This document shows, in pieces, positions 1 through 45,761 of a stretch of DNA of 45,761 nucleotides (positions are counted from its first letter, which is position 1; every line of letters begins with the position of its first letter). The stretch lies in IMG/VR virus record IMGVR_UViG_3300012080_000002; one strand, 5' to 3'. This DNA is from a virus. The notes beneath the pieces were generated by a model, which had not been told where the DNA came from, did not search any database, and saw nothing but the letters and a program-made list of their open reading frames with translations. Position numbers and translations under genes: made by a program.

Positions 1-63
1 ACGCTATAATGTAGGACGAGGTGAAGAAAATGTTTGTGAGTGAAAAACAGATTGAGATTCGAT
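1..63 (+). repeat. attL: left copy of the direct repeat flanking the prophage
   Basis: nt 1-63 are identical to nt 45699-45761. The window end cuts off the comparison, so the true core may be longer. Confidence 0.9.
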
Positions 64-140
64 ATGCAGAGACGGACCAAATGGGTGTTGTCTACCATGC
101 TAACTACATCATTTGGATGGAGACAAGTTTAAAACGTTGA
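30..140 (+). pseudogene. truncated 5' copy of a hotdog-fold (4HBT/YbgC-like) acyl-CoA thioesterase gene
   Basis: ATG at 30 follows a GAGGTGA RBS. MFVSEKQIEIRYAETDQMGVVYHANY resembles thioesterase N-termini. The frame stops after 36 codons, where phage DNA begins. Confidence 0.55.
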
Positions 141-182
141 TATATAAGGGCGGGGAGGGGGTCAGATGAAACCGAACCCCAA

Positions 183-194
183 AAAGTACCCCAA
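183..194 (+). promoter_or_regulatory. putative integrase arm-type site AAAGTACCCCAA (a GAACCCCA variant lies at 174-181)
   Basis: The same GTACCCCA word occurs three times near attR (45523-45553) in the same orientation. Confidence 0.4.
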
Positions 195-224
195 ATTCAT
201 AAAAGAAGGTTATTTTTTTGTATA

Positions 225-1385
225 TCATCCACTTGCAAATTGATTCATCGTATCAATAGATTTAATTTCATCCTTTTCAAATGAATGGACATATACTTTC
301 AATATCGTATTAGGATCATCCCCAAGTATTTTTGCTACTGTAACAAGTGTTTCTCCGCGCGCAAGTAAAATAGAAGCAACGGTATGTCTTAAACCGTGAG
401 GTGATATTCTTCGTAATTCATATTTATTACAAATCATATCGATTGCATCCTCGACATAAGTCAAACCGATTGGGGCACAACCTTGTCTGGAAATGAAAAC
501 AAAATCCTCATCGTTGTGTTGCATGCTATTATTCCATTTCTTTTTTATACACCAAGCTTTATATGTTTTTAGTTTGACGTATAATTCGTCATTCATACTA
601 ATTTTCCTATAACCATTTTCACTCTTCGGTGGTCCTAGTCCAGTTCTAGTACGTGCTTTATTAATCGTGATAGACTTGGTTTTAAAATCAAGGTCTTTCC
701 AAGTTAATCCCATCATTTCGCCTTTACGCATACCTGTCATTGCTAAAGTTAAAATAGATGTATATCTAGTTGTAGGATCATTTTCTTTTACGCAGGATAG
801 AAAATGTTTTAGTTCTTCCTCTGTATAAAAGTTATCTTTATCACCAGTAGGGGCAGCACTAAAGTCCATTTTCTTAAAGCGATCTTTGGGCAGTATTTCT
901 TCATCGACAGCATAAGATAAAGCAGACTTAAACACTCTAAATATTCCTTGAATGGTTGCACGTTTTAACCTATATGAAACTAACACATCAATCAATTCTC
1001 TTTGTAGAGTCATTTTAGTGAGTTTTTGTAATTTGTAATGGCCAATAAGAGGTTTAATATGGTTATTATAAGACTCTTGATAAAGGATATACGTTCCAGG
1101 ACGCCACACGCTTTTTTTCATTTCAAACCAAATTTCCATCCATTGAGCCACGGTTAAATTTGCATTTTCGACATATCTATCATTTCCATCTAATACGTTT
1201 GCTTTTACTTCTATCAAAGCACGCTCAGCTGCTAGTTCAGTATCAAAACCTTGCTGAGATTTTTCCTTTCGCTTTCCAAATCGATCATAGTATTTATAGC
1301 GAAAAGCATACTTCTTTTCATTTTCTGAATCCTTGTACCAGTAAATGCAATCTTTTTTAGTAGTATAAAACTTTTTCCTAACCAT
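225..1385 (-). CDS. int: tyrosine recombinase / phage integrase
   Basis: C-terminal HGLRHTVASILLARG ... VYVH catalytic motifs and box I MRKGE. The ATG at 1385 has a GGAGG RBS. The track ORF extends to 1493 but has no RBS there. Confidence 0.9.
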   Translation of the reverse strand: MVRKKFYTTKKDCIYWYKDSENEKKYAFRYKYYDRFGKRKEKSQQGFDTELAAERALIEVKANVLDGNDRYVENANLTVAQWMEIWFEMKKSVWRPGTYILYQESYNNHIKPLIGHYKLQKLTKMTLQRELIDVLVSYRLKRATIQGIFRVFKSALSYAVDEEILPKDRFKKMDFSAAPTGDKDNFYTEEELKHFLSCVKENDPTTRYTSILTLAMTGMRKGEMMGLTWKDLDFKTKSITINKARTRTGLGPPKSENGYRKISMNDELYVKLKTYKAWCIKKKWNNSMQHNDEDFVFISRQGCAPIGLTYVEDAIDMICNKYELRRISPHGLRHTVASILLARGETLVTVAKILGDDPNTILKVYVHSFEKDEIKSIDTMNQFASG

Positions 1386-1406
1386 TGTGATTTCCTCCGT
1401 TTTAGC

Positions 1407-1420
1407 ACGAGCAGGTACAT
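1407..1420 (+). promoter_or_regulatory. 12/14 copy of the ACGAGCAGGTGCAA motif, just upstream of int
   Basis: AGCACGAGCAGGT is shared exactly with 4635-4647. See also 45481-45494 (reverse complement). Confidence 0.3.
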
Positions 1421-1509
1421 TGAAGAAAATCGTTTGCATCACTCCTTTCGATGGGAATGTACGTTCTTTTTTAGATGAGAAAAAAGCGCTCATACGAACG
1501 CTATTCAGA

Positions 1510-2301
1510 TTAAATTTTTAAGAGTTCTTTTTTCTTTTCTTCAAATTCTTCTTGTGTTAATACACCTATATCCAAAAGTTGTTTATACTTCAATATTTCA
1601 TCTGCTGCAGAGATAGATTGCCCTTGGTGACTAGTTGATTCAACTGAAGTTTGTTGTTGATTACAAATTAATTCTAAAACCGAAAGACATTCATGAGCCA
1701 GTTTATATGCATTTTTATATAACACTCCACTTTTTTTCATATCAGTCTCAATGAAGTTAACATAAACTACAGGATTATAAATATTGTTTAAAGTAATTTT
1801 TAATTTCAAACTACTACAAATACCCTTGGTTTTCTTTTTGCCGGTTACACCACCTACTATTGCACCAGCACCTCCAAATAAAGCTCCACCTACAAGAGCT
1901 CGACCTAAGCCACCAGAACTTATAGACTCACCATCTTCTAGTAATTCAAAATCAACAATATCACTATAGTCATAAACAGTAGATTTATTGCGTTTCCCTA
2001 AAATTGACGATAAAATAAGCCATTTTTTATTATTATCATCAAACTCTACAAAATTTCCAATTCGTTTTGTAGGATTAAATGATTCTAATTCAAGTTTATT
2101 TTCTTTTTGTGTAAGGATTGCATTTTTTATATCTTCAACGGTCATATGAGTAATAGCCTTTTCATTTTGGCCTATTTTTTTAAGGTTAGCTGCTTTAAAA
2201 CATGAAGGACACACCCATTTTTTATCTGCAATACGAAAACGGTTTAAACCTACTTCTTGATCACATACACCACATACTTGCTTTAAACTAAAAAAGCCCA
2301 T
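1510..2301 (-). CDS. zinc-ribbon / glycine-zipper / SHOCT-domain protein of unknown function
   Basis: N-terminal CGVC...CPSC. Central GGLGRALVGGALFGGAGAIVGG. The C-terminal AADEILKYKQLLDIGVLTQEEFEEKKKELL looks like a SHOCT motif. Confidence 0.6.
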   Translation of the reverse strand: MGFFSLKQVCGVCDQEVGLNRFRIADKKWVCPSCFKAANLKKIGQNEKAITHMTVEDIKNAILTQKENKLELESFNPTKRIGNFVEFDDNNKKWLILSSILGKRNKSTVYDYSDIVDFELLEDGESISSGGLGRALVGGALFGGAGAIVGGVTGKKKTKGICSSLKLKITLNNIYNPVVYVNFIETDMKKSGVLYKNAYKLAHECLSVLELICNQQQTSVESTSHQGQSISAADEILKYKQLLDIGVLTQEEFEEKKKELLKI

Positions 2302-2340
2302 TTTATCCCATCCTTTTCATTAACATTTTATAAATATGTA

Positions 2341-2787
2341 TTAAAATAGCCTCTTACATTTCAGTTTTACCAGCTCTAGCGGTACATTATGTAATGAAGC
2401 TATATCGTAAATAGTTTTTTGTTCATCGTAATCAAATAAATTTTCATCGGGTATTAAAAGATGAGCAGCAAAGGTATTTGCTTCTATTTCTACTTTATCA
2501 ACAGAGAAAAACGTATTTGTTCTCATGAAAGGTGTGTTTAGTTTAGTATGTAATAATGCATGACCTAATTCATGAGCACAAACAATTAGTTGTTCTTCGC
2601 TGCTTAAGCTACTGTTAATAAATATAAACCTGTTACGTTTTTCATATTGATAAAAACCTTTTATATCGGGTGGTAGATCCCAATAAAAAATTTCTGTTTT
2701 TAAATATTTGGCTAACGAAAATGGATTCCGGGTACCGTACTTTTTATATAAAGCCCCTACTTTTTGTCTAACCCACTCCATCCGCAT
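2341..2787 (-). CDS. ImmA/IrrE-family zinc metallopeptidase
   Basis: HELGHALLH (HEXXH) motif. It lies immediately downstream of the XRE repressor, the usual pairing. Confidence 0.85.
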   Translation of the reverse strand: MRMEWVRQKVGALYKKYGTRNPFSLAKYLKTEIFYWDLPPDIKGFYQYEKRNRFIFINSSLSSEEQLIVCAHELGHALLHTKLNTPFMRTNTFFSVDKVEIEANTFAAHLLIPDENLFDYDEQKTIYDIASLHNVPLELVKLKCKRLF

Positions 2788-2801
2788 CCCCTCGAATCAT
2801 T

Positions 2802-3251
2802 TTAATCTTCTTTATCTCTATATTTATTAGGAATGTACTTTTTGTTGTTTTTCTTCGCTAGTCTTACACCAAATTCCATTGCTTCTAATAAGGATTCTTT
2901 TGCTTCATCACTCATTGGTTCACCATCGAAAAGTAGACCGGTTGCAGATGATAAATCCTCGCGTAGTTCTGCCATTCGTTTGGAAATATCAATTTCATCT
3001 TTTCTGGAGAGGGAAGTAGACTTTTTCTCGTTTAGCTTAGGAATCATTTCTCCTTCACCAGTTAATAACCATTTATAAGAAACTCCATATAATTCAGTGA
3101 GTATGGCAAGTGTATTCATATCGGGTTCGCTAACATTATTCTCATAACCACTAAGCGTCTTATTATTAATATTAGTTCTGTCTTTAACCTGGGTTTGTCT
3201 TAACCCACTTTTTTGACGAGCTATTCTCAAACGTTCACCTAAAGTTTGCAT
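2802..3251 (-). CDS. XRE-family HTH repressor (CI-like)
   Basis: LGERLRIARQKSGLRQTQV... helix-turn-helix. ATG at 3251 follows an AAGGTGGTG RBS. It is divergent from the cro-like gene. Confidence 0.85.
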   Translation of the reverse strand: MQTLGERLRIARQKSGLRQTQVKDRTNINNKTLSGYENNVSEPDMNTLAILTELYGVSYKWLLTGEGEMIPKLNEKKSTSLSRKDEIDISKRMAELREDLSSATGLLFDGEPMSDEAKESLLEAMEFGVRLAKKNNKKYIPNKYRDKED

Positions 3252-3274
3252 TAAAACACCACCTTTTTTCTTTA

Positions 3275-3303
3275 AGTTTAAGAACATTTAAACATAATCT
3301 CAA
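3275..3303 (-). promoter_or_regulatory. candidate repressor promoter (TTGAGA-17-TAAACT on the minus strand)
   Basis: Read directly from the sequence. The 17-nt spacer was counted by hand. Confidence 0.45.
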
Positions 3304-3308
3304 AAATA

Positions 3309-3399
3309 AAGAATATTTTTCTTAAAAACTTAGAATTTTTATTGACTTCTTAGAAATTAAGAATTATAGTTAGTCTAACGAGTTCTTAGATATTAAGAA
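3309..3399. promoter_or_regulatory. operator cluster built from TTCTT/AAGAA half-sites
   Basis: 17-bp palindromes TTCTTAGAAATTAAGAA (3347-3363) and TTCTTAGATATTAAGAA (3383-3399). Also AAGAATATTTTTCTT (3309-3323) and TTCTTAAAAACTTAGAA (3319-3335). Confidence 0.6.
3342..3370 (+). promoter_or_regulatory. early rightward promoter TTGACT-17-TATAGT
   Basis: Near-consensus sigma-A hexamers. An operator palindrome fills the spacer. Confidence 0.6.
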
Positions 3400-3414
3400 A
3401 ATGAGGTGATCCTA

Positions 3415-3636
3415 ATGAAAGTACATGAAAGAATTCGTCGGTATATAGAAAGCAATGGTTTAAAAATGAATTATGTTGCTGATAGATCATCTATTGAATT
3501 AAAGAGGTTTTATCGTGTTATTAATGGTGATTCTATTTTATCGGCGGATGAGTACGAAAAAATTTGTATAGGTTTAGACGTCGAGTTAAATTTTTTTAAA
3601 GATAAATTCTTAGTTTCTAAGAATAAAACAGCTTAA
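3415..3636 (+). CDS. Cro-like small HTH regulator
   Basis: 73 aa, divergent from the repressor. ATG at 3415 follows a GAGGTG RBS. Confidence 0.7.
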   Translation: MKVHERIRRYIESNGLKMNYVADRSSIELKRFYRVINGDSILSADEYEKICIGLDVELNFFKDKFLVSKNKTA

Positions 3637-3660
3637 TAAAACCCAAAAGGAGGTTCCTTT

Positions 3661-4407
3661 ATGGATCAATTAGTAATTATTCAAAATCGCCAAGCGTTAA
3701 CAACATCAACACATGTTGCTGATTCATTTGAAAAGCGTCACGACAATATTTTGCGTGATATTGAAAGCTTTAAAAAAGATGTCCTCAATTTTGAGGAGAT
3801 GTTTTTCGAAACTGATATGCCGGATAGTTATGGACGACCTCGAAGAACTTTTCTTATGAATAGAGATGGGTTCACTTTACTAGCAATGGGCTTCACAGGA
3901 AAGAAAGCCATCCAGTTTAAATTGCAGTACATTCAAGCGTTTAATCAAATGGAAAAAATGTTGCTTGAACAGAATCGACCATCCTATGAAATATCTGATC
4001 CAGTTACTCGTGCTGAGAAATGGATTGAAGAAGAAAAACAGCGATTAATGTTGGCTGCTAAGGTCGAAGAACAAAAACCTAAAGTTCTATTCGCAGAAGC
4101 AATTCAAGCAAGTAAAACAACAATACTTATTGGCGAGTATGCAAAAATCTTAAAGCAAAACGGTGTAGACATTGGACAAAAGAGACTTTTCGAATGGCTT
4201 AGAGATAATGGATATTTAATCAAACGAAAAGGTTCTGACTATAACACACCGACTCAAAAGAGTATGGAGTTAGGTTTATTCGAAATAAAAGAAACACCAA
4301 TTCATCACACTAGTGGAGAAATCAGCATTTCAAGAACTTCAAAAATAACTGGTAAAGGGCAATCCTACTTCATTAATAAGTTTTTGACAAAGGAGGTTGC
4401 TATATGA
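3661..4407 (+). CDS. Rha-family regulator with a KilAC/ANT-type antirepressor C-terminal domain
   Basis: The N-terminus (LVIIQNRQALTTSTHVADSFEKRHDNILRDIE) is Rha-like. The C-terminus (PKVLFAEAIQASKTTILIGEYAKIL...LFEWLRDNGYL) is KilAC-like. Confidence 0.8.
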   Translation: MDQLVIIQNRQALTTSTHVADSFEKRHDNILRDIESFKKDVLNFEEMFFETDMPDSYGRPRRTFLMNRDGFTLLAMGFTGKKAIQFKLQYIQAFNQMEKMLLEQNRPSYEISDPVTRAEKWIEEEKQRLMLAAKVEEQKPKVLFAEAIQASKTTILIGEYAKILKQNGVDIGQKRLFEWLRDNGYLIKRKGSDYNTPTQKSMELGLFEIKETPIHHTSGEISISRTSKITGKGQSYFINKFLTKEVAI

Positions 4408-4625
4408 TTCAAGAGCAAATCGAAGATGATGTAACACTTTTCTGGGATATAGATGACATCATTCGAGAAACTCGATATAAAAAAACATTTCTTGAAGCGA
4501 ATCTGTTATGTGATCCAAGAGTTAAACGGTTTGAAAGAAAGCCAAAACCACGAAGTAAAAGAATCTGGCTTGCTGGACCAACAAAAGAAACTATTAAAAA
4601 TATCATAATGAACGAATGGAATTAA
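4404..4625 (+). CDS. small protein, DUF771-like putative excisionase
   Basis: The pattern W-DIDDI...FLEANLLCDPRVKRF...RIWLAGPTKETIKN resembles DUF771 excisionase-like proteins. This is a by-eye comparison only. Confidence 0.35.
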   Translation: MIQEQIEDDVTLFWDIDDIIRETRYKKTFLEANLLCDPRVKRFERKPKPRSKRIWLAGPTKETIKNIIMNEWN

Positions 4626-4637
4626 AAATAGAAAAGC

Positions 4638-4651
4638 ACGAGCAGGTGCAA
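4638..4651 (+). promoter_or_regulatory. ACGAGCAGGTGCAA motif copy
   Basis: An exact 14-mer is also present in reverse complement at 45481-45494, and a 12/14 copy at 1407-1420. Confidence 0.3.
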
Positions 4652-4661
4652 GTAAACAGGA

Positions 4662-4728
4662 GAGGCCAGGGCAAATGGCCTCGTCAAACTACCAATCTAG
4701 TAAGAGGTTGGGGCAAATCAACCTCTTA
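4662..4728 (+). promoter_or_regulatory. two hairpins with different stems but the same GGGCAAA(T) loop
   Basis: GAGGCCA-gggcaaa-TGGCCTC (4662-4682) and TAAGAGGTTG-gggcaaat-CAACCTCTTA (4701-4728). Confidence 0.5.
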
Positions 4729-4810
4729 TCACTATATTAAGTTAACTTGATTGAAATTAGTAACACATAATGGACTAAGTCCATAAACGACTAATGAAAG
4801 GAATGGAAGT

Positions 4811-5104
4811 ATGGGGGCATTATCACTGGATTTTACAAAAGTATTAAAGAAGTTTCGTGAAGAAGCAAAGATTTCTCAAGAGGAAATGGCACACGAACTT
4901 AATATAACGCAATCGCATGTTAGTAAATACGAATGTGGCCGAAAGGTAATAGACCTAGAAACATTTATGCGCTGGGTGCAGATAACAAATTGTGAAGTGC
5001 AGGCAGCAGCAATTTTATTCGGTACTGAGGTATGTGCTCAAGCAATTCACCTTATGCAAACAATACCTATGTTTATTGGAGGATTATTTAGTTGGATGCT
5101 TTAG
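4811..5104 (+). CDS. XRE-family HTH protein
   Basis: ISQEEMAHELNITQSHVSKYECGRK helix-turn-helix. Confidence 0.7.
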   Translation: MGALSLDFTKVLKKFREEAKISQEEMAHELNITQSHVSKYECGRKVIDLETFMRWVQITNCEVQAAAILFGTEVCAQAIHLMQTIPMFIGGLFSWML

Positions 5105-5349
5105 AAAAACTGAATCAACAGATTAATAGAGAGTTAACATGTATCGATGATCTAACAACTGAAATCAAAATGCTTGCTCGAAAAGGTCAAATCAACTTAG
5201 CGAAACAACGAGAACAAGACCTACATAATTCATTGGATCAACTAGAAAAACATCATAGACGCAGTAAATTATGGTCGACAGCTGCAGACTTAAAACTTCA
5301 AGTGAAAAAAGCGAAAGTGGTGAAGAAGGTTGTGGAAATGGCTAGATAA
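5092..5349 (+). CDS. hypothetical coiled-coil protein
   Basis: ORF overlaps the upstream gene. No motif recognised. Confidence 0.5.
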   Translation: MDALEKLNQQINRELTCIDDLTTEIKMLARKGQINLAKQREQDLHNSLDQLEKHHRRSKLWSTAADLKLQVKKAKVVKKVVEMAR

Positions 5350-5374
5350 CTATTTTTACTTACCAGAGGATGAG

Positions 5375-5464
5375 ATGCCGGAGTCACATAGAAAGTTTTG
5401 CGTAGGTGCAGCGCTAACGATGTTAGTCATTGGTGTACTAGTAATTATTGCTTGTTGGCAATAA
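5375..5464 (+). CDS. possible 29-aa single-TM peptide
   Basis: MPESHRKFCVGAALTMLVIGVLVIIACWQ follows a GAGGA RBS. A GCTGCTTAATCA/TGATTAAACAGC hairpin follows it. Confidence 0.3.
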   Translation: MPESHRKFCVGAALTMLVIGVLVIIACWQ

Positions 5465-5565
5465 AAAAGCTGCTTAATCATTGGAGTGATTAAACAGCAG
5501 TACGGTTTATGTCTACCTACATTATAACACAAAATCAGACGTTTGCGAGTCGAAACTCGCTCTCG

Positions 5566-5625
5566 TCAAGCAGCTTGTAAATGGTTGGTTAGCCTTTTCC
5601 TCTATGGAATTTACAAGTTGCTTGA
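5566..5625. repeat. 17-bp inverted repeat (16/17 matched) with a 26-nt spacer
   Basis: TCAAGCAGCTTGTAAAT (5566-5582) pairs with ATTTACAAGTTGCTTGA (5609-5625). Confidence 0.7.
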
Positions 5626-5660
5626 TGGGAAAAGCCATCAGAAAGAAGGTGAGTTGCTAA

Positions 5661-5873
5661 ATGAATAATATTGCACCGTTTAAAAACAAGATACCTGATG
5701 TTCGTATTGAAACAGAAGAGTTTGAAGAACGCTTCAGCGAGTATGACATCATTAGTCAATTCAACGGAATCATTCTTACACTAGTTGCTGTTGAAAATAA
5801 TGTCCGTTATACATCATATGTAACAGCATCCTACGCAGAATTTTTACGCAAACAGAAGGAGGCAATAGCGTGA
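5661..5873 (+). CDS. hypothetical protein
   Basis: ORF with an AAGGTGAG RBS. Confidence 0.5.
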   Translation: MNNIAPFKNKIPDVRIETEEFEERFSEYDIISQFNGIILTLVAVENNVRYTSYVTASYAEFLRKQKEAIA

Positions 5874-6091
5874 ACTTATTATTAGAAAATCCAATGGTGT
5901 TAGGCACTATAGAGCAAGTAAATCATGTACCCACATTTCGTTATATAGAAGATTTTAGGGATCTATACGGTTCTCTAATCGTTAGCAACGATGATTATAT
6001 GAAATTCCCTAATGGTGATGTAGTGCATTTTGACAACATTCACACGTATTTAGAAACGTATTTCGGTGCGGCATTTTGTACAAAAAAATAA
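5870..6091 (+). CDS. hypothetical protein
   Basis: ORF coupled by overlap to the previous gene. Confidence 0.5.
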   Translation: MNLLLENPMVLGTIEQVNHVPTFRYIEDFRDLYGSLIVSNDDYMKFPNGDVVHFDNIHTYLETYFGAAFCTKK

Positions 6092-6164
6092 ACCACTACT
6101 CGCAATAGTGGCTTACAAAACAATATATTAGCGCTCATTATAGCGCACTACAGGAGGAATTTCA

Positions 6165-7055
6165 ATGAACAACCTTACTGAACAGTACAACAGCCCTCAA
6201 ATGGGACAACCTCAATTTCAAGGCGGAGCGCTAGCACAAGCTAGTGCTTCACGCGAAATGGAAGAAGTAAAAGGGCAAATTTTCATGGCTAAACAGTTTC
6301 CGCGCAATGTATTCCAAGCTGAACAACGCGTGTTAGATACATGTAAACGTCCAGCACTAGCTCAAACAGCAATGTACAGTTACCCAAAAGGTGGCACAAA
6401 GGTAACTGGTCCATCAATACGATTAGCAGAGGCAATTGCTCAGAACTGGGGCAACCTTTCATATGGCATTCAAGAGTTAGAACAACGTAATGGTGAATCA
6501 GTAGCCAAAGCTTTTTGTTGGGACCTTGAAACAAACGTGCGCCAAGAAAAAGTATTCACTGTAAAACATGCAATTGGAACAAAAAAAGGTTTAAAGCAAT
6601 TAACTGATCCACGTGATATTTATGAAAAGGTAGCTAACGATGGAGCGCGTCGATTACGTTCTTGCATCCTTGGAGTAATTCCAGGCGACATCGTTGATAA
6701 AGCAGTTTTACAGTGTACAGAAACACTAGCTGGTAATAGCAAAGGACCATTAAAAGACCGGATTGCTAGTATGTTAAAAGGTTTTAAAGACCATTATCGT
6801 GTTACCCAAGAAATGGTTGAAACAAAGTTCGGTTACAATGCTGATTCTTTCAGTGAGTACGATTACGTAGAACTTCTTAACATTGCCAACAGCTTAAAGG
6901 ATGGAATGTCGAAAGTAGAAGATTGGTTCCCAAAAGATGATGCGAAAAATCAATCTAGTGGCTTAGGTGATGCATATAAAGACGAGCAAAAAGCAGAGGT
7001 GAAACAAGATGCACCAAACGACATTCCGATTGAACAGTCAGAACTACCACTCTAA
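6165..7055 (+). CDS. putative recombination / single-strand annealing protein (family not assigned)
   Basis: 296 aa, immediately upstream of and overlapping a PD-(D/E)XK exonuclease gene. The call rests on position only. Confidence 0.4.
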   Translation: MNNLTEQYNSPQMGQPQFQGGALAQASASREMEEVKGQIFMAKQFPRNVFQAEQRVLDTCKRPALAQTAMYSYPKGGTKVTGPSIRLAEAIAQNWGNLSYGIQELEQRNGESVAKAFCWDLETNVRQEKVFTVKHAIGTKKGLKQLTDPRDIYEKVANDGARRLRSCILGVIPGDIVDKAVLQCTETLAGNSKGPLKDRIASMLKGFKDHYRVTQEMVETKFGYNADSFSEYDYVELLNIANSLKDGMSKVEDWFPKDDAKNQSSGLGDAYKDEQKAEVKQDAPNDIPIEQSELPL

Positions 7056-7812
7056 TGAAGCGAATCAACGCTATATGTCAGTGTCACAGTTTAAAAGTGC
7101 AATGGAATGCGAGGCTAAAGCATTTGCAGAGGTAAGGGGAGAGTTTACTCGTCCCCCCTCTACAGCACTATTGGTTGGCTCATACTTACATGCTGCCTTT
7201 GAAAGTAATGAGGCGTTTCGCGAATTTCTAGAGCAAAATCACAGCACTATCTATAACAATCGTGGAAACAAATATAAGGATTACGAGAAAGCTGATGACA
7301 TGATCGAAACGATTAAAAATGACGAGTTTTGTATGTTCGCTTTGCAAGGTGAAAAAGAAGTCATCTACACAGGTGAATTATTCGGTGTTGAGTGGAAAAT
7401 CAAAGTCGATAACATCAATCATGAGCGTGGATTTTTCAGTGATATAAAAAGTACACAGGAGCTTAAAAAGCGATACTGGAGCGAGAAATACAGCACTTGG
7501 GTTTCATTTGTACAAGCCTTTGATTATGTGCTGCAGATGTGGGTGTATCGCGAAATTATTTATCAAAATATAGGTCATTACTATGATCCATATATTGTGG
7601 CAGTAACAAAAGAATCACCGCCAGATAAAGCAGTTTTACACTTCGATACAGGGCGTTTCGACTTCGAAAAGGAATATGTCGAAACTATGTTACCAAGCAT
7701 CATAGAAGCGAAGTTAGGACATAAAAATCCACATCGTTGTGACAAGTGTGAATACTGCCGGGCTTCAAAGAAGTTAGAAGGTACATTTGAAATTGAGTAT
7801 CTACTAGATTAG
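7009..7812 (+). CDS. PD-(D/E)XK (RecE/Cas4-like, DUF3799-type) exonuclease
   Basis: N-terminal YHSNEA..MSVSQFKSAMECEAKAFAE. C-terminal cysteine cluster CDKCEYC. Confidence 0.6.
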   Translation: MHQTTFRLNSQNYHSNEANQRYMSVSQFKSAMECEAKAFAEVRGEFTRPPSTALLVGSYLHAAFESNEAFREFLEQNHSTIYNNRGNKYKDYEKADDMIETIKNDEFCMFALQGEKEVIYTGELFGVEWKIKVDNINHERGFFSDIKSTQELKKRYWSEKYSTWVSFVQAFDYVLQMWVYREIIYQNIGHYYDPYIVAVTKESPPDKAVLHFDTGRFDFEKEYVETMLPSIIEAKLGHKNPHRCDKCEYCRASKKLEGTFEIEYLLD

Positions 7813-7824
7813 GTGGTGCATTGA

Positions 7825-7998
7825 ATGAATAACGTACCGTCAAGAGTATTATTGCCTGCTTGGATATTCCAAGAGGCAAAGGATAAAGATGAAATTATAA
7901 GCCTTGTGCTCGATTACATGCGTAGATACCCGAACTATAGGGTTATGAAAGTAAGTGGCAGTTTCGCAGTTTGTGAGAGGGAGCAGGGGCTTTTATAG
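7825..7998 (+). CDS. 57-aa hypothetical protein
   Basis: ATG at 7825 lies 6 nt after an AGGTGGTG RBS. It is below the size cutoff of the ORF track. Confidence 0.45.
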   Translation: MNNVPSRVLLPAWIFQEAKDKDEIISLVLDYMRRYPNYRVMKVSGSFAVCEREQGLL

Positions 7999-8054
7999 GG
8001 CAAGATTTGTGATTAAAAATTTGAATATTGCGACATAAGGAGAGGCGAGGGCAA

Positions 8055-8981
8055 ATGGCTAAATACAGAAATGTACACACAACGTTTTGGGATGACGGCT
8101 TTGTATTGGATCTTACACCAGAGGAGAAATACTTCTATCTGTATTTGATGACTAATGGCAATACAACGCAATGCGGCATCTACGAATTACCATACAGAGT
8201 AATAGAAATGCACACAGGTTACAACAGAGAAACAGTGCAGAAGTTACTACAACGATTTGTGGAGTACGGAAAAATCACATACAACGAATCAACAAAAGAA
8301 ATCATGTTGAATAACTGGGCAAAGTACAACTTTATCAACTCGCCGAAAGTGAAAAAATGTATCGAAAAAGAGCTGCTTGCAGTGAAACATATACCGTTTG
8401 TAAGGAGCTACTTAACCTCATTGGAACAGTTAGGATACCGTATTGATACCGTATCAATACTGTTAGATGAAAAAAGTGAGCAGAAAGTACCTAACACTAG
8501 TAATGGCGAGGGTTCGATACCGTATCCAAACCCTATAGATACCCCTTGCAAAGACTATGGGGAAGAAAGAGAAGAAGAAAGAGAAGAAGAAAGAGAAGAA
8601 GAAGAAGAAAAAGAAGGAGAAAGAGAAGAAGAAAAAAAGCCAATCGGTCAGTCTGTCACTCCTTCACTAATCGATAATGATTTCTTATCAATTAAAAACT
8701 TCTTCGACCAAACGATACGAATCAGCAATTTTACAGATCATAAAAAAATGGACAACATCCTAAAACTTTACCCTGACCATTTACTAATAATCGAAGCTAT
8801 CAAGGTAACAGCGGATAAAGGTAAATCAAACATGGAATACGTTGAAGCAATTTTGCGTAATTGGCGCACTGAAAAAGGTATTAACACTTATGCAGATTGG
8901 CAGTTAAAGGAGGTTCCGCAACATGCAAGCAATAAAGGAAACAATACAGGCAATGGGTACACGGTTGAGCTGGGCTTCTGA
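8055..8981 (+). CDS. replisome organizer / DnaD-domain replication protein
   Basis: The N-terminus (YRNVHTTFWDDGFVLDLTPEEKYFYLYLMTN) is organizer-like. The C-terminus (MEYVEAILRNWRTEKGI) is DnaD-like. ATG at 8055 follows AAGGAGAGG. Confidence 0.8.
   Translation: MAKYRNVHTTFWDDGFVLDLTPEEKYFYLYLMTNGNTTQCGIYELPYRVIEMHTGYNRETVQKLLQRFVEYGKITYNESTKEIMLNNWAKYNFINSPKVKKCIEKELLAVKHIPFVRSYLTSLEQLGYRIDTVSILLDEKSEQKVPNTSNGEGSIPYPNPIDTPCKDYGEEREEEREEEREEEEEKEGEREEEKKPIGQSVTPSLIDNDFLSIKNFFDQTIRISNFTDHKKMDNILKLYPDHLLIIEAIKVTADKGKSNMEYVEAILRNWRTEKGINTYADWQLKEVPQHASNKGNNTGNGYTVELGF
8562..8633 (+). repeat. tandem 12-bp repeats GAAGAAAGAGAA (3 exact copies plus degenerate copies) inside the organizer gene
   Basis: They encode the EEREEEREEEREEEEEKEGEREEE linker. 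Confidence 0.9.
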
Positions 8982-9762
8982 TAAGCATTGCTTTAAGCAT
9001 GACAAAGAGAAGTTTACAACAGGCGTCAGAATGCTAGAAAGACAAAAAGGTTCAGGAGAATTTGAGTGTCCTATGTGCTTTAGAGAAGGTAACAACAACG
9101 TTTTAGAAAAACAATATTCTGAACTAAAAAAAGAACAAGAGCGTATGGCAAAATTCAACACCCTTCAAAAGCGAAGCATTGTTCCTGATAAAACAATTTT
9201 GGATGCACGTTTTAACACTTATCAATTAAAAGAAGATGAACACGAAGCACGCCAAAATGCTCGTCTAATGACGCAATATGCAGATGAAATTATTAGCGGA
9301 CAAGTATTCAATATCTTCCTTAACGGAACACCAGGTGTTGGTAAATCACATTTAAGCTACAGCTTGCTGCATCGTGTAAATAACAACAGTAACAAAGAAA
9401 TGTCGTGCTTATTCATTGATTTTGACCAAATGTTACGCGAAATACGCGGGTCATTTAAAAATCCAGATAGTAAATATACTGAGTTTTACTTCACTGATCT
9501 ACTTAGTAAGGTGGATGTTCTTGTTTTGGATGACCTAGGGGCTGAGGTTGGTAATGAAGATACTGACAAGAAAGCATCTGACTTTATAGGGCGCATGCTA
9601 AGAGCCATTTCGAATGCGCGGCAAGATAAAGTGACCATCGTTACGACGAACTTGTCAGGGGCCAAGCTGAACACTATTTACGACAGCAAGACTCTATCAA
9701 GGTTAAACGTTGTTCTCTTTAAGGAGACTAAGGATAAACGCAGTGTAGATTTAGGATTTTAG
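8923..9762 (+). CDS. DnaC/IstB-like AAA+ helicase loader
   Basis: Walker A GTPGVGKSH and Walker B VLVLDDLG. AAGGAGG RBS. Confidence 0.85.
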   Translation: MQAIKETIQAMGTRLSWASDKHCFKHDKEKFTTGVRMLERQKGSGEFECPMCFREGNNNVLEKQYSELKKEQERMAKFNTLQKRSIVPDKTILDARFNTYQLKEDEHEARQNARLMTQYADEIISGQVFNIFLNGTPGVGKSHLSYSLLHRVNNNSNKEMSCLFIDFDQMLREIRGSFKNPDSKYTEFYFTDLLSKVDVLVLDDLGAEVGNEDTDKKASDFIGRMLRAISNARQDKVTIVTTNLSGAKLNTIYDSKTLSRLNVVLFKETKDKRSVDLGF

Positions 9763-9803
9763 ATTATGAGGGGCACACAGCCCCTTGATTGGAGGGTGAA
9801 GGG

Positions 9804-9953
9804 ATGAAGAAATGTGTACGTTGCGATCAAGAAAAAGAGTCATTCCCACTAGGCGATGATGTATGTGAGGAATGCTGCAACAAATTACTTTTAGGTAATC
9901 CTTTGTCTTTTGATTGGAGCCAAGTTGATTTTGAAAAGGGGGATTATAAATGA
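9804..9953 (+). CDS. 49-aa zinc-ribbon-like protein
   Basis: MKKCVRCDQ...CEECC. GGAGGGTGA RBS. ATGA overlap with the next gene. Confidence 0.5.
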   Translation: MKKCVRCDQEKESFPLGDDVCEECCNKLLLGNPLSFDWSQVDFEKGDYK

Positions 9954-10474
9954 ACACAGAACAGTTACAGGTCATTAAAGAACGTGTGGCAAAGGCTACA
10001 CCAGGGCCTTGGGAAAGTGAAGAGACAACAGAAGGGCATATCGATATATTCAATCCTAATCAAGACTATGCCATTTGCCAAACAGGTAATGAAACATACG
10101 ATTGCTTAAATGATGGTGATACAGAATTTATTAAACATGCTATTACAGATGTACCAGCACTTGTTGCTGAGGTTGAACGATTAAAAATTGAACTTGATGC
10201 TGCGTGTATTGCGAATAACACTTTAAAAAGCGAAAAGGAAGCACTTGAATTTCAACTGAAAGTATCCATCCGGCATGCTGAGGAGCTAGATGAAGAACTA
10301 GAAGCCGAGGTTGCTGAAAACGAACTGTTACGTGAAGCGCTTGAGTTTTATGCAAAAAACTCTAACTACTTAATTGAATGGAGCGACAAATGTGACGAAT
10401 ACATGCCGTCAGTCGCTGACAATGATGGTGGAGAAATCGCAAGTCAAGCACTAGGGGGTGAAGCTCATGACTGA
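9950..10474 (+). CDS. hypothetical protein, possibly Ead/Ea22-like
   Basis: An ATPGPW motif near the N-terminus and a coiled-coil C-terminus. Confidence 0.4.
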   Translation: MNTEQLQVIKERVAKATPGPWESEETTEGHIDIFNPNQDYAICQTGNETYDCLNDGDTEFIKHAITDVPALVAEVERLKIELDAACIANNTLKSEKEALEFQLKVSIRHAEELDEELEAEVAENELLREALEFYAKNSNYLIEWSDKCDEYMPSVADNDGGEIASQALGGEAHD

Positions 10475-10655
10475 ACAATTTCTAATTGATCAAATCATTT
10501 TATATCTAGGCACATTTCAACGTTTCGGTGGTGAGCATAACGAAACATTAGCTTACAAACGTCTAGAGCAATTGCGAGTGCTTAAAGGGTTAAAGGATGC
10601 TGACGAGGCTACGGATTACCTCATTATGAAAATGGAAGGGGCTATGGCTGCATGA
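10467..10655 (+). CDS. hypothetical protein
   Basis: ATG at 10467 follows a GGGGGTGA RBS. Confidence 0.45.
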   Translation: MTEQFLIDQIILYLGTFQRFGGEHNETLAYKRLEQLRVLKGLKDADEATDYLIMKMEGAMAA

Positions 10656-11044
10656 GTAGAGAGATTAAGTTTCGAGCATGGATTGATAATGAATTATTAT
10701 CACACGAACAATTGATTGATATGGATCAAGAAACACATGCAATGTACACGATAGTTACAAACGAGGAAAAAGAAGATGGTGTATCTCTCATGCAATACAC
10801 AGGCTTAAAGGACACTAACGGCAAGGATATTTATGAAGGTGATGTTGTTGATTATTTAGGTGATATCGAACTAGTTAACAGCAATGTATTACGTGTTATC
10901 GAATACAAAAACGAGGAAGCTTGTTTTGTAGCTAGATTACCAGTAGGTGTTGAAGGTGAGGAAGCTGTTTACTTGAACGAACATGATTTCAAAGTCATCG
11001 GCAACATTTACGATAATCCTGAACTAGTGGGGGAAATAGCATGA
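10652..11044 (+). CDS. YopX-family protein
   Basis: IKFRAW...[19 protein letters not shown]...[11 protein letters not shown]. Confidence 0.85.
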
Positions 11045-11550
11045 TAAACCGAGTCGTATTAGTCGGTAGGCTTACAAAAGATCCTGAATTACGCTACACA
11101 CCGAACGGTATTGCATCTTGTCGCTTTACAGTGGCCGTCAACCGTACATTCAAAGGGCAGAATGGTGAACCGGAAGCAGACTTCATTAGTTGTGTAGCTT
11201 GGCGTAAACAAGCCGAGAATTTGGCCAACTTCATGAAGAAAGCTAGCTTAATAGGTTTGGAAGGGCGAATCCAAACCGGCAGCTATGAGGGGCAGGATGG
11301 TAAGCGTGTATATACGACTGACGTTGTAGCCGACAGCATCCAATTCTTAGAGCCAAGAAACAGCACAGAAGGCGCACAGAACACGCTAAACTATCAATCT
11401 AGTACAAATACAGGTGGAACGAATCAAATCCCACCACAGGGCAATTATTGCGGTAATAATAACCAGCTAAGTTATACGAGAGTGGATGAAGATCCATTTG
11501 CTAATAGTAAGGGGCCGATTGAGGTTAGTGAGGACGATTTACCATTTTGA
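11041..11550 (+). CDS. ssb: single-stranded DNA-binding protein
   Basis: [25 protein letters not shown]-fold signature and an acidic DDLPF tail. Confidence 0.95.
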
Positions 11551-11574
11551 GAAAAAGACTAATTGGAGGTTAAT

Positions 11575-12003
11575 GTGAGTAAAGCAAAATACGGTAACAA
11601 AAAAGTTGTACATGATGGAATAACATTCGATTCAGCGATGGAAGCAAAGTATTACGATTACTTGAAACATCTACAAGCTCAAGGTATTGTGACTTCCTTT
11701 GAATTACAGCCAAGGTTTGTGTTATTGCCAAAGTTCGAAAAGAACGGAAAGAAGTATCGTGAGATAGGTTATAATGCGGATTTTACTGTTCATTATGCAG
11801 ATGGTCATACAGAAGTGGTTGACATCAAGGGGATGGTTACACAGCAATTTGAATTGAGGAAGAAGTTATTTGAATATCGTTATCCGCATGAATTGAAGCT
11901 TCTAACGTATTCAAAGATTGATGGTGGTTGGATAACTCATGATGAACTAAAAAAGGCTAGAAAAGCACGTAATGATATGAAAAAGAACGTCACTATTCAA
12001 TGA
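11575..12003 (+). CDS. DUF1064-like (resolvase-like) protein
   Basis: KYGNKKVVHDGITFDSAMEAKYYDYL...ADF...VDIKG. GTG at 11575 follows a GGAGG RBS. Confidence 0.6.
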   Translation: MSKAKYGNKKVVHDGITFDSAMEAKYYDYLKHLQAQGIVTSFELQPRFVLLPKFEKNGKKYREIGYNADFTVHYADGHTEVVDIKGMVTQQFELRKKLFEYRYPHELKLLTYSKIDGGWITHDELKKARKARNDMKKNVTIQ

Positions 12004-12765
12004 CGTTCAACGAAGGTGCGAATTCACCAAAATATTTTAATTCACCTTTTATTCGAGCTTGTTTAGCTTCTTCGAAAGTGTCGTAAGTTCCGAGACTAAT
12101 TTCTTTTCTATCTACCATTATTCTCGCACGAAACCGACCACTAGGCATAACTCTAATACCTGGATAACCAGTTGAGTTGTTTTTAGAAATTTTGTTATTT
12201 CGGGTATTTTGGACATTGCTGCATACTCGTAAATTTTCTTTCCGGTTATCCATAGGGTTCCCATTGATATGATCAACAACTTCTTTAGGGTTATCCAAAT
12301 CTAGAATGTAACGATGTAGCTTAGTATTCTTTTTATTGATACGTGCTACCAAGTAACCAGTTTTACTGATACACCATGAAGATTTAGATACTCTTTCTAG
12401 ATCTTCTAAGTCAAATATAAAATCTTCACCTTTATGGGTTGTCATCCTGACGACATCCCCATCAATTAAGTAAGGATTTTTCTTTTTGCCTTTCAGCTCC
12501 AAAGAGCCGTTGGCACACATTCTCAAGTAATGTTTGTTGCAGTAAGGAATAGATTCGAAAGTTGCTGAAAACGGACTATCACAAACAGAACATTTTTCTG
12601 GAGTTGTTTTAACTTTATATGCATTAGGATTGTTTTTTATATACCATTCTCTTTTGCGAGCTATGTCACGTTTTTAGAACAATTAACACAATATTTTTGT
12701 ACAGCTGAAGTAGGTAAGAATAAAACATTGCAAGAAATGCAGTTTTTATCGTCATATGTTTTCAT
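11993..12765 (-). pseudogene. HNH (HNH_3) + AP2-domain homing endonuclease, split by a frameshift in a 5-nt homopolymer
   Basis: VDHINGNPMDNRKENLRV and GYPGIRVMPSGRFRARI motifs lie in 11993-12526. The N-terminal zinc-ribbon part starts at 12765 (GTGAGGTG RBS) and is out of frame after the T5/A5 run at 12671-12675. Confidence 0.7.
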
Positions 12766-12879
12766 AATTTCACCTCACTTGAATTATACAACAATTGGTA
12801 ATTTGTTGAAAGTTGGATGAGACGTTATAAAAAGGTGTGATTGTACGGTATTCGAATAACTCAAGGGCAGAGGTGACGA

Positions 12880-13107
12880 TTGAATGGGGTGCCAGAGGTG
12901 AACACAGTTCGCAAGGAAGTTAAACAACGCAGAGCCCGGCTAATCAATCAGCAGGACCACATAGCTTTTCTCAAATGCAAAGTGTGTCCAAAACGTAAGG
13001 CTTTTGATCCTAGTAAGAAATGCAGAGGATGCAAGGTTTATAGAGAACTAAGAGGTATTGGTAAAGAGCTTGAGCAGATTAGTCGTTTGCGTAGGTGGGC
13101 TAGGTGA
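12880..13107 (+). CDS. small Cys-rich (CxxC...CxxC) basic protein
   Basis: CKVCPKR...CRGCKV. TTG start follows GAGGTG. Confidence 0.45.
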   Translation: MNGVPEVNTVRKEVKQRRARLINQQDHIAFLKCKVCPKRKAFDPSKKCRGCKVYRELRGIGKELEQISRLRRWAR

Positions 13108-13199
13108 GTATTTGAAAGAAAATGTCCAGCAAGGAAGAATCTTGCTGAACATTACTTTAAATATGATGATAATAATTTTACTAAAGGTTGGATTTCATA

Positions 13200-13589
13200 T
13201 TAATTAATGAAATCTTGAGGTACACATTCACGAACACCAGAATTTCTTAATGAGTTAAATAAAGCTGCACTGATTCTTAATAAAACATTGTTATCAGTGC
13301 CGTTTTCTAAATCATAGATTACAAAGTAAGAATTATTGATTGTAAAAATACATTTTCGTTCTAATTTAAATCCAGGTGGTACAGTTGGAAGGGTAAAACG
13401 CGGTACGATTACAGGTGTATCTCCTTCTTCTCTGATGAAATTGAATGTTTGTTGGTCAATCTCATAGATATTTACTGGATCAATCTCAACACCTTTATCT
13501 GGTATTGTAATTTCATCTTCAACTAGTAGGAAAAAGCGTTCGTTTCTAAAATTGAAAAGACTTCTCGCTCCAATTTCAAATGATGCCAT
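13200..13589 (-). CDS. hypothetical protein (129 aa)
   Basis: Strong AGGAGGTG RBS. No family recognised. Confidence 0.6.
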   Translation of the reverse strand: MASFEIGARSLFNFRNERFFLLVEDEITIPDKGVEIDPVNIYEIDQQTFNFIREEGDTPVIVPRFTLPTVPPGFKLERKCIFTINNSYFVIYDLENGTDNNVLLRISAALFNSLRNSGVRECVPQDFIN

Positions 13590-13775
13590 TTTATATTCAC
13601 CTCCTATCCTATAAATATATTATTCATATCAAATACAGTTGTTTGGACATTTAGGAATGGAGAGTGAAGAATAGTTTCTGGTCTAAAGTCATCAGAAGTT
13701 AATAGAAAAGGTGAGAGTGCTTTACGTCTATCGGATATGTAAAGAGAGTTACTAAACACTTTGAGGAAAGAAACT

Positions 13776-13800
13776 AAAAAGGGTCACTGAGCTGTGACCC
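13776..13800 (-). terminator. intrinsic terminator (minus strand)
   Basis: GGGTCAC-agctca-GTGACCC followed by TTTTT on the minus strand. Confidence 0.65.
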
Positions 13801-13806
13801 AAAATT

Positions 13807-13933
13807 GAGGGAGGTAGTGACTGTCAACTAGCGCCACAACCAAATAAGTGCGTGCGATACACTCAATGTTAAAATGTGCAGATTTAAGTTACCTATACAT
13901 TAAAAAAGCCGCAGCGTTTGCAGACGCTACAAC
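13807..13933 (-). repeat. X-element copy A (about 127-bp interspersed repeat)
   Basis: Aligns by eye with 15734-15860 and 17392-17518. Shared blocks are GAGG.AGG, GTGAC(G/T)GTCAAC, GCCACAACC and TATACATTA(A)AAAGCCG. Confidence 0.8.
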
Positions 13934-14043
13934 AATATTAAAAAAATATGTAGATAACTGCTAAGAATCAAAATAAAACGGGTTTTCAGCCAGCTTTACG
14001 CTGGAAGTATCTTAGCAGTTATACAACCACTATTTACAAATTG
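13902..14043 (-). repeat. Y-element copy A: terminator plus long hairpin (candidate small RNA on the minus strand)
   Basis: Shares flanks and the ATAACTGCTAAG/CTTAGCAGTTAT stem (13954-13965 / 14011-14022) with 15161-15298. Confidence 0.6.
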
Positions 14044-14105
14044 AAATGCTTTTATACACTTATTAGAAAGATATTGTGCAGGAAAGGAAGCGTGCATAAA
14101 TATGA

Positions 14106-14149
14106 AAATAAAAAAGGAGTAATTCCTGAAAACAAGGTTAATCACTCCT
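14106..14149 (-). terminator. intrinsic terminator of the BclA-C-like gene
   Basis: Minus strand: AGGAGTGATT-loop-AATTACTCCT followed by TTTTTTATTTT. Confidence 0.7.
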
Positions 14150-14202
14150 AACTACGAAAACTATTTTTTGATGTTTTCGAAACAAAGAGAGTCTTTCTAT
14201 AT

Positions 14203-14748
14203 CTATACAATTGGACTCAACAATTTAAGGATAATAGAAGCATTTACGTTAGTTTGCGTGCCTCCTGCTAAAGTTTGAAGAATTACCGCTGCAGCGGAGG
14301 AATGATTTCTAAGTGTAAGTATACCGCCAGACGGTATAGCAATTATTGCCTGACCATTGTTTTGTTGAGTACCAGCCCCTGAACCATAAACTGTTTCTGG
14401 AATCGGTACACCATTTAAAAATAATGTGAATTGGTTAGGTTCAACACCTGATACGCTGAAAGTAACTTCGTAGATCCCTGGTCTAGTAACAAAAATTTCA
14501 GAGGTTCCAGGAACATGCGTAATTCCCGGAGTAACTATACCTGTGGAATCAAAAATAATATCAGCTTCTACAGCTACAGTCTCAGGACCAAGATTATATA
14601 TATATCCATATTCGCATAGACCATTACATGTAGTTGGTATTATCGGAGGAATAGCGCCAGCAATTCCACAGAGATCAATAGCTCTGAAGGGTCCCGATTG
14701 GCTTCCGCATAAGCAAGAACGTTTATTACAGTTACTACAGTTATCCAT
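14203..14748 (-). CDS. BclA C-terminal-domain-like (C1q/TNF-like) putative spore-surface protein with a Cys-rich N-terminus
   Basis: PGIYEVTFSVSG..NQFTLFLNGVPIP...GQAIIAIPSGGILTLRNHS...VNASIILKLL matches the pattern of exosporium BclA-type C-terminal domains. ATG at 14748 follows GGAGGTG. Confidence 0.5.
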   Translation of the reverse strand: MDNCSNCNKRSCLCGSQSGPFRAIDLCGIAGAIPPIIPTTCNGLCEYGYIYNLGPETVAVEADIIFDSTGIVTPGITHVPGTSEIFVTRPGIYEVTFSVSGVEPNQFTLFLNGVPIPETVYGSGAGTQQNNGQAIIAIPSGGILTLRNHSSAAAVILQTLAGGTQTNVNASIILKLLSPIV

Positions 14749-14871
14749 TTTTTCACCTCCATTTGTGTATTTTATTCGCGTGAAATATGAAGTAGAGGGC
14801 AATGGACTAACAATCGACTAAATTTAGTTCATTATTGAAGGTTAAGTTACTGCACATGTTGAGGATTAAAC

Positions 14872-14898
14872 GAAAAAAGAGCGACTATAATATCGCTC
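14872..14898 (-). terminator. intrinsic terminator overlapping the stop of the 78-aa membrane protein gene
   Basis: Minus strand: GAGCGA-tattatag-TCGCTC followed by TTTTTT. Confidence 0.65.
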
Positions 14899-15121
14899 TA
14901 AAGAATTCATAAAATCCTGTTTCCATAGGAACAGCCCAAATATAAAAACCTATAATTGCAACAGGTCCTAAAAAGAAATTATATATTTTGCGAGGAAGAA
15001 CCTTTTTGAATAAAACAACATAGACTCCCATACAGACGCTCATAGCAACCACTAATAGAATGATCGGTGGTATGAAACTCCACAAGCTTATACCAATTGA
15101 TAAATCAGAAGATATGTCCAT
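14885..15121 (-). CDS. small integral membrane protein (2 predicted TM helices)
   Basis: The hydrophobic stretches IPPIILLVVAMSVCMGVYVVLF and GPVAIIGFYIWAV. It has its own promoter and terminator. Confidence 0.65.
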   Translation of the reverse strand: MDISSDLSIGISLWSFIPPIILLVVAMSVCMGVYVVLFKKVLPRKIYNFFLGPVAIIGFYIWAVPMETGFYEFFRAIL

Positions 15122-15150
15122 AGCAATACCTCATTATGTATTTTGTGTAA

Positions 15151-15159
15151 ATTATAACA
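15151..15159 (-). promoter_or_regulatory. extended -10 promoter TGtTATAAT (minus strand)
   Basis: Plus-strand ATTATAACA at 15151-15159, about 30 nt upstream of the ATG at 15121. Confidence 0.55.
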
Positions 15160-15160
15160 T

Positions 15161-15298
15161 AAAAAAGCCGCAGAGTTTGCAGACGCTACAGCATTATTAA
15201 AAAATATGTAGATAACTGCTATGACTGAAATCGGCGGTTCGTAATCATCAAAATGTTAGAAGAATTCATAGCAGTTAGAAGTATCATTTACAAAATTG
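15161..15298 (-). repeat. Y-element copy B
   Basis: The terminator stem is GCCGCAGAGT/ACGCTACAGC. The long hairpin is ATAACTGCTATG/CATAGCAGTTA (15212-15223 / 15267-15277). Both stem arms differ from copy A in a compensatory way. Confidence 0.6.
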
Positions 15299-15335
15299 TT
15301 TAATTTTAAACAAGGATTAAGTAAATCGAACAATA

Positions 15336-15363
15336 TAAAAGGATCACTGGACCAGAGTGACCC
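15336..15363 (-). terminator. intrinsic terminator (minus strand)
   Basis: Minus strand: GGGTCACT-ctggtcc-AGTGATCC then TTTTAT. It contains a G-U pair that would be an A-C mismatch on the plus strand. Confidence 0.55.
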
Positions 15364-15459
15364 TAAACCAACAAATCAAGAGGTGTCAAACTAAGAAACT
15401 AGCTTAACATTACTATTTATATGATTGGATAACTATGTTTATATAGTTCATTGCCTTTA

Positions 15460-15500
15460 AAAGAAAATAAAACAAGCTATAACGGCGAGGTCGTTATAGC
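15460..15500 (-). terminator. intrinsic terminator (minus strand)
   Basis: Perfect 9-bp stem GCTATAACG/CGTTATAGC followed by TTGTTTTATTTT on the minus strand. Confidence 0.6.
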
Positions 15501-15564
15501 CCAATAAAGAAGTGTGTGATAGCCACATATCTGTCTTTTCTAAATTGCAAAATTTTATTCAAAT

Positions 15565-15595
15565 AAAAAAGATCACTTCAATTAAGAAAGTGACC
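15565..15595 (-). terminator. intrinsic terminator (minus strand)
   Basis: Minus strand: GGTCACTT-loop-AAGTGATC then TTTTTT. Confidence 0.6.
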
Positions 15596-15733
15596 AAATG
15601 GTAACTAAATCCTATCAAGGAGCTAATGGGAAGTGCCATTATGGGATTAGCTGGGGTGATTTTTCTCTAGCATAAACAGTACAGTTTATTCTATGTATTA
15701 AAAAGCATGGGATTAGGCGATTGTTTGAAAAAA

Positions 15734-15860
15734 GAAGGAGGCCGTGACGGTCAACCAACGCCACAACCTTTAAGATGTGTGTGATACACAAAAATACTTT
15801 GTGAAGATTAAGGATTATTATACATTATAAAAGCCGAAACGTGATTAACTTTACAGCTAC
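15734..15860 (-). repeat. X-element copy C (its terminator part is degenerate)
   Basis: GAAGGAGGCCGTGACGGTCAACCAACGCCACAACC... aligns with copies A and D. Confidence 0.75.
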
Positions 15861-15869
15861 TTTAATTGC

Positions 15870-16727
15870 TTAATTATTCATATCTGAAAGGCCTGGGCTG
15901 TGTTCATTAGGCATTTCTGGCATAAGTGGTACTGGGAATCCTTGAGGAGGAGGAGTTACATTTAATTCTCCGCCATTCCTACTTGGCGTTTGGCCTTGGA
16001 ATATTTCACCCATACGTGTTGGGTCTAATCTGAAGTTAAATTGAGCATTGTGATAACCCATTTCAACAAATTTTCTACACTCAGGGTACTTATTGATATC
16101 GTAGTTTGGTACAGGGAACAGTTTTCCCCAATCAACACCTAAAGTTTCTAATGCTTTGGCAAATGCGTTTTGGTGCGCATTATCACGAACAATTAAGAAT
16201 GCGAGCGTTTCTCTAAAGGTCTGATTAGAACTCATTTCATAAATACGTGTTTTTTGAAGTACTCCAGTTGACTCAAGTACTAAATTATCTAATAAATCAG
16301 CAATGAGGTTGCCATGTGCATAAACCCACGATCCATTCCAAGGATTACCTGCGGCATCGACAGGTAATGAAGATTGTGCTCCCACAATGTAATGGTGAGG
16401 GTTTGCGTGTTTGATAGCCTCATCTAAAGGAGCTTGGTCCACACCATTATTACCAGGTGCCGAAGATTCCCCAGAATCATTTAGTAATTGGTTAATTGTA
16501 TTTTGCACAAGCTCTACGTGAGCAATTTCTTCTAAAAATACACCACGAAGTAAGTCGCGATATTGAGTTTCTTTACCTCTGAAATTTGAGCTTTGGAAGA
16601 AATATTGCATCATGGTTCTCATTTCACCATAATGACCACCAAGTATTTCTTGTAATACACGTGCTGCTTGAGGATCTGGTTTGTCAGGTTTAATAATGTT
16701 TATTAATTCTTCTTTGTAATAATACAT
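15870..16727 (-). CDS. manganese catalase (ferritin-like; YdbD/YjqC/CotJC family)
   Basis: PDPQAARVLQEILGGHYGEMRTMMQYFFQS...LEEIAHVELV is the typical Mn-catalase N-terminal signature. Confidence 0.85.
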   Translation of the reverse strand: MYYYKEELINIIKPDKPDPQAARVLQEILGGHYGEMRTMMQYFFQSSNFRGKETQYRDLLRGVFLEEIAHVELVQNTINQLLNDSGESSAPGNNGVDQAPLDEAIKHANPHHYIVGAQSSLPVDAAGNPWNGSWVYAHGNLIADLLDNLVLESTGVLQKTRIYEMSSNQTFRETLAFLIVRDNAHQNAFAKALETLGVDWGKLFPVPNYDINKYPECRKFVEMGYHNAQFNFRLDPTRMGEIFQGQTPSRNGGELNVTPPPQGFPVPLMPEMPNEHSPGLSDMNN

Positions 16728-16762
16728 TTAGTATTCCTCGATTCAGTGCGGAATTTTTAATA

Positions 16763-17272
16763 TTATTTTTCAGGATAATCTACGTGTAGTGGTGGTGGAA
16801 CTAACCAACCTTTATTTTTATTAAGGCGAAGCAGTTTGCCCCCAATTAGAGCTTTTGCTGCATGGAATTGACCATACATTAATGCTATATCTTCGCGGGT
16901 TGATGTACCCATTGCTTGGCTACATGCAACTAATCCAGCAGCTAGGTCTACTGACAGTGCAGCACTAATTTCTGGATCATTAAACTTTGCGCCTGCAGGA
17001 ATATCTTCCAATCTTGCTACAGGTCGTTCAGGTGGAGCAGGAGGTAAACCAATTCCATTAGTTTTTAGTATTTTTTCTAATTGTTTTACTTCATCCCTAC
17101 AAAGTTCGATTATATCTTCAATAATTTTTTTAAGATCTTCATCACCTGTGTGATTATAAAACGTTTGATAGCCAGCAATCATGCCGTAGTCTGTCATTAA
17201 TCCTGTCCAAACACTAAATACTTCACCATAATGCAATGGTTCATCTTTTGGATTTCCACCAAGAATACCCAT
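16763..17272 (-). CDS. DUF3231-like (ferritin-like, coat-associated family) protein
   Basis: PLHYGEVFSVWTGL...GIGLPPAPPERP pattern. It lies 36 nt upstream of the catalase gene, so an operon is probable. The start at 17272 is uncertain. Confidence 0.5.
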   Translation of the reverse strand: MGILGGNPKDEPLHYGEVFSVWTGLMTDYGMIAGYQTFYNHTGDEDLKKIIEDIIELCRDEVKQLEKILKTNGIGLPPAPPERPVARLEDIPAGAKFNDPEISAALSVDLAAGLVACSQAMGTSTREDIALMYGQFHAAKALIGGKLLRLNKNKGWLVPPPLHVDYPEK

Positions 17273-17391
17273 AATTACACATCCTTTTCTGTTTTTATTG
17301 CTATTTTTCAAACAAGGATAGTATGGTTGAAATTAAAAAATTAATTCAAAAAAATAAGGATTCAGCAATATGAGGAAAAATTGAAATAAAT

Positions 17392-17518
17392 GAGGGAGTT
17401 CGTGACGGTCAACCAATGCTATAACCTAAAATGTGCGGGCGACACACTCAATAATAATTTGCGCAGATAAAAGTCACTTATACATTAAAAAAGCCGCAGC
17501 GTCGTAACACGCTACAGC
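17392..17518 (-). repeat. X-element copy D, including a terminator hairpin (17487-17518)
   Basis: GAGGGAGTTCGTGACGGTCAACCAATGCTATAACC...TATACATTAAAAAAGCCGCAGCGT-cgtaac-ACGCTACAGC. Confidence 0.8.
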
Positions 17519-17587
17519 TCGAATTGGTTTATGCCCTTTTGAATAATGGCTTAGTCATACAAGCATTATATCATAGGGGGCAAAACT

Positions 17588-18007
17588 ATGTTAAAAGAGA
17601 AAACAGAATTAAATCGCTACCAACTAGACAAGGCAATCAAGAAGTACCATGACAACATGTGTAAATACATGAGAATGAAGGACGAGCTTGATTCATTAAC
17701 AGCTGCTGCATCTACAGCGCAATATGGAATTGAAGCAACAATGCCAAAAGCAGTTGGTGGCACAAGTGATCCAGTCCATGCACATGTGCAAATCAGAGCA
17801 GCGCGCGAGGTACGAATTAACAAGATTAAAGACGAGCTACTTTTGGTGCAAAATTTAACGAGCAAGGTAACTGGCGACATAGAGCAAGAAGTACTTTATT
17901 GGTTGCTAGAGGGCATGCCATTCCGTTGGATAGGGGCAAAGCTTAATATGAGCCATACAAGCGTACAACGAGTGCGAGAACGAGTTATTGATTTGATGAT
18001 GAAGTGA
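17588..18007 (+). CDS. ArpU-family late transcriptional regulator
   Basis: 139 aa with a C-terminal sigma region-4-like HTH (WIGAKLNMSHTSVQRVRERV). It sits at the early/late boundary. Confidence 0.65.
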   Translation: MLKEKTELNRYQLDKAIKKYHDNMCKYMRMKDELDSLTAAASTAQYGIEATMPKAVGGTSDPVHAHVQIRAAREVRINKIKDELLLVQNLTSKVTGDIEQEVLYWLLEGMPFRWIGAKLNMSHTSVQRVRERVIDLMMK

Positions 18008-18130
18008 CCTTCGGGTTGCTTCTTTTCTTTTTTGGCATGATTTTAGTAATTGCGCCTACAATAAACAAGGGGATGGATTTCTTAATTATCTTATTGAGTA
18101 TGAGGAGCATATAATGATTGAGGATGATTC

Positions 18131-18445
18131 ATGTATATTTTTAAATTAGGAGGTAAAGGCTTGGGTAAAGATAAAAATCAGAATCAATTAAATCAATCTC
18201 CTGAATCTATAGATATATACGTTGCTAAACTTACGTTTATCGGAGCTAGCATATCTACTCTTGGAGATGGCTTGCAAGCGATCGCAGCAGGTATTGCATT
18301 AGAGGCTTTAGAAAAAAAGGAACAATCAAATGATAAAAGTTCTCAAAGCCAGAATGGACAATCAAAACAGTTAGAAAAAATGCAAAAACAGATTGATGAT
18401 TTAATAAATGAATTAAATCAAGTGAAGAAAATGTTTAGGTGGTAA
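18131..18445 (+). CDS. hypothetical protein
   Basis: An alternative TTG start at 18161 follows AGGAGGT. The C-terminal KQIDDLINELNQVKK is shared in type with the next ORF. Confidence 0.5.
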   Translation: MYIFKLGGKGLGKDKNQNQLNQSPESIDIYVAKLTFIGASISTLGDGLQAIAAGIALEALEKKEQSNDKSSQSQNGQSKQLEKMQKQIDDLINELNQVKKMFRW

Positions 18446-18530
18446 TTTTTTTAAGATACTTCAAATCATATTTATTACATATTCCGATAAAATGTATTGG
18501 ATGTAATAAAAAATCATTAATTGGGGGATA

Positions 18531-18764
18531 GTGATGAGGGATAATCATATCTATAACTGGGATTTTAAAAATTTAAAAGCTGAAGGTATTGCTAAGGGAT
18601 TGGTTGAAATTTCAGAAGTCATGTACCAAATCAGTAATGAAATAAATAATATTTCTGTAGAGCATGCCAAGAAGGTAGATCAAAATACTATTAAAGCCAT
18701 TGAAAATTTGAAGAAACAGATTGATTTTTTAACCAAGGAAATAGATGAGATTAAAAGAACATAA
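18531..18764 (+). CDS. hypothetical protein
   Basis: The C-terminus contains KKQIDFLTKEIDEIKR. Confidence 0.5.
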   Translation: MMRDNHIYNWDFKNLKAEGIAKGLVEISEVMYQISNEINNISVEHAKKVDQNTIKAIENLKKQIDFLTKEIDEIKRT

Positions 18765-18846
18765 GATAATGTTAATTATAAAATAATATACACAACTACA
18801 AAAAAACTAATGAAATTTTAATATAATCACTAACTAATAACAAAGT

Positions 18847-18900
18847 TGTTCCAAATGTTACAAATGTGCCAAGTGTTACAAATGTTCCAGATGTTCCAAA
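18847..18900. repeat. six tandem 9-bp repeats of consensus TGTTNCAAA
   Basis: TGTTCCAAA TGTTACAAA TGTGCCAAG TGTTACAAA TGTTCCAGA TGTTCCAAA. No startable ORF covers them on either strand. Confidence 0.9.
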
Positions 18901-19285
18901 CGTATCATTTTGGATAGGTTGCGATGTAAACTAAAGGGGAGGTCGGACAGGTAAATGTTTCTTCCCTTGGTATTTATGAAATACTAAATATTAGGTAAAG
19001 ACAGACCGACGACCGACCTGCGCTTGTCAGATTAGTCCGGAGCGCGACATACATGGCCGGCCCATATATTTAAAAAGATTAGGTATCTTAATTAATATAA
19101 AGGGCTAAAAACGGAATAAGGAGTGGTTATTATGTGAACTTCGTCCACTTTCCATTTTGATCAGTCAAACTTACTAAAAGTGCACGGAAATGCACGAAAA
19201 CAATTCGATACAATAATTAACGTGGAGAAGAAGCTCTACCACGGTTGCTAGAAGCGAGCTAACTCGACATTTACCACAGTAAAAA

Positions 19286-19316
19286 GCCTTCATCAATATG
19301 ATGGGGCTTTTTGTTT
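19286..19316 (+). terminator. intrinsic terminator (plus strand)
   Basis: GCCTTCATC-aatat-GATGGGGC with G-U pairs, then TTTTTGTTT. It would be mismatched on the minus strand. Confidence 0.6.
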
Positions 19317-19485
19317 ACCTGTATTTTATACATTACATAGGTAATAAAGTATGTTTATTTATTTTTTGTAAGTATTACGTTTAGTTGTCTTGTCACCCCA
19401 ATTAATCAAATATATCTAAATGAATTGTCAGAAAATATAAATATATTGTATGATGAGTAAAAATTTGAGAAATTGAGGTGATTTA

Positions 19486-19644
19486 ATGGGTAAACCAGTA
19501 GATTGTAATCTTTTTCCATCCTATCAAGACTCACTAGATTCCAGACTAGAGGAACGTAAAGAAGAATATATTGTAGAACTTGAAAAAGTAAAAAACGAGG
19601 GTGTTGTATTACGATTTGAAAAAACTACTGAATTACCCCCTTAA
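19486..19644 (+). CDS. 52-aa hypothetical protein
   Basis: GAGGTGA RBS. A terminator lies at 19653-19680. Confidence 0.45.
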   Translation: MGKPVDCNLFPSYQDSLDSRLEERKEEYIVELEKVKNEGVVLRFEKTTELPP

Positions 19645-19814
19645 ATATTTTAGTACCTCTCATTGAGGTGCTTTTTCTTTTGCTTTGAAAACTGCATCAA
19701 ACAGCCAAAACGCTTTGTGTCGAGATGGTAGAGATTGGTGTGGTTTTGAGAGCAAAAAGTTATTACATATATTTCATCTTCTGGTTTATGATTGGTTAGT
19801 TAGGAGGTGAGATT

Positions 19815-20054
19815 ATGGATAAATATATTATGAAATTTTATTTAGATAATGGCAAGGAGGTTTCTACACCAGAATATGAAGCTGATTCATATCAAGAGGT
19901 GTTTGAGAAATTTTATAAAGTAGATGATTTAACAAGGATGATAATTTTAGAACTAGGAACAGATACAATTTTTATTCCTATGAGCAAAATTTGTAATATG
20001 AAAGTAATTAATTTAACTGCTACGGAAAAGGAAGCTATAAAAAACCACTTTTAA
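19815..20054 (+). CDS. hypothetical protein
   Basis: AGGAGGTGA RBS. Terminator AAACCACTC-gctt-GAGTGGTTT at 20062-20090. Confidence 0.6.
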   Translation: MDKYIMKFYLDNGKEVSTPEYEADSYQEVFEKFYKVDDLTRMIILELGTDTIFIPMSKICNMKVINLTATEKEAIKNHF

Positions 20055-20218
20055 TGTTTACAAACCACTCGCTTGAGTGGTTTTTCTTTTGTTCTGAAAA
20101 GTGATTATCGAGGAGAGCTCTCCTTGCTGCTGAACGACCGGTACTTACTGTTGAATGTAAAATTATATTAGTGTAATAGATTCCCATTTGAATTATGATA
20201 GGGTGGGAGGCGAAATAA

Positions 20219-20674
20219 ATGGTAACTTATGATTTGGGTAGTATAGCAGATTGGTTAGTAGCTTTTGGAACGATTTCTGCAGTATTTGTAGCTTTGTATT
20301 TATCAAGAAGAGATGAGAAACCGAGGGCGAGGGTAAAATCGACAGTAAGTTATGGTGTCACTTATGCGGGAGAAATGACTGCCCACCCATAGCAAATTTC
20401 GATGGAGATAGTAAACACCGGTAAAGTGCCGATTCATCTAGTAGAATGCACTATCAGTCCGAGTAAGTTCAGCAAACAAAGGTTGTATTTTCCTGACGAA
20501 AGTCATAAGGTGAAAAAACTTATTAATCCTGGGGAATTTTATGAACATGCATTAGATTACGAGCCTGTTTATAAATATCTGAAGTCAAAGAATTTGAAGC
20601 GTTTAAAAACATATATGTTCTTTAGGGATTCACTAGACAATAGGTATAAATTTAAAGTTATATTGAGAACATAA
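20219..20674 (+). pseudogene. membrane-anchored protein interrupted by one in-frame TAG (20390-20392)
   Basis: A 57-codon ORF (TM helix WLVAFGTISAVFVALYL, GGGAGG RBS) and the 90-aa ORF at 20402 are in the same frame. They are separated by TAG plus 3 codons. A terminator lies at 20674-20700. Confidence 0.5.
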
Positions 20675-20722
20675 ACATCCTTCGGGGTGTTTTTTATTTT
20701 ACAAAGCAACTAGCATAATGGG

Positions 20723-21226
20723 GTGATGCCATTGATTGAAAGTAAATTAACAGTAAAACAACAAGCGTTTGCTGATTTCTATATTGAGCTAGGGAATGCC
20801 ACAGAAGCTTATTTAAAGGCATATCCGAATGTTAAGAAGGAAGCGACAGCGAGGGCAGCGGGAAGTCGAATGTTAACAAATGTTAGCGTGAAAGCTTATA
20901 TAGAAAATCGCATGGAGGAATTAAAAACAGAGCGAGTAGCAGATCAGCAAGAAATATTAGAATTGCTAACGGCTATTGCAAGGGGCGAGACAACTTCGGC
21001 AACTTTACGTGGTATTGGTGAAGGTGCACAAACAATAGATGAAGATATGCCTCCTACTACTGCCGAACGTATTAAAGCTGCTGAATTACTTGGCAAACGT
21101 TTCAGTATGTGGACGGACAAACAACAGGTTGATGTCAATGGTTCCGTTACTACTAAAGTAGATTTCAGCGGATTAACCACAGAGGAGTTGAGAGCAATTG
21201 CCAACTCTAAGCAAAGAGAAGATTGA
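20723..21226 (+). CDS. terS: terminase small subunit
   Basis: LTVKQQAFADFYIELGNATEAYLKAYP is typical of the Terminase_2 family. The exact start (20723, 20726 or 20732) is uncertain. Confidence 0.8.
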   Translation: MMPLIESKLTVKQQAFADFYIELGNATEAYLKAYPNVKKEATARAAGSRMLTNVSVKAYIENRMEELKTERVADQQEILELLTAIARGETTSATLRGIGEGAQTIDEDMPPTTAERIKAAELLGKRFSMWTDKQQVDVNGSVTTKVDFSGLTTEELRAIANSKQRED

Positions 21227-22658
21227 TGCCTTAGCTATAGAAGCTAGAAAAGAGCTTGCTCGTCGCTCTTATCATGATTATGTGGAATATGTACATCATG
21301 GTCATTATCAGCATTATCCTCACACAAAAATCGTTTGTGATGAATTACAGAGAATAGCTGATGGGAAGCAAAAGTTTATTCTAATCGAAATGCCACCTCG
21401 TCATGGCAAGTCAATGACAGTAACTGAATCTTTCCCAAGCTACTATATCGGTCGTAACCCAGATAAACGAGTTATTACTGCTGCATATTCTGACGGATTA
21501 GCTACTAAGTTCGGGCGTATGAATCGTAATAAGTTCAATGAATTTGCGCCTGAACTATTTGACATAAAGTTATCTGAGGCGAATGCAGCTAATAAAGATT
21601 GGGGTGTGTCAGAACGGCGCGGTGGAATGATTAGTACAGGAATTGGAGGTTCTATTACTGGTCAAGGTGCAGACTTGATGATTATTGATGACCCTATCAA
21701 AAATATGAAAGAAGCAAGCTCGCAGTTAATCCGAGATAATATTTGGGATGAATGGGAAGCAACTCTTTCTACACGTTTACATGATGGTGCGTCTGTTATT
21801 GTCATTATGACACGCTGGCATGAAGATGACCTAATTGGTCGCTTACTTGTACGTAGCCCTCGTAATTGGGTTCGGTTACGTTTGCCAGCATTAGCAGAAG
21901 ATGAAGATGATTTGCTAGGACGTGCTCCTGGCGAACCATTATGTCGGGAATTAGGTTTTGATGAGCAATGGGCTGCGGATAAAAAAGCAGAGGTTGGTAG
22001 TCGTACATGGAATGCATTATACCAACAAAGACCTTCACCAGCGGGTGGTTCCATCTTCAAGCGTGAATGGATACGGTATTTTGTCCGAACCGAGGAACAA
22101 AAGCGAGAGTGGGGCTTAAGTGATGACGTTGTAGTGTTACCTATTCATTTTGATAAGATGGCGCAATCATGGGATTGTACATTTAAAGGTACTGATACAA
22201 GCGACTTTGTAGCTGGTGGCGTTTGGGCAAGGAAGAAAGCTCAATACTTCTTACTGGATATTGACCACAGGCGCATGGGCTTTGCTGATACGATGAAAGC
22301 TATTCGCGCAATGTCTGATAAGTGGCCTAACGCACGAAGTAAATATATTGAGGATAAAGCAAACGGTTCAGCTATAATCGAAATGTTAAAAGATGAGATT
22401 AGTGGAATCGTTCCGGTTGATCCCGAAGGTGGTAAGGAGGCACGTGCAAATGCGGTGTCTCCTTTATTTGAGTCTGGAAACGTTTATCTACCGCATCCAA
22501 ATATGTGCTCATGGGTTGAGGACTTAGAAGAGGAACTTGTTTCCTTCCCTAACGCTGCACATGATGACTTAGTGGATATGACAACCCAAGCATTGAATCA
22601 GCTTTATACAAATAACGCTAATCCACTAGATCGTTATCAAAGGTTATTAGGAAGGTAG
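21198..22658 (+). CDS. terL: terminase large subunit
   Basis: P-loop PRHGKS, Walker B LMIIDDP and MTRWHEDD motifs. Confidence 0.9.
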   Translation: MPTLSKEKIDALAIEARKELARRSYHDYVEYVHHGHYQHYPHTKIVCDELQRIADGKQKFILIEMPPRHGKSMTVTESFPSYYIGRNPDKRVITAAYSDGLATKFGRMNRNKFNEFAPELFDIKLSEANAANKDWGVSERRGGMISTGIGGSITGQGADLMIIDDPIKNMKEASSQLIRDNIWDEWEATLSTRLHDGASVIVIMTRWHEDDLIGRLLVRSPRNWVRLRLPALAEDEDDLLGRAPGEPLCRELGFDEQWAADKKAEVGSRTWNALYQQRPSPAGGSIFKREWIRYFVRTEEQKREWGLSDDVVVLPIHFDKMAQSWDCTFKGTDTSDFVAGGVWARKKAQYFLLDIDHRRMGFADTMKAIRAMSDKWPNARSKYIEDKANGSAIIEMLKDEISGIVPVDPEGGKEARANAVSPLFESGNVYLPHPNMCSWVEDLEEELVSFPNAAHDDLVDMTTQALNQLYTNNANPLDRYQRLLGR

Positions 22659-22666
22659 GTGAGAAT

Positions 22667-24001
22667 ATGAAATTACTAGACAAAGTAAAGGAAATGCGCA
22701 ACGACTTTATGCAGGGTAACGGCAAGGCTAATAAAAAAGATAAATTGACCAGACAGGTAGCTGGTGTTGGTCGAAAGCTAACACATGATGAAATAACAAA
22801 CTTATACGGTGACAGCCGCATTGTGCAAAATATCATTGATATTCCAGCGGAGGATATGACACGTAACTGGTTTACTCTCCGCATGAAAGATGAAAAATTG
22901 GCACGTGACATAATGAGTAAGTTAGCAGATTTAAACGCAAAGAAAGCATTTAAAGAAATGTTCACTTATGATCGTCTTCGTGGAGATGGTTTTATTAGTT
23001 TAGGCGTGACACAAGCTGGTAAGTTCGATTTAAGTGAAGAGTTGAAAATGGATAAATTACATTCCGTAGATTATTTGCATGCGTTCAGTTCGTTGAAAGT
23101 AAATGAATTTTTGATTAATGAGGATGTATTTGATATTAAATACGGTCAATTAGAACTATTACGCATTAATCGAGCATCTAGCCACGGAGCGCAGACGCAA
23201 ACAACGGAATCGTCTATACACATCTCTCGCTTGCTCCACAGCCAGACAAGGTGTATGGAAGGAGAAGCACAAGGGCGCTCTCTTTTAGAGCCTTTATATG
23301 ATATTCTAACGGTCTTTGACACATCTGTTTGGTCAGTTGGTCAGATTTTGCATGATTTCACCTTTAAAGTGTATAAATCTAAAGATATTGAGAACTTATC
23401 ATCACAGGATAAGCAGCAACTATCTATGATTATGGACTATATGTTCCGTACTGAAGCTCTTGCGATGATTGCAGAGGGTGAAGAACTAAAGAAAGAAACA
23501 ACCTCAGTCGGTGGCATCAATTACTTGTTGGATTATGTTTGGGACCTATTAGCCGGTGCTGCACGTATGCCGAAAACAGTTATTAAAGGTCAAGAGTCAG
23601 GTACTATCGCCGGTGCGCAGTATGATGTGATGAACTATTATTCTCGCATTGTAGCCGACCAAGAGAACGAAATGAAGCCGCATTTAGAAAAGCTTGTTCG
23701 TATGTTGTTAATGGCCGAAAAAGAGCTTGGTGGAAGTATTGACCCCGAATCATTGGAATGGGAGATTCAATTCAATCCTTTATGGAACGTGGATGCTAAA
23801 ACAGATGCAGAAATCCGTAAGTTAGTTGCTGAAACAGATCAGATTTATTTACTAAATAATATTGTTACTGCTGATGAACTTCGAGAGGCTCGTTTTGGTC
23901 AGTTTGGCTTATCTGAAACACTAAAGTTTAGTGGTGACGAAGCAGACCTAAAAGCGTTAGCAGACAGCGTGTATAAAGGTAGGGTTGGTGCAAATGGCTA
24001 A
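22667..24001 (+). CDS. portal protein
   Basis: 444 aa, lying between terL and a MuF-like gene. Confidence 0.8.
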   Translation: MKLLDKVKEMRNDFMQGNGKANKKDKLTRQVAGVGRKLTHDEITNLYGDSRIVQNIIDIPAEDMTRNWFTLRMKDEKLARDIMSKLADLNAKKAFKEMFTYDRLRGDGFISLGVTQAGKFDLSEELKMDKLHSVDYLHAFSSLKVNEFLINEDVFDIKYGQLELLRINRASSHGAQTQTTESSIHISRLLHSQTRCMEGEAQGRSLLEPLYDILTVFDTSVWSVGQILHDFTFKVYKSKDIENLSSQDKQQLSMIMDYMFRTEALAMIAEGEELKKETTSVGGINYLLDYVWDLLAGAARMPKTVIKGQESGTIAGAQYDVMNYYSRIVADQENEMKPHLEKLVRMLLMAEKELGGSIDPESLEWEIQFNPLWNVDAKTDAEIRKLVAETDQIYLLNNIVTADELREARFGQFGLSETLKFSGDEADLKALADSVYKGRVGANG

Positions 24002-24773
24002 GAAAGTAACCATTACGCGGTTTCCAGATGCTGCAACAGTCAATTATAGTCGGGCTATCGAAAAGATGATTAATTCGCTTGGCATAGAAACGATAAAGCT
24101 ATTTGATAAGCACGTTGCACCTCAATTAACAACGAGGCAAGACGCTGATTATATAGAGGATGGCATTTTTGATGGCATTAAGAAGATGTTTGAAGCAGTG
24201 AAGAGTAAGGCAAGTGTGATATTCGCCACTATAAAAAGTGAGCGTGCCGCATCTTCATTCGTAAACAACATTAACCGTTTCAATCGGCACAATATCGAAC
24301 AGCAAATGAAGGTGAAGGGAATTACTCTAGTAGCCAATGAACCTTGGTTAAAGGATTTCTTACACTCGAAGGTCAATGACAATGTTGGTTATATCAAAAC
24401 AATCCATGAGGACTATTTCGACTGCATCGAGAACATCGTTAATGACGGTGTAAAGAGTGGAGTATCTATTAAACAGATGCGTGAGCAACTCATGGAAGAA
24501 GTTGATATTTCTAGAAACAAGGCGCAGTTCATTGCTGTTGACCAAGCAGGCTCTATATTAGGGCAAATGACTGCTCAACGTCACCAAAATATTGGGATTG
24601 AAAAGTTTGAATGGTATGATGCGGCAGATGAACGTGTTCGAGATTCACATAAAAGGCTTAGCGGAAAGGTATTTTCATATGATGACCCACCGACTGTAAA
24701 TGGTCGTGTAGTATTGCCTGGCGAGGATTATCGCTGTAGATGTGTCGCTATTCCTGTTTTTGAAGATGAATAG
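23985..24773 (+). CDS. head morphogenesis protein (SPP1 gp7 / Mu F-like)
   Basis: DERVRDSHKRLSGKVFSYDDPP...PGEDYRCRCVAIP. Confidence 0.85.
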   Translation: MVQMAKKVTITRFPDAATVNYSRAIEKMINSLGIETIKLFDKHVAPQLTTRQDADYIEDGIFDGIKKMFEAVKSKASVIFATIKSERAASSFVNNINRFNRHNIEQQMKVKGITLVANEPWLKDFLHSKVNDNVGYIKTIHEDYFDCIENIVNDGVKSGVSIKQMREQLMEEVDISRNKAQFIAVDQAGSILGQMTAQRHQNIGIEKFEWYDAADERVRDSHKRLSGKVFSYDDPPTVNGRVVLPGEDYRCRCVAIPVFEDE

Positions 24774-24846
24774 TAGGAATAATCTTATATTTTCTTTCTT
24801 GATAAATCTAGTATAATTAACAATAAAAAGAAAGAGGTTAATTATT

Positions 24847-25236
24847 ATGATAGTTTCTGAGTCAAAATATCTTTGGAATTACAAGTTTAACGAAAATCAA
24901 AGAACTATTTTTTCTATTATTGCTACGGTCTTTAAACATAATAATTGGGAGAGTATAAGTCACTACAGCGATTTAACAGAATTATCCCTAAGAAATATAA
25001 AAAAATACAACCCTAAAGCAACTAGAAAATCTATGGCTGGATGGATTAGCCATCTAAATAAAAAAGGATTAACTATTTCTGTTCCCTCATATACAATAAC
25101 GCCTGGTAAAACAGAATATGATGGTGGTATCGCTATTACAGATCAAGGATTAGATTTTATTAAAAATAATTTTGACTTAATTGAAAAGTTCATTTCTAAA
25201 AAAGGTATTGATCTCTATGATTATTTAAAAAAATAG
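24847..25236 (+). CDS. AT-rich hypothetical protein (moron inside the head module)
   Basis: AAGAGG RBS. It has its own terminator and visibly different composition from its neighbours. Confidence 0.6.
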   Translation: MIVSESKYLWNYKFNENQRTIFSIIATVFKHNNWESISHYSDLTELSLRNIKKYNPKATRKSMAGWISHLNKKGLTISVPSYTITPGKTEYDGGIAITDQGLDFIKNNFDLIEKFISKKGIDLYDYLKK

Positions 25237-25242
25237 AATTTG

Positions 25243-25280
25243 AAATACGTTTACTTTTAAAGTGAACGTATTTATTATTT
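25243..25280 (+). terminator. intrinsic terminator
   Basis: AAATACGTTTACT-tttaa-AGTGAACGTATTT followed by ATTATTT. Confidence 0.6.
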
Positions 25281-25310
25281 AAAAAAGTGCGTTTAGAGGG
25301 AGGTGAAATA

Positions 25311-26387
25311 TTGAAACTACAACGCTACGACACATCTTATATAAAAGACTACAGAGAAACACCAGAAGGCTATCTAACGGTTAATGTACCGATTACTCGC
25401 CCTGGTGTTTTTCCTTATCAACGGCAAGATGGAACGGTGCAAATGGAGGCAAAGCTACCCGAAGAAATCTTTAGTGACCGTACCATTTATTCTGCACGTT
25501 CTAAGCCTGTTACTGACGGTCATCCTAATGAGCCAGTAACAATTGATAATTATCAAACCTACGCGAAAGGTATGAGTCATACAGATTCACGTGTAGAGGA
25601 CTTCAAACTTTATATTTCACTGACAGTAACGGATAAAGCACTCATTGAAAAAATTCATGAGGGATACAACGAAATCAGCATTGGCTTCTTATCAGATGTA
25701 GTTGCTGAAAGTGGAACATATAATGGCGATCAGTATGAGTACGCACAGCGTAATGTCGAAATAAATCACATTGCAATCGTAGAAAAAGGCCGGGCAGGTC
25801 CAGAAGTTGCTATTCGTGCTGATTCAGACGCTTGGCAAATTGATGAAAAGGGAGGAAACACCAAAATGGTAAAAATCAAAATTGAGGGTACAGAATACGA
25901 GGTAGACCCAGCGGTAAAAGCACATATCGATGCTTTGAAAGCTCAAAAAGAAACAGCGAAGGTCAAAGGTGATAGCGCTGATGCATTGCAGGGGCGACTT
26001 GATGCTTTAGATTTAACAATCCAAGCAAAGGACCAAGAAATTGCTAGTCTAAAGGAAAAAGTGCTTTCTGCTGATGAATTAGATAAGCAGGTAGAAGTTC
26101 GTGTGAAGCTAATTGATGCATCTAAACCGCTGTTAGGCGATTCATTCGACTTCACTGGTAAATCAGATCGAGAAATTAAAGAGGCGGTTATCTCTACAAC
26201 TAAACAGGATTTTAAAGGCGATGGTAAATCTGACGATTATATCAACGCCTTTTTTGATGCAACAGTTGAGCAAGTGCAGTCTAACGGCTTCTCAAGCACA
26301 GGGGCAAATAGTGCTTACACAGGTGATGCTGGTGGAAACAAAGATTTAGATGAATTGAAAAATCAACGCTTAAACATGCGTAAATAA
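25311..26387 (+). CDS. DUF2213-like prohead scaffold/protease protein
   Basis: The N-terminus is YRETPEGYLTVNVPITRPGVFPY...VTDGHP. The C-terminal half is coiled-coil. TTG at 25311 follows GAGGGAGGTG. Confidence 0.6.
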   Translation: MKLQRYDTSYIKDYRETPEGYLTVNVPITRPGVFPYQRQDGTVQMEAKLPEEIFSDRTIYSARSKPVTDGHPNEPVTIDNYQTYAKGMSHTDSRVEDFKLYISLTVTDKALIEKIHEGYNEISIGFLSDVVAESGTYNGDQYEYAQRNVEINHIAIVEKGRAGPEVAIRADSDAWQIDEKGGNTKMVKIKIEGTEYEVDPAVKAHIDALKAQKETAKVKGDSADALQGRLDALDLTIQAKDQEIASLKEKVLSADELDKQVEVRVKLIDASKPLLGDSFDFTGKSDREIKEAVISTTKQDFKGDGKSDDYINAFFDATVEQVQSNGFSSTGANSAYTGDAGGNKDLDELKNQRLNMRK

Positions 26388-26399
26388 GGGGGAATTCAA

Positions 26400-26852
26400 A
26401 TGCCTATTACAAACTATCCAGATTACATGCAACCAGCGGGCAAAGCTGGTCAATTATCAAGCTACCAAGACTATACAGCGGACACATATGCAGTAGAAGG
26501 AAAGGTTCCTTTTGGTGCAGCAGTACAACTAAATGGATCAGGAACAGCGATTAAGCCAATCTCAACAGGCGGCACAGTTATCGGTATTGCTCTAGCTCAA
26601 AGCATTCATGATTATGTTGAGAAAAAGGATGACCAGAATTATCCTGTTGGTGAACCTGCGGCAATCGTTAAACGAGGTCGTATCTTCGTAGTTGCCGGAG
26701 GAGATGTGATTAACGGCCAAGCTGTCAAAGTAGATCCTGCGACACAAAAGTTTGTTGCATCCGGTGCTTCGGTAATAGATGTATCAAGTGCTGTTTTCAA
26801 AAGTAATGCTACACCAGACCAATTAGTAGAAATCGAAATTAACTTACCTTAA
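26400..26852 (+). CDS. DUF2190-like putative head decoration protein
   Basis: Called from position between scaffold and capsid genes, and from its size. Confidence 0.45.
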   Translation: MPITNYPDYMQPAGKAGQLSSYQDYTADTYAVEGKVPFGAAVQLNGSGTAIKPISTGGTVIGIALAQSIHDYVEKKDDQNYPVGEPAAIVKRGRIFVVAGGDVINGQAVKVDPATQKFVASGASVIDVSSAVFKSNATPDQLVEIEINLP

Positions 26853-26866
26853 GGAGGTACTTTTAT

Positions 26867-27748
26867 ATGTCATTAATCCGTCCACAAGACTTAAACGCTA
26901 TTGATAAACGTATTTATGAACCACACGCCTCGGAATTAAAAGCGCGTTCTATTTTTGCATTAAAAACCGATATTCCGGCAGGGGCGAAAACATATAGTTA
27001 TGACGTTATGACACGCTCTGGCGCAGCTAAAATCTTAGCTCCTGGTGCAACTGATGTGCCTTTAGTAGATGCAGATTTAACAGAAGAAACAGTTAAAATT
27101 TATTCGATCGCTGCAGCATTCAATATTTCCGTACAGGAAGTACGTGAGTCTCAAATGGCAAACCGCCCTATTGATGTCACTAAAGCTGATACAGTACGTA
27201 AAGCTATTGCTGAAAAGGAAAATCAAGTTGCCTTTTCTGGTGATAAAACTCACGGCATAAAAGGATTAACGGATGCAGTAGGTATTCAAATTTACGCAAC
27301 ACCAAACAACGAGGCTGGATCTTCAACGAAATGGAAGGATAAGACTGGTAAAGAAATCGTTGCGGATATTCGTAAGGCAAAAAATATGATTAATAAATTA
27401 AATGGTCATGAAGCTGATACGTTACTATTAACGCCAGATTCAAACGAAGAACTTGAGAAAACATTTAATGAATTTACTCAGCAAACTGTGTTGGAATACA
27501 TTAAATCTCAAAACTGGTTTAAACGCATCGAAACAGTAAATGATCTAGCTAAAAAAGGTTTGGCAAATTCAGAATGCTTTGTTGTGCTGGATTCTTCACC
27601 ATCTGTATTAGAGCTAGGTATCCCTATGGATGTTACACGCCATCCACAAGAGTACGCTTTCCCAAATACAAAAGTGCCATTTGAAGAGCGTACAACAGGT
27701 TTAATTATCCGTTATCCAATGGCTATTTGCCGTGCGGACGGAATTTAA
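26867..27748 (+). CDS. major capsid protein
   Basis: 293 aa with a strong AAGGAGG RBS. Position is in the head module. Confidence 0.7.
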   Translation: MSLIRPQDLNAIDKRIYEPHASELKARSIFALKTDIPAGAKTYSYDVMTRSGAAKILAPGATDVPLVDADLTEETVKIYSIAAAFNISVQEVRESQMANRPIDVTKADTVRKAIAEKENQVAFSGDKTHGIKGLTDAVGIQIYATPNNEAGSSTKWKDKTGKEIVADIRKAKNMINKLNGHEADTLLLTPDSNEELEKTFNEFTQQTVLEYIKSQNWFKRIETVNDLAKKGLANSECFVVLDSSPSVLELGIPMDVTRHPQEYAFPNTKVPFEERTTGLIIRYPMAICRADGI

Positions 27749-27760
27749 GGGGGGCTATTC

Positions 27761-28072
27761 ATGTTAGTACAAAACAAAGGTAATCATTCATATACAGCCA
27801 ACGGGTTAACCCTTAACCCTGGTACAAATAAAGTAGATGAGAAGGACTTCGACCATTTCCTTACTCATCCACTGATGAAGTACCTTAATGAAAAAGGTGA
27901 ATTTGCCTATGAAGGTGAAAAAGCAAAGCCGTCTGCGAAGGATGCAATTGCAATGATTGAAGATGCGTTTGATGTTGATATGCTAGAAGGTTTGAAAGCA
28001 GAAGAAAATCGCAAATCTGTATTGGATGCCATTGATAAACGAATCGAAGAGTTAACAAATCCCGAAAAATAG
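27761..28072 (+). CDS. hypothetical head-associated protein
   Basis: ORF with GGGGGG/AAGG RBS context. Confidence 0.5.
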   Translation: MLVQNKGNHSYTANGLTLNPGTNKVDEKDFDHFLTHPLMKYLNEKGEFAYEGEKAKPSAKDAIAMIEDAFDVDMLEGLKAEENRKSVLDAIDKRIEELTNPEK

Positions 28073-28083
28073 GAGGGATATAC

Positions 28084-28443
28084 ATGTTATTAACGTCATT
28101 AGAGCGTATTCGAATGTTAAGTGATGAATTTACTTCAATCGCTGATGAACGGCTTACTATGTACATTGAGGATGCTTCACTTGAAGTGTCCTCTTTAAAT
28201 GTTCCTGAATTATACCAAGAGCGATTAACGCGGTATTTAGCTGCCCATTTAGCTATTTTAAGCATTACTAAAGGCCAAACGGTTATTCGTGAAAAGGTGG
28301 ATGTTATCGAACGTCAATACAGTGATCCAAGTAAAAACATCGGACTATTAGCTTCAAAATACGGCCAAGAATACCAACGTATTTTAGAAGAGCTAGAAGA
28401 ACAAATAAAACCAAAAAAGTCTATTAATTTGGTGGTGTTGTAA
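28084..28443 (+). CDS. head-tail connector (gp6/DUF4054-like)
   Basis: Called from position and from the N-terminal LTSLERIRMLSDEF...ERLTMYIEDA. Confidence 0.5.
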   Translation: MLLTSLERIRMLSDEFTSIADERLTMYIEDASLEVSSLNVPELYQERLTRYLAAHLAILSITKGQTVIREKVDVIERQYSDPSKNIGLLASKYGQEYQRILEELEEQIKPKKSINLVVL

Positions 28444-28907
28444 TGTCTAACGTTCGAATTAGGGGAACAAATCGAATACCACAGCTTATTAGCGCATTAC
28501 GCGAACTAAGTGAATACGGAATTGAAGTAGGTCTTGTTGGTAGTGATGATTCTGAATACATCATGATTGCCAGTGTACACGAATTTGGCATTACAATTCG
28601 TAAAAAGAAAGGCTCAATTAATATTCCTGAACGTTCCTTTTTACGGTCAACGTTTGATGAGAAAAGTGGTAAATGGTTTGATTTCGTTAATAAGCAAATT
28701 CCGAAGCTGTTAAACGGTAGCATGAATGCTCGCACTATTTGCGAAAGACTTGGCGCTAAGATGGTTGGTGATGTTCAGAAGAAATTAACTGAATTAAGTG
28801 ATCCGGCAAATGCTCCGTCTACGATTGCACAAAAAAGTTCAAGTAATCCTTTGATTGACACAGGTGGATTAAGAGCCCGCATTACTTATAAGGTGGTGAG
28901 AAAATAA
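28443..28907 (+). CDS. head-tail joining protein
   Basis: Position; translationally coupled. Confidence 0.45.
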   Translation: MSNVRIRGTNRIPQLISALRELSEYGIEVGLVGSDDSEYIMIASVHEFGITIRKKKGSINIPERSFLRSTFDEKSGKWFDFVNKQIPKLLNGSMNARTICERLGAKMVGDVQKKLTELSDPANAPSTIAQKSSSNPLIDTGGLRARITYKVVRK

Positions 28908-29248
28908 TGCCTGAAAAAATGCTGTTTAGCTCGGTTATCGAGTCTCAAGGTGTACCATTTATTGCTCATATTACAGGTGAAAGTGGCTATGAAGATGGGG
29001 AATGGGTTGAGGGAAAAGAAGAACCAAAAGGTATGACAGGTATTATTCTCCCGCTAAGTAATGACGACTTAAAATATCTTGAAAACGGTAAGTACACCGA
29101 GAAAGAAAAGAAATTGTTAACAGTGGACCAGATACCTGAAGGAACCAAGGTAGAATACAAGGGCCAACTATTTACTGTTCAAGCATTCAAGGATTACTCA
29201 GATTACACTGACGTTAACATCTACTTGATGAGGTGGCGAGCTAAATGA
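28907..29248 (+). CDS. hypothetical structural protein
   Basis: Position; translationally coupled. Confidence 0.45.
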   Translation: MPEKMLFSSVIESQGVPFIAHITGESGYEDGEWVEGKEEPKGMTGIILPLSNDDLKYLENGKYTEKEKKLLTVDQIPEGTKVEYKGQLFTVQAFKDYSDYTDVNIYLMRWRAK

Positions 29249-29727
29249 ATTTAGTTAAATCAATTCGAAAACAACTCGCAACTGATACGGCTATTACGAT
29301 TATTAGGGCAGACCAACTAGGTGATGTTCCTAAGTTACCTTACGCTACATATAAGGTGATAAGCGACCGTAAAGGTGTAGGGCAAGAAGATGTTTCGCAT
29401 GTTGACAACGTTGCTGCATTAGTCGAAACGCGAAAGCAGGAACGAAATACAACCTTATCAATTAATATTTATGGAACTTCGCATGATAACGCCTATGAAG
29501 TAGCTACACAGCTTCGTAAGTGGTTTGAGTGGCGAGGTTCTTTGTTTTTAGATGAGATAAATGTTGCTGTAATCAATCTTACTGATGTAACCAACCGTAC
29601 AACGTTTTTGTTAGAATCCTATGATGAAAAATGGGGCTTTGATGCAATTATTCGATACCAAGAAATTGATGAACACGAAATAGACTACTTCGACAAAGTG
29701 GAAGTAGAAATGAAATTAGGAAGGTGA
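29245..29727 (+). CDS. tail completion / terminator-like protein
   Basis: Lies immediately before the sheath-like gene. Confidence 0.4.
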   Translation: MNLVKSIRKQLATDTAITIIRADQLGDVPKLPYATYKVISDRKGVGQEDVSHVDNVAALVETRKQERNTTLSINIYGTSHDNAYEVATQLRKWFEWRGSLFLDEINVAVINLTDVTNRTTFLLESYDEKWGFDAIIRYQEIDEHEIDYFDKVEVEMKLGR

Positions 29728-29731
29728 TTAA

Positions 29732-30754
29732 ATGCGCTATGTTGACGTGCAAATTTCAAGGGAAACAAAGCCGATTTCAGAAAAGGGCTTTGGATTACCT
29801 TTGTTACTAGCAACAAGTAAGGAACTAGATTACAAGGAATATACCGGCATCGAGGATGTAGCTGCTGATTTTAACGTAAGCACCAAAGAATATAAAATAC
29901 TTTCTCGAATGTTTGGACAGTCTCTAAGACCTGCTCAAATAGCTGTGTACGGAATTGTTTATAATTCAGCGTCTGATGATGTGGCAACGCTTGCTACAAA
30001 GCTAAATGAATTAATTAAAACGCATAACGATTTTTATTATGTTGTCAGTCCTGAACAAGGTGATAAGGAAATTACAGCACTTGCAGAATGGACTAATACG
30101 CAGGATAAACTTTATGGAGTCACGACTGATAGTGTCGAACTAGCAGAAACACTAAAAGATCAGTACGATAACACATTTATCCTTGTGCACGATCAACCAG
30201 ATACGTATGTAGCAGAAGGTTTAATTGGAGCTTGCGCGCCAAAGAAAATCGGTGCTTATACATGGACTTTCAAAAATGTTCAAGGGGTGCCTGCAGTAAA
30301 GTACGACAACACAACGATTAATCGTATTCATGATGCAAATGCATCGACTTATATCAACGAGGCAGGCCTGTTATTAAACTCTAAAGGGGTTGCAACTAGC
30401 GGGGAATACATTGATGTAATTCAATCAACACATTATCTAAAAGCTCGTTTGGCTGAAAGTGTATTCCGGTTGCTTGCGTTAAGAGATAAAGTGCCTGGTA
30501 CTGATACTGGTATCGGTTTGGTTGTTGCTGAGGTGGAAGGTGTGTTGGCTTCTGTAGTAGAAAATACAACAACTGGTGAAGGTATTATTGCTCGTGACGA
30601 TGCAGGCAATCCAATGTACACAATAACCTTCCCAAGAAGAAAAGATATCCCTAAAAATACACTAGCTCAACGTATTTTGCCGGATATTCAATGGACTGCA
30701 ACTATTGCAGGAGCATTCGAAAAAGTCCAGATTCGTGGCGTACTAACGGTTTAA
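29732..30754 (+). CDS. tail sheath-like major tail protein (DUF3383-type)
   Basis: 340 aa, upstream of the tube, chaperone and tape-measure genes, in a phage that has baseplate J and gp25-like genes. Confidence 0.55.
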   Translation: MRYVDVQISRETKPISEKGFGLPLLLATSKELDYKEYTGIEDVAADFNVSTKEYKILSRMFGQSLRPAQIAVYGIVYNSASDDVATLATKLNELIKTHNDFYYVVSPEQGDKEITALAEWTNTQDKLYGVTTDSVELAETLKDQYDNTFILVHDQPDTYVAEGLIGACAPKKIGAYTWTFKNVQGVPAVKYDNTTINRIHDANASTYINEAGLLLNSKGVATSGEYIDVIQSTHYLKARLAESVFRLLALRDKVPGTDTGIGLVVAEVEGVLASVVENTTTGEGIIARDDAGNPMYTITFPRRKDIPKNTLAQRILPDIQWTATIAGAFEKVQIRGVLTV

Positions 30755-30766
30755 GGAGGGGTTTAA

Positions 30767-31159
30767 ATGGCTGAAACTTTTAATTTTAAAGACACAGTTG
30801 CGATTGTAGGCAGCATAATCCTCACTGGATTTATGGATGGTACTCCTATCGAGGCTGAGAAAAATGAAGATACATTTAGTCAACATGTTGGAGCTGATGG
30901 ATCAGTTACTTATAACGAATCAGCAGACGAGACTGGAACATTTACATTTACATTGAAACAAGATTCAAGTGTTGTTCCTATGTTAGATGCTTTATTGAAA
31001 TCGAAGGAATCTTTTAATGTTTCTCTTAATGATTCCAAACGCAAGAAACGTGTAAATGGTTTGGATTGTCGTTTTGCGAAAAACCCAAACTTTTCACGCG
31101 GAGCTGAAATTGAAGCTGTTGAATATACAATCTTAGCAGCACAATACAAGGAGGATTAA
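30767..31159 (+). CDS. tail tube protein
   Basis: Position after the sheath-like gene. Confidence 0.5.
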   Translation: MAETFNFKDTVAIVGSIILTGFMDGTPIEAEKNEDTFSQHVGADGSVTYNESADETGTFTFTLKQDSSVVPMLDALLKSKESFNVSLNDSKRKKRVNGLDCRFAKNPNFSRGAEIEAVEYTILAAQYKED

Positions 31160-31164
31160 TTAAA

Positions 31165-31431
31165 ATGGCATTTACACCAAAAACAAAAGAGTTTACTTCG
31201 GAGGCTGGTAATCAATATACTTTCCAAAACGTACCGAATTCGAAGCAAGCTGAAATTACGGACAAAGGTACAGGTTTATACGGGAAGGTTCTAAATGCGA
31301 GCATGATGCCTCTAATGTTAGAAAATGTCGTAGTTGTACCAAATGGATTAACTATGGACGAATTTGAAACATGGGAAGAGTTAGAGGAGGTCACTAACGC
31401 AGCCTTTAGCTTTCTTCGAACAGGAAAGTAA
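31165..31431 (+). CDS. tail assembly chaperone
   Basis: Small acidic protein directly upstream of the tape-measure gene. Confidence 0.55.
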   Translation: MAFTPKTKEFTSEAGNQYTFQNVPNSKQAEITDKGTGLYGKVLNASMMPLMLENVVVVPNGLTMDEFETWEELEEVTNAAFSFLRTGK

Positions 31432-31618
31432 TAAACTCAAAAATCTTTCAGGGGTGCAAAGCATCCCTTCTTTTTATGAAAAAGAAGCCAGTAAAAACTG
31501 GTGGAAATACGTAATAGGTTTTCACTATAAAATTGATCCTCATACTGTTGAGCAATGGGATAACGACACAATTTTAGAAACACTCGCATCTTTAAAAATG
31601 CTAGGGGTGATTAAATGA
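31385..31618 (+). CDS. possible frameshift extension of the tail chaperone (+1 frame)
   Basis: An open frame with no plausible start overlaps the chaperone 3' end by about 15 codons. It ends in ATGA overlap with the tape-measure start. Confidence 0.35.
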   Translation, partial: RRSLTQPLAFFEQESNKLKNLSGVQSIPSFYEKEASKNWWKYVIGFHYKIDPHTVEQWDNDTILETLASLKMLGVIK

Positions 31619-33621
31619 GCAGTATGCGCGATATGTTTGTTGGCATCTATTTCAGGGATGAAGCCACAAGGGTATTACAAAACCTAGATAGACAAATGGA
31701 TGCGGTAGAAGATACCATTGCTGGAGTTGGTAGGCGGCTTGGTATTTCAGAAAGGAATATCAACCGCTTTGGGAACGTGGGCTTAAGCGCTACCAGGGAT
31801 GTAGAACAAGGATTTGAAGCTGCAGATGATGGGGCTAGGGAGTTCTATAACGGTGTCAACAAAGCAATCAATGGTATTCATGGCTTGAAAAAAACCATGA
31901 GAAATATGGTTGGTCTAGTGGCAGGTGTATTTGCTGTAGATAAAGTCAAAAATTTTGGTTTAAGTGCAATTGAAACTGCGGCCAACTTTAAAGCAATGGA
32001 TGCGCAATTTGAACAAGTATTTAAAGGTATGGAGAGTCAATCGGAAAATAGTTTAAACGCTATTGCTGAAAAAACAGGGATGCTGCCAGAAAGATTAAAA
32101 GGTAGTTTTACAAAAATAGCTGCTTTTGCGAAAACAACTGGAGTTGATACCGAATCAGCTTTAGGGTTAACTGAGCGAGCAACTATAGCAGCAGCAGATA
32201 GCGCAGCCTTCTATGATCGTTCTATTGAGGAAGTAGCAGAAAGCTTACAATCATTCTTAAAAGGTAACTATGAAAATGATGCAGCTCTAGGTATTTCAGC
32301 TACAGAATTTACTCGAAATACAGCTGCTATGACAAAGTTCGGGAAAAAGTTTAATGATTTAACTGAATATCAGAAGCAAGATACTTTAATGCAAATGGTG
32401 GAAGATGGAAACCTACTTACTGGTGCTTTACATCAAGCTGCAAATGAGGCTGATGCATATGAAAATCAGTTGGGTAACATGAAAATGGCATGGACTAAAT
32501 TTAAAGCTAAAATTGGCGGTCCGTTATTACAACCATTTGTAGATTCTATGATGTCAGCTTCACAATGGATGGAGAATCTTGATACTGACAAGTTAGTGAG
32601 TAAAATAGATCGAGTTGTTGGTTTTGTTGGAACAGTAAAAGAAACAATCATGTCTTTGGTGTATGATACTGGTGAAGTATCAGACTTATGGCAAAACTTT
32701 GGATTACCTAAAGAAACAAGTGATCAAATCGCTTCTTTTGCAGATACAATGAAAACTACATTTGTGGCAGGTATAGATGTTGCAGAAACAGCTTTTAATG
32801 GATTTAAGGCAGGTTTAGGTTGGGTTATTGATAATAAAGACATAGTAATTTCAGGATTAGCAGGAATAGCTGGTGGATTTGCAGCATTAAAGGCAATCAC
32901 ATTCGTAAAAGCGGCATTAGATTTATATAAAAATAGCACTATTGTTTCAACGTTCGCTACACAAGGTTTTAATGCGGCTTTAAGAGCAAATCCGATCGGC
33001 ATGGTAGTAACTGCTATTGGTTTACTCGTAGCTGGTGGTGTACTTTTATATCAAAATTGGGATACAGTAAAAGCTAAAGCAGGAGAACTCTGGAGTGCAA
33101 CGAAAGAAAAATTTGCAGGTATTAAAGAATCTGTATCAAACTTTGTTCAACCAGCAATAAATTGGTTTAAGAGTTTGGGGGCAAAGTGGGACAATTTTAA
33201 AAAATCTTTATCTAATTTTAAAATGCCAACATGGGTAACATCCATTGGAAAAGCTGCTGGAGCAGTGGGCAATTTCATTAGCGGTTCCCATGCTACAGGG
33301 CTTGAACGTGTGCCATATGATGGCTATGTCGCAGAATTGCATAAAGATGAGTCTGTATTAACGGCAAGCCAATCCAATACATTACGACGCGCAGGTATTT
33401 TAAGTCAAGGTAGTTCAGGCACACCAGAATTGAATCTAGACAATAATTCGGGTTCGTCATCATCGATACCTCAACCTTTAAGTGGTGGAAATAATACCAC
33501 TAATAATAGTGGCGGTAATCAATTTATCTTTCAAATCTCGGGTAATAATCCAATCGATATTGCTAAGGAAGTACGTGCAGCAATTAGCGATATTCTTGAT
33601 ACAGAAATGCAAACAATTTAG
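31615..33621 (+). CDS. tape measure protein
   Basis: 668 aa. The N-terminal half is helical, with hydrophobic segments in the middle. Confidence 0.85.
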   Translation: MSSMRDMFVGIYFRDEATRVLQNLDRQMDAVEDTIAGVGRRLGISERNINRFGNVGLSATRDVEQGFEAADDGAREFYNGVNKAINGIHGLKKTMRNMVGLVAGVFAVDKVKNFGLSAIETAANFKAMDAQFEQVFKGMESQSENSLNAIAEKTGMLPERLKGSFTKIAAFAKTTGVDTESALGLTERATIAAADSAAFYDRSIEEVAESLQSFLKGNYENDAALGISATEFTRNTAAMTKFGKKFNDLTEYQKQDTLMQMVEDGNLLTGALHQAANEADAYENQLGNMKMAWTKFKAKIGGPLLQPFVDSMMSASQWMENLDTDKLVSKIDRVVGFVGTVKETIMSLVYDTGEVSDLWQNFGLPKETSDQIASFADTMKTTFVAGIDVAETAFNGFKAGLGWVIDNKDIVISGLAGIAGGFAALKAITFVKAALDLYKNSTIVSTFATQGFNAALRANPIGMVVTAIGLLVAGGVLLYQNWDTVKAKAGELWSATKEKFAGIKESVSNFVQPAINWFKSLGAKWDNFKKSLSNFKMPTWVTSIGKAAGAVGNFISGSHATGLERVPYDGYVAELHKDESVLTASQSNTLRRAGILSQGSSGTPELNLDNNSGSSSSIPQPLSGGNNTTNNSGGNQFIFQISGNNPIDIAKEVRAAISDILDTEMQTI

Positions 33622-34149
33622 GTGGTGATAGGAGTGCCGTATATTAAAGATGTTTTAATCGATGTAATAACAAAGGTGTCAATGCCCGAGACGTCAACGA
33701 CAACGGACCATGCACTAGAGGATGGTGAACAGATTACAGATCATGTGATAAGCAATCCTATCACCATCTCTATTACTGGGGTAATTCTTGATGAAACCGA
33801 GGGAAAAGTGTTAAAACTACGTGAATACAGAGAAAAAGGTGAAATTATTGATTTTGATTATATGACATCTTTGAAACACGTTGTTATCACTGATTTCAGC
33901 CGCGATTATGAGGCGAAAATAAAAGATGGCTATGCTTTTACGATGACGCTTAAACAAATAAAGGTTGCAACAGTTGCGAAGTACGTTAGTGTTTCTGTTC
34001 CGGTTAAACAACAGACAAAAGCAGTTACCAAAAAAGGACGGCAACAAACAAAGAAAACTCAAACTTCATCAACTAAGACAACCAAACAGAAATACAATCC
34101 ACCAGCAAAAACTAAGGAAATCAGAAAAGGGGGCTCGATACCGATATGA
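33622..34149 (+). CDS. distal tail / baseplate hub protein (Dit-N-like)
   Basis: TDHALEDGEQITDHVISNPITISITGV motif. Basic K/T/Q-rich tail. The start may be the GTG at 33634. Confidence 0.45.
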   Translation: MVIGVPYIKDVLIDVITKVSMPETSTTTDHALEDGEQITDHVISNPITISITGVILDETEGKVLKLREYREKGEIIDFDYMTSLKHVVITDFSRDYEAKIKDGYAFTMTLKQIKVATVAKYVSVSVPVKQQTKAVTKKGRQQTKKTQTSSTKTTKQKYNPPAKTKEIRKGGSIPI

Positions 34150-34472
34150 TTGATTTTGAAGAATATATTGATGTAAATAAAGACGGAATTCCTTATTCAA
34201 TGGAAATCGATTTAGGCGGGGAAGTATTTGAATTAGAATTTAATTACAATCGAGCTCACGATTTCTTTACAGTCGATCTTTTTAAAGAGGATGAAGTCCT
34301 TGTGATTGGCGAAAAGCTAATATTAAACCGTCCGTTATTCCGGAATCGTGTAAATTTAGATTTACCTAAAGTAAATATTATACCGAAAGACCGTGCAGGA
34401 GTTGCTGATAGAATTACTTTCAACAACTTGAATGAGACGGTCATTTTATATGTAGGTGAATTAATTGAGTAA
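34146..34472 (+). CDS. hypothetical tail protein
   Basis: Position. Confidence 0.45.
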   Translation: MIDFEEYIDVNKDGIPYSMEIDLGGEVFELEFNYNRAHDFFTVDLFKEDEVLVIGEKLILNRPLFRNRVNLDLPKVNIIPKDRAGVADRITFNNLNETVILYVGELIE

Positions 34473-35301
34473 CTTATACATGCGTAAAACGACTTTTTTA
34501 GTCGGTGGCCGAGAAATTACAGCTCCGCTCACTATCAAATTTAGCGTACCTTTTGGAGATAACGAAAAGGTAGATACAATCGACATCCAGGTGTACAACT
34601 TTAAAGACGAAACAATCAATGCCATTACTACTAATAAGGCAGCTATTTTAAGCGCTGGTTATGTTGATGATAACGGTGTGATTTTTAGTGGCACTCTAAA
34701 GAAAAAGGAAACGAAGTGGGAAGGTCTAGACAAAATAACAACGTTTAAATGCATCGATTGCACTTTAGACTATACCCAAGGCGTTATTAAAAGGACATAC
34801 GGAAGGAATACACCTGCGTCTTTAATATTAAGGGAACTTGCTCTTGATGCAGGTCTTGCAATTGGAGATATAGATTTACCAGTGGATTTTATTTATCGTT
34901 CAGGCAAAGCGCTTAATGGCAAAATTAAGATACTTGTATCTGAAATTGCGAAGGATTGTGAGGCGAAATTGCATATCAATAAAGGGCGTATATATGTGCG
35001 AGTTCGTTCTAAAGGCGATAAGTTAGGTCTTGATATATCAAAGAATACGGGCTTAATTAATGAACCAGAAGAAATCGAAGAAGAGGTAAAGGATGAGAAA
35101 AAGTCCAAAACAACTACTTCTAAGAAAAAGCTGAAAGGCTACAAAATAAAAATGTTGTTAAACCATAAAATCACCACAGACGTAATTATAAAATTGACGT
35201 CTAGAAAGGTTAATGGGGTTTTTCGAGTGTCTAAAGGCGAACACAAGGTAGATACATCCGGAACAGAATATTACACGGAGTGCGAGGTGGTACCGGTATG
35301 A
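34465..35301 (+). CDS. XkdQ / late-control-D-like baseplate hub protein
   Basis: Called from position and size in an Xkd-like gene order. Confidence 0.45.
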   Translation: MSNLYMRKTTFLVGGREITAPLTIKFSVPFGDNEKVDTIDIQVYNFKDETINAITTNKAAILSAGYVDDNGVIFSGTLKKKETKWEGLDKITTFKCIDCTLDYTQGVIKRTYGRNTPASLILRELALDAGLAIGDIDLPVDFIYRSGKALNGKIKILVSEIAKDCEAKLHINKGRIYVRVRSKGDKLGLDISKNTGLINEPEEIEEEVKDEKKSKTTTSKKKLKGYKIKMLLNHKITTDVIIKLTSRKVNGVFRVSKGEHKVDTSGTEYYTECEVVPV

Positions 35302-35837
35302 CCAAAACATCAATGACACAATTCGTAAGTGATAATATTCAAGAAAGTTTAGAGAATATTAACACATGTTTAATTTGCGAGATACTCGAAGTTGATATGA
35401 ATTTATTGAAAGCTGATGTTCAACCATTAAATGATTCAGAAGCCACGCCTATTTTGGATGTACCTATAGCATTTCATCAAACGGGGCAATTCATAATTCA
35501 AGTGCCATATAAAAAAGGTGATACCGTTTTAGTAGCGTGTTCCCAAGCAGATATTGATCCATTGATGTTTGGCGGCGGAAAAGCTGCAAGTCGAGCGTTT
35601 AGTGCGAATGATGCGCTAATTATCGGAGGCATTAACTATTTCACTAAGCCTATACAAAATGAACATCCTGATGATCTAGTCATTGGAACAAAGGACTTTA
35701 CTACAAAAATTGTTATTAATGAAGCTGGTGAAATAAGTGTAAAATCATTGAAATTTAAAGTAGAAGCCGATGACATCGAATTAATTGGTAAAACGATAAC
35801 CGCTAACGGTGAGGATTTAACTGTAGATTTAGTGTAG
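35298..35837 (+). CDS. baseplate spike (Mu gp45 / Gp138-N-like)
   Basis: ATGA overlap start at 35298 follows GAGGTGG. VPYKKGDTVLVACSQADIDP motif. Confidence 0.5.
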   Translation: MTKTSMTQFVSDNIQESLENINTCLICEILEVDMNLLKADVQPLNDSEATPILDVPIAFHQTGQFIIQVPYKKGDTVLVACSQADIDPLMFGGGKAASRAFSANDALIIGGINYFTKPIQNEHPDDLVIGTKDFTTKIVINEAGEISVKSLKFKVEADDIELIGKTITANGEDLTVDLV

Positions 35838-35847
35838 GGGGTAAAAG

Positions 35848-36204
35848 ATGCATACACTTAAATATAATGACAACGGTGATTGGGTATTAAATGAATTAGT
35901 TTATGGGGATGACCAACTAATTCAGAATCTAAAACATTTATTACGTACTAGGGTAGGTGAATGGATGTTTGATGATAACCACGGTTTCCGTAGGTCTGTA
36001 ATTGAACAAAAACTACCGAATAAAAAACAAATTGTACAGGCAATGCATGATTGTTTATATCAAGAGCCGCGTATTGCTGAGGTATTGAGTGTGGAATATG
36101 ATTTTAATCGAATTAAACGTCATTTAACCATTTATTTTAAAGCTCGTACGACAGTTGGTAGCGAAATAGGGGGTGAAACTGTTGTTAACCAAATTTGGGT
36201 TTAA
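35848..36204 (+). CDS. gp25/XkdS-like baseplate wedge protein
   Basis: LKHLLRTRVGEWMFDDNHGF motif. Confidence 0.6.
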   Translation: MHTLKYNDNGDWVLNELVYGDDQLIQNLKHLLRTRVGEWMFDDNHGFRRSVIEQKLPNKKQIVQAMHDCLYQEPRIAEVLSVEYDFNRIKRHLTIYFKARTTVGSEIGGETVVNQIWV

Positions 36205-37360
36205 ACGCAAACGAACCGCTGACTATTTACCTGAAATCCAAGAAATGGCCCATGAGTTATTTGGTGAGGATGCCGACCTGTCCGACAATACCCCACTTGG
36301 CAAAATGATTTTATTACAGGCACAACAACGAGCGGAGGATAACGAAGAACTAGAACTGGTTTACAATGCTCGTTTTGTTGATACAAGTCAAGGTGCCACT
36401 TTAGAGGCGAATGTTATGCGGGCATTAATTACTCGTAAGCGTTGGTTAAAATCAAGTGGAGAAGTAATTTTGAATTTAACAAAGGGCGCTAAGGTTAATA
36501 CAGGTGATTTATTTAAAACACCGTATAATGTATATTTTAAAGCTCTAGAAGGTATTCAAGCGTCAGAGGATGGGAATTACCGAGCTATTGTAGAAGCACT
36601 TGAATACGGGGCTATAGGTAACATAGAGCCTGGTGATATATCAATAATTGTGAATCCACAGAGTGGCATCAATTCGATAACGAATCCTGATGCTTTTTTT
36701 AATGGACAAGATGAAGAAACGGACGAAGAATTGCAGGACCGATATTATGAATCTTTAGGGAAAGTAGGAGCTCGACGAATTGAATCGATAGAAGCAAACG
36801 TCCTTGATGAAGTAGAAGGGGTACGCGCTGCAATAGCAATAGAAAATGATACAAACGAAGTAGATGCAGAAGGACGCCCTCCACATTCTGTAGAGACTGT
36901 CGTATTAGGTGGTTTAGATGAAGAAGTAGCTATGGCTATCTTTAGAAAAAAAGGTGGAGGTATTCGAGCTCATGGCTCAACTATATACACATTTAAAGAT
37001 GCTAGAGGTATCGTACATGAAATTGGCTTTACACGCGCTACGACCATCTCAATCTTTGTGAAAGTAAGCGTTAAAAAGAACAAGCAATATCCTCTGAATG
37101 GTGATGACTTAGTTATTGCTCAAATTGTTAAATACATCGGAGGTACATATAACGGCACGCTCTTTAACGGTGTTGGTATGAGTTCTGATGTTATATGTGC
37201 TAAAGCAGAAGCACGTGTGTTATCTGTAGAGGGTATTGATGATGTAAGTATAGAATTTTCAACAGATGGCGTTAGTTATGAATCAAAAAATGTATTAATC
37301 GCATTTCCAGAAGTTGCTGAAACAGATGGATCAAAGGTAGAGGTGAGGAACCTTGTCTAG
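36173..37360 (+). CDS. baseplate J-like protein
   Basis: 395 aa in the XkdT-equivalent position. Start is uncertain (36173 GTG or 36182 TTG). Confidence 0.75.
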   Translation: MKLLLTKFGFKRKRTADYLPEIQEMAHELFGEDADLSDNTPLGKMILLQAQQRAEDNEELELVYNARFVDTSQGATLEANVMRALITRKRWLKSSGEVILNLTKGAKVNTGDLFKTPYNVYFKALEGIQASEDGNYRAIVEALEYGAIGNIEPGDISIIVNPQSGINSITNPDAFFNGQDEETDEELQDRYYESLGKVGARRIESIEANVLDEVEGVRAAIAIENDTNEVDAEGRPPHSVETVVLGGLDEEVAMAIFRKKGGGIRAHGSTIYTFKDARGIVHEIGFTRATTISIFVKVSVKKNKQYPLNGDDLVIAQIVKYIGGTYNGTLFNGVGMSSDVICAKAEARVLSVEGIDDVSIEFSTDGVSYESKNVLIAFPEVAETDGSKVEVRNLV

Positions 37361-38006
37361 AAAACAATTACAAAAACTATTGGACCGTATGCCACGGCAA
37401 TTTGCTTGGGGTGAGGACAGCAATAACTATAAGCTACTTAAAATTATTGCTGAAAATGGTGTTGAAAATTTAGCTACACAGGAAACCATTTTAAAATATT
37501 GGGATTTAGATCAAGCAGAAGGCTACGGCTTAGATAGACTTGGTAAAGACGAAGGAATTACACGTGGCGGCTGGGATGATGAAGAATACCGAAAAATGAT
37601 TAAAATACAGTGCATTCTAAACCTCTCCGAGGGAGATATAGAAACGATGAATCAGATTATGGATGCCTACATGGGGAATGATTTCATTGGCTTTGAGGAA
37701 GGTTGGCGCAATTATAACAAGCCAGCAACTCTCATTGTAGAAACAAGACCAAGTATATCCCCTTTTCCGTTCGACCTCGTTCAAAGAATGAAAACCGCAG
37801 GTGTAGGGATTATACAAGTTCAAGTACTGAACCCTAATGAACCTGTTATGTATAAAGCTTCTGTTTGTTTAAGCGGAGAGATTACAACGATCTATCCTTA
37901 TTATGCCAATACCCCAATTGAAGCAACAATTGAATGGCATCAAGGAGCCTATCAACAAGATGTAGAAACAATAATTTTATATCCAGGAGGTGCAATAAGT
38001 GAGTAA
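37353..38006 (+). CDS. DUF2313/XkdU-like tail protein
   Basis: Position after baseplate J. Confidence 0.5.
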   Translation: MSRKQLQKLLDRMPRQFAWGEDSNNYKLLKIIAENGVENLATQETILKYWDLDQAEGYGLDRLGKDEGITRGGWDDEEYRKMIKIQCILNLSEGDIETMNQIMDAYMGNDFIGFEEGWRNYNKPATLIVETRPSISPFPFDLVQRMKTAGVGIIQVQVLNPNEPVMYKASVCLSGEITTIYPYYANTPIEATIEWHQGAYQQDVETIILYPGGAISE

Positions 38007-38721
38007 TACATTCTATTTCATATTAACAAAAGCCGGCATTGCAAAATTGGTAAATGCACAAATGACACAATCAAAAGTGGAATATTCGCATGTAGCATTT
38101 GGGGATGGCAATGGAGGTTACTATGAACCTTCTGCTGAAGCAACAAGTTTAAAAAATGAGGTTTATAGATCCGTTATTTCAATTGTGGAACAGGTAAAAG
38201 ATGGAAATAGTCAACCTACAAACAGAGTAAAAATTGAATCAGTGATACCAGCAACGGTGGGGAATTTTACAATACGCGAAATAGGGTTAATGGATAGTAA
38301 TGGTGATTTAGTAGGTATTGGAAAATATCCAGCTACTTATAAACCATCTACGGAACAAGGAGCAGCTAAAGATTTAATTGTTCGAATTATTGTAGAAACA
38401 ACGAATGCTAATTCAATTACATTAAAAGTTGATCCATCAATCGCAATAGCTAGTCGTCAATATGTAGATGAAAAAGTAGCTTCTATTTCTCAGAATAATA
38501 CTCAAATAATCGATAAAATCGGTAATACCGAAAATATTGAAGTTGAAAATACAAAAACTATTGTAGAGGCGGTTAATAAAGTTAACCAAACTCTTACTGC
38601 ACATTTGGAAGAAAAGGCGCAACATAATCAATTTATCCATGAAGGTAAACTTCACCAAATTGGATTTGGTTACAATCCAACATTAGGCTGTTTTACATTT
38701 AGTATTCGAGAGGTGATATAG
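37999..38721 (+). CDS. tail-collar fibre protein (DUF3751-like N-terminus)
   Basis: FILTKAGIAKLVNAQ...HVAFGDGNGG...IREIGLMDSNGDLV. Confidence 0.65.
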   Translation: MSNTFYFILTKAGIAKLVNAQMTQSKVEYSHVAFGDGNGGYYEPSAEATSLKNEVYRSVISIVEQVKDGNSQPTNRVKIESVIPATVGNFTIREIGLMDSNGDLVGIGKYPATYKPSTEQGAAKDLIVRIIVETTNANSITLKVDPSIAIASRQYVDEKVASISQNNTQIIDKIGNTENIEVENTKTIVEAVNKVNQTLTAHLEEKAQHNQFIHEGKLHQIGFGYNPTLGCFTFSIREVI

Positions 38722-39432
38722 ATGAATTTAGATGGGAATTTTCCTACTTATGAAAAGCAAGAAGCTATAAAACAAGGTGTAGATAATATAGCTTTACAAA
38801 TAGAAAACAAAGATGCTGGAAAAGTGTTGAAGTCGAAAACCTTCACAGCAAACGGAACATTTTCTGTTCCTGAAGGTGTAACAGAAGTATTCATCACAGG
38901 TGGAGGAGCTGGTGGAGGTGGGTGTATAGGAAATATAGCTAATCCTATTCCTGTTCAATCTGGAAAAGCAGGTGGAGTTACAAGTTTTGGTAGCCTGTTA
39001 ACACTTAGTGGCGGAGGTGGAGCAACTAATAAAACTAGCACTGTGTTCCAAATGCCAGGTGTAAGGGGTGGACCAGGTGGTCAAACCGGAGAAGTAAACT
39101 ATGCAAGTAACGGAATCACGGTTGGATCTGCAGGAGGTAACTCGGGACCTTATTTTGGTGGAATAGGCTCTACATTAAATAATACTGATTCTTCTTTAAT
39201 AATGAAAGGTGGTTATTGTTCAGGTGGGGGTGGTTTATATTACGGTTCCCTTAACGGTTGCGGTGGAGGTGGAGGAGACTTTGTGTTCGATAGAATAGTA
39301 GCTGTTACCCCTTCTACTACAATCCCTATAACTATAGGCATAGGGGGAGCTGGTGGAAAATATGATCCATCTGGAAGTGTAGTGGCCGGAGATGGCGGAA
39401 ATGGAATATTAACAGTCGAATGGTGGGAGTGA
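38722..39432 (+). CDS. glycine-rich tail fibre protein
   Basis: Multiple GGGAGGGG / GGGG tracts. Position. Confidence 0.5.
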   Translation: MNLDGNFPTYEKQEAIKQGVDNIALQIENKDAGKVLKSKTFTANGTFSVPEGVTEVFITGGGAGGGGCIGNIANPIPVQSGKAGGVTSFGSLLTLSGGGGATNKTSTVFQMPGVRGGPGGQTGEVNYASNGITVGSAGGNSGPYFGGIGSTLNNTDSSLIMKGGYCSGGGGLYYGSLNGCGGGGGDFVFDRIVAVTPSTTIPITIGIGGAGGKYDPSGSVVAGDGGNGILTVEWWE

Positions 39433-39436
39433 TTAG

Positions 39437-39712
39437 ATGAAATTTGCACAAATTTTATATAATAAAGCACATTGGATTTTTGAAGCTGAAGAAAAGCCGG
39501 AGTTTGCCCCGAATATTGTTTTGTTTGATATTACAGGTCGTAACGATATTCAAGAGGGTTGGGATTACAATAGCGAAACAGGCGAGTTTACAGCACCTAT
39601 TCCTATCGTTCCTAAACCAGTCGAACCTCAACCAACAATTGAGGAAAAAATCTTAGCAGAAAATCAATATCAGACTATGTTATTAGAGCTAAATACATTA
39701 GGAGGCGTGTAA
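39437..39712 (+). CDS. XkdW-like protein
   Basis: Called from size, position and the N-terminal ILYNKAHWIFEAE... Confidence 0.45.
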   Translation: MKFAQILYNKAHWIFEAEEKPEFAPNIVLFDITGRNDIQEGWDYNSETGEFTAPIPIVPKPVEPQPTIEEKILAENQYQTMLLELNTLGGV

Positions 39713-39713
39713 T

Positions 39714-39866
39714 ATGAGCACCTACGAATTGTGGGAGAAAATGATTAAAGGGAAGGTTTATACAAAGGATACAGCTACTAAACGTGTATCAATGATTGGG
39801 CCGTTATTATCTGATGATGAATTTCAATCATTAGTCGCATTAATCGGCACTGTTTATGGTGAATAA
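39714..39866 (+). CDS. XkdX-like 50-aa protein
   Basis: AGGAGG RBS. KGKVYTKDTATKRV...LSDDEFQSLV. It is below the size cutoff of the ORF track. Confidence 0.45.
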   Translation: MSTYELWEKMIKGKVYTKDTATKRVSMIGPLLSDDEFQSLVALIGTVYGE

Positions 39867-40196
39867 TCGCCTCATTTTGTGTAGTAACAAAGTAAACGCA
39901 AGCATAGGCTTAGCGTTATTTTTATTGTCTAAATTAGAAGGTGGAAGGTTAAGATTTCTTTACCTTATAGAAATTCTATTGATTAATAATAGAAATCAAA
40001 TTAAGATGATTGACGGGGAAATAAGCACAAAGTTCTATTGCTGACGGATCGCCGTATGCGATGAAAGTCGCCTGTACGGTGAAGGCTCGTTATAAACCAA
40101 GATATCGATAAGGTATAAGACGAGAATAGCATTGGTAATAGCATTGGAATTGAATTAACAAATTGGAGTGACCCAGATCCACACGGTGTCCAAGTA

Positions 40197-40493
40197 TTGA
40201 AGGATGGTCTTCTGTATTATTCACCAAACTCAAATGGAACACCTGGAGAATTGATTAGCTTAAATTTTGATGATTTTAAGAGTAGTTTAAATGGAATATT
40301 GGATTCATCGAATCGTTTGTATGCGGTACGGACTCAGTCATATCGATTAGCTTTCTATTTTAACGGAGGTATACTAGGAGAGACTATTAAGGTACCACTA
40401 AACAACTTCCAAGATGAAAATGGTATAGAAATGACTGGAGAAATCACTCTTACGTTTGATGGAGTAAATTGGTCAGGCTCTTATAGTAAGTAA
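40197..40493 (+). CDS. hypothetical protein (TTG start; the frame is open from 40119)
   Basis: ORF followed by a strong terminator. The upstream in-frame segment contains a 12-bp tandem duplication (40125-40148). Confidence 0.4.
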   Translation: MKDGLLYYSPNSNGTPGELISLNFDDFKSSLNGILDSSNRLYAVRTQSYRLAFYFNGGILGETIKVPLNNFQDENGIEMTGEITLTFDGVNWSGSYSK

Positions 40494-40505
40494 GTCTATA
40501 CTCTT

Positions 40506-40535
40506 AAACCCCACCTTTTGGCGGGGTTTTTTCTT
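40506..40535 (+). terminator. intrinsic terminator
   Basis: AAACCCC...GGGGTTT followed by TTTCTT. Confidence 0.7.
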
Positions 40536-40714
40536 GAACATAATTATACGCAACATAGCTAGCGTTAGTTTTTGTGCCTTCCATAGATAATTGTGGAGGG
40601 CTTTTATTATGAGCTGTGAGAACAATCGAGATGGGCAACAGTGCAAGTTACTGATTCTCGATGCTTCTCATGGCTTTTTAATTTAATTGAAAAGGGCAAA
40701 GGATTGGTGATGGA

Positions 40715-41005
40715 ATGGATGTAGCTGCAGTAAATGAAATTGCTACAAGCCAAGCAGTTTGGGCAATAGCTTGTTTAATCATAGCTTTTGGAGCATTTCG
40801 TTATTTAATTAGTAAGAACGATAATTTGATGAACCGAGCAGAAGAACGCGAAAACAAATTAATGGACCACTTAGAACGGTCTAATGAATCACAAGAAAAA
40901 ACCGCAATAGCTTTGGAAGGAATTAATCGAAATATAACCGTTTTAGAAGGTCGTATGGATCGCATGGAAAAATACAATTACAAAAAAGAAAAGGATGATG
41001 AATAA
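40715..41005 (+). CDS. BhlA/UviB-family holin-like protein
   Basis: An N-terminal TM helix followed by a charged coiled coil, directly upstream of the holin and endolysin genes. Confidence 0.55.
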   Translation: MDVAAVNEIATSQAVWAIACLIIAFGAFRYLISKNDNLMNRAEERENKLMDHLERSNESQEKTAIALEGINRNITVLEGRMDRMEKYNYKKEKDDE

Positions 41006-41271
41006 TGGATTTAACAAACATTTTTATGATTGCAATGGTGATGGTGGCTATCGTTTTAGCCGTATCAGAAGTACTAAAAAATACTTTTAAAATTAATACT
41101 CAATACATGCCTATCACATCGGTAGTGATTGGTATTTTTATTGGCTTAGTTTGTTGGCCGTTATCAGAGTATCCACCATATGTGATGTTGATGGCTGGCT
41201 TTGTGGCCGGGCTTACTGCTTCGGGAACGTTCGATTTATTAAAAGTTGCTAAAAAGGAAGGTGAGCAATAA
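41005..41271 (+). CDS. holin
   Basis: 88 aa with 2-3 TM helices and a charged C-terminus. Coupled to the endolysin gene. Confidence 0.7.
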   Translation: MDLTNIFMIAMVMVAIVLAVSEVLKNTFKINTQYMPITSVVIGIFIGLVCWPLSEYPPYVMLMAGFVAGLTASGTFDLLKVAKKEGEQ

Positions 41272-42011
41272 TGGTAACAATTCGTAAAAAGTTAGTATCT
41301 GATGAACAGGCTGCAAAGGTTACAAACGGTAAAGGAAATACTAAAAGAAAAGTAGTTGTACATGGCACTGACAATTATCGTACTGGGGCTGATGCTGATG
41401 CGCATGCACGTTTACAAGCAAATGGTAACAGTCGTTCTGCTTCCTGGCATTGGCAAGTAGATGATAAAGAAGCCGTACAATCCTTTGAACATACATGGAA
41501 ATGTTGGGCTGCAGGTACAGCGAAAGGCAATACAGAGGGCATCCATGTAGAAATGTGTGTGAATGGTGATGGCAACTATAGCAAAACATTAGAAAATACT
41601 GCTGCGTTAGTTGTTAAAATATTAAAAGACGAGGGACTTAGTATTAATGATGTGGTGCAACACAATTATTACAGTGGTAAAAACTGTCCTCGTGAAATCC
41701 GTGCAGGCAATGTGGCTTGGGCTAATTTTTTACAATTGGTTAAAAGCGGTGGGGATGTACAGCAACCTAAACCGGTTACTGACACTAATAAGTATCGTGT
41801 TTTAACAGGCACATACAGTACAATTCAAGCCGCCGAAAACGTACTTGATGTAATAAAGCACCGTTTTGGTTGGGTGGCATATATCGTACAAGACGGCCAG
41901 TTATGGCGTGTTAGAACTGGAACATTTACAGGCGCTGTAGCTGCTAAAGAAGGGGCTAATAAAATAAAGACAGCAAAACTTGCATTAGTTGCAAATGTTG
42001 TATGTGCTTAA
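41271..42011 (+). CDS. N-acetylmuramoyl-L-alanine amidase endolysin (Amidase_2/PGRP) with a SPOR-like C-terminal domain
   Basis: VVVHGTDN...SWHWQVDD...GIHVEMC...NCPREIR motifs. C-terminal YRVLTGTY...WRVRTGTF. Confidence 0.85.
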   Translation: MVTIRKKLVSDEQAAKVTNGKGNTKRKVVVHGTDNYRTGADADAHARLQANGNSRSASWHWQVDDKEAVQSFEHTWKCWAAGTAKGNTEGIHVEMCVNGDGNYSKTLENTAALVVKILKDEGLSINDVVQHNYYSGKNCPREIRAGNVAWANFLQLVKSGGDVQQPKPVTDTNKYRVLTGTYSTIQAAENVLDVIKHRFGWVAYIVQDGQLWRVRTGTFTGAVAAKEGANKIKTAKLALVANVVCA

Positions 42012-42013
42012 TC

Positions 42014-42060
42014 AAAAAAGGACCAAGACAGTTTGTTCTGTCTTGGTCAAGTTTAGTTTT
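42014..42060. terminator. bidirectional terminator between convergent genes
   Basis: Perfect 11-bp stem GACCAAGACAG/CTGTCTTGGTC, flanked by an A-run and a T-run. Confidence 0.8.
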
Positions 42061-43707
42061 TTATTTTAGTATCCATCTTCTAATATTTAAGATAATAATT
42101 AAAATTATCAGTACTCCCCAAACTACTAAAGAATAAAATATATAATTAGGATTTTCTTTGCCTAAAATAGTTTTAAAGATATTTAATATACCTGTAAAAC
42201 CTAATACAATTGTTAAAATCGAACTTATGGTTAACAACAATAATTCATTTGCATTCTTTTTTTCATCTTTAATAATTTGAATGTCATCCTTAAATAATTT
42301 TAAAAAATTCTCAGCTTTTTCTTCTAAATCATTTATATTACATCTCTCTAAAATACGTTCGTAAAGGGTTTTAGGACTCCCATCCGTAAAGAAAATTACA
42401 TCACTATCATAATTAAACTTTATTGTATTTAGTTGCTTTATCATTCGGTTGTACTCATCAATAGTTCTATATTCTGATTCACTAATTTGATTTAGTAAAT
42501 CCTTTAGAAAATACTTTTTAACAAATGACATTTCGTAAAACTTCATAAAATTTAAATTAGCAACAAGGAAATATATTGAAGCTGACCTTTTATATTCATC
42601 CTTATAATAAGGTGAAGTTTTTAATTCCGCTATATCCTGTTCAATAATATTAGCCATTCTTTCACTTCTAAGTGTGAAAACAGAACTAAATGAATTGCAG
42701 TAAAAAGAAAGATCTTTATCACTTCGGATTTTAGAACTTTGAATTTCTTCTTCTCTTTCTTCCCTATTTTCAGTTAACTGCTTATCAGAATTGGTTAAGA
42801 ACTGTAGTATATTAAACTTATATCTAGAATAAAATGCAGAATAATCTTTATAGGGGTTTTTAAAAGAACTAAAATCACCTATGCCCCAACTAAGGGAATT
42901 AAAATTGTCATTTGAATATAAATCCAAGTTAATTAAATTGATAATCCTTTTTTTGTATTCAACTAGGATATTATCTATGGATATATTTTCGAAGGTTTCT
43001 TCTTCCCAGAAATCATCAAACATATAATGTTTTTTATTTTTGTAAAAAGTAACTTCGTCGAAATGAATAGACCTAGGAGTTGACTCTGATAATTGTAACT
43101 GCTTATCATTGAAATCCTGAACACAAATTTGCAATGATATTATACCTTCTTTAAAAACCGTAATCATTATATAGTTTAAAATATACTCACCATTATGCTT
43201 GATTCTTAAGGGTAACAACATTCGTCTTTCTTGAGAACCGTGTCTAGCGTTCGGAGTTAAGCACATTTCCTCAATATCATAGTATGCTTTATCTACCTGA
43301 ATAGAGCAATCAAGAAGGTCTTCTTCATAAAGGTGAATATTATGATATTTAATTAATATTTTGCTCCCATTAACATAAGAGACTTCTTCTGTACTGCTTA
43401 AAGAAAAATCATCTTTTCTTAAAAAATTCTTTTTTAGATTGTTAAAGACTGTTTCATTAATTAGTTCTAAATTCACATCAAATAGATAAAATGAATCTCT
43501 CTCAGTTTTAATGCCCTCTGACATATATAATGAATTTTTATATAGTAAGTATTCTTGAAAGTCTTTATTAATATAGAAGTTTTCTGAATTATTATGAGAT
43601 ATATGAGTAAGAACAAGGTTTGTGTCATGTAATTTTTGAACAATCTGATTGTAATTCTCTGGATTGAATTTAATAATTGAATAACCGAATATGTTTTTAA
43701 AAATCAA
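42061..43707 (-). CDS. 548-aa protein of unrecognised family with a C-terminal two-TM (CorA-like) module
   Basis: TTG start 8 nt after GGAGGT. The C-terminus is NELLLLTISSILTIVLGFTGILNIF...YIFYSLVVWGVLIILIIILNIRRWILK. The gene is very AT-rich. Confidence 0.75.
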   Translation of the reverse strand: MIFKNIFGYSIIKFNPENYNQIVQKLHDTNLVLTHISHNNSENFYINKDFQEYLLYKNSLYMSEGIKTERDSFYLFDVNLELINETVFNNLKKNFLRKDDFSLSSTEEVSYVNGSKILIKYHNIHLYEEDLLDCSIQVDKAYYDIEEMCLTPNARHGSQERRMLLPLRIKHNGEYILNYIMITVFKEGIISLQICVQDFNDKQLQLSESTPRSIHFDEVTFYKNKKHYMFDDFWEEETFENISIDNILVEYKKRIINLINLDLYSNDNFNSLSWGIGDFSSFKNPYKDYSAFYSRYKFNILQFLTNSDKQLTENREEREEEIQSSKIRSDKDLSFYCNSFSSVFTLRSERMANIIEQDIAELKTSPYYKDEYKRSASIYFLVANLNFMKFYEMSFVKKYFLKDLLNQISESEYRTIDEYNRMIKQLNTIKFNYDSDVIFFTDGSPKTLYERILERCNINDLEEKAENFLKLFKDDIQIIKDEKKNANELLLLTISSILTIVLGFTGILNIFKTILGKENPNYIFYSLVVWGVLIILIIILNIRRWILK

Positions 43708-43779
43708 GTATAATTACCTCCAACAATTTAAGCAAATAATATTTGTATAGTAATTTATATAAATATAAACCATACATAT

Positions 43780-43983
43780 TCAGTAGTCGGGTCTATTTTC
43801 TTTTAAAGATTGTTTACGCTCTAAAATCAATTCCATAAACTCTTCTAAATCTTCCTCTAAAGCAGAATTTTTGATAAAACTACGTGCCCTAGATCGGGCA
43901 CTAGTATATTTTGCACGTTCTTTATTCTTTTCTTGCCAGCGCTTATTTGCTTCCGTTTGAGGATTTTTTTTCATTGTCATCAC
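43780..43983 (-). CDS. small basic helical protein
   Basis: KRWQEKNKERAKYTSARSRARSFIKN. The true start is probably one of the internal ATGs (43974-43980). Confidence 0.55.
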   Translation of the reverse strand: MMTMKKNPQTEANKRWQEKNKERAKYTSARSRARSFIKNSALEEDLEEFMELILERKQSLKENRPDY

Positions 43984-44089
43984 GTTCCTTCAATAATCTT
44001 TTTTGCTCACTTTTTAAGAAGTAACCTCTTACATATAACGCAAGCAGGGCAATAAGTAAGACGATGAGTATAATATTTAATATTTTCAT
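43943..44089 (-). CDS. possible 48-aa single-TM peptide
   Basis: MKILNIILIVLLIALLALYVRGYF... It has no clear RBS and overlaps the next ORF start. Confidence 0.3.
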   Translation of the reverse strand: MKILNIILIVLLIALLALYVRGYFLKSEQKRLLKERDDNEKKSSNGSK

Positions 44090-44123
44090 GGGCTCATGGT
44101 ATACTTTAGGAAACAAGGAGGGG

Positions 44124-44261
44124 TTAACCCCCTCTTCTTGTTCTTCTGTTTTGTAGCCTTAGTTGTTCATTTTCTAACTTCTTCTTCTGGTTGTCGAGCC
44201 ACTTGGAATGAAGTTGTAATGCAATGAACACTAGGGCTATTATTGTTCCTAAGTATTCCAC
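44124..44261 (-). CDS. 45-aa single-TM peptide
   Basis: GTG start 5 nt after GGAGGTG. MEYLGTIIALVFIALQLHSKW plus a basic tail. The stop lies inside the GAGGGGTTAACCCCCTC hairpin. Confidence 0.5.
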   Translation of the reverse strand: MEYLGTIIALVFIALQLHSKWLDNQKKKLENEQLRLQNRRTRRGG

Positions 44262-44286
44262 TGATTCACCTCCTTTCTATACTTTA

Positions 44287-44315
44287 ATTATACTAGTACT
44301 AGTATTTAAAATCAA
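44287..44315 (-). promoter_or_regulatory. consensus-like sigma-A promoter TTGATT-17-TATAAT with ACTAGTACTAGT in the spacer
   Basis: The hexamers and spacer were counted directly. It drives the minus-strand accessory operon. Confidence 0.65.
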
Positions 44316-44357
44316 CCATATTTATCTATTTAATTCCTTAAATTCCAAATAAATTTA

Positions 44358-44386
44358 TTGCGAAAAGAGAACGCTAGTTCTATAAT
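44358..44386 (+). promoter_or_regulatory. promoter TTGCGA-17-TATAAT overlapped by a LexA (Cheo) box GAACGCTAGTTC (44369-44380)
   Basis: The GAAC-N4-GTTC match abuts the -10 hexamer. Confidence 0.6.
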
Positions 44387-44420
44387 AAAACAAACAAACG
44401 TTCTTATTAGGAGGATTAAT

Positions 44421-44693
44421 ATGGCTGCTAAAACAAAAACACCAGCAAAAAAGAAAGAACCTAAGCATTTGGATCGTGATGAGTTCGACCTTGAAGAAAT
44501 CGCATATACTTTAACGGAATCAATGCAAGAAAATAAAATTTATACATACACAATTTACAAGCATGATGAGCTATTAGAGGGAACAGTCGTAAAAATGGAT
44601 GCAAACACTAAATTGATCCACATAAAAGACAGATATATGGGCATCCATAAGATACATTTTTTAGACATTTTAAAAGTATCTAACGTTGAATAA
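44421..44693 (+). CDS. YolD-like protein
   Basis: ATG at 44421 follows AGGAGGA. The pattern LDRDEFDLEEIAYTL...IYTYTIY...GTVVKMDANTKLIHIK...IHFLDILKV resembles the YolD-like family. Confidence 0.55.
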   Translation: MAAKTKTPAKKKEPKHLDRDEFDLEEIAYTLTESMQENKIYTYTIYKHDELLEGTVVKMDANTKLIHIKDRYMGIHKIHFLDILKVSNVE

Positions 44694-44711
44694 TTGTGGA
44701 GAGTGATTGTA

Positions 44712-44795
44712 ATGATAAATGACCGAGGAAATATTAAATGGAAAGCGATAAATCAGATAGAACATGTATTTTCCCTGGTAGACATGGATGATTAA
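44712..44795 (+). CDS. 27-codon ORF with a DRGNIKW motif
   Basis: GTGGAGAG RBS. The motif resembles YolD-family N-termini. The ORF overlaps the next gene. Confidence 0.25.
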   Translation: MINDRGNIKWKAINQIEHVFSLVDMDD

Positions 44796-45153
44796 ACCTG
44801 ATGAGCGCAGAAATGTACACCATTTTATCCTTTTGGATATGGCAGTAAAATCTTTGCAGAATGACTACGATAAACTGAAAAGCCTTAAAATGTCAGAGGT
44901 CTATATCAAAATTGTTGATGACCTATTAAAAGATATAAGAAGTGATTATTTCAACAAAAAAAGAATGTTAGCAAAACAGAAAATAGAAGTAGTGAAGTGG
45001 ATTCATATAGACGAATATTTTAGTGACGTTGTTATTAAAACGCCAGGAGAAGATGTTGTATTGAGGTACGCAAAACAAGCATTAAAAACACAAGTGGAAA
45101 ATTTGATATTTAACTACCTAAAGGAGAATTATAATGCCAATACTAAAAACTAG
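44788..45153 (+). CDS. hypothetical protein
   Basis: ORF of 121 aa. Confidence 0.5.
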   Translation: MIKPDERRNVHHFILLDMAVKSLQNDYDKLKSLKMSEVYIKIVDDLLKDIRSDYFNKKRMLAKQKIEVVKWIHIDEYFSDVVIKTPGEDVVLRYAKQALKTQVENLIFNYLKENYNANTKN

Positions 45154-45436
45154 TTCTGTTCAAATATTGTTTGGAAAAGGAGATGTAGGTGTTCGGATAG
45201 TTGGAAATAAGAAGCTAAAAACGTGTGCCATTCAATTTACCAGAATTGATCCCTTACCAATTGGCGCAGAAATAGAAAAGAGTGAAATGTTAAGTTTAAA
45301 TGATGCTCCTGTAACACTTGCCTTTAATAAAGTTGAGAGTTTAGATGTAGTAATTAACCAATTAATAAAACTAAGAAATATCATAACTGGTGAAAACGTA
45401 GAGGAAAGGTCGAACAGTGCAAGAATCGCGAAATAA
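45134..45436 (+). CDS. hypothetical protein
   Basis: AAGGAGA RBS. A terminator follows. Confidence 0.55.
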   Translation: MPILKTSSVQILFGKGDVGVRIVGNKKLKTCAIQFTRIDPLPIGAEIEKSEMLSLNDAPVTLAFNKVESLDVVINQLIKLRNIITGENVEERSNSARIAK

Positions 45437-45441
45437 AAAAA

Positions 45442-45480
45442 GTCACTCATTTGAAAAAGAAAATGAGTGACCTTTTGTTA
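45442..45480 (+). terminator. intrinsic terminator
   Basis: 11-bp stem GTCACTCATTT/AAATGAGTGAC followed by CTTTTGTT. Confidence 0.75.
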
Positions 45481-45494
45481 TTGCACCTGCTCGT
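45481..45494 (-). promoter_or_regulatory. ACGAGCAGGTGCAA motif copy (reverse complement)
   Basis: Exact match to 4638-4651. Confidence 0.3.
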
Positions 45495-45522
45495 TGCGTG
45501 TATTTTAAGTGATTATGCTAAT

Positions 45523-45553
45523 GGTACCCCACGGTACCCCAGAAAGTACCCCA
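45523..45553 (+). promoter_or_regulatory. three direct GTACCCCA repeats (putative integrase arm-type sites)
   Basis: GGTACCCCA at 45523-45531, GGTACCCCA at 45533-45541 and AAGTACCCCA at 45544-45553. The same word occurs at 183-194 near attL. Confidence 0.45.
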
Positions 45554-45698
45554 ATTAAAAGAATTAATATGAGTTGATATGGGTGCGAGATATTCGTTCG
45601 TAAAATTTATTTCTGAATTCAATATCAAAACTTTTCAACCTTCATTTTTCAACCTATCGAAATCTCTCAAGCCTAAACCCCGCGAAATCAGCATTTTT

Positions 45699-45761
45699 AC
45701 GCTATAATGTAGGACGAGGTGAAGAAAATGTTTGTGAGTGAAAAACAGATTGAGATTCGAT
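45699..45761 (+). repeat. attR: right copy of the direct repeat
   Basis: Identical to nt 1-63. Confidence 0.9.
45728..45761 (+). CDS. 5' end of the (presumably intact) thioesterase gene, continuing beyond the window
   Basis: Same ATG, RBS and codons as at 30. The frame is still open at the window end. Confidence 0.5.
   Translation, partial: MFVSEKQIEIR

Follow-up and report, generated by a model that had tools for sequence, protein, structure and literature searches.

X, a repeated minus-strand element at cassette joints of a Lysinibacillus-type prophage: a candidate small non-coding RNA unit with a predicted forespore-type promoter

Genomic context and cargo

The window analysed here is the whole 45,761-nucleotide stretch of virus record IMGVR_UViG_3300012080_000002. 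The repeated element under study, which we call X, lies in a hot spot of Lysinibacillus temperate phages, between the early/replication genes (RusA or DUF1064 resolvase) and the ArpU-type late regulator. The rest of this hot spot consists of spore-related cargo transcribed against the phage backbone, and X is found at the joints between the cargo genes. Besides three full copies of X (A, C and D), the following features were recorded:

14203-15121, minus strand: cargo between X(A) and copy B, with a BclA_C-domain protein (14203-14748/14802) and a 78-aa protein (14885-15121)
15142-15230, minus strand: copy B, partial, with a T1 hairpin (15204-15168) followed by a sigma-A extended -10 TGTTATAAT (15159-15151); repeat families D2 and D13, terminator scan
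15456-15545, minus strand: X', a degenerate X-like fourth unit with a small P1 and a 12-bp P2 as predicted terminator (13.3 bits, E 0.04; z -3.2)
15870-17272, minus strand: cargo operon between X(D) and X(C), with DUF3231 (16763-17272) and Mn catalase (15870-16727)

The DUF3231-catalase operon shares 86% identity with chromosomal genes of L. parviboronicapiens (L217). Copy B, located upstream of the 78-aa gene (15121-14885), holds only the T1 hairpin, and the same arrangement is present in L060. X' is syntenic with the X of L191.

X copies and the wider family

A preliminary description of this DNA reported three repeat copies in the same orientation, and exactly three full copies, all oriented alike, were indeed recovered by the covariance model and by direct-repeat search with alignment: A at 13803-13931, C at 15728-15860 and D at 17386-17518. 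The pattern GTGACNGTCAACNNNNGCNANAACC occurs three times (0.00 expected in shuffles). All conserved blocks listed earlier are present, except that copy D carries GAGGGAGT in place of GAGG(G/A)AGG. The three copies score 71-82 bits with the family covariance model (E 1e-21 to 1e-25); since they were included in its training alignment, the informative result is the absence of other matches in the window, where nothing else exceeds 13 bits apart from X' at 13.3.

About 20 homologues of uniform anatomy were found in Lysinibacillus prophages and metagenomes. Their orientation is constant, they are confined to one prophage hot spot, and each of the other loci examined has one copy per stretch. GenBank phages and plasmids gave no match to X, and a pattern scan of 185,579 species genomes matched three Lysinibacillus genomes, once apiece. 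A MITE or host intergenic repeat was rejected on the basis of these three matches and the single copy per stretch; terminal inverted repeats were not apparent by eye either. X resembles MITEs and host interspersed repeats, such as bcr in the Bacillus cereus group, in being non-coding, interspersed, hairpin-containing and about 130 bp long, but differs in its single copy per other locus, its one orientation and its restriction to one prophage hot spot.

The reading frame starting at the conserved GTG (MTVN) stops after 4-22 codons and is shifted by 4-nt indels in homologues, so that no frame is kept; a protein-coding small ORF was therefore rejected, in line with the non-coding nature proposed earlier. 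No known RNA family was recognized at that stage, and Rfam 15 gave the same answer: zero matches over the entire window at gathering thresholds and, at E<=10 over 13000-18000, chance matches only, none over X copies. The three repeats are genuine copies of one sequence family, and what they carry is probably a small self-contained transcription unit.

Element boundaries and the T1 and T2 hairpins

The 127-bp "element" is a composite. X proper begins at AATGTATA, and the terminal hairpin T1, previously counted as part of the element, is separable from it: L050-L060 and L065 carry T1 but no X, and L024, L191 and L216 carry X but no T1. T1 is not a component of X and closes a separate conserved antisense unit beside arpU. 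The hairpins and this unit are as follows:

13800-13781, minus strand: T2 of X(A) (7 pairs, T5)
13908-13933, minus strand: T1(A), terminator hairpin of the upstream unit (10 pairs, 5 GC, tail TTTTTT)
15340-15364, minus strand: T2-like terminator AGGGTCAC..GTGATCCT with no X body (terminator scan)
15830-15862, minus strand: degenerate T1-like hairpin of copy C, directly 3' of the catalase stop codon (sequence, alignment)
17485-17594, minus strand: asRNA-1, antisense unit with a predicted RNA of about 70 nt ending at T1(D) (promoter and fold)
17491-17520, minus strand: T1(D), end of the antisense unit starting beside arpU (12 pairs, T6; fold)

The assertion that only the minus strand has working terminators proved correct for T1(A) (13933-13908), T1(D) (17520-17491) and T2(A), each of which is a GC-rich hairpin followed by a U-run (T5-T6) on that strand. 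On the plus strand, A-C mismatches stand in place of the G-U pairs, and there is no T-run after the hairpin. Throughout 12500-18200, 13 of the 14 terminator-like hairpins lie on the minus strand, against 2.6 expected. The terminator scan called no terminator at the T1-like hairpin of copy C. The predicted promoter of asRNA-1, TTAACA-18-TGaTATAAT (17594-17565; 11/12 plus TG), overlaps the ribosome-binding site and start codon of arpU, and the unit is conserved in 12 relatives.

Promoter

13870-13898, minus strand: X(A) promoter GTATA-N17-CATTTTA (boxes kept in all homologues)
15795-15823, minus strand: X(C) promoter GTATA-N17-CAAAGTA (box comparison)
17319-17347, minus strand: the cargo operon's own sigma-G-consensus promoter GAATT-N17-CATACTA (promoter comparison)
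17455-17483, minus strand: X(D) promoter GTATA-N17-CAAATTA (box comparison)

TATAGG and TATAAG had been taken for -10 boxes. Across the family the hexamers are TATAGG, TATAAG, TATAAA and TATAGA, and a single one of the 17 distinct copies (wC) has the final T; they do not conform to the sigma-A extended -10 TGnTATAAT, and a sigma-A -10 is unlikely for this reason. GTATA makes better sense as the -35 of a putative forespore sigma-G/F-type promoter, GYATA-N17-CAnAnTA. It is invariant across all X copies (a neighbouring unit has GCATA), and its distance to the -10 box is exactly 17 bp in every one of them.

In B. subtilis, the sigma-G consensus comprises a -35 GnATr, a spacer of 17-18 bp and a -10 CATnnTA. 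X agrees with it in the -35 and the spacing. Its -10 reads CA(A/C/T)AnTA, with CAT in copy A only and otherwise A or C at the consensus T, a position where the gamma-SASP promoter in these hosts also departs from the consensus (CAGACTA). The same architecture precedes the gamma-SASP genes of related loci (GGATA-N17-CAGACTA, conserved to Viridibacillus) and their DUF3231 genes (17-bp spacing, CATACTA), and L191 has GTATA-N17-CATACTA at the position of the cargo-operon promoter. For comparison, the sspE gene of B. subtilis responds to sigma-G (PMC3174212). From these likenesses, the X promoter appears most like that of forespore sigma-G, on which it would depend.

Alternatively, the same unit could be transcribed from a sigma-A extended -10 promoter (TGTATAAG/TGTATAGG), in which case the lysogen would constitutively make an RNA of about 105-120 nt. 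A TG does stand one base ahead of TATA(A/G)N in all X copies but that of L216, and neighbouring units have clear TGnTATAAT promoters. We nevertheless consider this unlikely, given the missing final T noted above and the absence of a -35. Moreover, GYATA-N17-CAAAWTA recurs in small units that are not related to X and whose spacers are not related either (L024 at 7892 and 1125, L051 at 3847, L015 at 276). There G(T/C)ATA is retained, as is the box 17 nt downstream, but TG is lost in L051 and, with GCATA, the TATA in L015 (GCATAAAT), so that the sigma-A extended -10 is broken in both. With the forespore-type promoter, the predicted RNA would start about 30 nt further downstream and measure about 65-90 nt, not the roughly 105 nt originally suggested.

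Predicted RNA: structure and end

13776-13868, minus strand: X(A) RNA, with P1 (13865-13845), P2 (13841-13813), unpaired ACCUCCCUCAAUUUU (13812-13801) and T2 (81.7 bits)
15721-15795, minus strand: X(C) RNA, with a 10-bp P2 stem followed by terminator-like UCCUUCUUUUUUC and no T2 (71.7 bits)
17379-17453, minus strand: X(D) RNA, with degenerate P2 (6/10 pairs by eye) and T2 missing (71.4 bits)

The predicted RNA would begin with hairpin P1 (GAGUGU-AUCGCAC-GCACUU), followed by P2, a 9-10-bp hairpin with the invariant loop motif GUUGAC, and in most copies by an unpaired CU-rich, anti-Shine-Dalgarno-like tract CCUCCCUC. In most contexts the unit ends with T2, or with P2 where a U-run comes next. 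The layout envisaged at the outset (terminator, promoter, conserved RNA, second terminator) is thus supported, as is the suggestion of a small-RNA or leader family. Copy A, which folds into P1, P2, open CU tract and T2 at -28.1 kcal/mol (z -2.5), would be a complete stand-alone unit, and copy C would end at its own P2. As for copy D, its P2 is weakened and T2 lost, so transcription would run on into the DUF3231-catalase operon. The CU tract is missing from the short forms L015, L191 and L208 and hence is not a universal functional part.

Pairing within P1 and P2 also bears out the original assignment to the minus strand: 93.6% of cells pair in minus sense against 71.3% on the opposite strand, 60 cells being G-U. 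Controls with slid partners gave 27-57% pairing versus 94%, and RNAalifold recovered both helices independently. Covariation, proposed earlier as a check, was not significant in this shallow alignment (70-85% identity): double changes affect two pairs, and the observed pairing is reached in 52 of 500 shuffles, the covariation score in 60 of 500.

Conservation might instead act at the DNA level, with the palindrome TGACNGTCA and neighbouring blocks serving as sites for a phage or host regulator, i.e. a transcription-factor site module. The most invariant stretch is GTTGAC(C/A)GTCAC, its loop part is unexplained by pairing, and the invariant P2 loop and 3' arm form the palindrome, a candidate protein site. 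However, the 3' half of the palindrome pairs with the P2 5' arm and varies in step with it (GUGACG/CGUCAC in L033 and L122), this arm is wholly replaced in L015, L015 and L018 lose the palindrome while retaining the rest of X, and the strand-asymmetric G-U pattern favours RNA. We regard such a module as highly improbable.

Somewhat less remote, though still improbable, is a cis-acting 5' leader or attenuator, in which P2 or T2 would be a conditional terminator gating downstream minus-strand genes. Such a gene always follows (a 129-aa gene after X(A), DUF3231 after X(D)); in L015/L018 a 64-aa gene lies directly 3' of X, and some copies have a U-run after P2. On the other hand, antiterminator pairing is not evident, none of the riboswitch or leader families in Rfam matches, and the DUF3231 and gamma-SASP genes are each preceded by a promoter of their own, downstream of X.

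In the reading that we favour, the RNA would act in trans, its CU tract or P2 loop probably base-pairing with mRNAs of the developing spore; a target search for X RNA found none and was uninformative. Regulatory small RNAs of E. coli prophages include DicF, IsrK, AgvB and AsxR. Like them, X would be a short, structured RNA that has a terminator of its own and is encoded among the accessory genes of a temperate phage, but it shows no homology to them and differs in its Gram-positive host, its promoter type and the lack of a known target or chaperone. C-rich small RNAs such as RsaE/RoxS possess an unpaired C/U-rich tract complementary to the Shine-Dalgarno sequence. In X a predicted unpaired C/U tract (CCUCC against GGAGG) likewise lies between the hairpins and the terminator, but X has no sequence similarity to this Firmicutes family (PMC4409812), its short forms lack the tract and its pairing with mRNA is hypothetical. 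Finally, CsfG of Bacillus subtilis is a sigma-F/sigma-G-controlled forespore small RNA (Marchais et al. 2011, as described in PMC9147052). Going by that description, X would resemble CsfG as a small non-coding RNA with a forespore-type promoter and no known target; CsfG, however, is chromosomal and conserved across endospore formers, whereas X is phage-borne, accessory and limited to Lysinibacillus-type prophages, and resembles no Rfam family in either sequence or model.

Mosaicism and the nature of the unit

Copy A is 100% identical to the X of L003 and copy D 83% identical to that of L145, while identities within the window are 76% (A-D), 71% (C-D) and 68% (A-C). Recent duplication of the copies from one another was rejected on these pairwise values. 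The same cassettes are reordered in relatives: in L003 the order is permuted, with the BclA-like cassette on the other side of X, and T1 is chimeric, combining the loop of A with the 3' flank of D. Because the copies are nearer to those of other phages, cassette order differs and T1 is chimeric, the copies can be taken as separately acquired alleles that are also recombination joints, which agrees with the cassette shuffling initially proposed. The L003 junction falls within the shared T1 hairpin, where homologous exchange would place it, and the copies together with the shared hairpins T1 and T2 may provide the homology. Integron attC-type sites were rejected, as some cassette ends lack X and a scan of 20 window ORFs showed no integron integrase, the sole recombinase among them being a phage tyrosine integrase with an arm-binding domain (225-1493).

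Alternatively, X might be seen as a non-functional promoter-leader stub, left by deletion of cargo genes and persisting by hitch-hiking and as recombination homology between phages. It does sit at cassette joints whose order varies among relatives, the same sequence stands upstream of protein genes in L015/L018 and L145/L216, and most close ArpU relatives (L050-L064) lack X. A mere stub would hardly be expected, however, to keep promoter boxes, both stems and both loops in about 18 distinct sequences of 70-85% identity in which linker length and tail vary, to end in a terminator (T2 or P2), or to show stem changes that are G-U/A-U compatible on one strand only, and we think this origin improbable.

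We infer, and slightly favour over doubt, that X is a self-contained minus-strand unit in which transcription from a sporulation-type promoter (GYATA-N17-CAnAnTA) up to a terminator would yield a non-coding RNA about 65-90 nt long, an accessory "RNA moron" of the hot spot. Phage morons, a concept of Hendrix and co-workers, are promoter-gene-terminator units between lambdoid backbone genes. X shares with them a predicted promoter and terminator of its own, a fixed hot spot, presence or absence among close relatives and presumed independent transcription. It differs in that its "gene" is a predicted non-coding RNA of about 70 nt, its promoter is sporulation-like, and it recurs three times in this one genome, marking cassette joints.

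The phage genome and its hot spot

The window is a complete, circularly assembled temperate phage genome of about 45.7 kb, since a direct-repeat search found the same 63 bp at both ends (1-63 = 45699-45761). Its genes include those for a tyrosine integrase, an ImmA-type protease, an HTH repressor, SSB, a DUF1064 resolvase, terminases and an endolysin. Homologous loci were found in Lysinibacillus sp. ZYM-1, RC79 and RS11, which makes Lysinibacillus the host. GenBank phages gave no BLAST match to the 5-kb region around X, the predicted small-RNA unit within the repeat, nor to its copy A, and PLSDB plasmids gave none to copy A. An HNH-AP2 homing-type endonuclease gene (11993-12526, minus strand) is inserted directly after the resolvase gene and is missing from the same place in the otherwise collinear loci L003 and L050 (L numbers denote related loci from phages, metagenomes and Lysinibacillus genomes).

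Between the resolvase gene and arpU, nearly all features lie on the minus strand, which in 12500-18200 has 13 of the 14 terminator-like hairpins (2.6 expected).

Features of the region in the window
end at 12003, resolvase gene (DUF1064)
13803-13931, repeat copy A
15142-15230, partial copy B: hairpin T1 alone, then a sigma-A extended -10 promoter (TGTTATAAT) and a 78-aa gene
15545-15456, X', a degenerate fourth unit with the architecture of X
15728-15860, repeat copy C
17386-17518, repeat copy D
17485-17594, minus strand, antisense unit: extended -10 promoter and a predicted RNA of about 70 nt ending at T1
17588-18007, ArpU-like late regulator gene (arpU)

The hot spot is the site downstream of T1, where cargo varies by phage and is transcribed opposite to the backbone. 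This cargo comprises small membrane or zinc-ribbon proteins (with sigma-A promoters), X units, gamma-type SASP (L214-L216), GNAT acetyltransferase, DUF3231 with or without Mn catalase, and a BclA_C-domain protein. A conserved motif, TTTCCTCA(T/A)A(T/G)TGTTCAGTAAC, found at 13740-13762 and 17362-17378 (minus strand) and in many other loci, delimits the hot spot on its constant side: it lies just 3' of terminator T2, or 3' of X where T2 is absent, and directly after T1 in L055, which is without X.

The DUF3231-Mn catalase operon of the window shares 86% identity with genes on the L. parviboronicapiens chromosome (L217), where its counterpart has a SASP gene and a gene for an endospore appendage as neighbours. 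This chromosomal cluster (L217 942-3409: DUF3231, Mn catalase, gamma-SASP, F-ENA) includes a terminator resembling T1, and its SASP gene is followed by the backbone motif CCTCATATTGTTCAGTAAC. In L214, L215 and L216 (Lysinibacillus chromosomes) and in L145, the gamma-type SASP gene is located inside this prophage hot spot, flanked by RusA and ArpU genes and beside integrase or holin genes. Several Lysinibacillus strains thus seem to carry the gene for this major spore protein on a phage or a phage remnant; Pfam PF04259 and TIGR01442 confirm the identity of the protein.

Composition of the repeat

The three repeat copies of the preliminary description are real: they were recovered by direct-repeat search and alignment, the core pattern of X occurs three times in the window (none expected), and a covariance model scores A, C and D at 71-82 bits, with the rest of the window at 13 bits or less. 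That their terminators act on the minus strand only was borne out by a terminator scan and by the sequence, and the conserved blocks described are present, except that the first block of copy D reads GAGGGAGT. The 127-bp element is not, as had been supposed, a single unit; it is composite, and T1 is part of another one.

T1 ends the antisense unit at arpU. The promoter of this unit is of the type TGnTATAAT (window form TTAACA-18-TGATATAAT, 17594-17565, 11/12), overlaps the ribosome-binding site and start of arpU, and is followed by AAAGGGCATAAACCAATTCGAGC and T1. The unit is kept before arpU in L050-L058 and L060, and in diverged form in L065 (47% ArpU identity), all with the X body absent; L059 combines the promoter with another terminator. 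X itself follows a terminator other than T1 in L024, L191 and L216. As T1 thus occurs without the X body in some relatives, and X without T1 in others, X proper begins at AATGTATA. The antisense unit, found before arpU in a dozen relatives, is a candidate for control of ArpU, the late activator, by an antisense or divergent route.

Pattern scans and BLAST over IMG/VR contigs, metagenomes and Lysinibacillus genomes recovered about 20 X homologues. Each homologous stretch examined has one X copy; only the window has three.

Order of elements at X, common to all homologues, RNA sense (minus strand of the window)
1, hairpin T1 + U6
2, AATGTATA(G/A)N, with the box CAnAnTA 17 nt after GTATA
3, hairpin P1, GAGUGU-AUCGCAC-GCACUU
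4, linker of variable length
5, hairpin P2, G(G/C)UGUGGCG-YURGUUGAC-CGUCAC(G/A)GC
6, tract CCUCCCUCAUUUAU
7, hairpin T2, GGGUCAC..GUGACCC + U4-6
8, conserved backbone motif TTTCCTCATATTGTTCAGTAAC

No Rfam family matches X at gathering thresholds or at E<=10. Readings of X as a MITE-type repeat or an integron-type site were rejected, as was a small ORF on either strand, the frames being unconserved and the RNA sense having no Shine-Dalgarno sequence.

The predicted promoter of X

The -10-like box previously pointed out is unlikely to serve as a sigma-A -10: of 17 distinct copies, only one has its final T. GTATA is invariant in X, and another conserved box follows it at a spacing of exactly 17 nt. 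A search for this two-box promoter gave four matches in the window (0.67 expected), three of them in X. The same boxes, with unrelated spacers, lead other small units (L024 7892 and 1125, L051 3847, L015 276), among which L051 3847 is without TG and L015 276 has GCATA. Gamma-type SASP genes are preceded by GGATA-N17-CAGACTA, kept as far as Viridibacillus, and the DUF3231 gene by the same architecture (GAATT-N17-CATACTA at window 17347-17319, minus strand; GTATA-N17-CATACTA in L191).

The sigma-G consensus of B. subtilis is GnATr-17/18-CATnnTA. Compared with it, the -35 and the spacing of X fit, and the third -10 position is A or C; the SASP promoter of the same hosts is also off consensus at this position. 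In B. subtilis, sspE is a standard sigma-G-responsive gene (PMC3174212). The best reading of the X promoter, judged from such sequence comparisons, is a forespore-type one, a sigma-A extended -10 promoter being the weaker alternative. Sigma-K, sigma-E and sigma-F fit worse (by eye, against their consensus sequences): there is no AC at -35, CATACA appears only in L208, and GG is lacking at -10.

In L145 and L216 the SASP gene comes immediately downstream of X. That X is the native promoter of this gene was rejected, as the gene has its own GGATA-N17-CAGACTA. In L214 and L215 the SASP promoter is present without X immediately upstream, an X copy lying about 1 kb further upstream, before a GNAT gene; in L217 and L218 it is present with no strong X match anywhere.

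The window site at 17319-17347 is a predicted near-consensus sigma-G promoter directly 5' of the DUF3231-Mn catalase operon, and DUF3231 probably starts at the ATG at 17272 (169 aa, homologue-like) rather than at the TTG at 17311. A further small unit, 'Z', lies between T1 and the DUF3231 gene (L024 7800-7895 and 1050-1130, L051 about 3760-3850). It has the promoter GTATA-N17-CAAA(T/A)TA, reads GUGUAGUGGCGAACUAC..AAGGAGCUGCAGAG.. and then a terminator, and measures about 60 nt in all. The X-type promoter of this unit suggests that the hot spot carries several families of sporulation-type small units.

Predicted structure of the RNA

If transcription begins at the G of GAGUGU, as predicted, the RNA of copy A is about 90 nt long; its computed fold (-28.1 kcal/mol, z -2.5) consists of P1, P2, an unpaired ACCUCCCUCAAUUUU and T2. 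RNAalifold recovers P1 and P2 independently. Across 18 distinct sequences, 94% of P1/P2 cells pair, against 27-57% with slid partners. Sixty G-U cells contribute to the pairing in the minus sense, and the opposite strand would pair in only 71%. A less likely rival reading takes the palindrome TGACNGTCA as a DNA site for a protein. Covariation is thin (pair 32-56 is CG, UA or UG, pair 33-55 UG or UA, and a single AU replaces GC), and is not significant for P1/P2, with 52-60 of 500 shuffles reaching the observed values. By eye, T2 has a double change, GGGUCAC/GUGACCC to AGGUCAC/GUGACCU, in L131 and L143.

In L191, L208, L015 and copy C, a U-run follows P2 directly and T2 is absent, which predicts a short form of about 60-65 nt. 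Copy D keeps 6 of 10 P2 pairs and has T2 deleted, so that transcription would run on towards the DUF3231 and catalase genes, which are also under their own promoter. Less likely readings of X as a whole are a decaying promoter-leader stub and a cis attenuator.

Possible function

We slightly favour the view that X is an autonomous sporulation-type small-RNA unit (an 'RNA moron') and also a recombination joint. Its open CU tract, complementary to Shine-Dalgarno sequences, would contact mRNAs, and the invariant P2 loop could serve as a second contact. The short forms have no CU tract. A target search over the translation-initiation regions of all window ORFs, a method too permissive to be telling, gave no outstanding duplex energy. 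By eye, the match of the tract to the arpU ribosome-binding site is only 5-6 nt long. ACCAA of the antisense unit could be a partner of the P2 loop where this reads UUGGUU, but in many copies it reads CUAGUU.

We give very little credence to the RNA being a phage-encoded, forespore-specific mimic of the 16S rRNA 3' end that damps translation in the developing spore. This idea builds on a hairpin followed by single-stranded CCUCC(C/U)UC (copy C CCUCCUUCU, 16S rRNA CCUCCUUUCU). Sitting on Shine-Dalgarno sequences, such an RNA would damp translation of phage lytic or host mRNAs, and the prophage could enter the spore while spore-coat, exosporium and catalase cargo is expressed.

Nearest in kind to X are CsfG, a chromosomal forespore small RNA (PMC9147052), phage morons and enterobacterial prophage small RNAs. 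If transcribed as predicted, X would to our knowledge be the first temperate-phage small RNA with a promoter of forespore type. In that case it would likewise flag a hot spot at which Lysinibacillus phages gather spore genes (gamma-type SASP, DUF3231, Mn catalase, BclA-like exosporium protein, endospore-appendage protein), giving a direct handle on prophage effects on spore properties and on prophage behaviour in sporulation. If untranscribed, X would still be a useful marker of mosaic joints, and otherwise ordinary.

Origin of the copies and cassette exchange

Identities of X are 100% between copy A and L003, 83% between D and L145, 76% between A and D, 68% between A and C and 71% between C and D. 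Triplication in situ was rejected, as the window copies are nearer to copies of other phages than to their siblings. The only X of L003 is identical to copy A; the T1 of this locus has the loop of A and the 3' flank of D and leads straight into arpU-proximal sequence, and the BclA-like cassette of L003 lies on the opposite side of X relative to the window. From these identities, the chimeric T1 and the moved cassette, we infer that the three copies are separately acquired alleles and that cassette exchange occurs at the shared T1, X and T2 sequences. The repeated modules offer a base-resolution view of the exchange and stacking of cargo cassettes among phages.

A second repeated element adjoins T1 of copies A and B (13957-14010 and 15215-15282). 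It contains an inverted repeat of 12-13 bp that shows a compensatory change (AACTGCTAAGA/TCTTAGCAGTT versus AACTGCTATGA/TCATAGCAGTT), and its fold z-score is -4.5, the fold being alike on both strands. Elsewhere in the window, an AAG/GAA-rich 12-18-bp tandem repeat (8551-8634) lies within ORF 8028-8981 and is predicted to encode a Lys/Glu-rich low-complexity stretch.

Follow-up and report, generated by a model that had tools for sequence, protein, structure and literature searches.

A family of CorA-shaped orphan membrane proteins on mobile elements of Bacillales: a possible stand-alone channel for abortive infection

The CorA/MIT channels (T. maritima CorA, E. coli CorA, ZntB and CmaX; PF01544) include, in CorA itself, the product of a housekeeping gene, and a channel of this type is also known from immunity. 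Indeed, the CorA effector of type III CRISPR systems combines a CorA-type membrane domain with a cytoplasmic domain that is larger and unique to it, and binding of a ligand, SAM-AMP in the B. fragilis effector, is proposed to open the pore (PMC10600005). This effector keeps sequence similarity to CorA in its last 172 residues and is found only in linkage with cas10 and with either NrN or a SAM-AMP lyase. When the literature was searched for stand-alone defence genes with a CorA fold, the type III CRISPR CorA alone was found. A comparable logic, in which sensing in the cytoplasm leads to lost membrane integrity, is that of lambda RexAB, of CBASS Cap15 and other 2TM effectors and of the Pycsar TM effectors; these proteins rely on a separate sensor or on a nucleotide-signal synthase, and are small (~200 aa) or have their sensor apart.

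The window analysed here, which is the whole stretch of 45,761 nucleotides of the IMG/VR virus record IMGVR_UViG_3300012080_000002, encodes a 548-aa membrane protein that can be set beside each of these systems. Its AlphaFold model resembles the CorA/MIT channels in predicted layout, with an alpha/beta N-domain, long helices and a stalk helix that continues into TM1, then a short loop outside and TM2, and a basic C-terminal tail is common to both ([KR]RW in the 548-aa family, KKKWL in CorA). As in the B. fragilis effector, a membrane domain would be joined to a large cytoplasmic domain and the pore would open on an infection signal, whereas the 548-aa family has no detectable sequence similarity to CorA and is stand-alone: in scans of the neighbouring genes no ligand-producing enzyme was evident, and no cas gene, cyclase or nuclease partner was conserved. 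With RexAB and the CBASS and Pycsar effectors it would share this logic, and its gene shares the genomic neighbourhoods of such membrane effectors of abortive-infection systems; none of the PADLOC effector models matches it. We propose that the 548-aa protein acts on its own as a membrane channel that infection opens, leading to abortive infection, a reading to which we give a probability of about 0.4.

A sequence-only reading of this DNA had described a minus-strand unit of four products lying between the endolysin terminator and the att site. The unit and its four ORFs stand (Table 1), including the 48-aa peptide read from an internal ATG and the TTG-started large gene, but three plus-strand genes intervene before the att copy, and the hairpin was assigned to the wrong gene. 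Because a good T-run follows it on the minus strand, and because it is kept together with the 548-aa gene beside three different, unrelated endolysins, we attribute it to the 548-aa gene rather than to the endolysin. Within the att-core repeat lie a promoter and the initial 31 codons of a 4HBT-type thioesterase, the one that also flanks a related prophage. GGGGTAC repeats (45524-45552 and 186-192) flank the core, and the att-core repeat itself reaches the contig edge, as in either an integrated prophage or a circularised contig.

Table 1. Features of the minus-strand unit and of its surroundings in the window (strand and basis given where available)
Feature	Position	Strand	Basis or remark
Integrase	225-1493		
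Holin	41005-41271		upstream of the 548-aa gene region
Amidase_2/SPOR endolysin	41271-42011		upstream of the 548-aa gene region
Intrinsic terminator hairpin GACCAAGACAG...CTGTCTTGGTC then CTTTTTTGAT on the minus strand	42021..42048	-	sequence, conservation
548-aa orphan membrane protein gene	42061..43707	-	ORF, family, AlphaFold model, dN/dS, hydropathy
GGAGGT ribosome-binding site (43716-43721), 7-8-nt spacer, TTG start (43705-43707)	43705..43721	-	sequence, alignment
67-aa basic helical protein, phrog_2277	43780..43983	-	ORF and profile match
Single-TM peptide, 57 aa from TTG or 48 aa from an internal ATG	43943..44116	-	ORF
GC-rich hairpin GAGGGGGTTAACCCCTC, weak T-tract, directly after the 45-aa ORF	44118..44134	-	sequence; conserved
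45-aa single-TM peptide, GTG start after AAAGGAGGTGA, strongly basic tail	44124..44261	-	ORF, strong ribosome-binding site
Sigma-A-type promoter TTGATT-17-TATAAT of the small-gene trio	44287..44315	-	10/12 consensus positions
14-bp perfect palindrome TACTAGTACTAGTA overlapping the -10 element	44291..44304	.	sequence
Three plus-strand genes	44358-45436	+	between the minus-strand unit and the att copy
att core copy, identical to window 1-63	45699..45761	+	sequence repeat

The marked AT-richness of the large gene was borne out by its GC content of 25.9%, against 35.7% in the adjacent small genes and ~38% in the late region. Its ribosome-binding site, spacer and TTG start are kept in an alignment of four loci, among them L001, despite the different upstream neighbour there. 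Full-length homologues down to 17-30% identity, and a dN/dS of 0.12-0.25 corresponding to purifying selection over the full length of the protein, large cytoplasmic domain included, show it to be a genuine gene under constraint. It brings along a ribosome-binding site, a TTG start codon and a terminator, and is, on sequence grounds, a self-contained, horizontally mobile single-gene cassette.

The family is small: a set of 1.84 billion proteins yields 49 representatives. Neither a known family nor a catalytic motif could be recognised in the 548-aa protein with Pfam, NCBIfam, PHROGs, PADLOC or the sequences of the PDB (single-sequence and profile searches), in agreement with the early impression that its soluble part carries no known motif; when all 29 full-length members were compared with Pfam at E<=10, there was no CorA match and no Pfam family appeared in more than one member. 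Absence from Pfam, NCBIfam, PHROGs and PADLOC means that annotation and defence-finding pipelines miss this family. At the nucleotide and translated levels (megablast and tblastn), no homologue of the gene was present in 50,697 annotated phage genomes, nor did a pattern scan of IMG/VR with a 7-sequence alignment yield one, so that the association of the family with prophages seems confined to a few Bacillales lineages. The same 7-sequence alignment led to 10 genome loci, and a word-indexed search with the 29-sequence alignment returned the same 8 proteins only. Paralogues were sought within the loci and none was found, the gene being present in one copy per locus. The C-terminus of one homologue (P0034), considered as an alternative module, was rejected as such since it is the family's transmembrane tail carrying an insertion.

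Hydropathy reveals only two hydrophobic segments in the protein, residues 486-516 and 519-548. The predicted layout is a cytoplasmic region of ~485 residues (alpha/beta subdomains and long helices) followed by a stalk helix, TM1 (~486-516), a short outside loop, TM2 (~519-545) and the basic tail NIRRWILK. Basic residues flank both cytoplasmic ends of the TM pair (KDEKKN... and NIRRWILK), and by the positive-inside rule both termini are predicted to be cytoplasmic. The usable AlphaFold model was obtained with 29 sequences (pLDDT 86.4, pTM 0.80; a run with 8 sequences reached a pLDDT of 45), and contains beta-rich N-terminal subdomains, long helices at 368-410, 416-432 and 444-455, a single helix (458-515) entering the membrane and a last helix at 521-547. 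Along TM1, a stripe of small or polar residues is conserved (S496-T499-G/S503-G506-I510, spacing 3-4-3-4). In the cytoplasmic part, N47, Y53, K57, E128, G188, D232 and E392 are invariant in the family.

In a Foldseek search of the PDB, all of the model's hits at ranks 1-9 were CorA-family channels (T. maritima CorA, CmaX), the best E being 2e-4 and the highest probability 0.99, and the alignments covered almost all of the CorA chain; these are its only significant structural matches, hits from rank 10 onward being noise. They rest on a single AlphaFold model and have global TM-scores of 0.17-0.30 with rmsd of 14-21 A. In BFVD nothing fell below E 0.07. The two C-terminal TM helices and the basic tail expected of a CorA protein are present, as had been noticed from the sequence, and the structural match extends beyond the tail to the whole chain; at the sequence level no relationship to CorA was detectable. 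Indeed, hhalign gave a probability of ~0.1% for the family, both with E. coli CorA and with an 8-sequence alignment of diverse CorA proteins from plasmids, and the GMN motif, invariant in that control alignment, occurs in the last 130 residues of 0/29 full-length members. The suggestion that GMN is replaced by G-I-L-N must also be abandoned, since G-I-L-N is no conserved motif and the family consensus at this position is G-[IL]-K. The low global TM-scores, the lack of GMN in any member and the negative profile-profile comparison weaken the CorA link, and we describe the protein, on the basis of its model, as CorA-shaped but not a demonstrable CorA member.

These data bear directly on a first alternative, in which the protein would be a very divergent CorA-superfamily member acting as a non-immune ion or metal channel, a fitness 'moron' that alters the cation homeostasis of the host. 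That CorA-family channels are its only structural matches would suit such a transporter, as would the common occurrence of CorA genes on plasmids and the existence of phage proteins annotated as Mg2+ transporters, one of which, from Lactobacillus phage LfeInf, is rank 4 in the BFVD search. However, the missing GMN and the lack of sequence similarity to CorA are accompanied by a periplasmic loop that varies across the family, by a length of 548 aa against ~320-370 aa for CorA, with about twice the cytoplasmic mass and extra beta-rich subdomains, and by neighbours that are defence and recombination genes and not metal-homeostasis genes. A non-immune transporter is therefore unlikely in our estimation.

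The genomic contexts were surveyed in ~20 independent Bacillales loci, 14 of which were compared by neighbour clustering. Considering an all-against-all BLAST of the neighbour genes of these 14 loci, the large gene alone is conserved, and no conserved partner gene (antitoxin, sensor or small peptide) lies next to it. A placement beside defence genes or at mobile-element boundaries recurs in 16 of the ~20 loci (raw count), the four others (L008, L011, L030 and L031) being uninformative. The adjoining mobile-element genes include tyrosine integrases (L004, L014), a large serine recombinase (L033), resolvases (L007, L010) and IS110 on either side of the gene (L013). Exclusion proteins, fitness factors and addiction toxins would likewise be expected on mobile elements. 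Among the defence neighbours are a complete Gabija system (GajA 8e-269, GajB 2e-193), a CBASS cyclase (2e-120) accompanied by a 2TM effector (in L015 the large gene has CBASS with Cap15 directly upstream), a type I R-M system with an Abi_2 gene and, nearby, Old, PDC-M58A and an Mrr-type restriction enzyme. Pfam and PADLOC scans of part of the neighbouring ORFs in the ~20 loci revealed neither cas genes nor NrN. Most family members are found outside prophages, and their setting on mobile elements and in defence islands contrasts with the housekeeping one of CorA. Accessory slots of mobile elements combined with neighbouring defence systems fit a defence or an exclusion role.

Exclusion can take the form of a membrane protein that blocks DNA entry, or that disturbs holins and thereby lysis timing, without killing the cell. 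This idea draws on the lysis cassettes that adjoin the large gene in five prophage loci and on the presumed expression of the membrane protein from the lysogen. Yet the protein is predicted to be almost wholly cytoplasmic, with 11-25 residues exposed outside, and so appears poorly suited to blocking injection. The large gene is, moreover, convergent to the lysis genes and not co-transcribed with them, in four mutually unrelated cassettes (the window, L001, L002/L016 and L028), and is not the small protein inside a lysis cassette that a holin or antiholin would be. With most of the family residing outside prophages as well, we see only a small chance that exclusion or lysis timing is its function.

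A toxin-like addiction or competition factor, or some other role with incidental placement in defence islands, would agree with the positions at the edges of integrative elements, flanked by IS110 copies or beside resolvases, and with the inactivation of some copies (an in-frame stop in L015, a truncation in L007), an occasional loss that also fits a costly accessory gene. It seems quite improbable to us given that no conserved adjacent small gene could act as antitoxin, that each locus has a single copy and that purifying selection acts on the large cytoplasmic domain as on all the rest of the protein.

The three small genes upstream have a history of their own. A full-length match (E 9.2e-24, residues 2-60 on profile positions 3-61 of 62) places the 67-aa product in phrog_2277, a family common in temperate Firmicutes phages (Streptococcus, Listeria, Lactobacillus, Clostridium), and any likeness of the locus to phrog_2277 is limited to this neighbour. 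The 45-aa peptide has a weak match to phrog_24161 and positional counterparts of 51-63 aa in L001, L002 and L016. The 57/48-aa peptide, which has no clear ribosome-binding site, is doubtful as a gene; a membrane peptide of ~57 aa nevertheless lies at the same position in related prophages. A PADLOC check was negative: at E<=1, PADLOC-DB v2 contains no family for the 548-aa, 67-aa or 45-aa products, and the match of the 57-aa peptide to a 2TM effector (E 0.006 over 27 residues) is at chance level. As for the promoter, a single match of this kind is also at chance level in the AT-rich stretch, where 26 promoter-like sites were found against 20.6 expected. The near-consensus promoter of the earlier reading, whose spacer contains ACTAGTACTAGT as part of the palindrome, is nonetheless real, as is the palindrome, because promoter, palindrome and ribosome-binding site do not differ by a single base among four diverged Lysinibacillus prophages, although their flanks vary. 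The palindrome is probably an operator. The hairpin that follows the 45-aa ORF, of which L002 holds a compensated variant, could be a partial terminator or attenuator, and transcription from the trio promoter may, in this prophage, read through into the large gene.

That the four genes form one defence or exclusion module, the small products modulating a large sensor-pore protein, is very unlikely: in the window, L002 and L016 they point the same way and lie close together behind a single conserved promoter, and two of the small products are membrane peptides, but the large gene alone is common to all loci, the trio lies 2.4 kb from it in L001 with four other genes between and is absent outside Lysinibacillus from loci with the large gene, the phrog_2277 gene occurs in 76 phage records of which 0/76 have the large gene, the GC contents differ and a conserved hairpin follows the first peptide. 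Read from these comparisons, the trio is a separate conserved prophage module and not a set of partners of the large gene.

Under the proposed abortive-infection channel, the 548-aa protein would sit in the inner membrane through its C-terminal two-helix hairpin, with ~485 residues in the cytoplasm, and would assemble into a closed oligomeric pore, probably a pentamer as in CorA. The large cytoplasmic domain would sense a phage-derived cue or an infection-induced change; opening of the pore would then cause an ion leak and collapse of the membrane potential, and the aborted infection would shield the population of lysogens or the island's carrier. Apart from possible read-through transcription in this prophage, the small genes would not be components of the system. 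More tentatively still, this could be the first stand-alone immune channel on a CorA scaffold, in which one polypeptide senses the phage, opens a GMN-less pore and kills or arrests the cell, requiring no signalling enzyme or partner and spreading as a 1.75-kb cassette among Bacillales prophages and defence islands.

Should the function prove not to be defence, the proteins described here would still be a new family with a CorA-like predicted fold carried on mobile elements. If the defence reading is true, a single-gene system would be added to the known defence repertoire, and immunity would have taken up the CorA scaffold on at least two occasions, in the ligand-gated effector of type III CRISPR and in an autonomous sensor-channel. 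A system of one gene would, in addition, make the link between phage sensing and gating directly testable.

The 548-aa protein belongs to a family that is absent from all the profile libraries searched: it had no match in Pfam, PADLOC, PHROGs, NCBIfam or PDB sequences, in agreement with the sequence-only reading, which had recognised no catalytic or binding motif in its soluble part, and its gene had no homologue in 50,697 annotated phage genomes (DNA search and tblastn). A word-indexed search of 5.8 billion proteins retrieved eight entries: besides the query itself, there were six relatives of Lysinibacillus type (70-80% identical) and a single B. cereus protein (31% identical). When 1.84 billion cluster representatives were searched exhaustively with a HMMER profile, 49 proteins emerged (30 below 1e-30), nearly all of full length (546-587 aa), and none of them bridged the family to another one. 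The 29-sequence family alignment has a single architecture throughout, four invariant positions (N47, Y53, G188 and E392) and the conserved motifs GIITLQ, FYKxKxxYxxxDFWEK, RFYELxFIKK and GSPKxLYxxILEK; no Pfam family recurs among its members, even at E<=10. The conserved C-terminal part consists of TM1 (SSILTIVLGYxGIK), an HPLR loop motif (most members), TM2 and a basic LNI[KR]RW tail. The dN/dS values among close homologues are 0.12-0.25; the gene is real and constrained.

The AlphaFold model built from this alignment reached a pLDDT of 86.4 and a pTM of 0.80 (pLDDT 45 with 8 sequences only). It comprises beta-rich alpha/beta subdomains (residues 1-360), long helices (368-410, 416-432 and 444-455), a 58-residue helix entering the membrane (458-515) and another helix within the membrane (521-547). 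In a Foldseek search of the PDB, CorA-family channels (CmaX and T. maritima CorA in several states) took all of ranks 1-9, with E-values down to 2e-4, probabilities up to 0.99 and alignments of 238-407 columns (mostly 360-407) to targets 323-347 residues long; the matches after rank 9 were noise, e.g. GFP and OXA beta-lactamases. Global TM-scores to these channels were low (0.17-0.30), as is common for elongated, hinged proteins, and the fold assignment thus falls short of proven. A BFVD structure search yielded no significant match; its rank 4 was a phage "Mg2+ transporter". At the sequence level, hhalign gave a probability of about 0.1% for the family against both E. coli CorA alone and a control alignment of E. 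coli CorA with seven diverse plasmid-borne CorA genes. The GMN signature is invariant in that control and absent from every family member examined; the "G-I-L-N" proposed as its replacement is not conserved, the family consensus there being G-[IL]-K. The CorA resemblance noticed earlier therefore holds for predicted architecture and topology and fails for sequence, and we do not file the protein as a CorA member because the defining sequence features of that family are lacking. A small/polar stripe along TM1 is conserved (S496, T499, G/S503, G506, I510; 3-4-3-4 spacing), a pattern that would suit a helix packed within an oligomeric bundle or lining one.

Further family loci occur in other Bacillales (Peribacillus, Evansella, Gottfriedia, Planococcus, Rossellomorea, Fictibacillus and Bacillus) and on metagenomic contigs. 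The survey of homologue placement proposed with the sequence-only reading found the gene recurrently in mobile-element accessory slots and beside defence systems, with informative context of this kind at 16 of about 20 independent loci (exceptions L008, L011, L030 and L031). Mobile-element genes include tyrosine integrases (L004, L014), a prophage large serine recombinase with an S24 repressor (L033), resolvases (L007, L010) and an IS110 copy on each side of the gene (L013). Defence neighbours are a complete Gabija system (L012; GajA 8e-269, GajB 2e-193), Old (L007; 4e-55), PDC-M58A (L010; 1e-77), an Mrr-type restriction enzyme with an XPB-like helicase (L009), a type I R-M system with Abi_2 and DUF4145 (L032) and type I R-M remnants (L029). 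At L015 (Bacillus sp. BHET2, 4848-9656), the genes directly upstream of the family gene are those of a CBASS cyclase (2e-120), a Cap15-type 2TM effector (1e-57) and a LeoA/dynamin-like protein, and an in-frame stop in the family gene removes the membrane tail; the L007 copy is truncated before TM2. In L013 (Fictibacillus barbaricus), the near-identical IS110-family transposase genes (5231-6469 and 9967-11205) bracket the family gene in what looks like a composite transposon.

The product is thus a membrane protein under constraint; one large domain is predicted to lie in the cytoplasm, and the predicted architecture resembles that of CorA. We propose, with a probability of roughly 0.4, that it is an infection-gated membrane channel for abortive infection: it would assemble as an oligomeric gated pore, its cytoplasmic domain would sense infection, and pore opening would depolarise the cell and abort the infection. 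A cation channel outside immunity is an unlikely alternative, weakened by both the missing GMN motif and the genomic neighbourhoods. We also consider it improbable that the protein acts in superinfection exclusion or lysis timing, since nearly all of its mass is predicted to be cytoplasmic and many family loci are not in prophages. A role in addiction, or some other function for mobile elements, appears less probable still.

Neighbour clustering of 14 loci left the large gene alone common to all, in one copy per locus, so that the four-gene defence or exclusion module first proposed is contradicted by the comparative data and very improbable. The 67-aa gene is found with it only in Lysinibacillus prophages, and in L001, another family locus, a 2.4-kb interval containing four other genes separates the entire trio of small genes from it. 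The 67-aa protein is phrog_2277, present in 76 phage records (Streptococcus, Listeria, Lactobacillus, Clostridium), in 0/76 of which the large gene occurs. The elements that move with the large gene are its upstream sequence of about 60 nt, GGAGGTA-N7-TTG and a terminator hairpin, all of them conserved beside three unrelated endolysins (Amidase_2, Peptidase_M15_4 and GH25); the hairpin formerly given to the endolysin rather belongs to the 548-aa gene. A more distant homologue, P0009, is convergent to a fourth lysis cassette (SPP1 holin, Amidase_3, XhlA). The large gene is a mobile single-gene cassette.

In the window itself, the four minus-strand reading frames and the promoter were found as described (Table). 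Promoter-like matches in the AT-rich stretch were not above chance (26 found vs 20.6 expected), but the trio promoter, palindrome and ribosome-binding site are real signals, because none of them varies among four diverged Lysinibacillus prophages, although the flanks do; the palindrome is probably an operator for some regulator. A GC-rich hairpin immediately 3' of the first small gene, whose variant in the related prophage L002 (about 9535-9550) preserves pairing (GGAGGTTAACGCCTCC), may be an attenuator or partial terminator inside the trio. The large gene is AT-rich as reported (25.9% GC vs 35.7% in the adjacent small genes and ~38% in the late region).

Gene content, including an ImmA/HTH pair and an antirepressor, is consistent with a temperate phage. 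The att core copy at the window end is well supported because of an exact 63-nt terminal direct repeat (18 bases longer in the source contig), which contains a promoter and the initial 31 codons of a 4HBT thioesterase, because these codons match the host gene flanking L002 exactly, and because of flanking GGGGTAC repeats, probably integrase arm-type sites. The unit does lie between the lysis genes and this copy, but three plus-strand genes separate it from the copy; the homologous slot in L002 and in L003, another family locus, is likewise flanked by YolD-like genes. The integrase-to-repressor interval, another classic accessory slot, holds a 263-aa protein gene. Repeated intergenic elements of the early region form one family (60-130 nt, 68-83% alike); each contains a hairpin-like core, GCCGCAGCG...CGCTAC, and they could serve in termination, regulation or recombination.

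Table. Coordinates of features in the window
Feature	Coordinates	Strand	Remarks
Terminal direct repeat	1-63; 45699-45761
GGGGTAC repeats	186-192 (one); 45524-45552 (three)		areas 171-194 and 45524-45554
Integrase	225-1493
263-aa protein	1510-2301	-	DUF4428 + SHOCT; between integrase and ImmA/HTH repressor pair
317-aa ORF	8028-8981
12-nt tandem repeat	8551-8634		GAA/AAG-rich, in frame, within 317-aa ORF
Intergenic elements	13803-13945; 15142-15230; 15730-15789; 17388-17530
9-nt tandem repeat	18847-18900		in frame, TGTTCCAAA
Terminase	21198-22658
Holin	41005-41271
Endolysin	41271-42011		Amidase_2/SPOR
Terminator hairpin	42021-42048
548-aa ORF	42061-43707	-	TTG start, seven bases 3' of GGAGGT
67-aa ORF	43780-43983	-	phrog_2277
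57-aa ORF	43943-44116	-	48 aa if started at internal ATG
GC-rich hairpin	44118-44134
45-aa ORF	44124-44261	-	GTG start preceded by AAAGGAGGTGA
Palindrome	44291-44304		14 bp, perfect, TACTAGTACTAGTA; overlaps -10 element
Trio promoter	44315-44287		TTGATT-17-TATAAT; spacer holds ACTAGTACTAGT, part of palindrome
Accessory genes	44358-45436	+	YolD-like (PF08863), YhjD-like, phrog_31900
Strong hairpin	45437-45476		follows accessory genes

The nearest functional precedent for the family is the type III CRISPR CorA effector, in which a CorA-type membrane domain is joined to a larger unique cytoplasmic domain; the effector binds SAM-AMP, a pentamer having been modelled and opening on ligand binding postulated (PMC10600005). 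In contrast to that effector, the 548-aa family lacks any conserved partner, signalling enzymes included; should the family be immune, sensing must either lie within the protein itself or respond to a general cellular cue. The apparent design, a sensor fused to a membrane effector, is already known, as is the CorA-type scaffold in immunity; the searchable literature yielded no account of a CorA-fold gene that acts in defence on its own. The family is narrowly distributed, and the large gene offers a clean, testable single-gene candidate on an unusual scaffold.
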